Origin: Moniliella sp. 'wahieum'
Taxonomy: Eukaryota
Assembly (NCBI GenBank): GCA_003971905.1
Contig: RSEE01000009.1
Coordinates: 62,001-126,000, forward strand
DNA length: 64,000 nt
Direction: 5' to 3'
Part shown: one piece after another, positions 1 through 64,000 of the stretch
How positions within the stretch are numbered: the first letter of the stretch is position 1
Layout of the letters: each line of letters opens with the position of its first letter
The notes under the pieces: generated by a model
Database searches by the model: none
What the model saw: the letters and a program-made list of their open reading frames with translations, nothing else
Told to the model about the DNA's origin: nothing
Program-made: the position numbers and the translations under genes

Positions 1-399
1 GGGGGGTAAAGATGGGAATTCGGAAGCGTGGGGCCGTTCGTCATTCTCCTTTTTAACCCGGGCGGAGACTGGCTGCTCTCAGCGTGCCAAGCGCACGGGC
101 CACACGCTGGAGGTTATAATGAGGGGGGCCCGCGGGAACAGCAACACAACAGTTGGTGTGTGACGCAGTGAAGGTGTGCTGGCCGTGCTGGGGGTTGGGC
201 GCGAGGCGCAGTCGATGACTGGTGTGGCCTGGTGGGGCCCTCAGATCCCAGATGGGATCGATGACATCGGCACCTTTGATGCAAGGCTCCAAAACCACAC
301 AGTGATGCGCAATGTGGAACGATCGACGTGTGCCGTACTGGCTCAAGAGGAAAGCTAATAAAGCCGGCAGCTATGGTCTCAGCCAGTTTACACTCAGCA

Positions 400-422
400 T
401 GAGTACTGAGACTCAGTACTCA
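400..422. repeat. Perfect palindrome/hairpin, 11-bp arms
   Basis: TGAGTACTGAG-A-CTCAGTACTCA read directly from the sequence. Confidence 0.85.
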
Positions 423-647
423 GTCGGACTACTCAAGCTTCACGGGACTGTCGCAGGGTCAAGCCTGCGACGAGGAGAGTGCTGAGGAAATGATGATGCG
501 GCAGGTCGCCCTCATTGGCCCGATCACCATCGAGGATCTCAATCATGCGTCGACAGCTGTATCCGCGTTGCGATACAGATATTAGATCCCGCTATTACCG
601 GCGTTATAAAAGGGATCGAGAGGATTGAATATTGAATCTTGAGGCCT

Positions 648-683
648 GAGTAGGGGGGAATGGGCGAGTAAGGGGGAATGGGC
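648..683. repeat. 18-bp tandem duplication
   Basis: GAGTAGGGGGGAATGGGC followed by GAGTAAGGGGGAATGGGC (1 mismatch). Confidence 0.85.
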
Positions 684-1080
684 CTTTTGGCATTCTCGAG
701 AAGGCAGCAGAGCGGTGGAGACGCTACTATGGAAGCTAGTTGTTACTTTGGGGAACTTACAAGATTTAATGTTCCCAGTTGAAACAGGTTGAAACACCCA
801 TGACGTAGGGCGGCGCCTCCTGGTTCTACGTTGACGTCATGGACTTCTGGGGTCTACGTGTCTACTCGCTGTTGCATTAAGCTCAAGCCCATGGCTCATG
901 CCCTGCATGACACATGTCATTCCGGGACAGCTTGGCACCGCGAATACGCAGATCCATGATGGGTGGTTCCCGGTGATCATCAACATCATTGGCAGGTAAC
1001 CACCACCGGGAACGTGATTACATGAAACCCCAGTAGATGCGGAAGAGAGATGATCGATGATCGATGAGGGGTCCAAAAAA

Positions 1081-1158
1081 CAGGTCCAACAGGTCCAACA
1101 GGTCCAACAGGTCCAACAGGTCCAACAGGTCCAACAGGTCCAACAGGTCCAACAGGTC
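1081..1158. repeat. 9-bp minisatellite (CAGGTCCAA)x8.7
   Basis: Eight perfect units plus CAGGTC. It produces the spurious QVQ/CWT/PVG ORFs. Confidence 0.95.
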
Positions 1159-1747
1159 TCCAGCTTTCCAACCTGGTCAAGTTTTGTCCCACCGTCCCAG
1201 CTTCCGGTACTTGTAGTCGTCTTGTCATTTTCATCCATCACTGGCCGAGTTACGCCCCCAAAAGTGCAGAGGCATAGTGATGGTTTTGGTGACGCTCACA
1301 GCAATGGAAAAAAAGGAAGAACACGGAGAGGAAAAGGGATGAGGCGTATAATACGAGAGTGTTGCAAGTATTTTGGAGAGCGCATCTTTGGCGTAGCAGC
1401 CTAGTAGTGCAGCCATATCTGTCTATGCAGGTAGCCCACACACATACCACGTTGTAACATACAAGGTACGATACGGTACGATATTCCAAAGCAATTCAAT
1501 GTCCTGGCAGCGATGGAGTGCACAGGGAGGAGGAGGGGAGCATGGGTATGAACATAAAGGGTGGAAGGCCTCTGGAAACGATACCGGGCCCTCGCAGTAG
1601 ACGGGAAACAGGTGTGGCGTGCGATGCGCAAGATGGAGAGGGATGATACAGGGTGGATCTCTGACCGAACTCAGAATCGGGATCTGATGCGGGTGAGAAC
1701 GGTGGGAGAAAAGGATAAGAGAGGGGACAAGGGGGCATAGACAAAAC

Positions 1748-3022
1748 TCAATAGTTATCATCGAACCGAGGATCATAACGGACATCCGGTCGATCGTAGC
1801 GGTCATACCGCGCGCTCTGGGCCTGGGCGTCGCGCGCATCCCGCGCTTCGTAGCGTGTGTACCCGCTCGTCTGAGCCGGTGCCGCCCCCGAAGCGGTTGG
1901 GGCTGGAACATAGATCTGTCCCACCTCGGGTGCCGACGCTTGGGTCTTGGGAGGCGGTGCAGGAGGCGGGTAGGCAGTTTGGGTATACGCGTTATCGTAG
2001 GCGTCCCCACGCTGGTAGTTCAGGTACTGGTTGCTGCCCACTGGCTTCAATCCGGGGGTGGAGATGGAAGTGGAGTGTTTCGCTTCGTGGTCCCATTCGG
2101 GTTGGAGGGGCGTGCTCTGGTACTTCCTCCTTCTCATACCGTAGCAGGACCGACCAGGCTCGCAGCAGGCCACCAGAAGAGGAATGATGCTCAATAGTGC
2201 ACAGCCGAACGCGGCCCAGCTGAGCCAGAGAGCATTGCCATAGTCCAAACCAAACTCCTGGTTAATGTGAACGGATTGAGCTCGTCACGAATAATGCCCA
2301 GCATGGCGGTCCAAATTGCTGCTCCGACACCAAGAAGGACAGCGGTAAGGAGAGAAGCGAGGGATGCGAGAAACAGAGCAAAACGCTCTCCATTGAGCAA
2401 GCTCAGAGCCAAGACACGCCCGCCAAGATGGTGCCGATAAAGAAAAGATAAAACGTGCCACGGGAAAGGTGAGCGAGCCAGGATGGATTGGTGATTTTAT
2501 TCAGCTTGGATGGGTCATGCTGCCCCCCGACCCATCATTTGAAAGGGCGCCGGCAGGGATGTTATCCGACCCAATATCGGCATCAAAGGTCTGAACTGGC
2601 TCGAAGGGGTGGCCAAATTCGTTGGAAGAACAAGAACGGTTGGAGCTACCGGCACCACCATCGCTTCCACATACGCTGTACATTCCCCACCAGTAGTTGA
2701 ATCGTGCGCCGTTGCCAGCGAGGAGTGGGGCGGACTGATTCGAGGCAAAGATCGGTTGCGCCCCGCTTGTATCGGCTTGTGCAACCCGAGTGGCAAAGCC
2801 AGTGAGATTGAGATGAGCGAGATAAATGTGGCGTTCGACCCGGCCAGTGCCAATCTGACCGACGTTGACAAAGATCATCAGCACCATGGCGGCGCACATG
2901 AGAAAGGAGCCTGCAATGAGGAATGTGGGGAAGGGACGGTCATTAGTCGGCTGTCGTGTCATACACGCATAAGTTGCGGTACCTGAATACGCACCAATTC
3001 CGCAACAGACACCTCGAGGCAT
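1748..3022 (-). CDS. SUR7/PalI-family tetraspan membrane protein (frameshifted in assembly)
   Basis: N-terminal TM, extracellular WWGMYSVC motif with a second Cys, three more hydrophobic helices (FALFLASLASLLTAVLLGVGAAIWT, YGNALWLSWAAFGCALL) and a Pro/Tyr-rich tail. Intron 2911-2994 (GTGCGT...ACTAAT...TGCAG). Confidence 0.8.
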
Positions 3023-3830
3023 GGCGGTGGATGGAGGTGAATGATGGTGATGGAGTAGAATCTGTCAGTGGTTCTTCTTTGGGCAGGCACCGCAGTAGAA
3101 TCTTGGTCGGCTGGCTCCCAGTCCAAGTAGAATCCACCCGGCAAGGGCACAGCGCCGCTCATTAAACTCGGCCGCAGCGGCGGAGCCACGCATGAACGTT
3201 TCAAGCGTATTCTAGGTTCGTCGAACGTTTAACGTGCAAATTGCAAAGTGTTCCGATTCCGCTCTGAAAGCTTCAGCGTGCAAGTGTGCAACTGGGACTC
3301 ACGTGATGTATGATGCAGTGAGCAGAGTGCCGGAGGTAAGACGGGGGTTAAAGCTGTTAAAGACGTTAAAGCATCATCAACTGCACCACCACCTCGCCGC
3401 GGCCCGCGGCCGGCTGGCTTAGCCTGGAGACGGTAATACAGAGCTGGGGCTCGGTCACCTCTATCTCCGACGGCGGCCATGTGGCTGATGCCAACGTGCG
3501 GGTGCGCAGATGGCTGCTGCGCGCTCCTCTGCTCTGCTGCTGAGCGTGGAACGCTGAACGCCGACGATGGCGACCAAATGACGCGGGTTGGGGTCCGTGC
3601 GTCGCGGATGCCTGGGTTGGGCTATTTCTTCAGTGCGCCCAACATTGACTGGGTAGCTTTGGAGCGATGATAGATGAAGCTTGAAGCTTGAAGCTTGAGA
3701 TCACAGAGCTGGTGCACTGGGGCTTGTGGTTGGATATCATAAGGGAGGCCCCAACACAAAGGGCGCTGAATGGCCCAGGGTAGCCCCTACGCCACAATGT
3801 CGCTCCGCCTCGGTCTCGGGTTATAGTCCG

Positions 3831-4041
3831 TGTTGACCACCAGTGGTCTAGAGCCCATCGGCCTTCAGTGACACGTGGCCCGATCCACACAGTGCACCGG
3901 GGCAGTGAGTTCCGACCCTTCCACGGGTTTCCACTGGCCTCCAGGCCAGGAGCCTATCAAGGCCCATAGCTCTAGCTCTCCTTAGCTCTTGAATGCCATC
4001 TCCATCGACCATCGCCAGCATCGCTAGCTAGGCCTGTGAAA
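3831..4041 (+). repeat. 5' LTR of copia element
   Basis: Starts TGTTGACC and ends GTGAAA; matches 8880-9090. Confidence 0.95.
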
Positions 4042-4187
4042 GAGCTACAATCTGAAGCACCCCACTGGCGCAAAGGATCAATACTCAGCACCACCATCGG
4101 CGCCCACCGTCACCACCACCACCCCAACGCCACCATCGGCACCACACACCAACCAATTCAAAAAAAACAAAGGAAAAATCAGCCACC

Positions 4188-5418
4188 ATGCCCCCCGAAC
4201 TGGAAGAAAACACCCCTCCTCCCGAAGTCTCTGTCATCGAAGAGGCGCAGGACATCGACGAACCGACCACCACCCCTGTCTCCGACCCGACCTGGCAACA
4301 GGCCCTCACCGACGTCAGAGACAACCTCCTCGCAAGCACCCGCGCGTTCAAGCCCACCAGCGCTGACAATCTCCGCTCCACATGCCGCTCGTTCGCTACG
4401 GATGCACACACGGCGGCGTATGGACCGAAGAGCAAGAAAACACCGGGCGGAAAGGAAAATTGGATCTACACGCTCACCCTCGCGTTGGAGAAATATGTAT
4501 TGGCCGTTGAATTCACGAAGCCGCAAAACACCCGTGAGGCCCTTGCATCCGCGAGTGAGGACATGGCCGAGCTTCGCCACGCTGAGAAACGCGCGTCAAA
4601 AGAGATCGAGCGTACCAACGCGACGCGCAAGGACGCTTTCCGCGACCCCACCGAATATGTGCTCTGGGAGCCCTCCATCCTCAACATCCTGGACCGCATC
4701 CACCCCGCCGCGAAGGACATCGTTCGCTCCGGTCCATCGTCACCACACTACGACTCGTCCCTCGATCTACGCCTCCAGAACCTTCTGTGGTCCCACCTCC
4801 CGAACGACGTTCAATCTGCCATTATTGCACAGGACAACGTTGACACGTCAGCTGACTTGCTCCGTGCCCTGCGAAACAAATACGGTACGGTCGACTGCAA
4901 GACGTATCATGAATTGTCCAGTCGCTTTCACCACTGCTACCAAAACCGGCGCAGCGGGAGCGAGTTCCTATCTGAAATGGGGACGCTCCGCAACCGGATC
5001 AGCGCAACCACACCGATGTCGGACGAGCAATTCCGCCGTATCCTCGTCGGGGCCCTCCGCGACCCTGGTGACCGTCGCCGCCTAGAGCATGACTCTGGCG
5101 GAGACAATGCAAGACGTGGAGAGAATCCCAGCGGACCCAGAGTACAGAATTCCGTACCGGGGCCGTCACCCCCGGACCGCCAACTCGGGCGCTGGCAAAC
5201 ACGACAGCGCGGGATCCCAGCAGCATAGCGGGGGTCCTCCTGCCGGTGCATCTCCCCGTAGCGGGGGTGCTCTTGCGAGAAAGCCGTCCGGCCACACCGG
5301 GGTTCCTTCGAACAACAAATGGCACCGCAACAGCTCCGCGCGAGCGCACATTGCCACCGAAGACGACGTCTCCGAAGGGGAGACCCTGTCTGTGGACCTT
5401 GCCCTATCTGACAAATAG
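4188..5418 (+). CDS. gag: Gag of copia element
   Basis: ORF 4188-5228 with gag-like helical segments (LLRALRNKYG, YHELSSRF, FRRILVGAL). It appears to continue after an indel near 5085 into frame 5089-5418 (AHIATEDD) and ends at TAG. No CCHC knuckle seen. Confidence 0.75.
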
Positions 5419-8400
5419 GAACTCGCGGGCAACCAGGACATCCAGTCTCGTCACGACTCGGGCGCGGATCCTAGCATCTGGAAGGATCTCAGGGTATTCA
5501 AAACCCTCAAGCCCAGCAACCGCTCAATCGAAATCGCTGATGGAAAACATATTAAAGCCAGTGGACGCGGAACATGTAGCATCGGTATCAAGTGTACCGA
5601 CGGCAAATGTATCCATGTAGACCTACCCGGCAGTCTATACGTCCCCGGCATAGCAAGCAATCTCACGAGCGTAGCGCAAATAAGTGACGCAGGCCACGCA
5701 TCCTGGTTCGCCCCCACCGAAAAGGTATCTGGTTAAATGACAAGCATGGCAAATATCACCAAATCGCGGATTCCTCATACAAGCTGAACATCGTCCCGAA
5801 ACCGACACCCACAAACGAACACGCGGCCAAAGCTGCCGTCGCCACCCAACACACCGCAGCCAACACCATCGAGCACGTCATGTACGTTCACCAACAGTAC
5901 AACCACGCCGCGCTAGACCTACTCCCGACACTAACCGCCAACGCGCGAGCGAGCCTCCGCGTCAGCCCTGCCCAAATCCGACGCATCCGCCCCTTCTGGC
6001 ATTGTCCCACCTGCACAAAAGCTCTGGCCAAAGCGCCCAGCCACCCTTCGCGCCACGGCCGCCGCATTTCGGAACGTCCTTTCGAAGTACTGCACGCCGA
6101 CGTAGTCGACCTCCCTCGCATCACTGGCATGGGACATGGATACGCCCTGGTCGCGGTTGATGACTGGAGCCGTTACACCTTCGCTGTTCCCCTAAAGACG
6201 AAAGGACAAGCCACGGCGGAGCTGAAAAAACTCATCACCCGCGAGCAACGCATCGGAAAGGACCGTCTGCTTCGCATCTTGAAGACAGACAATGCCCCCG
6301 AGCTCACCAGCGCACTCCGTCCGTTCCTTGAATCCGAAGGTATCACGACGGAAACCACCATACCAGGCCAAAGTCAATCAAATGGGGTGGCCGAGCGAGC
6401 CATCCAGGCAATCACCACACGCGCGCGCCAACTCATCATCGCCTCGGGCCTCCCGACATCAAACTGGTGGCAGGATGCCTTGCTGGCAGGGTGCTGGACG
6501 CACAACCTCATGCCACCGACATCTCCACGCCAGGGCACACAATCTCGGGCTGAGCTGTACAAGGGGTCACCCCCACCGCTGCCAATGCACGCCTTCGGAT
6601 CCTTGGCGTACCTTCACCTGGCCCAGGACCAACGTGACCATAAGCTCAGTCCGCGGGCTGTCGAAGCCATGCTCGTCGGGTACGACGCAGGTCGAGGTAC
6701 AAAGGGTTGGCGCTGGGCTGTGTACGACCCGTCCATGGGCACGTTCCGATCCCAATGGGCAAAACCATACAAGTGGACCCAGCGCCAATACCACGAGGTT
6801 TTCCCCGACCGCTTTCCGCCTGACGTATCTCGCTTCCCCGCTCAACCCCTGCCTGACAGAACTATGACTGACACTGAAACCAAAAAGGGAGAAGAAAAAA
6901 TGAACAAAATTGAAGTTGCAAATCCCAACACACCACCGAGAATCAACACTGATACTGACGCGACCATCGCAAGACAAAACGACACCCATCCAACCACCCC
7001 CACCACCAGACGGTACCCCGCCCGGACCCACCAGCGCCGTTTTGACCTTGACTGGGCACAGCTCCCCGTAGCGGACGACCCTCATGATGGTGACTTCCAC
7101 GCACACGCTGCCGCGCTGCCTCCGGTTCCCCTCCCTGACGGTAGTCGTAGTCCTGCGATCGGCCTACGCTTCCCACTGCCCGACACTGCCCTGCCCGCGT
7201 ACAGCGACGGTCTCCATCCACCTGAATACAAGGCGATGATCGCCCTTAGCGAGCCAGGGCCGCACGAGCGCATCCAGCTCACCAAGGACGGAGTACCTGT
7301 TGCACCCAAGACAATGAAGGGCCTCCAATCACACCCCTCATTCGAACCAGTGCTGGAGGCGATGCGCACGGAAATCGACACCCTAGCCCGCTACGGCACA
7401 TTCGAAGTCGTCACGCCCCCTCCAGACGCGCAGCTGCTGATTGGTCTGTGGCGCATCAACACCAAAACGGACGCGGACGGAAATTTCCTACGCTACCGAG
7501 CCCGTCTCGTTGCCGGGGGCCACCAGCAGGATGCTGACACATGGGGACAAACATTCGCCCTGCCGTGCGCACTCCTGCCATCCTCAGCCTTATCGCCCTT
7601 GCTGGAAAGTTCGGCCTCCACCTCTTCACTGCTGATGTGCACTCTGCCTATTTGAACGCTCCCCTCAAAAAGTGTACCTCCGCCCACCCCCATTCTTTCC
7701 CGAGGAAAAAGGCAAGGTCTGGCGTCTCCGGAAAAGCCTATATGGCCTCCACCAATCCGGCGCAAACTGGGCGGTATTCATCCGTGACTTGCTCCGCGGA
7801 GACATGGGTTTTGTACAATCTCTGGCTGAGCCGTGCTTGTTCATCCGACCCCGTAAAGGCGACACGGTCCTCCTTGCCGTGCACACCGACGATCTTCTCA
7901 TCGCCTGCACGTCTCACGCACGCTACGATTCCTTCCTCACTGAGATCAACACCCATATCGAGGTGCGGGGAAACGGCCCCCTACACTACCATCTTGGCTG
8001 CCAGTACGACACCATAAACGGGAAACTGTACCTTAGCCAGCCAAAATTCATTGAGGAATCCATTGCCAAACATGAGGTTCCGCCACCCCTGGTTATGGGC
8101 CTCCCCCACCCCAGCAAGATGATCCCCGCGCGCACCGACCCCGAACCGCCCGCACTGCCCGCCGAGAGACGCGACTACCAAGCCAAAGTAGGATCTGGGC
8201 TGTGGGCTGCCGCATGTGCCGCCCTGATGCGCTGTTCGGCATCTCAGCTCTAAGCCGAGCAACTGCCGATCCCTCCAAGGCCCACCGCGCTGCGGCAACA
8301 AACTTCCTCCGCTACCTCTACGGTACCAAGGGCTACGGTCTCCGACTAACACCCGAGCCTGACGCACCCGCTCTCGCGCTATACACGGATGCCGACCTGG

Positions 8401-9018
8401 CTGGAGACCCTGACCAATGGCGTTCCACGTCGGGATGCCTGCTTTTCGTCTACGGGGTTCCAGTGTCCTGGAGGCGTGCGTCAACCCAAGAGCGTCACCA
8501 ACACTGCTGCGGCCGAATATACGGCGGGATATGAGGGCCTCATTGATGCGAACTACGTTAAAAACATCTTACTGGAGCTCGGTGCCATCACCTCAGACGA
8601 GCCCATACACTGGTACTGCGACAACATGGCGGCACTTGCCTTGGCCGAAAAAGTGGGCAGCACGGGCAAACTACGTGAGCTGAACATCCGGTACCACAAC
8701 GTACGCCAGCATGTCGACTCGGGCGAAGTCAAAATCGCGCACATTGCTGGAAACGAGAACCCGGCCGACATCCTCACCAAACCAGCCACTAAGGTCTCAC
8801 TCCTGGCCAACTTGCCTCGCCTCAAGCTTGAGGACGTTACAACCTTCCATCGTGCCACTGAGACCTCTGGCCAGGGGGGTGTTGACCACCAGTGGTCTAG
8901 AGCCCATCGGCCTTCAGTGACACGTGGCCCGATCCACACAGTGCACCGGGGCAGTGAGTTCCGACCCTTCCACGGGTTTCCACTGGCCTCCAGGCCAGGA
9001 GCCTATCAAGGCCCATAG
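5419..9018 (+). CDS. pol: Pol of copia element (protease, integrase, RT, RNase H), several indels
   Basis: Protease HDSGA and LYVPG..NLTSV; integrase H-x4-H...CPTC, HADVV, KTDNAPE, SNGVAER; RT RARLVAGG, LRKSLYGL, HTDD; RNase H YTDADLAGD, STSG, NPADILTK. The ORF runs into the 3' LTR. Confidence 0.93.
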
Positions 9019-9090
9019 CTCTAGCTCTCCTTAGCTCTTGAATGCCATCTCCATCGACCATCGCCAGCATCGCTAGCTAGGCCTGTGACA
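8880..9090 (+). repeat. 3' LTR of copia element
   Basis: TG...CA, preceded by the PPT and followed by TSD GTCCG. Confidence 0.95.
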
Positions 9091-9200
9091 GTCCGCCGCA
9101 AGACACCGGCGCCGCAAAGGCCTGCTGGTGGATTAATTAATTAATCGGTTGACAGCCGAGCAAGGCCGAGCAGAGCCGAGGGTCGTATCGTCATGATGGG

Positions 9201-9237
9201 ATGGTATAGCATGGTACGGTATGGTATGGTATGGTAT
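9201..9237. repeat. Degenerate (ATGGT)n microsatellite upstream of G6PD
   Basis: ATGGTATAGCATGGTACGGTATGGTATGGTATGGTAT. Confidence 0.8.
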
Positions 9238-9567
9238 ATCGTGCCGCGTCGTATCGCCGACAGCCCGGGAGGTTGCCTGTCTGCGCGGCATCAGCCGTAT
9301 CAGCACTCGTACTCAGCCAGCACTCAGCTGGGGCTGTCCACACGAGCCCCACGGTTGCATTCCGCGCATTATGACTACTGTGACATGGCCGCAGGCGCGG
9401 CATAGCAAACGGTGCAAACGTCTCTAGGCGGTGGGCCAATCCGAGCTGCTCTCCGGGGTTTTTATTCACCCCCCTCTCCGCTCGAGCGCGCGGAGAAGGC
9501 ACTCACACTCACACCATTCTGCCTCTTTCTCTCCTTGTCCCTTCTCCTGCTATAACCCCCGCCGCGG

Positions 9568-11258
9568 ATGGCTACCATGAGCCACGGACCGCACCCCTCG
9601 CCCAGTGGCCAGCTGGCGTCCGAGGTGGTCATTGTCGTGCTCGGCGCCTCGGGCGATCTGGCGCGCAAAAAGACGTTCCCGGCGCTGTTCAACCTGTACT
9701 GCTTGGGCCTGCTGCCAGCGCAGACGAGCATCATTGGGTATGCGCGTACCCCGCTCGACAAGCAGGCGTTTGACGAGCGGGTCGGGAGCCAGCTCACCCG
9801 AGTGTCGTCCCGAAGCAGAAGAGACCGTGTCTGCCTTTCTCGGCCTGACCCGCTACATTGCTGGATCGTACGACGAGGCGGCGTTCCAAGTGCTGGAGCA
9901 GGCGATTCAAGCGATTGAGGCGCAGCGCGGTGTGCGCCAAGCCGGCTCCCACCGTCTTCTACATGGCCCTTCCGCCGAGTGTGTTTATCCCGGTGGCCCG
10001 CCACCTCAAGAAGAAACAACTAGCTCCTCATGGTTCCAATCGCATCGTGCTGGAAAAACCGTTTGGGAAGGACCTCGCGTCGTGTCAGGCAATGCTCGGT
10101 GCACTCAAGCCACTGGCGGAGAAGAGGAAACGTCCGTACGTACTCGAGGACAGTTGATCTTCTTCTCACTTATTCCCACCCTTCATCCCCCTACATTACG
10201 CGCGTGTACTAATGTTCTGCGCCTGCCACATCCACCTCGATTCCATTTCGGATCACAGGCATCGACCACTACCTGGGTAAGGAGATGGTGAAGAATATCT
10301 TGATCGTTCGCTTTGCCAATCCGGCATCGAAGCGACGCTCAACAACAAGTACGTGTCCAATGTCCAGATCACGTTCAAGGAGCCCTTTGGCACCGAAGGT
10401 CGCGGCGGGTACTTTGATGAGTTTGGCATCATTCGCGACATTGAGCAAAACCACCTGTGCCAAGTCTTGTCGCTTGTTGCCATGGAGCAACCCCATTCGC
10501 TCGACGCGGAAGCCATCAGGGACGCCAAGGTGGCCATGCTAAAAGACATCCCGCCCGTCGCAATGGAGGATGTGCTGTTGGGACAGTACATTGCAGCGGG
10601 GGGAAAACCGGGCTACCTAGATGATCCCACCGTGCCTGATGCTAGCAACTGTCCTACCTTTGCTGCGTTGGCATTGTGGGTCAACAATGCGCGTTGGCGC
10701 GGTGTCCCCTTTCTACTCAAGGCGGGCAAAGCATTGAACGAGGCCAAGGTGGAAATTCGTGTGCAATACAAGGACCCGGAGAACAACCTCTTTTCCCACC
10801 CGGACGAGGGTCTGATGCGCAACGAACTTGTGCTCCGCGTCCAACCTGGGGAAGCGGTTTATGCCAAAGTGAATGCCAAAGCGCCGGGCTTAACCTACGA
10901 TCTGGTCAATGCCGAACTCGACTTGACCTACAAGGGCCGGTTTAGTGGTGCGCGGATTCCTGAGGCGTACGAAACGTTGATCTACGATGCGTTGGTCGGG
11001 GACCACAGCAAGTTTGTCCGAGATGACGAGTTGGAAGCCAGCTGGTCCATCTTTACCCCGCTGCTCCACGCGATTGATCGGGGGGAGCTGATGCCCGAGC
11101 CGTATGCGTACGGATCCCGGGGTCCCAAGGCGCTCAACGACTGGGTTGCCAAGTACGGATTCAAGTACAAAAACCACAATTACAATTGGCCCACGACCGA
11201 TGTCCGTCGCATTTCCTATTCGGCTGTCAGCCATTTGCCAACGCACCCGGGGCGTTGA
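9568..11258 (+). CDS. ZWF1: Glucose-6-phosphate 1-dehydrogenase
   Basis: GASGDLARKK NADP motif, YMALPP, EKPFG, (R)IDHYLGKEMV, EGRGGYFDEFGIIRD, LKAGKAL, PEAYE. Intron 10136-10258 (GTACGT...TACTAAT...CAG). TATA-like TATAA near 9551. Confidence 0.96.
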
Positions 11259-11886
11259 TCTAGCCTCTATCTACCCCCCCCTCGTTCCCCCGCTTGTCTC
11301 TCGCGTTCGATGGGCCATCGACTCGGGACACATGGCACTGACGCGTTGGAGGGTCAGACACACATTTCGTCCATTGCAGCATACGGCTTGTCGCGCGCTT
11401 AGGAGTAGAGGATAGGAAGGAGGTATGTGACTGGCTATAGGAGGTGGGAGTGCTGGACCATACAAAGAGTCTGTATGTAGAGCGTTGGGCAGGACCGCTC
11501 TTCTCACATCTCCCATTAGACCTCGCATCTACCATCTTGTCGTTTGAGGCCATGCTCTGACAATTGGTGGTGGACTCTGCGCTCACATACGTGGCAGGGA
11601 GACAGGGCCGTCCTGGGCATCCTCTCACTTCTGGCAGGGGATGCCGCCTTGCGACGACTACGAATGTCAAGCGAAGGGAAGGGAGGATGGGCATCCAAAC
11701 GAGGCAACAGCTCGAGTGGGCAAAATGCATAAAGAGGGAAGAGCAACCGACGATCAGGCCTCAGGGATCTCAGAACGGGTGAACCGTCGAATCAGACAAA
11801 ACACAAACGAAAGTGCGTGTCGGCCAGAGGGCGAGGGAAGGAGACTAAAATTAAACCGGACCGGTTAGTGGTTAGTTAATAGGGAC

Positions 11887-14800
11887 CTACGCCCCCACCC
11901 CCAGCCTCTCCTCGCCCGGCGCTGAACCTCCAAAAAGAAAGAGGAAAGAGGAAGACATCCGACGGACCAAGACCGACCCCCGCTCAGAGCTCATTTCCGG
12001 AAAAAGCCACGGAACTTGCTCGCCTTCTTCGCCTCGCCTTCCTCCCCACGTACCTCCCCTGTCGGGGGGTGAGAAGCCGAGGAAGACGACACAGCACCAG
12101 TCCATCCCGTCGCACCCGATGAAGAGCCAGGCATAGGGGCAGGCGCCCGGACCACGGGTGGGCTGCGCGGATGGTGGCGCGCAGGTGGGTCGCGCGTCCT
12201 GGGTACTTCGAGCGAGTGGTACGACCGCTCGGTACTCGACAGGTGGGAGTGGGTCGAGACGCGTTCCGGGTGACGGCGCGAGCTGGTGGCATGGTTTTGG
12301 GGAGCACGACCACTGCTGCCCCGTCGGGTTCGCGGTGGCCCGCCAAACATTTCCGCCAAAAAGGAAGCGTCGAGCTCGGTGGGCGCCGGGCGTCGTTCGC
12401 GCGTCTCTTTGATGGGATGTAATGCGCGAGGACGGGAATGGGAGCGGCGGAGAATCTCAGCCGGGGCCGAGACGGAGGAAAAGATGCTCAGTTGGTCGTC
12501 CGAGTGGGCACTGGAAAAGCTGGTTCGGGAAGCGGCCGGACGCTCGCCCCGCTCGCGCCAGGACAGAGGTTGCTCGCTCGGCGTGAGCGGCTTGGGAGGA
12601 AGCGGGTGGCCTTGGCCTTTCTCGGTTCCCGCCGAGGAAGGCGTAGGGGGAGGCAGAGGGGAGGGAGACTTGTTCCCTCGCTCGCGTTAGGGAACTCTTA
12701 CGATTGCCCCGCTTGCGTCTTCGCGGTTTGTTCGATCCCGCAACCGACACGGCCTCGTCCTCGGACGAGTCCAGCACTTCCTCGCCCCCGACAGGGGGGT
12801 TGCTACCATGGGTTTCTTGGGTTGCGAGGGGACGAGCTGCGGCGGCGGCGCATCGCACGGCGTGCTGCTAACGAAGACTCGGTTCCGAGCGGTGCCTGAG
12901 GCTCCGTCGATGGAGGCATGGCTGCCGGTAGAGGAGGCTCCGTCGGAGCTTGGGCGGTCGCCATAGGAAGACTAGGCCCGGGGATAGCGAGAGCTTGTGT
13001 AGACAGGCGGGGGGCACGAGGAGGGCGGACAGGAGGTGCCCGAGCGGCCAAGACGGGAGGTGGGGGGGATGTTGGAGCCGTTGCGGGAACTGATACAGGG
13101 GAAGGGGGTTGGGGGGGCATGGTTTTGCTCGCCTGGAGTGTGCCCGCCAATTCTTCCTGCACGGTCGAGGGCATGTGCCTCAATCCTCTCTCGGGAATGG
13201 GAATGGAGGCCGATCCTCTGGGCAGTCCCCTGCTGGGTCCGATTGGACTGGGCTCAGTCCTAAGTGTGAGATTGCCAGCAGCGAGAGAAAGGTCGACAAG
13301 GAGTGAAGGAGAGGAGATTGACCCTCTCCGAGAGGGTAGGTAGATAGAGTTGGCTCGCGAGGGGGAAGGGGTGAGGGCGGAGGTGATGCCCATCCCGGCT
13401 CCACGAGAGGGAGCCGGCAGGCCCGGTCCGGTAAGCCCAAAGTGGGCCGGAAGATCCTTTGCCCACTGACCTAGTTGGCCAGCAGTCACCCTTGTCCCCG
13501 TTGAGATGGGATTGAAGACTCCCTGAGCCAAATACTGGGCCACGGCGGGAGTGAGCCCATCAAATGCAACCAGTAGCCATTCCACTGGGTCGGCTTGGTA
13601 GGCAGCAAACGAGGTGCAGTTGGCTGAAGGCTCGGTAAACGGGCTGCGGTGGAAGAGCATGTTGAGCAAGATCACTCCCAGGGACCACACGTCGGCCGGC
13701 TTGGGCTGGTACGCAGGCTCGTCATCGTTGCAACACTCTGGACAGATGCAGAGGCAAGGGGGCGTTAGTCGTGCAACCGGAGTACGAGAGAAGAAAGTCC
13801 AGGGGACGTACCATACGACATGTAGGGTTTGCTCCCACACCCCACTTCCTCACACCAATCTTCCCTGGTAGCCAGTCCAAAATCAGTAAGCTTCACCGAA
13901 ACGGGCTCCGCCTCGCCACTTCTCGTGACGCCCTGCGTGGCAGGGAGGAGCCGACGATCCTGGACGATAAAGTTCTCAGGCTTGAGGTCGCGATGAGCAA
14001 CGCCTTGGTCGTGGCAGAACTGCACCGCTTCGCACATCTGGACAAACATTTTGCTGATCAAGCGGAGGCGATGCCATGAGAGGATCGAGTAGCCAGAGGT
14101 AGTAGCGAGCAAAAGGGGGTCCTGAGGCGAACTCCCCAGGCTTTCCTGCCCCCTTCACCATCATCCATGGGCGAGAGGACGGAAGGAGAAGGGGGAAGGT
14201 CGTCGTTTGCTTGCTCCAACCAATAGTACAAGTCCTGTCCAGGGCAGTACTCGAGCACGAGAAAGAGCCAGTCGGGGGTCTCGTAGGCACAGTGCATGGA
14301 AACAATGTGGGGTGCGGGGGCAGGGAATGATGAATCACAACTTCTTCTTTCTGCACCGCTACCATCGCAGAGCTGAGATCATGCTTGCACAAACACTTGA
14401 GAGCAAACGCCCTCTCTTGCATGGCATGCGCTGCTCCCAACGCCACAGAGCTGGCATCCAGGTGCATGTCGGGACGTACATGCGGTGTGGAGGAGAGGTC
14501 GCTCTCTCGGCTGGGCTCGCGATCCGACACTTCCCGCACCAGATAGACCGAAGCATAGCTCCCCTGGCCCAGCTTGCGTACCACCTCCAAGGGGCCATCA
14601 ACTCCACCCGTATCTTGTCCCATGCCGTCATGGACCTTGCGTACAACGCACCCGTCATGCCGCAGCCCTTCTGCCAGCCGGTCTTCCGGGAGAAAGATCT
14701 GCATGTCGTCCACGCTGGCCAGGCTGGCACGGCGGGAAAGGTACTCAGCAGTGAGTGTGCTTTCTCTTTCGCGGACAACGCGCCAACAGCTGCTTGGTAC

Positions 14801-15252
14801 GGGGTGATGCAGACGTCGGAGCCAAGCGAGGCCCAGGACATGCGCGCCCAAGCTGATGTCTGATCAAGGATGTCCTGCTGCGGACGCGCCTCCTCCGGCA
14901 CGGCGGGGACCGTTGGCAGGGCGCTGGGCCGGCGGGAGACGGCTGGGCGTGGGGGGTAGGGGAGGTGGGAGGCGGCGTCGCGCGGGGAGGCGGGGCGGGA
15001 AGGCGGAGCGCCGGTGGAGAGGCGGTGGGGCAGGAGGTCGGATGGAGTTGGAGTGGGATGCGAGAGGGAGACGCGCGGGGTGCCCCATGGCATGCTGGCG
15101 GCGTCTCTCTGGGGGTGCCGCGCAGCGAGGGGGCGCTGACGCGGTCGTAGGGGCGGCGGTGGCGGGGAGGAGGAAGGGGTCGGCGGGAGGCGCGGGGGGG
15201 GGGCTGGGCGCGGGGGGGGAACGGAAGCGGGCGCAGGGCGGGTGGGGGCCAT
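11887..15252 (-). CDS. Ser/Thr protein kinase, Ran1/Pat1-Ksp1-Sks1-like, with long Pro/Ser-rich extensions
   Basis: LGQGSYASVY, ALKCL, HRDLKPEN, KLTDFGLA, CGSKPYMSYE, DVWSLGVILLNMLFHRSPF. Intron 13738-13811. Start and stop are approximate because of indels. Confidence 0.85.
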
Positions 15253-15824
15253 GGCGGGCGTGAGGAGGAGTCGGCGCCGCCGCCGCTGGCGTGGGCGGCG
15301 TAGGGGGGATGTGCATGGCGGCGCGGTGGCAGCCCAGCCCAGCCCAGCCGACGGCCGAGGCGCTCGGCATGCGCTCCAGCCGCCAGCCCGCCCCGCCTGT
15401 CGGCCCGCCTGGCCCAGCGCCAGTGCCCAGCCGCCCCACATCACCCGCACATCACCCGCAGCCGCCATCACATCACAGCAGCCTGGCGTTAATGTTGCTG
15501 TTGATTAGCCCGAGGGATTGCGCCCAGCACGCAGCTAGCAAGGCACGCGGCGCAGCGCCACTGTCAACCCCTGGCATCGCCTGGCCCCCTGGCGCCCCTC
15601 GCATCCCCCTGGCGCCCGCTGGCTGCCCCCCCGCCACCCGCGCCCAGCACGCGCCCCAGAGCCTGCCTGTGCGGCAGCCACCTTCCCAGTCCGCTGCTTA
15701 TATACCCGCCTGCTGCTCTGCGCCGCCCGCAGCTGGTCGCAGGGCCACGGACAACCATTAACCACCTCCCTCTGTCCCTCTTCTTCCCGCCCACAGAATG
15801 CACTGAGCACCCCCACTCCCATCC

Positions 15825-18800
15825 ATGCCTTGCCCACCACTCTCCCTCTCCCTCCCCCCCCCCCCGCCCGCCGGGGCTCCATCCCCATCCCCACCCCCAT
15901 CCCCACCGCCCACCGCCTCCACCCTCGACCAGACCGCGCCGCGCCACGTCCGCATTGCCCCCGATGCCCGCTTCTCTCTCCAGGTCGGCCACCCGCACAA
16001 CTCGACCGTGCTCGTAGCCACCCAAAACGCCGTCCCCCTCGCCGCTCTTCGCTCGGTCTTTCGTTTTGCCTTCCAGCACGACACGCTTGTTCTCCGCTCC
16101 TCCCCTTGTACGTGGGAGCAGGTGCAGTGTGCTCTTGAGCAGGCGGCCCCAACGCCTCATTCTCCTTCGTCTCCCGTAGCAGCCCAGTACGTCCCCCCCC
16201 CTCTCTCCTTTCTGTTGCTTCTGTGCACCCGTTTCCCCGCTCGGGCCAGCTGACCTCAGTAGCAGGCCCATCGTGGTGCGTCAGCTGGTCATCCACCTCC
16301 TGCGTCCACGGTGGTTGCCATTTATTGAGTGGGCTTCCCCCGGGCTCGTTAGCCTGCACCTTCTCCCCACCTCGGACGCCGACGGACCCAGCGCGGTGCT
16401 CACGCACTGGACCGAACAGGTCCCTGCTACCGCCCATCCTGCACCTGACCCGGCCCCGACCCAAGCTAGAGCGCAACCATGGCGCGCATGGGCCGCGCAA
16501 GTGCCCTTGCTCCTGGCGGGCTGGGTGCTAACCTGGCTCGTCCGCCCGCGACCATCGTATGCGCTCGTGTTCCCCTCCGACCGGCTACTTCCAGCGTCGG
16601 CAGACAGCTGGCCCAACACGCTTGGGCGCGCAGGTACGCGTGGCCATGCGCCGGGCCTGCTCCCGCGCGCCGTGCATCGCGCAGGGGACTGCTGTGTGTG
16701 CTGACATGGGCGTACGCTTACCGCTCGTGCACCCGATCTTGGGCGTATGCCCACGGATGTTCTTCTGTGTCCCGGCGCTGTTCCTCTGCCCAGGCTCTTC
16801 GTCGGTGTGGCGGGTACGGCGCTATGCCAGCGCGATGGGCTTGCCCCTGCCTAAGCGGCTGGGCAACACTTACACACACCGCTCCGTCCACCCCTGTCAA
16901 GACGGCCCCCAGCCCAGCGTCGTCGCGTGCTCTCGGCGCGCCTTGCCTGCCCACACCACGAGAGGAAGGGGGTGAGACAGAGGCAGCCCTCTCGCGTCCT
17001 GCGTCCCAGGCGGCCGAGTCCAAGGAGAACAGGTACAAGACGACGAGGTTCCATTTTCACCGCCTGTGCTCCTCGCCCGACTTGCCAAACAAGGCGCGCT
17101 CGTCCCCCTCGCACAATATTACCTTGACCCTTGCATCCAGTCCGTCAAAATTATCGGCAACTCAAAACAGCACCGCCCTTATCTCCTCGGAAACAGGAAA
17201 GAAGGTCGGGACACGGCCATCGAATCCGATATACCATCTTGCCCCAAGGGGCTGGGAAGAGGCGGGGACGTCTCTTGGCAGATCGGTGAGCGCCAAGAAG
17301 GCCCCCATCGGAGCAGAGTACGCCCCAAGCGGAAGAGGAGGTGAGCGAGACTGACCCTGCCGGGTCAAGGCCTGTGGAATCCAACCGCATTGCTCGTCGC
17401 GACATTCTTCGTCCCTGTCAAGGTACCAGTCGGACGCAATCCCGTGAGCCCCAGTCGGCGACGAAGACTCCGAACGTCTTGCGCCCAGCTCCGGCAACGT
17501 CCAGGGGGTGCACACTGCGTTCGCCACCTTATCCGGGACGGTGTTTGCCCCCGCATCTTCTGTCCCTGGTTCCTACGAGCAAAAAGGCAAGCTTTTTGGC
17601 CCTTGCAACTCGCCCGCCCTGGCAGCAGCTCCAGAGACGTTTGTCCCTGCTGCCAGTGACATGAGCATGCATTTTCTTCCTGCCAGCGGAGCCGGTGGCG
17701 TCCTCTGGCCGTCCTCCGGCGAGAGCGATGATGTGTTTGCTCCGGCGGCCGAGACTGCGACGATGCCGATGGCTCGCGTCGAAACGAAGACTTTACCCAC
17801 CCCCCTTGCCAATCCCCAAACCAAATCGGCACCCGGACGGTCCACTCTACCGTCACACCTGTTGTGCCTACTATGCTACCAAACGTACGCGCGGCACCGT
17901 CGTTTGCACCCGCTGCCGGGCCGGTCGAAGCGCCAAGGAACGGCGCGCATGCTCTTGCTCTTGCTCGCCCAGCCACCCTCTTTGGGCCCGCTTGCCGTCC
18001 CCCTTCGCCGCTGGCCACCGATACGTTTGCGCCTGCCGCAGCCGGGGGGGGGCACTTTCCTTCCTGCCTCGGGCCCCGTGCACAACCATTTTGCCGCCTC
18101 GGCACAGGAGAGCGATGGACCATTTGTCCCGGCCAGTGCTGGTGTATCGGACGCCGTCGATCATCGTCCGCCTCCAATCGGTGTTCGTTGCTCACCCGTC
18201 GACGGGCTTGCCCCCCCCGCCCAAGAGGGGGAGACGCGCCGAGCGGGGCAGGCTGCGTTGTTCCGGACCCGCCCTTGCTCCCCACCAGTCCAGAGGGGAC
18301 GTTTGCGCCCGCCGCGTCCGGGTCGCAACCGCAGCAGGACACGTTTTTGCTGCAGGACACATCGCGCGGCACACGCAGGGTGTTCGCTCCAGCTCTTGCC
18401 CGGGGGAAGACCTGGCATCGCTCTTTGCGCCCGCCGCTCACCTCCCGCTGCCAAGGCAAACAGAGAGCACGTTCGTGCCTGCTGGCGCGACGCTTGACCA
18501 CCTGTTTGCCCCCGCCGCTGGGTCAGCTACGAAAGGTGTCGCCCCTTGCGCCTCAGCTGTGGCCCACGCACCTTCTTCTCCTGTTTCGTCCCTGGCGCCG
18601 GTCCGGCACGCGGGATTGGCCCTGGTTCCTACGGCGGAGCCGGCCGAGGCGCGGGACCAGCCCGAGCAAGCTCTTTTCGACCAGGCGCTCAGCCCAGACG
18701 CTGAGCCCACTCAGCACTCGGTCGGTGGGCTGCGGGTGCAGAAGCAGGCTGCTGGCCGCTGACGATGAGCTTGGAGGACAAGAAGGTGACGGTGACGCAG

Positions 18801-19349
18801 CCCGAGCGGTCTGGACCCAGCGAGCAGACGGCGCCGGCGGCCCAGCGTGCCGATGTGATGGTCGCAAGCGTCGAGAAGGAAGCGTTGTCACTGACGTGTC
18901 CCCGCGGCAGGCGAAGGAGGAAGACAACCAAAAGGAGAAAGAGAAGGAGAAGGAGAAGATTACTGGACACCCCCCAGGCCGAGACTGGTCTCGACTCATC
19001 GGTCGCCATCCAATCTCCTGCCACCTCGTCGCCTACCGAAGAAGAAGGTGGCACGCACAGCCCCCTCTCGCCCTCGCCCTCGCCCTCGCCCTCGACGAGG
19101 TTGACCAGCAGGGTGAACTCGCCGGACCTGGGCACGTCCCTGGCGAACGGCAAGCCAGGCAGGCACAGGCTCGGACAGCGTACCTGCCACCCCTTCCTCT
19201 CGCCTGCGGGAGCGGGCGGTGGACCACCCCCTCTCCACCGCTGGCCCACCACCGGTGCTCACGGGGCTCAGCCGGTCCTCCAAAAAGGGCAAGAGCAAGT
19301 CCCGCTCCGGGCGGGGGAGCAAGAGTGGCGCGGACGCGGCAAGCGCTAA
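15825..19349 (+). CDS. Hypothetical protein with N-terminal globular-looking region and C-terminal low-complexity region carrying about 14 F-x-P-A motifs
   Basis: TATATA at about 15699; intron 16187-16265 (GTACGT...GCTGAC...CAG); chained ORFs across frames; recurring FAPAA/FVPAS/FLPASG at 17540-18520. May be two genes. Confidence 0.55.
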
Positions 19350-22300
19350 GCGCTAAGCGCTAAGCGTTAACCCACCGCCGGTTCGTTGGGACGTGTGCTT
19401 AGCTGCTTCCTTTCTTGCCTTAGGGGGGGAAGGGTGTGCACCCCAGTTTCGCCCAACTCAATGGGGTTTTCTTCCTTCGTTCTTGTGGAACTGGATCTCT
19501 TTCCTCTTTCCTCGTTCCTGTTTCGTCTTTCGTCTTTCCTACTACCCTCCCTACTTCAAGTACCCCTATAGATCGTCCCCCCCTGACCGGCCTGAGCCCT
19601 GCTACCCTCGCTGTCTATTCCCATCCACACATGGCCACCATGTCCTCTCTCGCTTGCGTTGTCTCCCTCGCCCGCGCTGGCCGAGGAGCCACCCGGATGG
19701 GGGCGGCGCCCCCCTCGCTTGAAGCACTGTAGACAATGAGGCCTGAGGCAGATGCGCCGTTGCGCCATTGGGTCGCGGGGGGGAGTAGTAGTAGCTGTAC
19801 ACGCCCTAGTTACTAGTTCGTACGCAGTGGACAATAGTGGCGCCACGGCCTGCCCCACTCAGTGGACTCAGTAACTCAAGCTAGTACTCAAGTCTCTGGT
19901 CACTATATATAGTCGCTGTGACTAGTAGTCACTTGCTTGTCCTGAGCCTGAGCCTGAGCCTGAGCTCGCCCATTCTCACGCGCCACGCTTGATCTGCTGT
20001 GCAGTCGCGCCTCGAGCTCCTGCCGCGGGCTCACATGCACATAACGCGGATTGCGTCACGCCTGACAGCGTCACGCGCGTGGCTGGGCTGGCATGCTGCG
20101 CTCCCCGTGAGGCCCTGAGGCGTGCGGCTCAGGTGTGTCGTGTGACGCTGATGACGGGCGCCTAACGAGCCTGGCGCCGCCTGGCCTCCTGGCTAGGTGG
20201 GGCAAGATCTACGGTGTAGGGTGTAGGATATAGGATGTGAGATGGGGTGCCGGATGGGCGGCGTGGGCGCGCCCAAGGCCAGGCACTCTGGATTGGTGGT
20301 TAGTACTGAGTAGCGGAGGCGCCAGCCTCGGGGCGTGTGGGGCGAGGCGGCGGTGGCGTGCTTCGGTGCGGGGGAGTAGGGTGTAGGGGTGGCCAGGGGA
20401 GCCGGTGAGAGATGAGATCGATGAGATGAGACGGGAGATCCATGGGAGATGGGAGGGGGGGGCGAAACGTAAACGCGCCACGTAATCGATAATCCGCCCG
20501 ACGCGGCGCCGCGTTGGCTTGGCCCTGCCTCCCCTGGGATCGCCGGCCGAGGTGCCGTGCCGTGCTAGATACCTGTACCGCGTACGGCGCAACGCCTAAC
20601 GCCTGCCTGGCGAAACCCGGCTCAACCCCAGGCGCCTGACACGCCAGCATCGAATATCGACATGCAACATCCCACATTCTATCCCGGCCGCGCCGAACGC
20701 GCCCCTCTGCCCTCCGTCCTCCGTGGCCTCGGCGCGTCGTGGCCGGGACGTTCGCGGGGGCGGAAGCGGTGCGTGTTACCAACTAAGGCGGAGCGCGGAG
20801 CTGCGTGGTGTGTGTGGGGTTAACGTTTAACGGTTAACGTTTAACGCTAACGCTGGCAGGGTAGAGTGGAGTGAGCCACTGGGCAGCTAGACAATCCAGT
20901 CGGCCTTGGGCCCTGGGTGGTAGGGTTAGACGGCGGTCCTGGTGCTTGCCCACCTGTAGCGAAAACAAGCGCCGCCCCCGCATTAGCTTGTGAGAACGAG
21001 GCGCATAGGCATGCGCCCAGTCTTCTTGATCGTCCGACCCAGTCGGCCTGCCAAGCTACAAGCTACATCCATTGGAGGCAAGGCACCCGGCACCATGCCA
21101 CCCGCAGCAGTGTCTATACAGGTGGTGGTGCACAGCTGTGTGGAAGGCTATGATGGGGGTGTGCTTGGGCCATCTGCTTCACCTGCAGCATCTCCGGGGT
21201 GCGCCACACAGCCATGGAAATAGTCTCGAGGAGGATTATCGATTAGGAGGAGAACTAGTAAAATGGGTGCCGTGCTGACCTGGTCACTAGCACTAGTCAC
21301 CGGCAGCATGTGTGACACGTGTGGATGCATGATCGATGATCTCTGACCCAGATGACGGGTGGGCTGACCAATCGCGGGGCGCCGCGGAGTCGAGCAGGGC
21401 GTTGTCATCGATCATCGATCCTCGGCGCTTGGACGGAGGTTAGATTTGGATCATGGAGTTCGATCAGAGAGACGGACCGCCTTTTTTTTACCGTTTTGAC
21501 CTTTCCCAGGGAGGTGACTGGTGTCGGCCGCCTTGGGAGATCGGACGGGCCGCGCTCCATGCTCCAGCTTGAGCGCAATCGCGTACTCCACGTTGCCTGT
21601 TGCACCTTGTTCGGATTGTCCAGGTGGGTGTGGGCTGTTTGGCGTTAGCTGCTACCGTTACCTGTTACCGCTTACCGCTTACCTGTTCCTTCTTACGCGG
21701 GCCGCTTCTACGACCAAATTCGAACCCGATCCAATTGTCGTTTAACATTTGACCCCCCGGCCCAAGAAGCGTTGGGGCGCTGGCCCCCTTCCGTCCGTTC
21801 CCAGCACACGATTGCACCTTTCGTGGCAACAATGGGAGATGATCGATGATCGATGACCGGTTACGCGTTATACGCGTTACGCGTTCTGCGTTACGGCACC
21901 GGTCAGGCGGTCAGGTCCAACTGAAGACTCATGGTCAACCACCGAAGACCAGTGACTATAATAGTGCGAGTGCGAGTGCGAGTGATCATTCTTCAAGCGG
22001 TGTAAGCTGGTAATACAAATGGGCGGCACTACAGTAGGTATACAAGGTACAATGCAACGCTCGTGAGAAGCCGAAGCCCGTGACCCAACGCCCCAACCCA
22101 GGCGAGACCGATTCGGGCCGCAGGCGTCAGCGGGGAACGGGGACGCGGGACCTGGGAAGCTGGAAGCCAAAAGGGGAAGAAAGAAAGGAAAAGAAGAGAA
22201 AAGAAAGAAAAGAGAGCACACGCTTGGCAACGAATCGAGGAAAGAACGATGGGATGGGTCGGGGTCTTGGATCTTGTGCCCCACGTTCACGTTGCACTTT

Positions 22301-22350
22301 CTCCCCGAAAAATCAGATCGACTCCTTTTTCTTTTTTTTTCGGGCCGAGG

Positions 22351-22390
22351 GATAAATCCCAATTCAGCCGGATAAATCCCAATTCAGCCG
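22351..22390. repeat. Exact 20-bp tandem duplication
   Basis: GATAAATCCCAATTCAGCCG x2. Confidence 0.9.
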
Positions 22391-22877
22391 GGGTTCACGT
22401 TCCACCTCGGGCCTCGTTGTGGGAAGCCAGCCGACGTACGGTATGTGGCTGGCAACAGGAACGGGGTCCATGTCCAACTGCAAGCTTCAAGCTTCAAGCG
22501 TCAAGCGTCCGCGTCAAGCTTCACGCGTCACGGGTGCAACGCATGCCACTAGCCCACTGGCGTTGGTGGCTGATTCATATTCATCGGTCAGGCGGGCGGG
22601 TCGGGGCAAAACACCACGGCCAAGCCGGACTGCGTGCGTTCGGTCCGCAGCCCATCCCGCCCCGAAGAGCGTGACACAACAGTCGTGACGCGGCACGCTG
22701 CATGCCACCTGCCCAGAACCCAACGAAACCCGTGTCATCATGAGCATGACATGTGACACCAACACCAACACCTTGTCTTTTCCGATCTCAGAATCGATCA
22801 TCAGTCCATCGTCCATCCGCGTCTCGCGCCAATGTGTGCCATAGAAGCGCATGTAAGCCCATGTATGAATCGGGGGG

Positions 22878-24440
22878 TCAAAGTCCGTGGGGAAAGAGAA
22901 AAAAGAAAAAGAAAAGAAGAAAAGAAAAAACAGTCTTGCTCGATGACCAGAATGCCCATGCCCGGCGAGATGGGTGGAACGAGGGCCGAGGGGATGGACT
23001 AAGGCTTGGAGCCGGCGGCCATCCACAATCCGTTCGACCCATTCCAGCGGCGCACCGTCGCGGAGGATGTGGAGACGGTAATGTCGTCGGGCATCGTACT
23101 TGCGCGCAAACGCCTTGTGCACGACGCGTCGGGACAGACAAACGGCGAGGATGGTCGGGCTCATGGATCGTCTCGTGCGCCAAACGGTTGTAGTTGCGCG
23201 TAAAACCAGTGCCACATTTCGGACAGGGAAAACGGCTTCCTGGTTACGCCGGCGCGGCGGCGAACGGACCGCTTTGGTCCGTCGCGCTTTACGTGGCCGG
23301 GCCAGCGACTTGCTGCCCCCCCGTCTCGGCCGCCGGACTGGCACGCACGTCCGACTGCGCCCCCGGCGAGCTGGGCGCCGCACCGGCGGGGCAGTGGCCA
23401 GGGGAGTGGGGTCCGACCACTCCTCTTCCCCTTTGGCGGGCGAATCGATGAGACTGAACGGTTTGACGGAGGCCGTGACGGGTTCGGCCGAGAAGGGCGC
23501 GGTAGCACGAGGCAAGGTGGTGACAGGAGGTGAGTCGAGCGTATCTTGCCATGACTAAAAGAAAAGAAGAAGAGAAAAGAAGAGGTCAGTCTTAGCTGGC
23601 ACATCGGAGCACCCCACCCCCAACACAACACAAGGCGATGAGGGGGGGGGGGGGGGGGGGGCGGAGGGGGGAGGAGAGTCGGAACGAACGTACGTCAACC
23701 AACTCGCTCGACGGTTGCACCTGCAGCGGAGGAAAGCAGCCTGCGAGAAACGGGGTGGGTACGCTAAACGCCGAGGGAGGGGCAGCGCAAGCGTGGAAAA
23801 GCCCGGGGCCAACGAGGTGTTCAGAGGCACTGTAGGAATGCTATCCGCCGGGGAGGTTCCGGTACCGGTAAACATGAGGTCCCACGCATTTTCGTGTTCT
23901 GCGCGGCGCGGCAGAGCCAGGGGCGGATGGGCAGGAACGGGTTGGTGGATTGGAGCAGGGCGCTGAAAGAGGTTAGAGGCTGGCATGCCATAGTACGCCT
24001 CGTCGAACTGCGACGGAGGCATCTCGGGCAGAGGAGCAAACAGGTCGGGGCTTAGGTTGGCGAGGCTCGTAGAGCTTGACAGAGCAGGGTAGAGTGGGGG
24101 GAGGCGGACCGATGAGGCCTTGGCAAAGCGTCCGTCGTCGATGGGAGACAGCCAGCCCATCGACGTGGGGGGGGTCGAGGCGTCGTCGATGAGCGTCGTC
24201 GGTGGCGAGACGGGTGGTCGAGGCAGGATAGGGTCTGGGCGTGGGCGGAGGCGGAGGCGGAGGCGTGGGAGGGCTGGTGGGGGCGCACCGAGGCGAGCAG
24301 CATGGTCCAGAGCCGGGGCGCACAGGGGTTGGGGGACGCCAGCCGCGGGCAGATGGTGGGGCGGGAAGGAAGCACGGCAGACAAGAACCAACTAAACTAA
24401 CCCCACTGGCGAAGCAAAACGCAGCAGCAGCTGGATCCAC
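22878..24440 (-). CDS. C2H2 zinc-finger transcription factor (two fingers, Crz1/Swi5-like class)
   Basis: Joining frames at about 23070-23240 gives KPFxCPKCGTGFTRNYNRLAHETIH and PFVCPDASCxKAFARKYDARRHYRLH. Intron about 23554-23693 (GTACGT...CTGAC...TTTTAG). Pro/Ser-rich N-terminus; true start and stop uncertain. Confidence 0.75.
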
Positions 24441-27400
24441 GGGAGGGGAAGGGGGCAGCGGCAGGACAGGATCGGCAGGCAGGCAGCGTAGCTAGGCTAC
24501 GGCAAGCGATATATGACACTTTTGGGCAGCAGGCCCTGGGTTGAGCGGCCGCGCTGGGCTGCTACCACCGAATACGCCCGAGGCACTCTCCGTGGACCGA
24601 CCGGAACGGCTGCGTGGGGGCGCACACGGCGCCAGTCATGCGGCCGCGCCCCGCAACGCCGCCCGCCACGGTCCGAGGTGGGGACGGCCGGCCGGCGGTG
24701 AGGCTCACCGCTCGCCGCGGCCATCGGTCACCGTGGCAGTCACCGTGGCCGTCACGCTGACGGGGGCGGGCCTGTGACCAGTGCGCGATGCGCGTAGCCG
24801 CCATCGAGCTACGAGCGGTAACCGGTAACCACTCGTGACTAGGCGGCGGGACTCTCCGAATGCGCTAATCGCTATCGCTCCTCCGAATCGATGATCGATG
24901 TCCGACCCGCCGCTGCCCCCCTGTGCCGGCCGGGGAAACGTGTCCTACCAGTCCCGTGTGTGCAGTCACCTGTCACGCGTCAGTGTCACACGTACGGATG
25001 CACTGTGGCCGGCCAGGGGACCGAACGCGGGGCAGAGCAGCGGCGGGCGCAGCTGTGGCTGACCTGTTTGACGTGACATATCCGCGGCGTCAAAGCCTAT
25101 GCAACGAATCCTTCCCTCGGCCTTGTTGGTTTCTTCAAGCTTCAGCTTCAGCTTCACCCTTCGCCCTCCTTCCCGACCACATCCACCGTTCGTTCAACAG
25201 TATCCACCCCCCGCCAGACCCTTTTGCAGACCCCGAGAGAAGCGTGTGGCCGGCGCTGTTGGCAGAACCGACGGGCTTGTGTTCTCGTCAATATTCAATT
25301 CGAACTCGCACCCAAATCGCGATTTTCGCCATTCTCGCTGGTTGGATGTATAAACGCCATGACCGAGTCTCACCATCCATTAGTCACGATCATCGAACCA
25401 ATCGAACCAATCGATTCTTAATCCCTACTCTGTACCGCCATCAGATCTCAGATGATCTTCTTAGCGCCGCGGCGCTTCGCAGCCTTCGCCTCGTTTGTCT
25501 GCTTTGCTCTGTCAAACTTGATGCCCGTGGATGGACATTCTCGAGTAGCGATTGTCGATTAGATCGATTAGACAAGAGGAGAAACTTACAACGAACAAAC
25601 AGTAGGTGGCACAGTCAGCATCCTCAACACGCTTTTTTAAGGCGCCTGATGAGCAGGGGGGCATGTTTGCTATTGCTGTTTGCTGCTCGGAGGCAATGTT
25701 CTTCCTTTCATCCCGGATGACCGGCCGGTGATGATGGATTTTCCCTCCCTTTCCTTTAAGGGGACGATCGGAGTGGCCCCTGGCCGCGTCCCCTGTCGGC
25801 AGATGCACCCCGCGGCCGCAATGATTATCGCTTAGTGAGAATAAAATGAGACGCGCAATAGAAACGTGAGAATGTTTTTGGGAGAAAATCGGTCGTACTC
25901 CTCATCGACAGGACCATCGAGAAGGCGCCGTCGAAAAGTCGAAAAGAAGGCGTCTGCCGCGCGGCGCGGGCGCTTGTCTGCCCTCCGATATAGCATACGG
26001 GTTCCTATAGAGACCAGTACCAGTCCTCGTGCCAGCCGCTCTCGGCATTGCTCTCGCAATGCCACTAACAACTGATGCGATGTGGATGATACAGTGCATC
26101 AGCCAGCCGCGGCATCACATGCACATGCCACAGGCACGGACGTCACTGCTTAGTCAGATCACGCCCTCAGACCCTCAGGCCACCCTGGCACCCTGGCCTC
26201 TCCTGGCTGCCCGCGTCGTCTCATCGCGTTTGGGTCATCGTGTCAAAACCGCGTCCAAGCTAGATGCCATGGAGTCAGTGGAGTCACTATAATCGTCACA
26301 GTAGCAACGAACGTGCTCGTGAGCGTGAAGCGTTGGTTGAACGTTTTTGTATTTGGTGCCAGTTCAACGTTCAACTGAACGTCCACGCGAACCGTTCACG
26401 CGCCACGGAACTCGAGTCGAACGTTCACGACGTTCACGCCCACGGGTCATCGACCTGTTGGTTCCTCCACGCCGGTTCACGGTTCACGGTCCCGACGTTC
26501 ACTTATTGGCAAGCGCTTCAAGTCTGAGAGCTTTTGAGACGCTAGCAGCTTTTGGAGCGAGCGTTTGTCACAGTGGCGATTTTGCCAAAACGTACCCTCG
26601 GCCGAACGAGTTCTGCATTCAACGTATTCAACTCGTATTCAACTCTTCGTATTCCATGTTCAACGAACGGTCGGATTTTTTGATGATTCATGCCTAACAT
26701 GACTGTAAGGATTAAGCCTGTCTTCCCCCCGTCTGCTTCCCTTTTCCCGTTTTCCACCGCCACGACGCAGCCGCGTGCACAGGTTGGCGCGGGACTGCCG
26801 CACGAAGTGTCCCCCGAGGTACATGATGCATGTGCGTGACTCATGTGCGCCCAACGACCAACTGGGTTCTGGGTTTCTGGGTTGGTTGTAAAATCCGCGG
26901 CATGCCGGTCTTTGGGCTTGGCATTAAATATTCATCCCCAGGCACGGCGCGGACCAATGTACGCCCAACACAGTACACTTAGCTCCTGGAGACAGGGGGA
27001 AGGGAGGGCACGTGGCCCAACCCAAAGCCACGCTCTGGCTCCATACTCTGCTGCGGCACTGCTGCGGCCCGAAATTCGCGGGGACCGTCGGAGCGGCCGA
27101 GCGGGGTGGCGGTGGGGGCCTGTCGAAGCCGTTTTGGCCCGATGTGCTGTCCCGACCCATCTATCACCCACTATCCCCTCCATCGATCACATCCCATCCC
27201 ATCCCATCCATTCCACATAGCAAGAAACAGGAATGGCCGTCGCACTGGCACCAACGCGGAATGGCGTACCGCTAACCAATCAATCATTAATCATTGCCGA
27301 ATGGCTGGTTTTTTTGCGCCGCACACGCACACATCACCAGCGCGTGTGGGTTCGGGCGACTACGAGTAGGTTACGGTCTACGCGACGAGATCCCACCCCG

Positions 27401-27504
27401 CCCCGTGTCGAGCACGTGGGGTCCCACACTAGTCAGCATATATCCGATTACTCCCCCCCCCCACAGCGGAGAGAGGTGGGAGCAGCGCCGCTGCCGCTCC
27501 AACC

Positions 27505-30500
27505 TTACGCCACTTGGACGTTCAAGAACGGGACCTCGACATCCTCCCTTCTCATCGTCCGCATCACCTCGACCACGACCCAGTGCACGTGGGCGGGGGG
27601 ATGGGTTTCTTGGACACGTGCTCGATCAGGTGGCGCATCGTCATGCCCAGCCGTTCTTGCGGTTCCTTGGCAACGAGGAAAACAGCATCGACAACCCCCG
27701 ACGACACCATCGAGATCTCCAGTTCTCCTTGGCTTCAAACTCGTCAATCAGCTGCTGCAGCGTAGGATTGCCCGGGATGGTAAACCGGTCCCACAGCGTC
27801 CACTCCTTGTCGTAGTACTTGTTCTTCGACGGCGCAATCGGCTCCGACGACGCCACAAAGGGCAAGGCCAAATTGACAAACGTGTTTGTAGTCCTCAATC
27901 GTACGCCGACGCTTGCGCGGGTCCGATGAGCCTTCCACAACACCATCGTCAATCAATTTGTACAGCTCCACCGACAACAACCCCGACGCGACTCGTGCTC
28001 GTAATCAACGCAGGAATGATCTTGCCGGCGATCCCCTTGATCTTGAGCCGGTCGCAATCGGGATGCTGTAGTTCTCCGCACGCAGATTGGCCGCGGCCGC
28101 AATAAAGTCAATGTGGAAGTTCTACCCAACATCCTTCTCAAACTCGGCCGGGTGTGAGGCGGTAGCCCGCCAAGGACGCTGGCGAAGGAAGTTGACTGGC
28201 AATTTCCACAATTCCTCCTCCGTCGGGTCCTCTCCTTCTCCCCCAGCCGCAGGAGCGGGCTCATTGTCATTCGTTTGCACTTTGACGTGCTCTTCGGCTC
28301 AAAGCGGGACGTGCACGTCGGCCAGGATGCGCTTAAACACCTCGGGGTTCCTCTCCCCCTTCAAGCCATAGTTCTCCGCGTGCAGGTTGGCGCGCAGCAG
28401 CAATCACGAAGCCAAGATGAAGGTCATTGTTGGGGTCAAACTCGAGTGCCTTGGGGCACGCTTGGGGCCCGACCAGAACAATGGCCGTGCTCGTCCGTGC
28501 ATCGGGAGGAAGGGAGAAACAGAGCTGCTTGATCGTGTTGACAAAGTCATCCTCAAATTGAAACGGGCCCACTTGACGCACGCCGCAAACGAAAGCGGCT
28601 TCTCGTCCACAAGGAAGTCCTTAATTTGGGAAATCTGCTCCTTTGGCAATCACGCTGCCGGAATGAAGCAGGGTCGAGTTGACATAGTCGGGCGAGTGAG
28701 GTACTGGTTGACGTTCTGCGCCGGCTTGACAAAGAATTCATCAAACTTCTCTCGCGCCCAGGCGATCGTGTGCTCAATCGCGTTGGGAAGTTCTTGAGCG
28801 TGCACATGGGGATCGACTTCTCAGGCGGATCTTGCGAAGACGAGTAGCTCTCCGTCCACGTGGGGCACGACAACCTGGGTGTTGAGTTGAGTGCCCAACG
28901 TCCCGACTCAAGGAGAGGCTTTCATAGTACACACACCGACGTCCATGTACTGCCCGCTTGAACATTGTCCAAGGGTTCGTCCCCCAGTCAGACGGGCAAA
29001 AAACTCATCCCCGTACACGTCCTCCGATCTAAGGCCCCACCCGCACCTCGCTTGCTTGAATTTTCCCAGTGAGGTCGGGGTTCATCTCGATAACAGCCGC
29101 GCCGCGGTCTCGGCCTTGAACTTGCCCACATCCTTAGGACGGAAGAGGAATTGACGGTTCAAGTTGGACTTCTCAATCTGGTCATTGTCTGTCACGTGGA
29201 TTGCGCCTTCTGGCCACAGTCGCGAGACCCCATCATGGCCCAGTTCTTGAGCATTTCACCCAATCGCACCCGAACCCACAAGGAACTGACGAGCATTGCT
29301 CATTGGTCTGGAACGTCTTACCAAAGACGCCAATCTGGGAGTCGTATCGCGTGCCCATAGGCTCAAAACTCCGACTCGGGGAGCTCGCAATGTTGAGAGG
29401 CAGAGCCTCGACGTGTCAATGTAGAGGTGCTGCACCAGCGGGTGTGAAATTTTCCACTCACAGCCTTCAGCACTCTTGCCCGACAAACCCACCAACAAAT
29501 GCTACAAGGGGGACAGGTCACCAGTGCTGCTTGGCAAGTTCAAGGACAACCTTCTCTTCCAACTCATCTTCGCGTCCAGCCTTGGCCCAAATTCTTTCGC
29601 AAGAGCGAGGACTACATTGGCGGCTTGTGAATTGCGGGGAAGGGCAGACGGGCCTTGGGCGTCTTGGAAAGCCCCAAGGGCTTGGAAAGCAGTGTGGATC
29701 GTGTTGGGCCGTTCAAACTTGGCAAAATCGGTGATAAGGAACTCGGGCTGTTTAATGCTCTCCTCCAAAGGCTTGAAGTGGATCGTCTCGGGCATTTTGA
29801 CCTGTTGGAAGGTCCCTTCCCGTTCGTATTCCCCTTCAAACCCAGTCGTGTCACCAATCTCAAACGAGTAAGGGCCAACAACAGTGACCTTGAACGGGCC
29901 GGCATCGTTGATCCCTTGAGACCTTGCACCTCCGAGAAGGTCACGTAGTCCCCATCTGACAGGCCGTGCCGCGTCTCGTCTAACGTCGTCACCAGACCCT
30001 TCTGATCCTTGTCGATCGAGGTCACCATGCCGTGCAGGGGCGGCTGGCCGTTCGTTCGTTGCAGACAAAGTCGGGACCAAAGTCACAGAAGGCTGAGCCA
30101 AACAGACCACGCGCATCGGCCGCAATAAAGCTCGCCCCACACTACGGGCAATGTTGTTGAGTTCAATCTGACGAGAAGCGGGGCATCCGTCACGACAATC
30201 ACCTGCACATACGAACCAGTCAGTACTGCCAAGGTGGAGGGTGATCGATCATGTGTAGGTGTGAGGACGTACCTGGAACTGGGACAGGGCTTGAGCACCC
30301 AACGTGGGCGCATCCAGATGCGAACGGGAACGTAGCTGTTCAGCTCAGCAAGGCGGGGAGCAGTGGCTTCAGCACGGGTCTTGCCTGTGCCCACATCAGA
30401 GAGGCGGAGGAAGAACTGGGAAGCCAAGTCCTGGATCGTGACGGGGGTCGGGTCGTAGATCGTTACCGATTTGACACCGGCCAGGGCACGTTTTTGGCTG

Positions 30501-30741
30501 TTCAGCATCGAGTCCAACATGCAACAATGGTCAGATTCCTGAGTGGCGGCCGCAAGCTGGAAACAGGGAGAAACAACATACCGATTTCAGCGCCGAGCCC
30601 CTTGAGGCCGACAATGAGCACATTGCTGGCAGCCATGCGCTGCATGGCTTCGCGGCCAAGAACATAGAGCTGGCGGCTATACAGGCTCTCATCGATGCCG
30701 GCAGGCGCCGGTGAAGGCGAATCAACGCTCATGGCGCTCAT
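27505..30741 (-). CDS. UBA1: Ubiquitin-activating enzyme E1
   Basis: [33 protein letters not shown], catalytic [16 protein letters not shown]-terminal EDVEVPFL. Introns 30498-30581 and 30203-30272. Confidence 0.96.
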
Positions 30742-30944
30742 GAGGAACGGATGGTGGTGGTGGTGAGGAGGGGATAAGGGTGGCGGCGCCCAGCCAGGCC
30801 CAGCCAGGAGGCGTTCAACGTGGCCCCCGTCTTACGTCAGCCGAACCTGACCGATTGCAACACTGCTTAGGGTTAGGCAGCCCGACCGCGCACGGACGCC
30901 TGCAGAGACAGCAGCTTGTGGGCCGCACTCCTGCTGCCGGCTCA

Positions 30945-31061
30945 TCAGCTCCATCAGCTCCGTCAGCTCTGTCAGCTCTGTCAGCTCTGTCAGCTCTGTC
31001 AGCTCCGTCAGCTCTGTCAGCGCCGTCAGCGCCGTCAGCGCCGTCAGCGCCATCAGCTCCA
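30945..31061. repeat. 9-bp minisatellite TCAGC(T/G)C(T/C)(G/A) x13 in the UBA1-HSP90 divergent intergenic region
   Basis: Blocks of TCAGCTCTG, TCAGCTCCG/A and TCAGCGCCG/A units. Confidence 0.93.
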
Positions 31062-32081
31062 TCGCCCGCGACGAGCTAGGGGTCCGTCATGTGGGGGCCT
31101 GAGGCGGGCCTGGGGAGGATGATTGGCTGACAGCTCGCTTTCGCTCCCCGGTCAAGGCTGCAAGCTGAAAGGGTAGAACGCTGATGCATGGCGGCTATAT
31201 GTGCACGCATCACGCCAAAGGGCATACGGTTGGTGAGGGCGATGAGGAGGCGCCAATCGGAGTGGCTGCGTATGGACTGACCAGAACAAGACGCTCACCC
31301 CACTTGATTCCCTCGGGGGGGCATTTATAACCACAGGTCACAGCAAGGGCCATGTATCATAGAGCCAAGCCAGCAGCTCAACTTCTCTACATGTCCAACC
31401 CCTTCCCAGCACCCTCCATGCCAGCATCTGTTCCGGATTGGCCACAGTCTAGGGCAGCAACTCGTGCTTCGACACATACGTTGATTGATAGTGAACTTTG
31501 AACACCGGATTGGAGAGGTTGAAGAGACTGGCATGCGACGATGCGCCATCTAAGATGAGACGATGGGCAGGCACAGCGAACGTAGTACTCAATTGGCTGT
31601 GCCAGACGCGAGCGCCTTCACATCGCATCGCATCATCGCTCATTTTGCATTTGGCGATCCCACCAGCTTGTAGCTGGTCCCCAACTCATATCGTGTGTGG
31701 CACCTCGCCGCAAGCACTCCTCCGTGAAACGTCGACGACCTCCGTCCCCATGCTGTGTTTTCTCTGTGGGTTTGGCGGGGGGGAAGAAGCATGAATGAAA
31801 ACAGACGTATCCTACCTTGTCAAAAGAAGAGGATCTGTTCGACAGCGGCAGCGTCGAATGGCGTCGTAGGGGCGTGGCGCGCGTGAGGGGACGAGAGGGA
31901 ACAAGAAGGAGATAGAAGGCTCCACAGTGTCTCTTCAAGTTTCCTTCATGCATCACGTATCACCCATCATGCTTCACTCGAAGTCACGGCTGGCTTCGCC
32001 CAGATTCTAAATGGGTCAAGACTGGCGCTATGCGGAGAGTGCGGGGATGTGCTTTGAACAGATGGGCGTCCGCCCCGGAGC

Positions 32082-32087
32082 TATAAA
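32082..32087 (+). promoter_or_regulatory. TATA box of HSP90
   Basis: TATAAA about 60 nt upstream of the ATG at 32147. Confidence 0.6.
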
Positions 32088-32146
32088 ACTAACTGCTCCG
32101 CTCACCGGTCCAATTTTCCCCATCATCCACCCGTCTGTTCGTCGTC

Positions 32147-34228
32147 ATGTCGTCGTCAAACTCGGAGACCTTTGGCTTTGCCGCCGACATCAGCCAGCTG
32201 CTGGACCTGATCATCAACACCTTCTACTCCAACAAGGAAATCTTCCTTCGGGAACTCATCTCGAACGCTTCGGACGCCCTTGACAAGATCCGCTATGCCG
32301 CGCTCACTGACCCCACCGCGCTGGACGAGGAGAAGGAGCTCTACATTCGCATTACCCCCGACAAGGAGAACAAGATCCTCTCCATCCGCGACACGGGTAT
32401 TGGCATGACCAAGACGGACCTGATCAACAGCATTGGTACCATTGCTCGCTCGGGCACCAAGGCATTCATGGAGGCACTTTCCTCTGGTGCCGACATCTCT
32501 ATGATTGGCCAGTTCGGTGTGGGCTTCTACTCGGCCTACCTCGTCGCGGACAAGGTGCAGATCATCACCAAGAACAACGACGACGAGCAGTACATCTGGG
32601 AGTCGGCTGCTGGTGGCACCTTCACCATCACGCAGGACACTGTCAACCCTCTATTGGCCGCGGTACGGAGCTGCGTTTGCACATGAAGGATGACCAGCTT
32701 GAGTACCTTGAGGAGAAGCGGATCAAGGAAATCGTCAAGAAGCACTCTGAGTTCATCTCGTACCCATCCAGCTCGTCGTCACAAAGGAGGTCGAGAAGGA
32801 GGTCGAGGTTGAGGAGGAGGCTGCTGACGATGACAAGAAGCCCAAGATTGAGGAGGTTGAGGATGAGGACAACAAGAAGAAGGAGAAGAAGAAGGTCAGG
32901 AGATCGTCAAGGAGGAGGAGGAGCTCAACAAGACGAAGCCTCTCTGGACCCGGGATCCCAAATCGATTGAGCCGGAAGAGTACAACTCCTTCTACAAGTC
33001 TCTGACCAACGACTGGGAGGACCCTCTGGCTGTCAAGCACTTCTCGGTTGAGGGCCAGCTTGAGTTCAAGGCTCTGCTCTACATTCCCAAACGTGCTCCC
33101 TTTGATCTCTTTGAGAACAAGAAGAAGCGCAACAACATCAAACTCTACGTTCGTCGTGTGTTCATCATGGACGACTGTGAGGACCTCATCCCCGAGTGGC
33201 TCTCGTTTGTCAAGGGTGTTGTCGACTCGGAGGACCTGCCGCTCAACATCTCGCGTGAGACCCTGCAGCAGAACAAGATTCTGAAGGTGATCCGTAAAAC
33301 ATTGTCAAGAAGGTCCTCGAGTGCATCTCGGAGATCGAGGAGGACGAGGAGAACTACAAGAAGTTCTACGAGGCCTTCGGAAAGAACATCAAGCTTGGTA
33401 TTCACGAGGACTCAACCAACCGCAACAAGCTTGCCGAGTTCCTTCGCTTCAACTCGACCAAGTCGGGTGATGAGCTCACCTCCCTGAAGGACTATGTGAC
33501 GCGCATGCCGAGGTGCAAAAGAACATCTACTACCTCACTGGCGAGTCGCTTCAGTCGATCAACGACTCTCCCTTCTTGGAGGCGCTCAAGAAGAAGGGCT
33601 TTGAGGTTCTTCTCATGGTGGACCCGATTGACGAGTATGCGGTTACTCAGTTGCGCGAGTTTGACGGCAAGAAGCTGGTTTCGGTCTCCAAGGAGGGGCT
33701 TGAGCTTGAGGAGACGCCCGAGGAGATTGCCGCGCGTGAGGAGGAGGCGAAGAAGTTCGAGGGCCTGCTCAAGGCTGTCAAGGACATCCTCGGGGACAAG
33801 GTTGAGAAGGTGGTTCTTTCGAACCGCCTTGTCGGCTCGCCCGTTGCTCTTGTCACTGGTCAATTTGGCTGGTCGGCTAACATGGAGCGGATCATGAAGG
33901 CGCAGGCGTTGCGGGACACCAGCATGAGCTCCTACATGTCTTCCAAGAAGACGCTTGAGGTGAACCCCAAGAACCCCATCATCAAGGAGCTGCAGGCTAA
34001 GGCGGACGCTGACGCGGCCGACTCGACTGTGCGCGACTTGACCTGGTTGCTGTACGAGACGGCGCTGCTCACGTCAGGCTTCAGCCTGGACCAACCCCAA
34101 GACTTTGCAAACCGCCTGTTTAAGCTTATTTCGCTTGGCCTCTCTATTGACGAGACGGAGGAGGAGCCAGAAGAGGAGAAGGCTGCCGAGCAACCCGAGG
34201 GGAGAGCACCATGGAGACTGTCGACTAA
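32147..34228 (+). CDS. HSP90: Cytosolic Hsp90 chaperone (intronless)
   Basis: [77 protein letters not shown]. After the last indel the C-terminus reads [11 protein letters not shown]. Confidence 0.98.
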
Positions 34229-36160
34229 ATTTGGGGCTTCCTTGATACCAACACATGATTCATTACGCATCCTGCTTTGCTTGGGACTCCGAATGGGGCA
34301 TAGATAGATGAAGCGAATGATGCGCTTGTTGTACGAGCCGGTATGGATGCTTATAGTTGCACTCAACGAGACCCCCATCCCCCCCCCCCCCCGGCAGTTG
34401 CACGCGCCAAGAGTCGGTATCGAAGTTGGGGCATCTAGTTCCGGGTCGACAAATACCATAGTAGGAGGCGCGATGGACAATGTGGAAACGAGTACAATGG
34501 GATCCTCGCCAGGATATCAGCTGGCGACAACAGAAACCAAAATGAAGTGTGTCGCAAACGCCGTCACGTTCAGCATCAATTCACCCTGCGTGCATATGCG
34601 TGTTTTCTTCTCTCTGTGGCCGGTCAACGAACGAACGCTGTGCTTTCACCTTCGCTCTTCAGTCTTTGACTGAAGCACACAAGGAATTTGGAGACGTTCT
34701 CGCAGAGGCTCCTATATAATAGAGAGGTTTTCCCCACTGTTAATTAACGTTTCTATTCACTCCCGTCTTCGGGACATCGCTGGGTCTCAAAAGTTAGCGC
34801 TGGCCGGTGCCTGTGACTGCTGAGTCAGCGCTCAGCGTTGTTGAGCCTCAACGTCAACTCTCAACACACAAAACATGTATTGGTTTAATGCCCCTGATCG
34901 GCCTGATCAGTCAGCTCGGTGGTTAGGCCCTAAGCACATTGCTTATTAAGCGCTTTTAGGCCAGCGCTCGAGCGCGCAAAAGTGTCCATGATCGAAAACA
35001 TATAATTTGCAATAGTGTGAGCTATCCTACGTGAGATAATCGATAAGACACCATCTCACGTCTTCCCTGTGTAACGTGTATAGCGTGTATACGAAATCTG
35101 TTTTATGTACGACGTACGTATCGAGCAGGAACAGTTCACTTCGCGTTTGATATATGGCATGCCAGACGGTTGCCAAACACGGACACTCTCGAACCCCGCA
35201 ATGCCCCTGAGACCCTGAGACTCGAGGCCACCTCGCGGGGGGACCAGTGACGCGGGTGACGGTAAATGCGGCGGTGGCCGGTGTGGATCCCCCCACACAA
35301 ACTTGTATATCCGCCCTGCGGAGAGCGTCGTTAGAGGCAGAGTAACACCATCATCGACATCGACCATCGCATTATGGGTCATTTTCTACAAGGTCCAACA
35401 ACCGAACGCCTCATTGGAATTGACTGGCTTATCGGCACATCAGTATAGGAGATGCGGAGGTATACCGAAGCTACTGAAGCTAGTATATTCCTAGAAGAGG
35501 GGCTCTGGCGACGAAGTAATATTTAAGAGTGGGAGAGAAGGTCCTAAAGAGATGCATACCATGGCACGTAATTCTTCTGTGTTTCGACTCAGTGAGGAGA
35601 GGCTATATGATGCCTGACATGTGACACGTCACCTGGGTCACAAGGGGGCCGTTACCAGCTGCAAGCTTCAAGCTTTGTCAAGGTTCAACGTTTAACACAG
35701 TCTTTCTGTGGGCTTTCTCCAATGTGTGAAACGCCTCATACACATAGAAGTGCAGTTGTACTGCGCCACGTATGCGTGCAACCGCTTTACAAGCTTTGCT
35801 AGCGATCCATTGTGCTCTTTGGATGTGGCCCTACGTCGCCCGACATCTTCATGCGATCTCTTCCATTCAAGTCGCTGTAAAGCTTGCAGCACCCCTCGGC
35901 TTATCTGTAACAGCTCGGCCTAAGGGCTATAACTACGTGTATCGTCTTCTCGGAGGTTCCGCTTCTTTATTCCTCCCATCCGATTTCAGGCTTCAAGCTC
36001 CACGCTGCATTCCCCTTTGCTTCCCCTATCGCTATATCATCCTTTCATTTCTCCCACACCACCGTCACCGCCATCGCCACTTCCGCCACCGAAACAGCAT
36101 CTGCGACAGCAACGCTTGCAACCCCACCTTCATTTTCAGTCTACTGTGTGATACCCCATC

Positions 36161-37208
36161 ATGGAAGATAACTGCAGTACATCAACGCCTCCCTCCATGC
36201 TCGACATGCTACACGCCGAAGCGGACAAAGAAGCCATTATCAACCGCTTCCTTCTCTCCTCTCCCATGGAGAAGGAGAGGATTCAGCAGGGTCTACGAGT
36301 TGATTCAAGAGCAGGAGAACACCAGCCGGGCGGTTTTGGATCGGTTATGGGACAACAGCTCTGGTCAGCCTACTCACGTACCATTCTCTGAGGTACAGAC
36401 AACGAAAGAGGCCAAGAAAGAGGAGGTAGACTCCCACATCAAGCAGCGCTTGCGCGACAGCATCGTTAGCATGGCCAATCTGGCGTGCAACCAGCCGCCC
36501 TTGGAGGTCAAGGACCAGTTGATTCGTCTTACCCCCCAAGAGCGCCTGACCGAAGCGGAACGTGCCCGGCGCATCACTGTCGCCACCAACTGGTTTTCCA
36601 ACACTCGCCGCCGCTCAGGCTTTTACGGGATGGAGCAGCGTCTGGCTGCGAGCAAGCCAGAGCGAGCAGAGGTGGCGTTTACCAAGGTGATTCGTGTGTG
36701 CCAATTCCTCACTCCCAACCAGCAAGCCGGCCAAGAGGAGGTAACCGAATCTGACCTGATAAATCGGTGCCCTGCCAAAATCTTGGATGATCTCCAATAC
36801 TTTCTTGATCAAGTGCAACAGGAGAAAGGGGCAAAAAAGCCAGCCAACACCCCTTTGTGCCAGGAGTCATCATCGCTCAAGTCTGATGGCAAGCGCGACC
36901 CGTGGCTCTCGGATCCTGAACTTAGCATGACAGTTCCTACTCTTCTTGAGTGTGTAACCAAGTATTTAAAGGCGGTCCGCAAGGCTGTATGGGATGAGCA
37001 GACTTCTGTCCGTTCCGCCATCGATGATGCCTACTTGGTTGCCTTCAGGGAGGGTCTGGTTCCTAACTTGGACCATTTCCCCCTTTCCACTGAGAAGATA
37101 GAACGGGACGTGGTTTGCCAGGCGATTACCAACTTTGTCCGCCGCATCAGTGCGTATCCCCCTTTGGCCGCCTCCCCGCTGTTGTATTTGCATAACTTTC
37201 CTAAATGA
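36161..37208 (+). CDS. HD1-class (bE/Sxi1-like) homeodomain protein
   Basis: Helix-3 sequence TNWFSNTRRRSGF matches the basidiomycete HD1 motif WFxNxRRRxG. It is preceded by PPLEVKDQL (helix-2-like) and an N-terminal helical region. Indel near 36290; possible terminal intron from GTGCGT at 37151. Confidence 0.75.
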
Positions 37209-37857
37209 GGCACTATACCTAACCTGAAAGGACTGATTGCTTCCAGATAAGCAAGACTTGATGGCCCAAGGTCTATGGGCTGAAAGCAACGAACAGTAGC
37301 CAACTCAAAACTTCTGTGGGCAGTCGCATACCCCCGATACCTCACCACACCTTCCGATTCTCTTCATCAAAATGATTGCCGCCCCACATATGTGTGGCTT
37401 TCTTGATTGCTATTATTAACGCACACAGAACCCACACAAAATCATGACCTTTGCCCCTCGATTCCACACAGCATGTTCATGAAACAGTATACATGCTCTC
37501 GTTTCGCAATTGTATCAGACAATCGCTCTTTGCTGCCTGTACACTTACATTATGTGCACACTGTATGTGACACACGAGTTCGTGTCACAATTTATGGGAA
37601 AGGGTCAGAGCAGGCTGAATAGACATGTGCCATGGACACCCTATGCCTACCTGATGAAGTCGAAGAAGGTCGAAGCCCTCTTTTAGAATAACTGCACCTT
37701 CGGTCACACTGCTCTCAAGATAAGGGCTCTCCTCCGTTCCTGATCCATCATGAGGCTTGGCTGTCTGATGCGGGGGGGCACCTCTGTTACTATATGGTGA
37801 ACATATTGTACATTGAAGCGGCACACCGAAAACGAAGCCTGGGAGGCAGCGGCTCCC

Positions 37858-39394
37858 TCAGCGGTACAAGGAAGGGTTGGTGCGCTTCTCCCGCACTCGG
37901 GCTTCATGTCCATAGAGGCGGGTCGTGCGACTGATTAAGTCTTTGTGCCCTGCCTCCAGAGTGTGGAGCCACTGTTGCAATGCCTCAGTACGGGCTTTGC
38001 TCATCTCGCTCGCACACCAGGGGCCGTCCAGCTCCAACGTCTCGTTTACCTGATCGATCCGCCCTTGCAGGCGGTGGTCAAGAATGAGTGTGCGCACCAA
38101 GCTCTCGGCCGTTTTAGTCGAGACGTTTGAGTTGCTTAGCAAGATAGTGTAGATCGAGGCGGGTGTACGAGCCGACCGTGTCAGAATGTACTGGTGGCGG
38201 AGGTACTTGAGCAGGAGGTCAATGTAGTCCGTAATGAAGCTATCGCCATGAAAGACAGAGTCATTTTCTTTGATCACGATCTCCGCCTGCAGTGCATCGT
38301 TTCTTCGGTATGCCTCGGCCAACTGCAGCATCGCTGCGATCTGGGGATCAGTCTTGTAGGGCCGCATCTCACGGCTGTCAAAGGGGTTGATGTGGCTGCC
38401 CATAAAGAGGACGGCGAGGACAAGGTATTTGAGCACTCCAATCCGGGCCGGTGATCCGGCCTCATCATACGCGTTAAAAGCTTGATAAAAGTCTTGCTGC
38501 GCTGCGGTCCAGTTGCTTTCGGACATGTGCATTTTGCCGCCGCACTCGCGGATGATGCCCGAAACACGGGGGTGAGGAATGGCATTCTTGACTTGGAGCG
38601 TCGCATTGTAGACCTCCTTGAGTTTCATGTAGTCCTTGAGCTCCGAGTACATTTGAATTTCAGTAGCAAAAACCTCCATGAGGATGGTGCCCTTGTTTTG
38701 ATCTGCGCTGACTACTCCCCCGGCCCCATCATCCCCCGTAATAGCGCCAAGCCCCGTACTGGGTGCTTGCGGACCAAGGCAATACTCTTTCAGCCCGCGA
38801 ATCGTCTTTTCAAGACGGTTCCACTCTCGCCGAGCAAGCCAGAGTCTGGCAAGCTTGAGGTCAGTCTTGACGCTCAGCCGCTCGTTGCGAGCCTCCTCGA
38901 GTGCTACATTGGTGGCGGCGTAAAACTGTTCCATCATGCCCAGGTCGATGCTTGTAGACAAGGAGACGTAATCAAGGATTGTGTTGATTGATTTTTCCCT
39001 GAGATGCAGACAGTGTCAGCTGGGCGCGTACCACCTGGGATAAAGGGGACGCACGCATAGTTGCGGGTGACAGCGCTTTTGGTGTAGCCCAACAATTCGC
39101 GGTAGGCGGCAAGGGCAGCGTCGTACTCGCCGGCGCGGAACTGAGCCTTGGTAATCTGCTTCAGTGACTTGAATCCAAACTCCCCATCGCTTCTTCCTTT
39201 TCGCGCTCGACGACGTCGCGAAAGGCAGCTAGGGCAGCGGGCATGTCGGAAGTGCGCTTGGCTTTGGCGAGGTAGTACAAGTTTTCCAGGTCAGCCTGAG
39301 CTTCGTCGGGGGCATCGTCGTCGTCTTCGAAATCAAAGTCGTACTCCTCTTCGTCGTCGGCCACTCCGTCAAACATAAACTCGTCGTCGGACAT
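37858..39394 (-). CDS. CSN2: COP9 signalosome subunit 2 (PCI domain)
   Basis: MSDDEFM acidic N-terminus, LENLYY.AK, GFKSLKQ, RNYAEKSIN across intron 38999-39054, AIPHPRVSGIIRECGGKMHM, YDEAGS, INPFDS.E. Confidence 0.95.
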
Positions 39395-39788
39395 GGCGGC
39401 GATGGGGGAGACCGGGGGGGGGGAAGCGGCTGGGGTGATGGAGGGGCTGCGGACCAACGATGTCGTCAGCGAGGGTCCGAGCGAGGCAGCCCTCCTTACA
39501 TAATCCGCTCGCGACGCTTTCAACTGAAACCTCAGACGCACCTCCAGCGCACCAGTGTGTGATGTGGATGTGATAGGGGGCATGGATGGGAACCAGCGTG
39601 ATAACGATAACACACCAACGGAGGAAGCAATATTATGCTGGATCGACCCATTGCTGCCCTTTTTTGGGTTTGGCCCCTGCCAGCCATAATGGCGGCATGT
39701 CACACCGACCTCTCCTGGCTCTTGCGCCGTCGTCCATTTCGTCCTCGTCCTCGCCGCCACCGCCCTTCCTGCTGCATCGCAGGTCCCC

Positions 39789-42700
39789 ATGACGACCACA
39801 ACAGCGGCAGGGCCATCATCGGCCCAGTACCCCTGGGCACCGCCCGGCGAGTTGGCTGTGTTGTGGTTTGCATCTGCCGTGCTTCCTGCCGCGCTGAGCG
39901 TGTTGCTTGCCTTCCGTCACTTCTCGCCCGCCAGAAAGTTTGCTGCATCCTCTACGTTTGGGCGCCTTGCTAGCGCCATCACGCTCGACCCTGTTGGACC
40001 TGATGATGTGTGTGCGGCCCAGGATGCCGATCCCAACTGCGTCCACCAGAGCCCCCCAAGTCACCACTCCCTCGCCTATCGCTGGGCCGAATCCGACAGA
40101 GCACACCCGCTCCTGCCCGCGCCTCAATCGCTCGGCCCACCAACGCATGTTATCACGGTGGTGGGGTGGCGATGCTGCATATGCTTTCATGGGGGGTCAT
40201 CTATGTTCTTGGCGCCACGGTCCCACGGAGCTACCCTTGCCCTAATACGCAAGATACCATGCGCTGCGCCGGCTTCACCTACCACGGCAGAGCCCCACAC
40301 AGAACACAGTTCAGGCTGTGCTCCAGTCGTTGCCATGGTCGTATGTTGCAACACGTACGCTCGCCAAGCCTCTTCCGACTCCAGCATACGATGTTGTAGT
40401 ACTTCTTCTGCTTCTTCTCGCCGCACCATTAATCCGCCTCCACTTACTCATCCTCCATCCCCACCATGCTCACGTTGCCGCCATCATCCTAAATGTAGCT
40501 AGTACTGCTGGAATCATACTTGCCTGCGCGGCCGAGATGAGTCTTCCCTTGAGGGCGTATCCACCTGCCTTGGCCACTCGGATGGGCTATCCAACCCTGT
40601 TTCAGCCGTCTTCAAGGCGCCCCTAAATGGTGTTGATGCTTCCCGGATGGCAGGTCCAGAAGACGTATGCTCCTTAGCAACATGGTTGTCAGTGAGGTGG
40701 ATATCTCCCTGCTCAAGCAGCGTATGACGCTTCGAGTTCTCGTGGGGGCAGGCTTAGGGGGAGGCAAGTCTGGACCTTAGGGTTGCCCCTTCGGTCGCTT
40801 ACCTCCTCAGAGCATGGGCCCAGCTTCTGCAAGCACAATTTGGATCAAGCTGTTCCGCATCAACTCAAAGAACCTACTCTTGGATCTGGGTATGCGGTAC
40901 GTTGGTTTACTATCTTGTTGTCCTCACATACACGAACGACCAGATAGAACTGTCCCCCTTCACACCAGATCATCAGTTCATTTATGCTCTATGTCAAACC
41001 ATGGATCCTGATGCGGGTTTTGGAAGGCGTCAGGCTCCAGTCCTACCGACGATGGGAGCTCCCATCCCTGGCACCCAAATACAACAGACCACAGTGTCCT
41101 TCTTGAGAAGCTCTTTCGTCGTTCCTTTGGCATTTTGAGGGTCCGCACGCGGTGGGCACGCCACGCCAAACAGCAGACCTCATGCAGCGTTGGTATGCTG
41201 CTCGTCATTGTTACCACCCAGCTGGACATGAACCGGTACAGCTACGGACGTAGGGCATCACTTGCAAGTCCACCGTTCTTACCACTGCTGTTTACGAAAG
41301 TCTCTTCGTGCAAAAAGCGGGGCAGAGAGAGGGGGATATCACTCGTCGCCGTCGACATTGAAACGGTGGCCATGTTTGTGGTCCATCTGTTCATGGGTAC
41401 GAGATTCCGCTCAGGTTGGACTCGGGATCTGGATGCTCATTTCCCTTATGGGTGGTCTCTCGGTGGTGGGAATGCTTATCCTAGGGCTAGGAGTACCGCT
41501 TCAGTCGCTCCTGCTCCGGTTACAACATCGATACCTGGTGCAAGTTTCTCACGCACGCGACCAGCGTCTCTCCTGTCTCGCTGGTTTTCTCTCGGTCCTA
41601 CGGGCAGCCAAGCTGGAATCTGTCTCTGAATGGTTGGCCGACAGGTCATGTCTCTCAGGAACGTGGCTAGCGTATGGCCTCCGACTGCAACTGGTCAACG
41701 CAGCCTCACGGCTGGTATGGACCCTCCTACCGGCTCTCGTCACAGTGACAACATTTGCATGGTACACTCTCTTGGCGCAACAACTCTCACCATCCCCGTG
41801 GCGTTCACTGCGCTGAGCTTATTGCCCTTCTTGCCCAACCACTTGGAACCATTCCGTCCTTGGCCGACGACTTTGCCCGATTCCGAGTTGCTCTGGGGCG
41901 AATCGACGCATTCCTTTCTCTGCCTGAATCGGATGTGACCAGCACGCCCATGGTTCGCCAGCTGGGCGAAGAAGATGTGCTTGATTGACGGATGCTGTTT
42001 TGGCTTGGCCCGAGTCGCACACGGTAGTGCTGCACGGCATCACCTTGCACTTGCGTGAGGGCTTGACTGTCGTGTATGGACCCACAGGTTCAGGAAAGTC
42101 AGCTCTTCTGCTATCTCTACTGGGGGAGCTCGAGCAATTGGAAGGGTCGCGTCTCAAACAGGGCTTAGACGGCGCCTTTGACCCCGTTACCGCACTGGTG
42201 GCTCGCGCCGCTTATTGTTCTCCTACCCGTGGATTCAAGCAGGGACCATACGGAACAACATTCTCTTTGGCCAGTCTATGGATTCTGGGCGCTACAACAC
42301 CGTGCTTCGTGCGTGTGGATTGGATAGCCTATCCGCCTGCGGCGGGTCGGATGGGGACCTTACCTCCACCGGTACTAATGGCAATGCGCTCTCGGGTGGA
42401 CAAAGAGCCCGCGTAGCTCTTGCCCGAGCGCTTTACTCGCCCTGCCGCACTTTGGTATTGGACAGTGTGCTGGCCTCACTCGATGTGTTTACCGCACGTA
42501 CGGTCGCCTCAGCCCTCACGGGGGAGCTGGTTAAAGGAAGATGCGTTATCCTTGCCACCCATCAGGTGGCCTTGTGGCACCCTTGGCCCAGTGGGCAGTC
42601 CACCTGAAGGAAGGGAGGATCCTTCAGCAGGGCCCCCCATCTGAATTGTTATCCCAGCAAGATTGGCTTGTGGCTGATTCTATCGTTGAGGATAAAACCG

Positions 42701-44669
42701 CTTCCCCCTGCTTGGAAGAGCTGCCGGAGAGCGAGGATCAGAACGAAGGGGAAACCGCGATCACGGCTGGGAGGTGCCCTACAAGATTTGCCGTGTACCT
42801 TCGAGCATGTGGGTGGGTCTACTGTTCCTTGTGTTACTTCTTCTCATTCTGGCCAAGTTGGCGGATGTTGCGGGAGCCGTGTGGCTGTCGTACGGGTTTC
42901 AGAGCGCGACGTCGATTCTCACAATACATCCTCGTCTGCTGCACCTTTGCGTGGCTCAACGCCAAGACCATCAGACGGAGGGGCGGGAAGGGAGTTATAA
43001 ATCCTCTCTTCTCCCAGGCGCCATGCACATGCCCACCATCTGCTGCCTTGGCCTCCTGTCGGGCACGCCAGCCTGCCTTACCTCCTAGTTTTCGCATGCC
43101 TACAATGATGTCGGCGGGGGCGTCGGCAGGGTTCGTAGCTCTTCTAGCCTTCGTGGGCTGTACGGGCGTCCCGACGGATCTTTGGGTTGATGATAAGGGC
43201 GTCTGCAACGCGCCCCTCACCTGGCTCGATACCCTTCCCCCCGGCCACTTTCTCACTCGTTTCTCGTTCTCGGGACCTGGATGTACTGGACGGCCAGTTG
43301 ATTAGGTGGCCATGCAGGTAGGGAAAGCTTTGTTGCATTCTCGTTGCTTGGGGTGCGCTGCTGGTAGCTTTGCCGGCCATGACTGTTCCCGCAGGGGGTG
43401 TGGGCTACTCTTTTTCTATTTGATCAAGCACTACCTTCCGGCTTCACGGGACACTCGCCGTCTCGAGTTTGCGGCGCGCTCGCCTGTGCTCAACCGCTAT
43501 ACCGAAGCCATCCGTGGGGGAGCGACAATTCGAGCATTCGGTGCCGGCCCACGCCTAGCTAAGCCGTCTACGCTCCTTTGGATCGGGCCAATTCGCTGCA
43601 CTATTATTGGTGGATGTGCAATGCCTGGCTCCTTCTTCGTGTTGACCTGGTGGCAGGCGCCAATGTTTTCCTCGTCCAGATCCTGACGCTTTGGCTCCGC
43701 ATCCCCCCCGCCTTGGCCGCGATCGCGATCACCCAAAGTGCCAGGTACACCGCTTCACTTTACCAGGTAGGGCGGTTCATGGCGACGTTGGAGCAAGATC
43801 TCACAGCTGTTGAGGGGTCGTCAGCCTTGTCCCGCCCTACATCCCACAAGAGGAGAACAACATTCCTACGTGCCTACCTTGCGCTTGGCCTACAGGCGAT
43901 AGCATTCGCTTTGAACATGTTTCCGTCAAATATGGACGGAGGAGATCTTGCATGATGTGTCCTTTTCCCTCCGCAGAGGAGAGAAGGTAGGCATTGTGGG
44001 TCCCAGTGGAAGCGGGAAGAGTACTCTGCTCCAAGCATTGCTGCGCGCCGTCGATCCAGACCAGGGTGATATCCTTCTGGACGAAATCAACCTACGCACT
44101 GTCGCTCCCGGTACGATCCGAGCAAAGGTGATGTACCTCCCCCAGGAGCCTCTATTGTGGCAAGGGAGTCTACGGGAGATCCTTGATCCCCACCAAGAGG
44201 CGGACGAGACCAAGTGTCTTGCAGCCTTGGCAAAAGTTGGTCTTTCGCTTCCATTGGACACGAACATTGAACCCCATGGTGCTAACCTAGCCGAAGGGGA
44301 GAGGCAGTTGGTCGCCCTGGCCCGGGCACTGATCAGTCTGTCTCATCCCAACGGGTGCTTCTCGCCGACGAGCCTACAGCCCATGTCGACCCGCACACAG
44401 CCGAGACGATCCATCGCGTATTGAGAGACCAATATGCGTCTCATCTTGTTCTCCTCGTCGCCCATCGGCTGGAGAGTGTTATGGATTTGGACCGCATCCT
44501 CCTCCTGGACGCAGGCAAAGTGGTCGAGTTTGATGTGCCTGCAGTCCTTCTTTCACGCGACGGTCCGTTTCGCCGGATGGCGATACAGGCAGGACTTGCT
44601 TTAGCCTGCCGATCACTGCACGTCGTTCTTTCGGGTCATTTTTTGTGGTCGATGAACCGACCTTCTTGA
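39789..44669 (+). CDS. ABCC/MRP-type full ABC transporter (TMD-NBD-TMD-NBD), heavily frameshifted
   Basis: Walker A GPTGSGKS and GPSGSGKS; PWIQAGTIRNNILFG; LSGGQRARVALARA; RRLEFAARSPV; GATIRAFG; DEPTA; VAHRL. 5' end uncertain. Confidence 0.85.
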
Positions 44670-44758
44670 ATCTTTTCCTGCTACCGGCCGTGCTGTTTTT
44701 TCCTGAAGAACTCTTGATATATAGGATCGGCAGGCCTGCCGTTATTCTCAACACTGTC

Positions 44759-47474
44759 TCATCGAATCCATGGGTGTTTCCGAGATGTTGCTACGCGGTC
44801 GCCAGGGCGGGGACGACCATGGCTGCTCAGAGGGATGAAGTACAATGATCTCGAGGGAGACAATGCGATGCCCAACGTAGAAATGGGATATTGAAGCGAG
44901 GCGGAGAGTTCATCCGATCGTCGTATCTCCCTCCTCATCGGGGCGGTAGGATGACACAGTGGACGCCTTGGTCCCAGTCTCATCCGAAGAGGAGCATGAG
45001 GAGGACATTGCCATCGTAGGAGGCGCCGATGGCCAGTCACACGGACATGGTGACCTGGCATTATCCATCGACGCTAGGGCACTGGAATCGGAGATGGCAA
45101 GGCTAGCTACTGGGGCAGCACTAATGCTCCCCCTGGGGGGGCGCATTGGGGATGAATCCGTCCCCTCGCATTGAACCAGGCATAGGGCGGGGAGCTGGAC
45201 AGTAACCCGTTATTCGGAAGGGAGGCGGCATGATTGGATTGACTTGGTTGCGTCGTCCCTCTCCTGCCTCGAGTGGCTTGCCTGTTAACCCTCCACTGTG
45301 CGAAAGGGGTTGAAGCATCGCTTGTGAAGGGCCGGGCGAAATGTGCTGTCCCTTACCCAACCCACGAGCCATGGCCTCAAACGCAAACGAACCACCTACA
45401 CCACTGGCACCTCGGTGACGCTGGGGAGGGGAGAGCGGAAGGCCTAGGGAAACCCCACCACTGAGACCACCGTTGGGGTTGCGTGGCCATCTCCTGGATC
45501 GCGGTGGGTCGGGGGCGAGAGAAGAGCATCCTCCCTTTCTTGGCATAGATCCTCAATCAAAGAGCTGGCTGATTGCGAGCGATTAGAGAGGATCTTTGTC
45601 GCACGGAAAAACTCGCCTCGAATAGTGTAGAGCCCATCCTTGGTGACAGGACGGGAAACGTTGATGTTCTGCGCAAACGGATCTTGAATGCAGAGCTCCC
45701 CAGTAAAGTTAATGTCATCTTTCGGGAACGTTCCATGGGGTGTCCTGATACTAAGCACATCGTGAGCGTAAGCAAACTCTTTGCTAAAGAAAGCAAAGAA
45801 GCCCATCAGGAGGCTGGCCACGTTCTCCCGGTTGTGTGAGCGCCACTCAGACCGGACCCGAGCAATGTCGTCGTAAAGTACACATCGTGCCCCTGGAGAG
45901 TGTGGGTTATTGATCGGGGCGACAGGTCCATGTGCTGCAGGTTAGGAAGAACAGGAGGATGCTTGATGTGCATCAGATAGTAGAGCGCCATGAGAGTATA
46001 CCCGTACGACGAGAGGGTGCCAGTGTACGGAGAGTTGAGTTTTCGCCGCTTTGCCCATACCTTGAGGAAAAGCACTAGCGTCCTTACCCTGGGAGGGTCG
46101 ACCATGGCGTAGCTGAGCAACAGACGCGTGTTCTCCAACGCCAGTCGGTTCTCAAACCCAATATCGCATGAAAGTTCGTAGGGCTGTGTGGCCGAGGCAG
46201 CTACAGAGGGGTTAGCGTACATACCCAAGTGGGGGCAAGGTAGGGCGTACGTTTGTGGATTTTGATGATTGGGATCCGAGCCTGCGGAAGGGGCATGACG
46301 TTGAAATCGGTCTGGTCGCGAATAAGGTGCGCAAATTGTTCTACCAGCTCCCTGGCTCGTGCGGCAGAGAGGGGTGGAACATCAGTGCCTGGAGGTGCAG
46401 GAGGATGGGCATCTCCTTGTTCATGGGCGTCCGGGTGAGCGACTGCGTCCGATATAAGGCAGCACAAATCCATGTCCGAGTTGCGTAGAGCAAAGCCGTT
46501 GGCCATGGAGCCAAAGGCGAGCAACGAAGCATGTGGGTCGATCTGCTGCGCGAGACGTTGCAACCGTCTTCGCAGGGCCTCCTTAATTCGATACTCCTCC
46601 TCGGTAGGTAGGAGGGGTGAGAGAAAGGAAACGATCGCGCGAGTCAGGTCGACTTGGTGCTGTTCGAGAGCAGCATGAAATCGTCCGCCAGAACGGTGAT
46701 TGTATCCTGCCGTGCGCGGGATGGGGATGGCCCCCTGCTCATTCCCGCGACTGGAGACCGGAGAGGGGTGCACCGGGAATACCGGCCATGGGCCCCCACC
46801 ATGGGTCGGGCAGTGGGCGGGAGGGGAGAGGGGGGAGACGGACATGGGAGGACGATGCTGGGGGAGCGGTGGCGAAGCTCTCGCCCGAGTCGGACACGTC
46901 AGAGTGGGCGGATGACGAGGGGGCGCTGCTGCGGGTGTGGCGTCCGACAAGGCAGGTGACGTGGCGGAGGGCGAGTAGTAAGAAGCTGGGCCGCTGGTGC
47001 AGGTGGCGGTGAAGAGGCCATTGCGGAGAGCAGGGATCAGGCGGGAGCGCGACTCGCGGGGGGTGGCCCAGGCTGACAGCGCCGCACACCACCGGCAGAT
47101 GTTCCAGGCGGCAGGGGCAGGGGGGAGGGAGATGGGGGGGATGGATAAGGAAATGACGATGGAGATGGTGACGACGATGGGGATGGGGATGGAGATGGAG
47201 ATGGAGATGGAGATGGAGATGGAGATGGAGATGGAGATGGAGATGGAGATGGGGTGGGATGGGAGGTGCCAGAGGTGGCGTTGGGCCGCAGCACGTCCAG
47301 GTGGTTCCTGCCTGGGCCACATGGGGGCTGGGCTGCTGGGTTGTAAAAGCCACTGCATGCAATGCAATGAGCCACATGCATACGTAAGCAGCGCCACGCC
47401 CCCTTTGGGCCGGTGGCCTCCGTCTGCTGCTTTTGCATCGCCACGCAGCGCACCGCCGATGGGTATCCATGCAT
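44759..47474 (-). CDS. Cid1-family non-canonical poly(A)/poly(U) polymerase
   Basis: FGSMANGFALRNSDMDLCC (hG[S]...DhD), ARIPIIK, CDIGFENRLALENTRLL, KVWAKRRKLNSPYTGTLSSYGY, CIQDPF. Low-complexity N-terminus; ends approximate. Confidence 0.9.
47176..47251. repeat. Hexamer repeat (GATGGA/GATGGG)n in the 5' part of the Cid1-like gene
   Basis: About 12 units; probably encodes (PS)n or (HL)n on the minus strand. Confidence 0.9.
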
Positions 47475-47699
47475 TCGCACGCCTCCCGCAAGCACAGCCC
47501 CCGACGCTATGCCAGCCACCTCAGCAGCTCCGCCAGCACCCGCACCAGCAGCCCCACTGGCGCCCACACAGCGCCAGTGCGTGTGTTCCCAGCGCATCTA
47601 GCCCCATTCCCCCCTGGAGAACGCCCACTGCCGTAACGCGTGTCCCGTCCGCTGAGCCATCCCCACTCACGCTGGGTCCCCCAGTCACCGACGCTGTCT

Positions 47700-49864
47700 T
47701 CCTAGAGACGGATTGAAGCGAGTGCACCATCGTTTCCAATGGAGGTCCCACCAGGTTGGGCGTGCTGCACCACACCCCTAGCACAAGGAGCAGCCCCATC
47801 AGCCTCACAGTCCGCCCGTTGCCAGATAACCATCCCGCCATGTGCAGTGCACTGTCCTGGCGCAGGGTTATCCTCTGTTCCACCGCAAGGGGGAGAGATA
47901 CCACCCCGTTTTGTTCAGAGTGAGAAAGCTCTTGTCGACCGGATCGACACACATCCGCATGCTGCCCATCGTCCTCACGTCGCCATGAGTGGTGATACGT
48001 ACCCCCTCCACCGGAAGCGAAAGCATAGGCAAATGCACCTCCTTGTCGGGGATAAATTGCCACTGAAACACAACTTCTTGCGTGTGCGGTGGGAGTGAGA
48101 GAGGGTTAGTTCGACCTTGCCTTCATTGAGGGGGATCGAACTCCGGATCCCCATGGCCGTGAACGTGACATTATCACCGTTAAGGAAAGTGAGAGTAATT
48201 CCGGGCCCATAGGGCGCAGGAAGAGGAAGCTGAAGCTTCAACGTCCCTTTTCCGCGGCGGGAGAAACAAGTAGTTCCACTTCGATGCCCGGGATGACCCA
48301 TTCTGACTTGTCCCCTAATGGGGGAAGGGAACAATTCAGTCCCTCTACAGGAGGTAAGTACTTGGGCTCCGTCCAAGCGCAGCGGTGGCTGTGCATCAAT
48401 GGTCACTGACGGAACAGGGCCCATTCCACACGCCTCCACTTGCGGGAGAGAGAGGCCCATCTGGCCGTTCGGGGCGATCATAGGGAGCAGCTGCATTTCA
48501 CCAACAAGTTGTACCGTCACCTGTTTTGGCGGAGGAAATAGATGCGCCCCGACCACGAGTGGGTCGAGGAGGAGTTCACATCGGTCGCTTTTCACTGATT
48601 GCCCAGGTAAAAAGATGACTTGCCATTTCCTTCAAGACTGTCAACCAGAGTGAGAGCATTGGACCGGTCTCGCTCCATGTGGGAGGAAGAGGAGAGGATG
48701 AGAAGGCTTCTCCCTTCATGTGAGAGGCGTCCGTGCCTTCCTTGGTTTTGAAAGACGAGATATGAAGTATGCGCTCTCCATCACAAGAGAACGAGAGGGC
48801 AGCACTGTATAGGTCAGCATGGAATTGTAGGTAAGACGTCAAAATGGACATACTTAAGACGAGCGGCAGGAGCCATGACCGGCAAGTGCAAGCCACCAAC
48901 CACAAGATCGAGACTGAATGCCACGCGGGACCAAGGCCACATAGTAGGCGGTAAGAGAGACACTTGCATTCGAGCCACCTGCACATGGTCCACTCGAAAC
49001 TGGGGGGCTTCCCAGGCGGGGTCCTAATATGGTCCCCAGTGAACCTGAATGGGGTCAGAACCTGGGGCAAGCACGCCTTGAGCTATTACCCCCCCTTTCG
49101 AGGGGTCGGGCAAAGAAAACGTTCCTCCTCTATATGATCAACTTGTGGGTTGACCTTCATCAGCACTTCGTTCCGGCCTTGGACGAGCGGGTAATCGAAG
49201 AGGATGCAGTGATCGGATCAAAGTGGACACTGCATGGAGGCGTGGAAGATGGAGAAGTAGGGATCGTGCGGTGGGGTGAGAAGATAGGCGATCCGGGCAT
49301 GAAATGTAATATGGAATGTCCTCGTTTTTTTTCCTCTCGTCCTTTGCTCAGGGGGATGTGAAGAAGAAACCGCGTCTGATGTGCAGGTGAGATGGGCTCG
49401 AGAACGCATGTTGGACGACGGGGTGGAAAGGGATTGGGTCCTAGTCGAGAGGGGAGGGAGATGCACCACCTGGGATCACGCATCTTCATTGTCACGTGCG
49501 CTGGAATGGACAGGAGAGAAAAAATTCGCCCTCAAAGGAAGCGATGGGCGCAGGCGGAGAGAGAGCAGCACGTAGTCCGCTCGGCGCCAGGAGCGGCAAT
49601 GGACGCGAGACTCTGCTCTTGGGCGCATCTGGCGGCAGGGCCCAAGGAATGAGAGGGAAGATGGGGGCAGGGCGGCGGCCAGAAGGCAGCGCCAATGAAG
49701 AGAAGGTGGGAGATAATGTGCGTCCGGAACTGCGTGTGTGGCGCCTTCGTGGCGACGTCATTCGAGAATTGGCGGCGGCGATGCTGGCGGTGAGGGTGGC
49801 AGTGGCCGCAAACTCTGCTTCGTGCCTGTTTCGCCGACTGGACGAGGGTGATGCATGATGCATG
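47700..49864 (-). CDS. Hypothetical protein (chained frameshifted ORFs)
   Basis: Consecutive minus-strand ORFs 49492-49893, 48576-49070, 47975-48595 and 47868-48071 with protein-like composition and a short hydrophobic stretch near the C-terminus. No motif recognised. Confidence 0.4.
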
Positions 49865-50661
49865 TGCATGGTGGACCCAAGGACCCAAAGCACCCCCCTG
49901 TGCTGTGGTGCTAGCAGCAGTCACGTGACAAGCTGTCGCAGTGACTGTCACCACTCCGACTGCGTTGCTGGGTCCCAGTAGGCTGAGCAGCGCTGAGCCG
50001 CTGAGCCGCCACGTGACTGCATCACACGGGGCGCCACATTTCATTGTTTCATGCGTACACTTCCGAGCTTGCTGCTTTCCGTGCGGTTATATCGATTACC
50101 CATACCCCGGTCCTCCGTCCTGACATGCACACCATACAGGCGGTCGTGCCGCCCCGATCCACGGGAGTGGCTTCAGGACTCGTAGCTGCTCCTCCTAAAT
50201 CCCTTCCAGCTTCCGGAGAACCACAAAAAGATGTATACTCCAATCAAAACTCTTATATATATTCTTTTCTCCCTCTCTCGTCCAACAGTGATTCAAGCTT
50301 CTTGCCTACCCTCTCCATCATCTGCATCATCACTTTCGTCTGGATCAGACCCATATGGTTCCGCATAGTCATCCTGTTGACTGGTCCCTGGTTTATTCTA
50401 GACCCTGTTTTCCCCCTTTGCCTATCCTTTCTCCCATCTCCATCTCCTGTATATATTAGTCTGCGAAGGGTAGAAGCATGTTATGTCTGACGTATTAGTG
50501 TGTCACTCTGTTCACATATCGACGACGTTGATCTCGACAAACCCGACTGAGCCTTTTCTCGACGATAAAGATTGTTGAACGTAGTGTACTATAACAGAGA
50601 CAATATATCCTAACGGAATGTGCTTGTCAGATATCATGTCTGGTCCCTAGGTTATAAGACC

Positions 50662-50990
50662 TGTTGTAATATAGGAATGGCTGACCAATGAATATTGAAT
50701 TGCTCTCTCTCTTACTAAGAAACAGTGAGACACATGGTAAGGAAGATGAGACCTGAGATGCCTATATCACGGCTTGCATGCAACACCGACATGGATGGAG
50801 GCATGTGTATCTCAAGGCGCAGATAGGTACAGTTTCTCCCAAATTACTCTATTGCGCTGCACTGTGGACGCAAGACGCATCAACGCCGACGCATTATTAA
50901 AACATTTTTGTATCCTATGGAGGCATTCGGCCACCCTCCAAAACAAGCTCCGGATATAACTCTTTCCCGACCTTCGTGGTCCCCAAATCC
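50662..50990 (+). repeat. Left copy of a diverged ~330-bp inverted repeat pair (LTR-like or long TIR)
   Basis: Aligns in reverse complement to 57102-57624, e.g. GCATGTGTATCTCAAGGCGCAGATAGGTACAGTTTCTCCCAAATTA and CAAGCTCCGGATATAACTCTTT. Both copies start TGTTGTAATA. Confidence 0.9.
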
Positions 50991-51893
50991 AAGCTTATTA
51001 TGGTGCCCGCTCCTCTGTAGGTCTCCTCGACGGGCAACACTAGAAAGAGGGAATACTGGCAAAATGTCAAAACTCAATACAGCGTTTTCGTATCTCTCTC
51101 TTCCGAGAAGAGAGTTAGTCCGTGGGGGGTGGTTAAGGACTAATCCCAATAAAGATCCACTGCCACACTTGTGATCGTGGCCTGCTTCGTGGTGGGACAT
51201 CGGCTTCAGCCTTTTTTGAAAGAGGGTGTTGATAATCCGCGCAAGGCATACTACCCGTGTGTGGTCATCAGGTTGACGGTGAAGAATGAGGTATGAAGTG
51301 GAGTGTTTCCAACCTCTGTCTCTGCTTGTAACAGTCGGGGCTAGACAAGGGAGACCAAGGTCTTGTCAGAGACAGGGGGGATGGCAAGATAGTCCGTGGG
51401 AGGAACAGAAGGCATCGGAGAACAGAGGCAAAGGGGACAGAGAAGAACAAGATACACGGGATGCAGATGTGGATATCGGAGCGAGCTTAGTCATTCGGTG
51501 ACACTGCTCCTCTTCAGTGATAAGAGCTGCACTCAGGTTCGGGTTATCGGTTACCGGGCAAGAGAGGTTTTGATGCGCGAGAGTCGCTGTATGATCCTTT
51601 TGTAGATGAGTGTGCAACAGAGATTCACGAATACTAATAAGCACCTCTCTTTCTACGTTACGGTCCGTGGCTTGTGTGGGTCGCGTGTGTTGAACAAAAG
51701 AATCCGTTTCTACGTGTTGAGCAAAGGACGAAGATAGGGTGTGATGAAGGAGGAGATTGGGGAAGTGGTTCTGGTGAGAGTACAGAGGAGGCTATGAGAA
51801 GAAGGGTAGGTCCACGGGCGCTGGTGAAAATTAATATTTTGCTTAGATGACCACATCACCCAAAATGAGTAAATTTTTACGAATATTACCTTG

Positions 51894-52062
51894 GCACTTT
51901 GGCCACATGAGGTTAAGCGCTTTGGCCCAAGAGATCAAGCGCTTTGGCCACATGAGATCAAGCGCTTTGACCACATGAGATCAAGCGCTTTGGCCACATG
52001 CGTTCAATGGCTTTGGCCACATGCGCTCAAGCGCTTAGCCCAAATGCGCCCAAACGCTTAGC
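51894..52062. repeat. Subterminal tandem array, 23-bp unit GCGCTTTGGCCACATGAGATCAA x~7
   Basis: Seven recognisable units, degenerating rightwards, starting about 80 bp inside the left terminus. Confidence 0.92.
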
Positions 52063-52199
52063 TGTTGATTGGATGCGTGCTTGTAGGCTTTCTAACCGGC
52101 TGGTTGGATGGGGCTGGCATCGATCCAGAACTACTAGATTTATAGGCAGGGTAGGTATTTTTTAGGTGTAGAATGCATTCGAAGATCGCTGGGAAGCGA

Positions 52200-53200
52200 T
52201 GACACGGCAACCACTGTTAGGTGTGACGTCAGACGGAAGCACCACAACGTAGTAGAGCAGCGAGCGGTTCAAAAAGTGGCAGGTTAGTGTGAGGGGAGTG
52301 TGCACTAGGGAGACGCTGGCCAAGTCAGCAGCAGCATAGGGTTAGCGAGAGACACAGAAAATGTGCGACGGACTCACGGGTCAGGCGATGAAGACGGCCA
52401 GTAGCGAGGGCAAGCGGGATGAAGTCGGAATGTACACTGATAGGGCGAACAAGGTTAGGAACAGCGTTGGCATATAACAGAAGGGACTTACGACCGCGAA
52501 ACAGGTCAGGTGAGTTGAGGCGAGCAAGGCGAGATGAACCAACCGTGGGATTCCGTGCATGCAGCAGCTGGGCAGACAGTGTCAGTGGGCAGGATATAAC
52601 TTCAAGCGCGAAGTACGGGGGACGTACGATAGCAAAAGGCAGACCAGCCAAGCGAGAGAACCACAGTCGAGTCAAAAAGTGAGAAGACGGACAAGGGTGG
52701 GCCGAAGGCGAGCGAAACGGTGCATGCACGTCACGCATGCGACCCACAAGGTCAGCAGAAGTGAGGGGAATGCGGAGGAAGCGGGCACGTACGATGACAC
52801 TGCGGACCAGAGGTGAAACGAGGGCAAGATGACCCGCGAGGGGGAGTCTGTGTAGGCGGGGTCAGCAACAGAGCTCTGGCGGGCAAAAGAACACGTACGA
52901 CAAAAGCAATGCAGACAGTGAGAGGGGGACGGGGCGAGAGGCAGAGGGGGCGTCCAACAGCGATACTGACGAGGCGAGGAGGACGGAGTGTGGCGGGAGA
53001 GGTGCAAGCAGCAACGATGGTGATATTGATGGCCAGGGGAAGAAGATGGTGCTTTTGCGCCGTGGCACAGAGCACTCTGCGATGTGTTGGCTGCAGAGAT
53101 GGGATACTGGTTGCTACGGGCGCAATGAGAGGGGCGGTGGTGAAGAGACAGGATGCAACCACAGAGGAGCAGGAGGTTAAAAGGAGGCGCGCGTGTGGCG
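52200..53200 (-). ncRNA. Putative multiply spliced, apparently non-coding transcript inside the transposon
   Basis: Four complete short introns with donor, branch and acceptor on the minus strand (52848-52898, 52568-52627, 52437-52491, 52316-52377), plus a fifth donor and branch (52792/52751) with no nearby acceptor. No ATG in the first two exons. Ends not defined. Confidence 0.5.
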
Positions 53201-54342
53201 CAGCCAATCTGTGCGCACAGGCCAATCTGGGCCACGCCAGGGGCCTAGGTAAGCTATAGTATATATGTCTAACGCCTCAACACTAGCGGCCCCCTGCAGC
53301 AGTGTTCGAGGGTCTAATCATCTCAATCAAGAGCGCCATTTTGACTTTGCCTATTTGCGACTTGCTGTGGTACTAGTTGTCTGTTTCGACGGTGACTGGC
53401 TTCATCGAACGCGGCGCACTTGCGGCCTCTCTAGCCCCGAGACTCCAAGGGCTCCCCGAAGGTTGCTGATGCGCGCGTAAGTCAACGACTAGTAGCCTTG
53501 TCCAGTAGCCCTCGTCCTGCTTCCTACCACCAACGCCTATCTCTCGCCCGCAATCGATCGCCTACGCTACTGTCCCAAACGCTTCAGCATCCATTGCGGT
53601 CTCCATAACCGGGTGAATCGCTATACAGGTCACGATTATCCTCACTTGAGCTTTACTAGTGACTAGTGACCTATGGTGTTACATCAAGTGTTACGTCAAG
53701 CTTCAAGTGAATGGGCACCACATGACTTTTTACAAGCTGGGGCGAAGCCCCAGCTGCCCGGGCCGTAGGCCCGGTGGTCGCCTTGTGACTTGTTATGTTC
53801 AACGTTCACGCAAGATGCACCAAAGTGCTTGCGATATACGGTGAGACGAACCGCATCAGTATGGTCTGTGTGTTTCGACCAGGGGCTATCGTCCCTGATC
53901 GAGGTGAAGGAGCTCCGGTGTTGTAACCATTCCATTTAGCTTTTGTGTTGGCTTTGTCCATGATCTCCGCAGCCCTAAGGTATATAGCCTCTGTTGCTCT
54001 TTCATGCTCCCTTGCATTAGGCGTGTCGTTGGCTGGCGTATTCGACCATCATACTGCCAACACTATAGTGCTACCGCATCACCCATCAGGGTGGCCATCT
54101 GGACTGCTCCACTCTCATCTTCAGATAGGGGATCACGAATGTAATACGCCTTGGAAGAGCATCAACGAAGCGGGAGAGCGTGCGTCTCTGGGAGAGGGGG
54201 CAAGTTTTAAGTTAGAGGGGACAAGGGTTAAGGTTAGAGAGGGCCGCGATCGTCTGCCGGACCTGTGACAAAAAAAGCACCCAGCAATCCATATCATATG
54301 TACAACCCATCTCGCCCATAATTTTACCAAGTCGCCACCGCC

Positions 54343-56477
54343 ATGTTTCGACGTCGGCTCACCAAAATGCCGACCGATGGAACGAGCCGCACGCGTGCAC
54401 AATAGGACAGACGCATCTGCTGTACCTTTTCCCGCGGCCTGGTTCACCATGAAGCAGGACGAGAGGTTGCTGTACCAGTTCCCTGCTTGCCCAGTTCGAC
54501 CGATGTCCGGTTTCATGCACTCAAGCACACGAAGGTGCGCAGGTACAGCCAAAACGTGGTGCTGGGTGCGAGGATGGGGGCCAATCACGCCATTGACGAG
54601 GTGGCCGAAGATGCGAGCATGCCCCAGCCACCTGACGCATGCTCGCCTTCCCCTGTGCTTCCCGTGCCTCCTCGCCTGTAGACACTACCATGGCCGAGGA
54701 CGACTTATGCCAGACGTAGCCCAGTGTTTCCTTTGGACCACCCTCAAGAGCCCACGGGCGTGTCCTTTGCCGCCCGCGGGCGCATGACAACCCGCTCGGC
54801 GCCCCGAATGAGCGTGTCGAGCAAATCCGCAACCAAGAGACTGATATTCATCAGCGATCTCAACACGGAGGGTATCCCTGGCGCAGAGGGCACCAATATC
54901 CGAGCTAGGGGTTTGTTGGCTAACCTAAAGACTGGGGTTGGGAAGGATGTGCGCTCTATGCTTGTGGCTCTCCCATTCGCGGCACTCCCCATCCTCGAGA
55001 CCGGAAAAAAGAGGCCAACGATGAGAAGGAGTTCACGTTTCCGGTTCCGCTTTATGACGCTATCGTCGCGGCAGCCGACCTGCATGGTTTGCTTTCCAGG
55101 ACATGGTACCCGGCTGCCGGGCAGGCCAGGGCGCAGTTCATGGTACGTCCCACAGCCTTGGTTGATATACGGGTTTAGACGCTGACATGCCTGTTATGGC
55201 TGGAATAGTACCGGGCGACCCAGACTGCATACCGACTGATCGAACGCCTTTCGAGACTCGGCCCCGACAGCGCCATGGTCGCGACGCGACCGAAGCTCCA
55301 TCTCCTCCTGGCGCATACGTCTGATGCGCTCAAATTGTTCGGCCCTCTCCAGAACACGGACTCTGCCAGATTCGAGGGTCGCGTGAAGCACATCCGTGCG
55401 TCCGTTGCCCATTGCAACTTCCAGAACCTCCCGCGTGACACCTTGTACAACGTCATGGTCGCAGAGAAGATTCTGCACCACTCTTCACCGGGGTACGATG
55501 TGTCTAGTGACGGCTCGGTGGTGGATCGGCCTGGGGCTCCTCCCGGGGTGCTGGAGCAAGGGAAGGAAGAGCCCGACTACAACTCTGATGGCATGGGTTA
55601 GTGCTGGCCCCAGCCAAGAACCAATCCTCGGTGGGTTGCAACAACCTCACCGACGAGGAGCTGGGTCGTTTCCAGTTGGCGGACCGTGTCAAGGTGCGGG
55701 CGCAGTACCTGGTGGGCAAGGCGGCTGTTATCGCTACAGGGGAGATGATCCGTGTGGGGATGAACGTGACGATCGGCCAGAAGTCGGCCGAGTACAGCGC
55801 GTCCGCCGACTTTGTTATTGGCAAAATCCTCCGGATTGGGCGCGATCCGTTGGATGAGAAGGCTGCCTGGGTCGGGTACAGGCCGTACATCATCACGGGT
55901 AGCACGCATCGCTCAGGCTGCCGCATTGTCCGCGAACTCGATGATGGTGATGCTCCTGAAGAGTTTGCCCTATTGACGGTGAGCACCGATGAGTGCTGAA
56001 TCCTCCGGCTGCGTGACGATTGCTCATCAAGTACTGACACTGGGACATTCACCACAGGATGTTGGCAGCGAGGCGCCTCTCCAGCACGCCTGCACCAAGA
56101 AGTGCATGATAGAGCAGGACGGCCAGAAAGTACTGGTGCACAACTACGAGAAGGACCCGATCTCGGGGGAGAACGAGGCGATTGAGTACTTCATCCCGGC
56201 GGCGTCTCATTTTAAAGCCAAGAACGGGAAGCGGCTGGTATTGAACGAATACGCTATGCGAAGTCCACCACACCACAAGCCGCACATGGACTTGAGGATC
56301 AGCTGGAAGTCCCCCAAACTGAGCGCCAACGCGCTGAGCAAAGACGTGGCCCAGAGGATTGCAACGAACGGTGCCATGCACCTGTGGGACAAGCGCGCCA
56401 AGAAGAAAGCACCTGCCGTGGCTGCTGTCGGAGGAGGGGGCAAGAGCGACGACTCTTCGGACAGTGACAGTGATTGA
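54343..56477 (+). pseudogene. CMC-superfamily transposase-like gene apparently lacking its central catalytic region
   Basis: KLHLLLAH...LFGPLQNTDSARFE (H-x4-H before the final E, CMC-type signature), IRARGLLANLKTGVGKDVR, HCNFQNLPRD, LQHACTKKC, LVLNEYAM. Intron 55143-55208. ATG in GCCACCGCCATG context. First two DDE aspartates not found. Confidence 0.7.
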
Positions 56478-57101
56478 TGCGAGAACCAAATGGACATGCA
56501 TTGCGCGATGAGGATGAGTATAGGTTTGGTGGCAGTCGTCAGTCATCAGTAGCCAGGCCACAGGGTGGTGCGCATCCCGGACCCATCAGCCGGAACCTCT
56601 CGAGACGTGAGATCTGAGATGGGGCCATGGGCGGCGCTTTGATATGATGCGAAGCTTCTTTTGCCGGCGAACGAGCCAGGTGACGGATAACTGTCATGCG
56701 TCCCATGCGCAGGGGCATGCCGAAGGGGCGGTTATGGAGTAAGAGGCCAGACGGTGAGGCGTGGGTTGCAGCCCCAAATGCCTGTCGCCACAAGCGTCGG
56801 GTTTCTGCCACCGGCCTCTTCAGCCCCACTCCGCTTATCCAGCCCATCTACCCATTTTCCAATCCCGCCATGACCCATGTTTCAATTTTTCACACCCGCC
56901 CGTGTCCTTGTGTAGCCCTGGGTACTAGGGAACACAGAAGGAACGTTAGGGCGGAGAAGAAGGGGAGCGATGCCAAACACGCAGAATGACATGTGATTGG
57001 GGCATTGTCCTAACAGTAGAGTGTACGTGGCCATCGACACAAAACAGCGCACAAATTCCTTAAGAAAAGTGATGCGTGTTCCACGTTGAGACGTTCAGGG
57101 G

Positions 57102-57624
57102 GGTTTTGGGGACCACGAAGGTCGGAAAAGAGTTATATCCGGAGCTTGTTGGAGGGTGGCCACCGAATGCCCCCTGTCAGAATCACACCGTGATAGGGGG
57201 CTCTTGCCCACTAGGCCCGTATGGGCACTATGGCGTGATTCCTATCAGTTGGGAGATCCTGTGTCCACCTCTCGACTGTGCCTCCTTCCTGAGGAGGTCA
57301 TATACCTCCTCTGCGTCCATAGATGTATGCAATCTATCTGCTTCCCTTCCCCCATCTCCGTCTCCTGACACCCCCATAGGATACAAAAGTATGTGGTCAA
57401 TAATGCGTCGCGCGTTAATGCATAATGCGTCTTGAATCCATAGTGTACCACAATAGAATAATTTGGGAGAAACTGTACCTATCTGCGCCTTGAGATACAC
57501 ATGCTTCCATCCATATCGGTGTTGCATGCAGGCGTGATATCGGCATCTCAGGTCTCATCATCCTTACCATCTGTCTCACTGTTTAGTAAGAGAGGGCCCA
57601 ATTCATTGGTCAGCTATTACAACA
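57102..57624 (-). repeat. Right (inverted) copy of the ~330-bp repeat, interrupted by a solo LTR
   Basis: Reverse complement matches 50662-50990 on both sides of the 57175-57370 insertion. Confidence 0.9.
57175..57370. mobile_element. 196-bp solo LTR (or LTR-like insertion)
   Basis: TGTCAG...CTGACA termini; 5-bp TSD CCCCC (57170-74, 57371-75); the homologous site in the left repeat copy is empty. Confidence 0.88.
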
Positions 57625-58488
57625 CCTAACCCCCGTCTCCCCAATCGACCATCTCTTTCCGTACAGTTGGTGCTGAGGAGGCTGTAATTGATGAAGGGCA
57701 ACGCATCTCTTCCCGACCTTTCCGCGGAGAGGGCCAGTCACGGGCTATTGAGACGGCGTCTTTCCCCAGTGACACATCGGGCACATCCAAACGGCGAGAA
57801 AGCGAAAATCGGAACGAGACATGATACTTAGGGTTGTATTGCCGATGGATGTTTTGTTCTTTGGGCCTCCTCAGCTCCTGCTGGGGGTTGGCTCTTGGAC
57901 ATTGACGCTTGCTTCGTGTCTCGACGCCCTCAGCCCGGCGATTGCAGCGGACGCCATACGCCGGGTCTTCAAACTCCAAGCTTCTCATCGCAACAGTTTC
58001 CCCAGCTTTTCGGCGGCCAAAACACACCAGGGCGGCCACCTTCTTCCTCGGACAGATGACGTCAGGCTGACACCGAAGGACACTCTCCCTGCGCGGTGCG
58101 TATCGGCGACACGTTGTGACCTGTATGTGATGGACTATGTACTTCGTCACTAGCTCGTCACCGGGTCACCAGTCAATGATTTATTGATTATCGATGAATG
58201 ACGCTGAACGTCGAACCCTAGATGGGCACGGACCAGAGGGAGTGGCACGGGGCGAGTGTGGCGCGCTGTCTCATCAACCGCGGCTGACCAATGCTCGCCA
58301 TTGCAGTCGGATGGCATCTCGATCGCGAGTTCGTTTGACTGCCTCCCCAGCATACCCTCCCAGCGCCCACTGGCACGCTGGCCTTGCCCTCGCCGACAGC
58401 ATGCCGACTATTTAAGTCTCGCCTCTCGGTGCCCCTCACCAACGCTCCAAACCCCGCCCCCCACAGCAGCCCGCCTCAGCATCAAAGT

Positions 58489-60059
58489 ATGCCCTCCCAA
58501 GAGGTCTTCAAAGCCGGCCCCGAGAAGGTGGAGTACACCACCTCCAACGGGCGCCCGTACCCGGTGCCTTACGAGGCACAGGGCGTCTCCGCTACCGATG
58601 GTCTTGGCCATCTCTTGGCCCTGCAGGACTTCCACCACATTGACCTCCTCGCCCACTTTGACCGGGAGCGTATCCCCGAGCGTGTTGTGCACGCAAAGGG
58701 TGCTGGTGCCCATGGCTTTTTTGAGGCGACCCATGATATTTCCGACCTTTCGCTTGCCTCTGTCTTCAAGAAGGGCACCAAGTCTCCGGTGACCATGCGA
58801 TTTTCTACAGTGGGAGGCGAGTCGGGCTCCGCTGATACGGCCCGTGACCCGCGTGGGTTTGCCGTTAAGATTCGCACGCAAGAGGGCAACCTTGACTGGG
58901 TCTTTAACAATACTCCTGTCTTCTTTATTCGCGACCCGGCCAAGTTCCCTCACTTCATCCATACGCAAAAGCGCGACCCGCAGACCCATCTTAAAGATGC
59001 CGATATGACCTGGGACTACCTCAGCCAGAACCCGGAAGCGTTCCACCAGCTGATGATTCTCTACTCTGATCGCGGTACTCCGGATGGGTTTACGGATCAG
59101 CATGGCTACTCTGGCCACACGTACAAGTTGGTCAACGATAAGGGCGAGTTTGTCTACGTCCAGATCCATATTCGTGCCCCTGCGTTTAAGACGCTGGACG
59201 GACCTACCGCCGCGCGTTTGGCTGGGGAGAACCCGGATTATGGTATCGAGAAGCTGTTCAACAAGATTGAGGCGGGTGACTACCCCACCTGGAATGTCTT
59301 TATCCAAGTCATGACCCAGGAGCAGGCAGAGAAGTTCCGCTACTCGGTGTTTGACCTGACCAAGGTCTGGCCTCACAAAGGTATGCAATCTCTCGTCCTT
59401 GCCTCGGTTGCCAGCGTAGAAGATTGGAACTGACGACTTTATCCCCTGCAGAGTACCCCCTCCGCCCGATTGGCCAGATTGTGTTGAACAAGAACCCCGA
59501 AAACTACTTTGCAGAGATTGAGCAGGCTGCGTTCTCGCCATCGCACACTGTTCCCGGCTTTGAACCGTCGATGGACCCTGTGTTGCAGAGCCGCCTCTTC
59601 TCGTATCCGGACACTCACCGCCATCGCCTTGGCGTCAACTACCAGCAGATTCCGGTCAATGCCCCGCTGGTCCCTGTGGCCAACTTCCAGCGGGACGGAT
59701 TTATGGCGGTGAATGGCAACCAGGGTGCCCGCCCCAACTACCAATCGACCATTCGCCCGCTGCAGTACACGACCCGTTCGACTGTATCGGTTGCGCACGA
59801 GCAGAAGCTCTTGGGGGGCGTGCACAACTTCCTGTCTCAGGTCAGCGACTTGGACTTTGAGCAGCCCCGGGAGCTATGGACGCGTGTGTTTGATGACACG
59901 GCCAAACAACACTTTATCGACAACGTCTCAGGCCATATTGGCCAGTGCAAGTCGGCCGAGATCAAGCAGCGTACACTCGACGTCTTTGGACGTGTTCACC
60001 CTGACATCCCGGTGCGCATTGCGAAGGCGATCCAGTTTGACTACAAGCCGTCCAAGTGA
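58489..60059 (+). CDS. CAT: Small-subunit monofunctional heme catalase
   Basis: [44 protein letters not shown], heme-ligand RLFSYPDTH. In-frame intron 59381-59451. Confidence 0.97.
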
Positions 60060-60355
60060 GCAGCAGCCATGGTGGTGAGAAATGAACTGGCTTGAAAACC
60101 AAAGTTATCTGGGGTGGGTGTCGTGACGGCCGAGCAACTCCCCAAACATGGCGTAAAGTGCTGGAGGAGGTAACTGGTTGAACGTAGAAGTGTTGAGTTG
60201 AATCAGGTCAAGATAGGATTGTCGTGATTGACGATCGTCGGAAGAGGGGAGCAGCGGAATTTGGGGTTAGAAATGTAATGGCTGCGTGTCTGTTCAGTCC
60301 ATGTCATTTAATAACCGGACAGCAGGCGGTGGCGGCATTGAGGGGGAAGCGACAC

Positions 60356-62335
60356 ATGTGGGGGCAGGTGCGGGGCAAGCTCTTTCATTTCTCGGCGCAC
60401 AGCCACCACCATGCGAGCGCGGGCCGTCGCAGGGATCAAGCAGCTCTTCCCCACGCTGCGGGCAGAGTGTCCGGAAACGATCGAGCGCCTCCCCAGCGGT
60501 CTTGCGGCCCTGGCCGGTCGCCGCGTAGTCATTGATGGCACCCTTATGGCTGTCCGGCTCGCCTATGCCGCTGCCACCACCCACGCCATCCAAGCCGAAA
60601 AGGAAGAAGAGCGACTTCTTAACACACTTCGAGAGCGACAAACCAATTTCTTCCTCAGTCCCGGCACTTCTCCTCCCCCCTCCGATTCGCTCTGGACTGA
60701 AACGGGGCCCAAAGTACCCACTGCCCTCGATTGGTACAGTACCTTCTTTTCTCAACTCGTGCGCAGTCTCCTTTCCCATTCAATCCGCACCACGGTCGTG
60801 CTCGACGATCCTAAGCACAAATTACAAGCCAAGTCGCGCGAAGTAGAGCGGCGTAAACAAAAGCGTGCACTTGATGATTACCGGGCCAAGTTAGAACAAA
60901 GCCGCAACGACCGCTTAGAAAGGCTTCAGAAACGACTGGAGAAATTCACCACCCTTGAACACGCTCGAAGTACATTGCAGCAACACCTGCCCGAAGCGTC
61001 ACATACCCTTGCACGCGCCGAAATCACTGAACCTGTTTCCCATCGGCCCGGCCCGTCCCTGCCAAAGCGTCTGAATTGGATTCCCCGAAGCCCCAACCAG
61101 CCACCTTCGCAGCCCCCCACCTCCTCCAGCACAGGGAATGACCGAGAGCCGCACTCAGGTGGCTCTGAACAAGGCCGAAAAAGATATTGTCGAACGCCTG
61201 TTGGCTCCTACTACACCTGCCCCGGCCTCTCTCCCTCCTGCTTCCAGCCCCGCCCCGCCGGAACCTATCCCGCCACTTGCTGCACCAACACCTCTACGTT
61301 CCCCTGAAGCCGCTGAGCTGCCGCCTACCCCCCAAACTCCACCTGAGCCTGAGCCACTTGAGCCCCATCCTGCCCTTACGGATACGGTCAGGCTGTCCCA
61401 GGCTCAGGACGAGATTCGTTTTCTGCAGCTGGAAAGCGGGCTGCTGCAGAAGCAGTACAAGCTTCGTCAACTCCCACCCATGAACCGGGTCGTCCAGGCG
61501 ACACTGGACGTTTGTGAGAAATACCAGGTCCCTGTCCTGCAGATGCCCAAGGATAAGTCTTGTCTGTTGGAAGCCGAAGCGCTCGCGAGCGCGCTTGTGC
61601 TGCAAGGCTGGTCCGACTTTGTTTTGAGCGAAGACAGCGATGTGGTGGTCTACGGTGCCTCCCTTCTGCGGATCAAGGGTGCCGAGGCGGAGGTCGTGCA
61701 TTCTTCCCAAGTGCGGAAGCGACTATTCTCATACTCACCTGCCCCAGCGAAGGAGGAAGCACTGAACGTGGATGAACATTGGCGCTTGGCTGGCTTGGCC
61801 GGGATGGACGTTTTCCGAAATGGGATCCCCTCCTCCAGAGGAGCTAGACGCTTTGTCCGAAATGGAATCCTCACCTCCCGCTATGCTAAAAGAGGACGAA
61901 GACACCTTACGACAAAGGATGGTTGACTTTGCTATTCTGTGTGGCTGCGACTTTTGCCCCACATTGCCTGGGATCGGTCCCAAACGAGCTCTTTCCGCCA
62001 TCCACACGTACGGCTCAATTGAAGGATTGGTGGCTGCCTATCGCGAAACCGGCAAGCCAAAGACCGGGATTCCAACTGCGTCGGGGTCATGGGAAGCGTA
62101 TCTGTCCCAGGTCCAAGTTGCTAGGGCCATTTTCCTCCAATCGCCTAGCCTCCGTCCGTGGGAAAGGATGCTACGAGAGGCTCAAAAGCAAGCACTCCCA
62201 GTCATCGAGGACCAATCCATTTGCCTTGATGGAAATGAGGAAGCTTTCAACCAGGAGACCCACCCCAATTCCCAACTCAACGTTGCAGATCCAGCATGTG
62301 TGCTGACCTCCTGGCCTCCACCACCCGAGAAGTAG
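60356..62335 (+). CDS. XPG/Rad2/FEN1-family PIN-domain 5' nuclease
   Basis: GIKQLF...VVIDG, VVLD..K...RR, EAEALAS, SEDSDVVVYG, H3TH LCGCDF...PGIGPKRA...YGSIE. Indels near 60420, 61140 and 61800; start uncertain (60356 or 60411). Confidence 0.88.
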
Positions 62336-62863
62336 ATCTTCATACCTCCCATGCAAAACTATACATCACTGCACTGCCTCCCATTCCACTGAATTTCACT
62401 TGCTTCCAACGCCTATAGCGCTCTCCTGCCATATACGCCGGCCCCACTGCTACGGTTAACTACAGGATGGTTGCTCATCAGATCGATAATAGAATTGATG
62501 CTTGATAGAAAAATCAATCGTTTACACTAATCGGCCGAGTGGGAGCAGTGGGATCTGTCTCCAACGTGGGTGAGGCTCGCCTGCCTCGATCCGGTCAAGT
62601 GGGGACTGAACCAATACCTTACATGCTTCCCGACTGACATGCGCCTCTTTGGCTCAATGGTAAGGCGTCGCACTCGTAATGCGAAGATTAGTCGTTCGAT
62701 TCGGCTAGGAGGCATTTTTTTCTTGCTTCGGCCAATTGCACTGTACAAACTTCCAGACACCGAGCTAGCGTATCCAACCAATCTTGTACGCATCACACAC
62801 GCGCCACCTGCTCTCCTGCTCTCCCTACAAGGACGAAGGATGCAAGGGTCGAACGGAGGGGCA

Positions 62864-63432
62864 TTACAGATCCGCCAGTTGAATCTCGAACAACCTCCTC
62901 CACTCCTCCACGGGACCTTGGCAGGACCATAAACTCAAGGAGGTAAATGTCAATCTTTCGCTGAGAGCCGATCGCCACACTCCCTCCCGTTCCAGATCGG
63001 CAATTAGGTCGTCTGCTCCCGCGCCCAAATTCGTATAGGCGAGGGAGACGTGCGGCCAGAATTCCCGGGGGGGGAGAGAAAGCGCGGTGGAGACGCAGGT
63101 GTGAACAGCGCCCAACTCCTCTCCCAGCTCGAGAGGAGGACGAGGGACTGGTAATAGGTGCGCCGGGAGGCGGGCGGCTGCACATGCACGGTGAGGTGCG
63201 TGCGCCCCGCCAGGGCGGTGCGGGCGGCAGAAAGGGCGGTGAGCCAGAGGGCGTGCACCTCGGCGGCGGTGAGGGATGTGTCGCGGGTGAGGCGCGAGAG
63301 AAGCGTCATGTGGGGCGGGACGGGCGGGGAGGAGACACGCGGGTGGACATGGGCCATCACCGCCTCGACGGCGTGCGCATCGGCCGGGTGGAGCTCGAGC
63401 CAGAGCGCGAGACGCTCCCAGCTGGGGGGCAT
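62864..63432 (-). CDS. CPD1: 2',3'-cyclic-nucleotide 3'-phosphodiesterase (2H phosphoesterase, CPDase)
   Basis: ALWL N-terminus, two 2H motifs PHMTL and PHVSL, C-terminal W..QGPVEEW; one indel. Confidence 0.85.
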
Positions 63433-63593
63433 GCCGAGCAGCAGACGACGCAGGGCAGAGTACGATTGCACGCGGTGCTCCGCCCAGCGCCACCACCCCG
63501 GCCCGGAGGAAACCCAAAATCCAATTCCGCCCCGCCGCCCAGCAGCCACAGAATGGGCAAGCAAAGCGCGGCTGATCCCCACCACCACCTCAC

Positions 63594-64000
63594 ATGCCGT
63601 CGGGAGCGTCCGCACGCCCGCCAGATGCGCGGCGACGGGCTGGACGACCCCGCAACAGCAACACCACCACCCCACCAGCATCACCAACACCCACACCCAC
63701 ACCAGCACCAGCACCCACACCGCACCCATCCGGCCATCTCCACCCCCATCCCCACCACCAGCATCTCCCCGCCTCTGCCCCCAGCACCGCCAATACCACC
63801 AGCACCCCCCTCCCCGCCACAACCGCATCCTCCTCCTCCTCCAGCATGCCTGACCCTCCCCCGCCTTCGCCTCCACCACCCGCCCCGAGGCGCATCACGA
63901 GTTCCGCATGGAGGTGATTGACGTCAACCCCGTGTCGATGACGCTGCTTCTCCTCTCCGCCCCGCCCCCCTCACCGCCATCGCCGCTGGCACCTCCACCT
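63594..64000 (+). CDS. Probable 5' end of a gene with Pro/Thr-rich N-terminus, truncated by the window edge
   Basis: Divergent from the CPDase gene; GC-rich ORF MPSGASARPP... No domain recognised. Confidence 0.35.

Follow-up and report, generated by a model that had tools for sequence, protein, structure and literature searches.

Transposable elements of the CMCT clade, which comprises EnSpm/CACTA, Mirage and Chapaev together with Transib, Plavaka and ESTA, are described as having 5′-CA..TG-3′ ends and target site duplications of 2–5 bp (PMC12730594). In the same account, fungal EnSpm/CACTA elements are characterized by CAC..GTG termini, H(3-4)H ahead of the catalytic E, subterminal repeats and 3-bp duplications. 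Plavaka elements, which reside in basidiomycete hosts and whose proteins are mostly annotated as hypothetical, have ends that were published in 2025 as TGT..ACA (A, with 2-bp duplications) and CATCA..TGATG (B, with 2–3-bp duplications), while ESTA elements of the Pucciniales are EnSpm-like members of the clade with TA duplications and very diverged transposases that are recognised only by HHpred (PMC12730594). In Cryptococcus, CNEST is reported as a 7152-bp element of the CMC supergroup with 2-bp duplications and inverted repeats that begin with CACGG (PMC12810828), and CNIRT6 is reported with CACTG ends and 3-bp duplications (bioRxiv 10.1101/2025.05.19.654958). For CACTA elements, subterminal repeats are described as adjoining the inverted repeats, and DUF4218 as lying directly after Transposase_21 in the transposases (PMC8978399).

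The locus considered here lies in a window of 64 kb, the whole stretch of DNA that was analysed. Our preferred reading, which we regard as probable, is that the 5092-bp (~5.1-kb) segment at 51813–56904 is a decayed, non-autonomous class II cut-and-paste transposon of the CMC/CMCT group, and that its host is a fungus, probably a basidiomycete. Its features are collected in Table 1.

Table 1. Features of the proposed element and its surroundings (window coordinates).
Feature	Position	Strand	Remarks
Long inverted repeat, left arm (context outside the element)	50676..50990		270/303 aligned columns identical
Putative target site duplication TC, left copy	51811..51812		Read from sequence
Left terminal inverted repeat CACGGGCGCTGGTGAAAA	51813..51830	+	18-nt pair, 83% complementary
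23-bp tandem array	51897..52059	+	7.1 copies, 85% matches; tandem-repeat scan
Four intron-like segments, 51–62 nt	52316..52898	-	52898-52848, 52627-52568, 52491-52437, 52377-52316; GTACGT/GTAAGT/GTGAGT ... CTGAC/CTAAC ... CAG
Promoter-like region	53204..53266	+	Two CCAAT boxes (53204-53208, 53222-53226), TATA-like run (53255-53266); by eye only
Two adjacent perfect GC-rich hairpins	53735..53774		-21.4 kcal/mol, z -5.2, 0/200 shuffles as good
Exon 1	54924..55142	+	LOD 8.9; open frame from 54924
Exon 2	55209..55596	+	LOD 21.8; bears H-x4-H-x19-E
Exon 3	55661..55978	+	LOD 27.2
Exon 4	56058..56477	+	LOD 27.2; stop codon 56475-56477
Right terminal inverted repeat, reverse complement CACGGGCGGGTGTGAAAA	56887..56904	-	Paired with 51813-51830
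Putative target site duplication TC, right copy	56905..56906		Read from sequence
Long inverted repeat, right arm	57102..57618		Split by 196-bp insert 57175-57370

The proposed ends, CACGGGCG...CGCCCGTG, have CA..TG termini (CAC..GTG, as in EnSpm), and their ungapped alignment gives 8/8, 15/18, 16/20 and 17/25 matches. When the 64-kb window was scanned with a degenerate form of the end pattern, it occurred without mismatch at just two places, which were the proposed ends. The 3-bp flanks are unequal (GTC vs TCC) and agree over the 2 bp TC alone; this agreement was seen at one copy, and 1/16 of flank pairs agree by chance. For a chance test, 30 windows were simulated with a Markov-1 model and searched for pairs in which all 8 terminal bases matched, 15 or more of 18 positions agreed and the 2-bp flanks were the same. 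The simulated windows held a mean of 3.9 such pairs each (0.23 for pairs starting with CA), and the real window held 5 when the long inverted repeat was left out. The proposed terminal repeat ranked eighth among the 25 longest inverted repeats shown, of 75 regional pairs, and no second copy of the element was found within the 64-kb window. Taken alone, the terminal repeat with its 2-bp flanks is not above chance. The imperfect CAC repeats of ~20 bp that the initial annotation had described are present, with TC on both flanks as a putative duplication, but on their own they do not rise above the simulated level, and its further statement that this copy defines the element ends for a family was not borne out by one copy with chance-level ends. 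The termini are also less unusual than had been claimed, given the CACGG-starting repeats and 2-bp duplications described for CNEST (PMC12810828). In practice, chance alone yields an inverted repeat with a 2-bp flank match of this quality several times per 64 kb.

The 23-bp subterminal array noted in the initial annotation is present; it starts 85 bp inside the left end and has about seven copies. Its 16-mer core, allowing up to 3 mismatches, was found 6 times in the array and 7 times in the whole window, against 0.89 expected, and a search of the right end with the same tolerance yielded no copy. The array units are candidate transposase-binding repeats.

The plus-strand gene was delimited with a codon-usage score trained on the window's own Pfam-confirmed genes. 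The LOD values of the four open stretches (Table 1) compare with values of at most 6.6 for all other ORFs of at least 45 aa in 50500–57700, and the codon usage of these four exons is host-like. Two clean canonical introns separate exons 1 and 2 (55143–55208) and exons 3 and 4 (55979–56057). Between exons 2 and 3 (donor GTTAGT at 55597, acceptor at 55657 or 55660), hand arithmetic gives a frame offset of one base. The frame of exon 1 contains no ATG ahead of its last codon (55140–55142). The ATG found at 55021 misses this frame by one base in the window, and it falls in frame in a contig from the metagenome run X1, which has a C inserted behind 55046. The tail of exon 4 is rich in Lys, Gly and Ser/Asp. 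In exon 2, H31-x4-H36-x19-E56 occupies 55299–55376. The combination of H-x4-H with a later E is a loosely defined motif. Neither the two catalytic Asp regions nor a credible C(2)C was found in the gene, so that, judged from the sequence, H-x4-H-x19-E appears to be the sole remaining part of a DDE catalytic domain. Because the D regions and the C(2)C are missing, as expected of a truncated copy, the motif is no proof of CMC membership. Upstream of ~54924, neither codon usage nor Pfam gave a coding signal or homology, which leaves the idea of an N-terminal piece fused to the C-terminal half without a counterpart in this region. The description of the copy as non-autonomous holds up well: it would be unable to make the enzyme because it keeps only the H-x4-H-x19-E and C-terminal part, has no in-frame start codon and loses the frame at one exon junction.

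Searches for the identity of the protein gave little. None of the 47 stop-to-stop ORFs of the element reached the curated Pfam cut-off, and among these 47 there was no match to Transposase_21, DUF4218, Plavaka (PF18759) or DUF6830, no Rep/helicase or Harbinger DDE signal, and no KDZ, CxC or MULE match. With phmmer, exon 2 gave a single match among 1.84 billion protein representatives, a repetitive protein that was judged spurious; word-indexed sequence searches gave no match, and phmmer against the PDB gave chance-level results only (best E 0.096, ABL SH2), with neither RAG1 nor Transib. An Atlas language-model feature search was more suggestive for exon 2. Its best 30 named clusters comprised 19 without a common family, 5 with PF13960 DUF4218 and 6 with PF20722 DUF6830. 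Scores were 0.94–0.91, and the five clusters listed were all from Basidiomycota and named "hypothetical" or "DUF4218 domain-containing". This lead is weak by the search's own measures (recognition 2145, below 2300; shared features 162, below 170; agreement among only 5 of the 10 best family-bearing matches), and exon 3 gave nothing in the same search (best 0.76). In summary, the transposase-like gene that had been proposed on the plus strand stands as a coding region with H-x4-H-x19-E but not as a match to any transposase profile, and the link to an unannotated basidiomycete family, suggested in the initial annotation, is echoed by the best Atlas clusters. The assignment of the protein to CMC was not sustained, its basis being the motif and a language-model lead, neither of which is an alignment.

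The opposite-strand unit proposed earlier is likewise present only in part. No other 2-kb bin of the window holds as many intron-like segments of the minus strand as this cluster does (4 here, at most 3 elsewhere, 19 on the minus strand in all). The cluster gave no codon-usage signal, and no open frame in it has a start codon; the existence of a unit is thereby not confirmed. The stretch that holds the segments is pyrimidine-rich on the minus strand. As cargo of the element, it most likely represents either what remains of a captured gene fragment after decay or a spliced unit that is non-coding. In plant CACTA elements, two genes lie on the same strand.

Support for mobility came from X1, a single metagenome run of another sample, whose contigs were aligned to a 20-kb stretch at a likeness of at least 80%. 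Forty-two contigs matched this stretch, 23 of them at 90% or more, and pieces of the element were matched at 90–99% identity. The pieces among the matches listed include 52051–52438, 52543–52794, 53198–53365, 53961–54150, 54331–54508, 54545–55555 (24/1008 letters differ), 55722–56030 and 56051–56288; none of the listed contigs reaches either terminus. One contig, with a depth of 31.1 compared to 2.7–6.3 for the other pieces, fuses 51941 to 56721 and skips 4779 bases, which brings the left array next to the subterminal region of the right end. By eye, its 22 extra letters look similar to the sequence immediately left of 56721 in the window. Joints in metagenome contigs at a likeness below 95 often stem from other organisms or repeats, and with this caveat the contig looks like a derivative that has undergone an internal deletion and retained the two subterminal regions. 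Non-autonomous derivatives formed by internal deletion are typical of the maize En/Spm and plant CACTA family. Because of the relatives at 90–99% identity and the deletion-form contig, the element behaves as a repeated unit and is probably mobile.

A mobile or repeated element could also be present with the proposed ends being coincidental, in which case the true ends would lie within ~51338–51895 and 56810–57340 or the element would belong to another class. The chance level of the ends, the listed X1 pieces stopping short of the termini, the placement of the units on opposite strands and the lack of any transposase profile match all agree with this, and examples would be a two-gene PIF/Harbinger-like element or a Helitron-like unit that has the twin hairpins at its end. 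Two X1 contigs diverge from the window immediately beyond 53783, a point 9 nt from the hairpins, and this is how a Helitron 3′ end would be arranged. However, no CTRR 3′ end is found at 53783, and the 47 ORFs gave no signal of the enzymes of either class named above. The deletion contig, in which the left array meets the subterminal region of the right end, fits one unit ending near the proposed ends; CAC... ends that match perfectly over 8 bases coincide with identical flanks and an adjoining array; and CNEST provides a published example of CACGG ends combined with 2-bp duplications (PMC12810828). We consider this explanation unlikely, though the one to be taken most seriously after our own.

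The element is enclosed by a long inverted repeat that was newly noticed here, and no other inverted repeat in the window comes close to its arms in strength. If the whole 6.9-kb structure at ~50676–57618 were the real element, a long-inverted-repeat transposon of, for example, KDZ- or Mutator-like type, then the gene would be what is left of its transposase, and the occurrence of CACGGGCG inside it would be a coincidence. Terminal inverted repeats of 139–241 bp are reported for Cryptococcus KDZ elements (bioRxiv 10.1101/2025.05.19.654958). However, the outer edges of the arms show no clean duplication by eye, where KDZ and similar elements would have one of 4–8 bp, the Pfam searches gave nothing for these classes, and the Atlas lead is to DUF4218/DUF6830 and not to KDZ. 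In addition, the two points that meet in the X1 deletion form lie ~130 and 200 bp inward from the CACGG ends and not at the arms. We regard this as an improbable account. Least probable of all is a lineage-specific four-exon host gene beside an antisense transcript, a minisatellite and coincidental ends: host-like codon usage, a single copy in the window and the missing profile match would suit it, but not the X1 relatives at several identity levels and the deletion form at higher depth, the gene's missing start and broken frame, or an Atlas lead to clusters named after a transposase-associated domain.

If the locus is indeed a CMC/CMCT transposon, a DDE transposase supplied by an intact relative would bind the terminal repeats (CACGG...), and the subterminal repeats of 23 bp are probably further binding sites. 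It would then excise the element and re-insert it through a 2-nt staggered cut, which would account for the TC/TC duplication. This copy may have landed inside an older structure bounded by the ~315-bp inverted repeat.

The element is most likely of a fairly ordinary kind, and it opens no new question, as CMC elements, deletion derivatives and nested insertions are already well known. If its ends are confirmed, it would represent a second basidiomycete lineage with CACGG-type ends and 2-bp duplications, which unlike CNEST is not TA-specific, and it would offer a way into a protein family missed by current profiles, which would aid the annotation of fungal repeats. It is possible, although we think it doubtful, that it and its X1 relatives belong to an undescribed basidiomycete branch of CMC/CMCT, related to CNEST without its TA specificity and marked by a transposase too diverged for sequence or Pfam searches to find, antisense intron-bearing cargo and abundant short deletion derivatives.

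Compared to the systems described to date, the element shares short inverted repeats and a subterminal repeat array with maize En/Spm and plant CACTA elements, which differ in having CACTA ends, 3-bp duplications and subterminal repeats at both ends and in both orientations, as described in PMC8978399. It resembles fungal EnSpm/CACTA elements and CNIRT6, as reported, in its CAC..GTG ends, H-x4-H before E and subterminal repeats, and departs from them in its 2-bp rather than 3-bp duplication and in the lack of a Transposase_21 or DUF4218 profile match. With Plavaka A and B, as published, it has in common a probable basidiomycete host, a putative 2-bp duplication and the H(3-4)H before E, but its ends are CAC..GTG instead of TGT..ACA or CATCA..TGATG and PF18759 is not matched. 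The 2-bp duplication is also a feature reported for ESTA, which is TA-specific where TC is found here. In relation to CNEST, according to its published description, the duplication is TC (one instance) and not TA, the repeats are imperfect and 18–20 bp long instead of 33 bp, and a truncated, broken gene in 5092 bp contrasts with an intact DDE transposase in 7152 bp. The likeness to CNEST, whose transposase is CNAG_05910, is one of ends and duplication length. CNEST and the present element share CACGG-starting repeats, a 2-bp duplication that is putative here, a basidiomycete host (probable here) and an assignment to CMC, which is likewise only probable for the present element.

The DNA between 51813 and 56904 is, with high confidence, a repeated sequence of a mobile type. 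A public metagenome run (X1) carries part of the stretch (share 0.10), and when contigs were aligned at a likeness of at least 80% over 44001-64000, 42 X1 contigs were obtained, 23 of which showed a likeness of at least 90%. The X1 pieces listed lie at 52051-52438, 52543-52794, 53198-53365, 53961-54150, 54331-54508, 54545-55555, 55722-56030 and 56051-56288, with 24 differing letters in the 1008-nt piece at 54545-55555. Because such pieces were found over both halves of the element, relatives of the 'cargo' half as well as of the gene half exist elsewhere, at several levels of identity. Two further runs of the same study (X2 and X3) gave 9 and 8 contigs, every one below 90%, which were low-identity bits outside the element. 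Among the runs listed as carrying the stretch there was no RNA run, an absence that is uninformative about expression. Short contigs from all three runs, at less than 90% identity and with loose ends of the CAG-repeat type, were observed at 63344-64000; this part of the window probably has low complexity or is conserved widely, without any bearing on the element. Within the window no second copy was found, and BLAST of the element against the retrieved loci gave zero matches at E <= 1e-3.

The best single argument that both ends belong to one mobile unit is an X1 contig with a depth of 31.1, in which position 51941, within the subterminal array, is joined to 56721 with 4779 bases skipped; metagenome joints at a likeness below 95 call for caution. 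Depth in the remaining listed X1 pieces is 2.7-6.3. Between the joined points lie 22 letters that are similar, by eye, to the window just left of 56721. An internal-deletion, MITE-like derivative with both subterminal regions kept would look like this contig.

The proposed termini of the element are CACGGGCG on the left and CGCCCGTG on the right, and TC lies immediately on either side. The two ends form an inverted repeat 18 nt long that is 83% complementary, and ungapped matching between them gave 8/8, 15/18, 16/20 and 17/25. As a chance test, 30 Markov-1 simulated windows were searched for pairs 0.5-10 kb apart that matched perfectly over the 8 terminal bases and at 15 or more of 18 positions and had the same 2 bp on either flank. 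The simulated windows held a mean of 3.9 qualifying pairs each, or 0.23 when a CA start was required. The real window held 5 qualifying pairs excluding the long inverted repeat that encloses the element, and the element's ends were the sole CA-starting pair; they ranked 8 among the 25 longest shown of the 75 inverted repeats in the region. The terminal pair by itself is not beyond chance, and the termini therefore require external support. Since the listed X1 pieces stop short of both termini, the exact ends are putative, and the claim of the initial annotation that this copy defines the ends of a family is not borne out. The CACGGGCG 8-mer occurs 3 times in the 64-kb window, in all 3 cases within the element; the third copy, at 54753-54760, is oriented as the left end, with the first ATG of the frame-1 ORF following about 30 bp downstream. 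As an alternative left end this copy was rejected: its flanks mismatch, and the chance of one extra 8-mer per 5.1 kb is about 25%.

The subterminal array, with the consensus CTTTGGCCACATG[A/C]GATCAAGCG, exceeds chance: its 16-mer core has 6 matches inside the array and 7 in the whole window, against 0.89 expected. Scanning of the core across genome contigs returned 97 isolated chance matches in prokaryote records and zero tandem arrays, and scanning across viral contigs returned 0 matches.

Features of the element and of the repeat that encloses it (positions within the window)
Feature	Position	Strand	Details
Long inverted repeat arms, ~315 bp	50676-50990 / 57102-57618		segments 83-96% alike; 270/303 aligned columns identical
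Proposed left terminus	51813-51830		CACGGGCGCTGGTGAAAA
23-bp tandem array	51897-52059		7.1 copies, 85% matches
Intron-like segments, 51-62 nt	52898-52848, 52627-52568, 52491-52437, 52377-52316	-	GTACGT/GTAAGT/GTGAGT, CTGAC/CTAAC branch site, CAG
Open stretch	54924-55175	+	codon-usage score 8.9
Canonical intron	55143-55208	+	GTACGT...CTGAC...AG
Open stretch	55209-55598	+	codon-usage score 21.8
Open stretch	55589-55996	+	codon-usage score 27.2
Canonical intron	55979-56057	+	
Open stretch	55983-56474	+	codon-usage score 27.2
Proposed right terminus	56887-56904		reverse complement CACGGGCGGGTGTGAAAA

The plus-strand gene remnant was scored by codon-usage log-odds trained on the Pfam-confirmed genes of the window; beyond the four open stretches in the table, the remaining ORFs of at least 45 aa in 50500-57700 scored 6.6 at most. 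Exon 2 of the remnant encodes the motif H31-LLLA-H36 followed by E56, 20 residues past H36 (55299-55376). The residues H937, H942 and E962 of mouse RAG1 have the same spacing. The gene is broken: the coding frame 54924-55140 contains zero ATG codons, a one-base shift separates the ATG at 55021 from that frame, and neither acceptor, 55657 or 55660, gives an in-frame junction with the good donor GTTAGT at 55597. In an X1 contig, an extra C behind 55046 puts the 55021 ATG in frame (frames by hand). Upstream of about 54924, codon usage gave no coding signal and Pfam no family match, so that the copy lacks both Asp regions and the 'N-terminal piece' proposed in the initial annotation is unsupported. 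The element is probably a decayed, non-autonomous copy.

None of the element's 47 stop-to-stop ORFs (12 + 35) gave a Pfam family reaching the cut-off, and PDB sequences gave chance-level matches only (best E 0.096, ABL SH2), with RAG1 and Transib absent. When exon 2 was compared by phmmer with 1.84 billion representative proteins, a single match came back, to a repetitive 252-aa protein over 31 residues, which was judged spurious. In the 'longer' word-indexed searches, exon 4 gave 563 candidates, 0 with E <= 0.001, and exon 2 gave 481 candidates, 0 with E <= 10; the 'near' search of exon 2 gave 12 candidates, none matching. When exon 2 was run by tblastn in the metagenome scan, 1 of the 272 stretches passed; it was rejected as a relative, being by eye a bacterial contig with an ABC-ATPase-like ORF, matched in an alternative frame. 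The single-sequence AlphaFold2 model of exon 2 had a mean pLDDT of 43.5 and was unfit for fold search.

The sole positive lead to the identity of the protein, and a weak one, came from Atlas, a language-model feature search of protein clusters. Among the best 30 named clusters for exon 2, 19 were without a common family, 5 carried PF13960 (DUF4218) and 6 carried PF20722 (DUF6830); scores were 0.94-0.91, and the 5 rows shown were from Basidiomycota, e.g. 'DUF4218 domain-containing protein'. The lead fell short on the search's own yardsticks, with a recognition of 2145 (<2300), 162 shared features (<170) and agreement of only 5 of the 10 best family-bearing hits. For exon 3 the best score was 0.76, to a bacterial DUF3104, and PF13960 sought among genomes with prokaryote controls gave zero matches. 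DUF4218 of CACTA transposases comes directly after Transposase_21 (PMC8978399). This is the position expected of an H..H..E stretch.

On the minus strand, the cluster of introns described in the initial annotation stands as a pattern, the four segments at 52898-52316 being the window's densest group of their kind, but the opposite-strand unit built on it has no coding signal. A fifth donor and branch pair at 52792/52751 is without an acceptor. Purines make up 66% of the plus strand over 52110-53250, and the open minus-strand frames of this stretch are due solely to its pyrimidine richness on that strand. These frames showed neither a codon-usage signal nor a Pfam match, and scripted splicing of the four segments gave zero ORFs with a start codon and only Ser/Pro/Leu-rich open frames. 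The cluster is taken to be either a fragment of a captured gene, now decayed, or a spliced unit that is non-coding. The 53204-53266 region, which separates the purine-rich stretch from the gene half, holds two CCAAT boxes and a TATA-like run; these promoter-like boxes could drive transcription either way.

Two adjoining, perfect, GC-rich hairpins with 9-bp and 7-bp stems (z -5.2) were found in the 53735-53783 region. Their geometry recalls the 3′ end of a Helitron, but CTRR is absent. Directly after 53783, two X1 contigs part from the window and from one another, and the letters of these loose ends had no match elsewhere in the window. Position 53783 could mark a breakpoint within the element or the place where a nested unit ends.

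The window is eukaryotic and fungal-like, with exons of G6PD, ubiquitin E1, HSP90 and a poly(A) polymerase-like gene. The remnant of a copia-type retrotransposon was also observed at about 4000-9000, where the ORF at 5688-7655 encodes an integrase core (rve, E 1.4e-9) and a retroviral SH3-like domain. The long inverted repeat, absent from the initial annotation, is far stronger than the element's ends and could represent either a duplication in inverted orientation or an older element of the long-inverted-repeat type; its arms showed no clean target duplication on their outer sides. Rfam gave 0 matches over 48000-60000. The right arm alone contains a 196-bp insert (57175-57370) with the ends TGTCAG.../...CTGACA and CCCCC on either side; a single CCTCC (reverse complement; by eye) stands at this place in the left arm. 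The insert resembles a small MITE and its 5-bp duplication. The left (822 bp) and right (197 bp) spacers from arm to element are mutually unrelated. X1 contigs were absent over 48003-51337 and 57341-58674, including most of the arms, and uncovered parts count as no evidence; gaps over the arms are what would be expected if a separate element were nested between them. Nesting is the simplest reading, in which the CACGG element would have inserted into an older long-inverted-repeat structure.

Basidiomycetes carry known, active CMC elements. CNIRT6 of Cryptococcus neoformans has CACTG ends and 3-bp duplications, and CNEST (7152 bp) has 33-bp inverted repeats starting with CACGG and 2-bp TA duplications (bioRxiv 10.1101/2025.05.19.654958, PMC12810828). 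The element shares the CACGG ends and the 2-bp duplication length with CNEST but is flanked by TC and not TA; the termini called unusual in the initial annotation have a precedent there. PMC12730594 gives CAC..GTG ends and 3 bp duplications for fungal EnSpm, TGT..ACA and 2 bp for PlavakaA, CATCA..TGATG and 2-3 bp for PlavakaB, and TA duplications for ESTA. The element shares CAC..GTG with EnSpm but not its 3 bp duplication, and it is without the Plavaka ends given there. On this evidence it cannot be filed under a named family, and closer relatives may sit in Figure S2 or Data S1 of PMC12730594. We consider it reasonably likely that the element is an inverted-repeat transposon of the CMC type that ends where proposed. 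Neither unusual termini nor a family-defining role is supported; by the features shared with CNEST and EnSpm, the element works like a CMC element and is of an already known sort.

Follow-up and report, generated by a model that had tools for sequence, protein, structure and literature searches.

Does the minus strand between positions 53200 and 52300 give rise to a spliced transcript, and what would such a transcript be if it carries no convincing protein? An earlier note on this DNA described an intron-dense, ATG-poor unit hidden inside a transposon, and proposed either a spliced non-coding RNA or a decayed gene. This is still the right pair of options, with splice signals beyond chance and no convincing ORF. 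We examined the question within the whole 64-kb stretch of DNA presented here, called the window below. The window is fungal, and its host is a Ustilaginomycotina-like basidiomycete with no close named relative in the collection searched. This placement is made because of the relatives of the G6PD frame at 10281-11258, the best named of which are 67-68% identical (Thecaphora, Tilletiaria, Violaceomyces and Ustilago), with further assemblies at 78-84%. Other landmarks of the window are HSP90, catalase, a PCI-domain gene, a non-canonical poly(A) polymerase and a copia-type integrase ORF. The copia-type retroelement ORF lies at 5688-7655 on the plus strand, with an integrase core and a retroviral SH3-like domain.

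Data from the minus strand showed all five consensus donors that had been reported within about 600 bp, with GTACGT at 52898, 52792 and 52627, GTAAGT at 52491 and GTGAGT at 52377, and a weaker sixth donor, GTGGGT, at 52747. All five match the U2-type fungal 5' splice site GTRNGT, and each is followed by a branch site, CTGAC or CTAAC, at 32-42 nt, inside the interval of 30-50 nt claimed before. A strict intron scan (GT[AG][ACG]GT ... CTRAY ... YAG, both strands of the 64-kb window) recovered four complete modules, and their CAG acceptors give exactly the junctions first suggested: 52899/52847, 52628/52567, 52492/52436 and 52378/52315 (Table 1). In these four of the five modules, the distance from the start of CTRAY to the last intron base, ending in CAG, is 13-22 nt. 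Only 11 AG dinucleotides occur on the minus strand of 52900-52300; four are the acceptors and two lie inside donors.

The strict scan found 23 modules on the two strands of the window, four of them within 53200-52300, and every other 900-nt stretch contains at most two. Among 5000 dinucleotide-preserving shuffles of 53200-52300, 4530 had no module, 433 had one, 33 had two, four had three and none had four (mean about 0.10 per shuffle), and the six donor hexamers observed were equalled in only 2 of the 5000. Splice signals in this stretch are far above chance. The sole other site with two strict modules in 900 nt is at 48354-48417 and 48559-48606 on the plus strand, where the modules lie 200 nt apart and adjoin or overlap the 5' end of a poly(A)-polymerase-like gene on the minus strand. 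Within this gene's ORF at 46201-47520, a (GATGGA)n microsatellite of about 19 units occupies 47140-47252.

The donor at 52792 is the exception in the array. It has CTGAC at +37 and no acceptor: the next minus-strand AG is at 52601, within the following intron, leaving about 150 nt free of AG after the branch site. It may be what is left of a decayed intron, or it may pair with the acceptor at 52568, giving a 225-nt intron. Exon position -1 is C at all five donors, where the textbook base is G, and the G6PD intron of the window also has C.

Amplification of one intron unit in tandem was considered as the origin of the array and rejected. In a MAFFT alignment of the five units, the only invariant columns were the splice motifs, and pairwise local alignments gave z-scores of -0.71 to +1.88, inside the shuffle range. 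Two short matches share a spacing of 165 nt, and ungapped identity at that offset is 59/165, which is background. Since the units align only at background level, the splice signals are independent, having been kept or built separately. Independent signals are what selection for splicing predicts, whereas recent amplification does not predict them.

The array can be compared with introns of the window that are supported by a reading frame. The G6PD intron at 10136-10258 is 123 nt long with a GTACGT donor, and its junction restores RIDHYLGKE, which we take to be the G6PD active-site motif. The PCI-domain gene has an intron of 56 nt at 39054-38999, and the plus-strand gene neighbouring the array has introns of 66 and 79 nt at 55143-55208 and 55979-56057. 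Gene modelling by longest ORF over-fitted host introns, and it was used solely for the intron that it had in common with the strict scan. The signal style of the array matches that of these frame-supported introns. The description of the introns as host-like stands for the signals, which are of the same kind, and has to be qualified for the lengths, as 51-62 nt is short within a small host sample (56, 66, 79 and 123 nt).

Table 1. Coordinates of features in and around the putative minus-strand unit (positions in the window; a dot marks features given without strand)
Feature	Position	Strand	Remarks
Left inverted-repeat arm of the 6.95-kb segment	50663..50990	.	
Tandem array, 23 bp x ~7	51897..52059	.	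Consensus CTTTGGCCACATGAGATCAAGCG, 85-87% match; directly 3' of the minus-strand unit
Candidate polyadenylation region	52139..52163	-	AAAAAATA ... TATAAA; first A-rich cluster 3' of 53265; putative role
Putative last exon	52164..52315	-	3' end putative
Intron module 5	52316..52377	-	62 nt, GTGAGT, CTAAC +32 and CTGAC +49, CAG
Putative exon 4	52378..52436	-	59 nt
Intron module 4	52437..52491	-	55 nt, GTAAGT, CTAAC +33, CAG
Putative exon 3	52492..52567	-	76 nt, ATG at 52560
Intron module 3	52568..52627	-	60 nt, GTACGT, CTGAC +42, CAG
Putative exon 2	52628..52847	-	220 nt, with donor 52792 and the first ATGs, 52738 and 52725
Fifth donor, acceptor-less	52751..52792	-	GTACGT, CTGAC +37
Intron module 1	52848..52898	-	51 nt, GTACGT, CTGAC +33, CAG
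Putative first exon or leader	52899..53200	-	Pyrimidine-rich, ATG-free; 5' end putative
Two GCCAATCTG copies, CCAAT-box-like	53203..53232	+	18 nt apart, between TATA-like motif and pyrimidine tract; putative function
TATATA	53260..53265	-	Only TATA-like motif 5' of the pyrimidine tract on this strand; putative promoter role
Coding-like 3' half of the orphan gene	55209..56477	+	Host-like codon use, stop at 56477
Right inverted-repeat arm	57102..57623	.	~210-bp insertion relative to the left arm

Outside the splice signals, the stretch is distinguished by its composition. The 901 nt of the minus strand from 53200 to 52300 contain C348, T262, G177 and A114; 52292-53191 is the most strand-skewed 900-nt stretch in the 64 kb, and the exons form its most pyrimidine-rich 900 nt, in agreement with what had been noticed from the letters. 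The observation that the first ~350 nt contain no ATG was also borne out. No ATG occurs in the 346 nt of 53244-52899, where shuffles have 4.46 on average and only 0.3% of 2000 have so few, and over 945 nt there are 5 against 9.95 expected (2.5% of shuffles as low). The offset of the first ATG has P of about 0.012-0.016. The leader is thus poorer in ATG than its composition predicts, in a test that was chosen post hoc. The whole ATG-free gap, from 53321 to 52738 on the minus strand, measures 583 nt and is the fifth longest on either strand of the window. The other four of the five longest lie at 15000-19700, a region with a GC content of 62-74% and long overlapping open frames on both strands that have no Pfam match.

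Possible ends of a transcription unit are found on both sides of the array. The unit is bracketed by the sole TATATA of its strand, at 53265, and the first A-rich cluster, at 52163-52139, and no poly(A)-like motif lies between them. Two CCAAT-box-like elements followed by a TATA-like motif, in this order, would suit a promoter of the plus strand no less than one of the minus strand; therefore the predicted minus-strand start is uncertain. The 23-bp array beyond the 3' end, still inside the 6.95-kb segment described below, could be a protein-binding array.

Coding potential was scored by codon log-odds trained on six Pfam-supported host ORFs. These host ORFs score +0.02 to +0.40 (0 to +0.33 where host ORFs were compared with the spliced ORFs), and the three long minus-strand frames of the region score -0.04 to -0.14. 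When the four strict introns are removed, the first ATG, at 52738, opens 80 codons (codon score -0.27). Splicing from donor 52792 to acceptor 52568 would take out the two ATGs of exon 2, and the first ATG, now at 52560, opens 93 codons ending at the stop at 52162 (codon score -0.26; off-frame -0.33 and -0.39). Enumeration of spliced ORFs with strict and relaxed intron sets gave none better than the frames from ATG 52738. The longest ATG ORF under either splice model has 93 codons, a length equalled or exceeded in 40-55% of 2000 shuffles of the spliced RNA. A homologue search with the unspliced 178-residue frame at 52325-52861 (minus strand) was empty, and Pfam gave no match at E up to 1 to the three long frames of this strand, nor to three shorter ones at E up to 0.05. 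Host-like codon use, above-chance length and, for the unspliced frame, homologues are all missing. The earlier judgement that no convincing spliced ORF emerges is upheld, with at most 93 codons at chance length and a codon score of -0.26. Small pheromone-type ORFs ending in CAAX were sought within 50600-57700, and none was present.

RNA structure is missing as well. Rfam gave 0 matches in 50000-58500 on both strands at E up to 1, and no snoRNA was found within the introns (Rfam 0; introns of 51-62 nt). The four introns fold like their shuffles, with z-scores of +0.87, +0.38, -0.02 and -0.33, and contain no stable hairpins; the acceptor-less segment gave z = -1.98, with 10 of 200 shuffles equally good. 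The spliced RNA (z = +1.45) and the unspliced RNA (z = +1.06; 60 shuffles each) are, if anything, less structured than their shuffles. With Rfam 0, these intron z-scores and z = +1.45 for the spliced RNA, a snoRNA host, a mirtron and a structured RNA were rejected. The suggestion that the transcript might be a small-RNA source receives no help from structure, with four introns at shuffle level and the spliced RNA at z = +1.45. The lack of an Rfam match, hairpins or excess structure is what an ordinary spliced RNA would show, and suits a structured RNA or a small-RNA precursor less well. A telomerase-RNA template was also considered, as the 9-mer CTAACCCTA occurs at 52345 within intron 5, and rejected, three such loci in the window being about the number expected by chance. 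Elsewhere, at 30867-30877 on the minus strand, the 11-mer CCTAACCCTAA amounts to 1.8 telomere repeats (C-strand), of the type that serves as template in telomerase RNA; by a hand estimate, chance alone would put about 0.2 such 11-mers in the window.

The putative unit lies in a 6.95-kb segment flanked by inverted repeats of about 300 bp, whose arms are 86-94% identical: 50696-50923 pairs with 57605-57371 (86%) and 50929-50990 with 57161-57102 (94%). Judged by eye, the similarity reaches about 50650 and 57631. The segment is presumably old, because of this level of identity and the 210-bp indel between the arms. The best candidate for a target-site duplication, the 4-bp ACCT at 50663/57623, is not significant for the number of boundaries tried. 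No transposase was found among the 46 of 75 stop-to-stop ORFs (at least 55 aa) that were scanned against Pfam, no family passing the cut-off, and the 64-kb window contains no further copy of the segment. A metagenome scan with an 18-nt motif common to both arms returned 11 loci, all of them chance matches of 18-25 nt. Hence, of the transposon assumed at the outset, the inverted repeats are there, and a transposase (in those 46 of 75 ORFs), a convincing target-site duplication and a second copy in the window are not; judged from these features, the transposon label is reasonable but unproven for what seems to be an old, single, repeat-bounded segment.

The same segment contains an orphan multi-exon gene on the plus strand (54377-56477) with an acidic Ser/Asp tail. 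The three plus-strand ORFs in its coding-like part have codon log-odds of +0.15 to +0.23. Its two introns given above are clean; a frame change near 55597 has no clean bridging intron, and a frameshift is possible at an A6 run near 55000. These apparent frame breaks mean that the whole segment may be dead. Searches with pieces of the gene gave no homologue for 55983-56477 among the longer proteins searched, one spurious repeat-protein match only for 55209-55601 among 1.84 billion representatives, and nothing under E = 0.09 in the PDB. An Atlas look-up with 55619-55978 reached a best score of 0.87, under the 0.9 level, and gives a lead only. A likeness of the plus-strand protein to KDZ/Plavaka-type transposases was considered and dropped for lack of Pfam support. 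The minus-strand unit points away from this gene, the sole coding-like gene of the segment.

In accordance with these data, several explanations have to be weighed. The region might encode a small orphan protein in a frame starting at 52560 (93 codons) or 52738 (80 codons), on an mRNA whose long 5' UTR contains introns and no ATG; we think this improbable, though to be taken seriously for its ATG-free leader. Such an mRNA would suit a leader whose freedom from ATG exceeds the length predicted from composition, and the 93-codon frame has features of its own: it stays open across introns 4 and 5, which shift the frame, stops just before the A-rich cluster and has a hydrophobic N-terminus (Kyte-Doolittle 9-residue means up to 2.1). 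However, about half of the spliced-RNA shuffles hold an equal or longer ATG ORF, the codon score lies near the off-frame scores and far from host genes, and the unspliced frames have neither a homologue nor a Pfam match. As between the two kinds of RNA, an ATG-depleted leader, as in the 5' UTR of translated mRNA, somewhat favours a small-ORF mRNA over a pure non-coding RNA. It is unlikely that the region is the decayed 5' part of what was once a gene (the element's second gene or a captured host fragment), with signals not yet eroded and no present function. The loss of the acceptor at one of five donors (52792) is expected of a decaying unit and counts against the reading that we prefer; the age of the segment as judged by its arms, the frame breaks of the adjoining plus-strand gene and the missing transposase and second copy point in the same direction. 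On the other side, the exons have no residual coding signal and form the most pyrimidine-skewed stretch, unlike the coding regions of the window, and dead DNA would not retain ATG depletion. Moreover, about 7% change per arm predicts about 4-5 hits in about 65 signal positions, by a rough estimate that assumes identical arms at insertion, whereas one loss is seen.

A chance cluster, or motifs serving another purpose, would need no transcript at all. The sequence TCGTACGT, which reads ACGTACGA with an ACGT core on the plus strand, might represent protein-binding sites 5' of the plus-strand gene, with the intron look being coincidental. This 8-mer is indeed common to three donors (the fourth has TCGTAAGT), and CCAAT and TATA elements in plus-strand order lie downstream of the region. 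Single strict modules may also be false, such as 10143-10050 antisense to G6PD. Lone false modules occur, yet they do not explain a cluster of four. Donor, branch site and acceptor are correctly spaced four times, which 0 of 5000 shuffles achieved, and the pyrimidine-rich 900-nt stretch at 15558-16457 has just one module, so that we give this explanation very little credence. Nearly as doubtful is a more far-reaching proposal, in which the region would be a mobile-element-borne RNA gene and splicing itself the function. The only selected features would then be the array of near-consensus introns and the AUG-free, pyrimidine-rich body, which might mark the transcript as 'well-spliced self' and let it evade spliceosome-coupled RNAi, or might affect the chromatin or expression of the neighbouring element gene.

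The reading that we prefer, held with about even confidence, is that 53200-52300 represents a spliced Pol II transcript on the minus strand that is real or was so until recently, non-coding or with at most a small orphan ORF, in which the introns would be the maintained part. According to this model, a Pol II transcription unit, active now or until recently, would run on the minus strand from near 53200 to near 52150. Its primary transcript would lose four short introns, and perhaps one more that starts at donor 52792, to leave a mature RNA of about 0.7-0.8 kb that is pyrimidine-rich, unstructured and without a conserved protein. Selection would act on the splice signals and leave the exon sequence free. 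In protein-coding genes of the basidiomycete Cryptococcus neoformans, introns add up in raising the amount of transcript, depending on how many there are and where they lie (PMC3744415). Because introns are thus described as boosting RNA cumulatively in a basidiomycete, the likeliest role of the array may be to let an otherwise unremarkable RNA accumulate and be exported. This RNA may act, without coding, as a partner of the orphan plus-strand gene, which lies about 1 kb off between the same inverted repeats. What the sequence shows is the splice signals, their non-random clustering and the lack of coding signal and of RNA structure; that the unit is transcribed and spliced, where its transcript starts and ends, and what it might do are predictions.

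If the unit is transcribed and spliced, it would be an unusually intron-dense RNA gene, with 4-5 introns in 600 nt in a genome whose genes show few, and it would sit in a repeat-bounded, possibly mobile segment. It would then offer a compact natural test of how introns serve an RNA without a protein product, and of whether mobile elements of basidiomycetes use good introns for expression or for avoiding splicing-coupled silencing. If it is silent, it is merely a decaying gene fragment.

Several known systems resemble parts of this picture. Gene fragments are captured by DNA transposons of the Pack-MULE type, and here too exon-intron pieces without an intact ORF lie between long inverted repeats; unlike in Pack-MULEs, nothing similar occurs elsewhere in the window, no coding signal is left in the pieces, and neither a MULE transposase, among the ORFs scanned, nor a duplication of 9 bp was found. 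In maize En/Spm, the transposase transcript has an untranslated leader that lacks a start codon and contains introns. The present unit would likewise be an element-borne leader free of start codons with introns after it, but no transposase was found here among the ORFs scanned, and the unit does not point towards the coding-like gene of the segment but in the other direction. Genes of the UHG/GAS5 type are snoRNA hosts whose function resides in intron-borne snoRNAs, with selection on introns and not on exons. They share with our unit a multi-intron Pol II transcript, a pyrimidine-rich start, exons without a conserved ORF and selection on the intron side, all putative here, whereas the introns here are just 51-62 nt long and have no Rfam match on either strand.

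Two further comparisons come from Cryptococcus. Intron-dependent accumulation in C. neoformans (PMC3744415) concerns a basidiomycete and would account for introns in a protein-less RNA, although it is described there for protein-coding genes. In the same genus, transposon transcripts trigger siRNA production via stalled spliceosomes (Dumesic et al. 2013, as cited in PMC6643885). This system ties mobile-element introns to genome defence in a basidiomycete, as might apply here. The transcripts targeted by siRNA there reportedly have suboptimal, poorly spliced introns. Our introns are near-consensus, which is the opposite expectation, and a 'well-spliced self' signal, if it exists, would mirror the trigger that stalled spliceosomes provide there.
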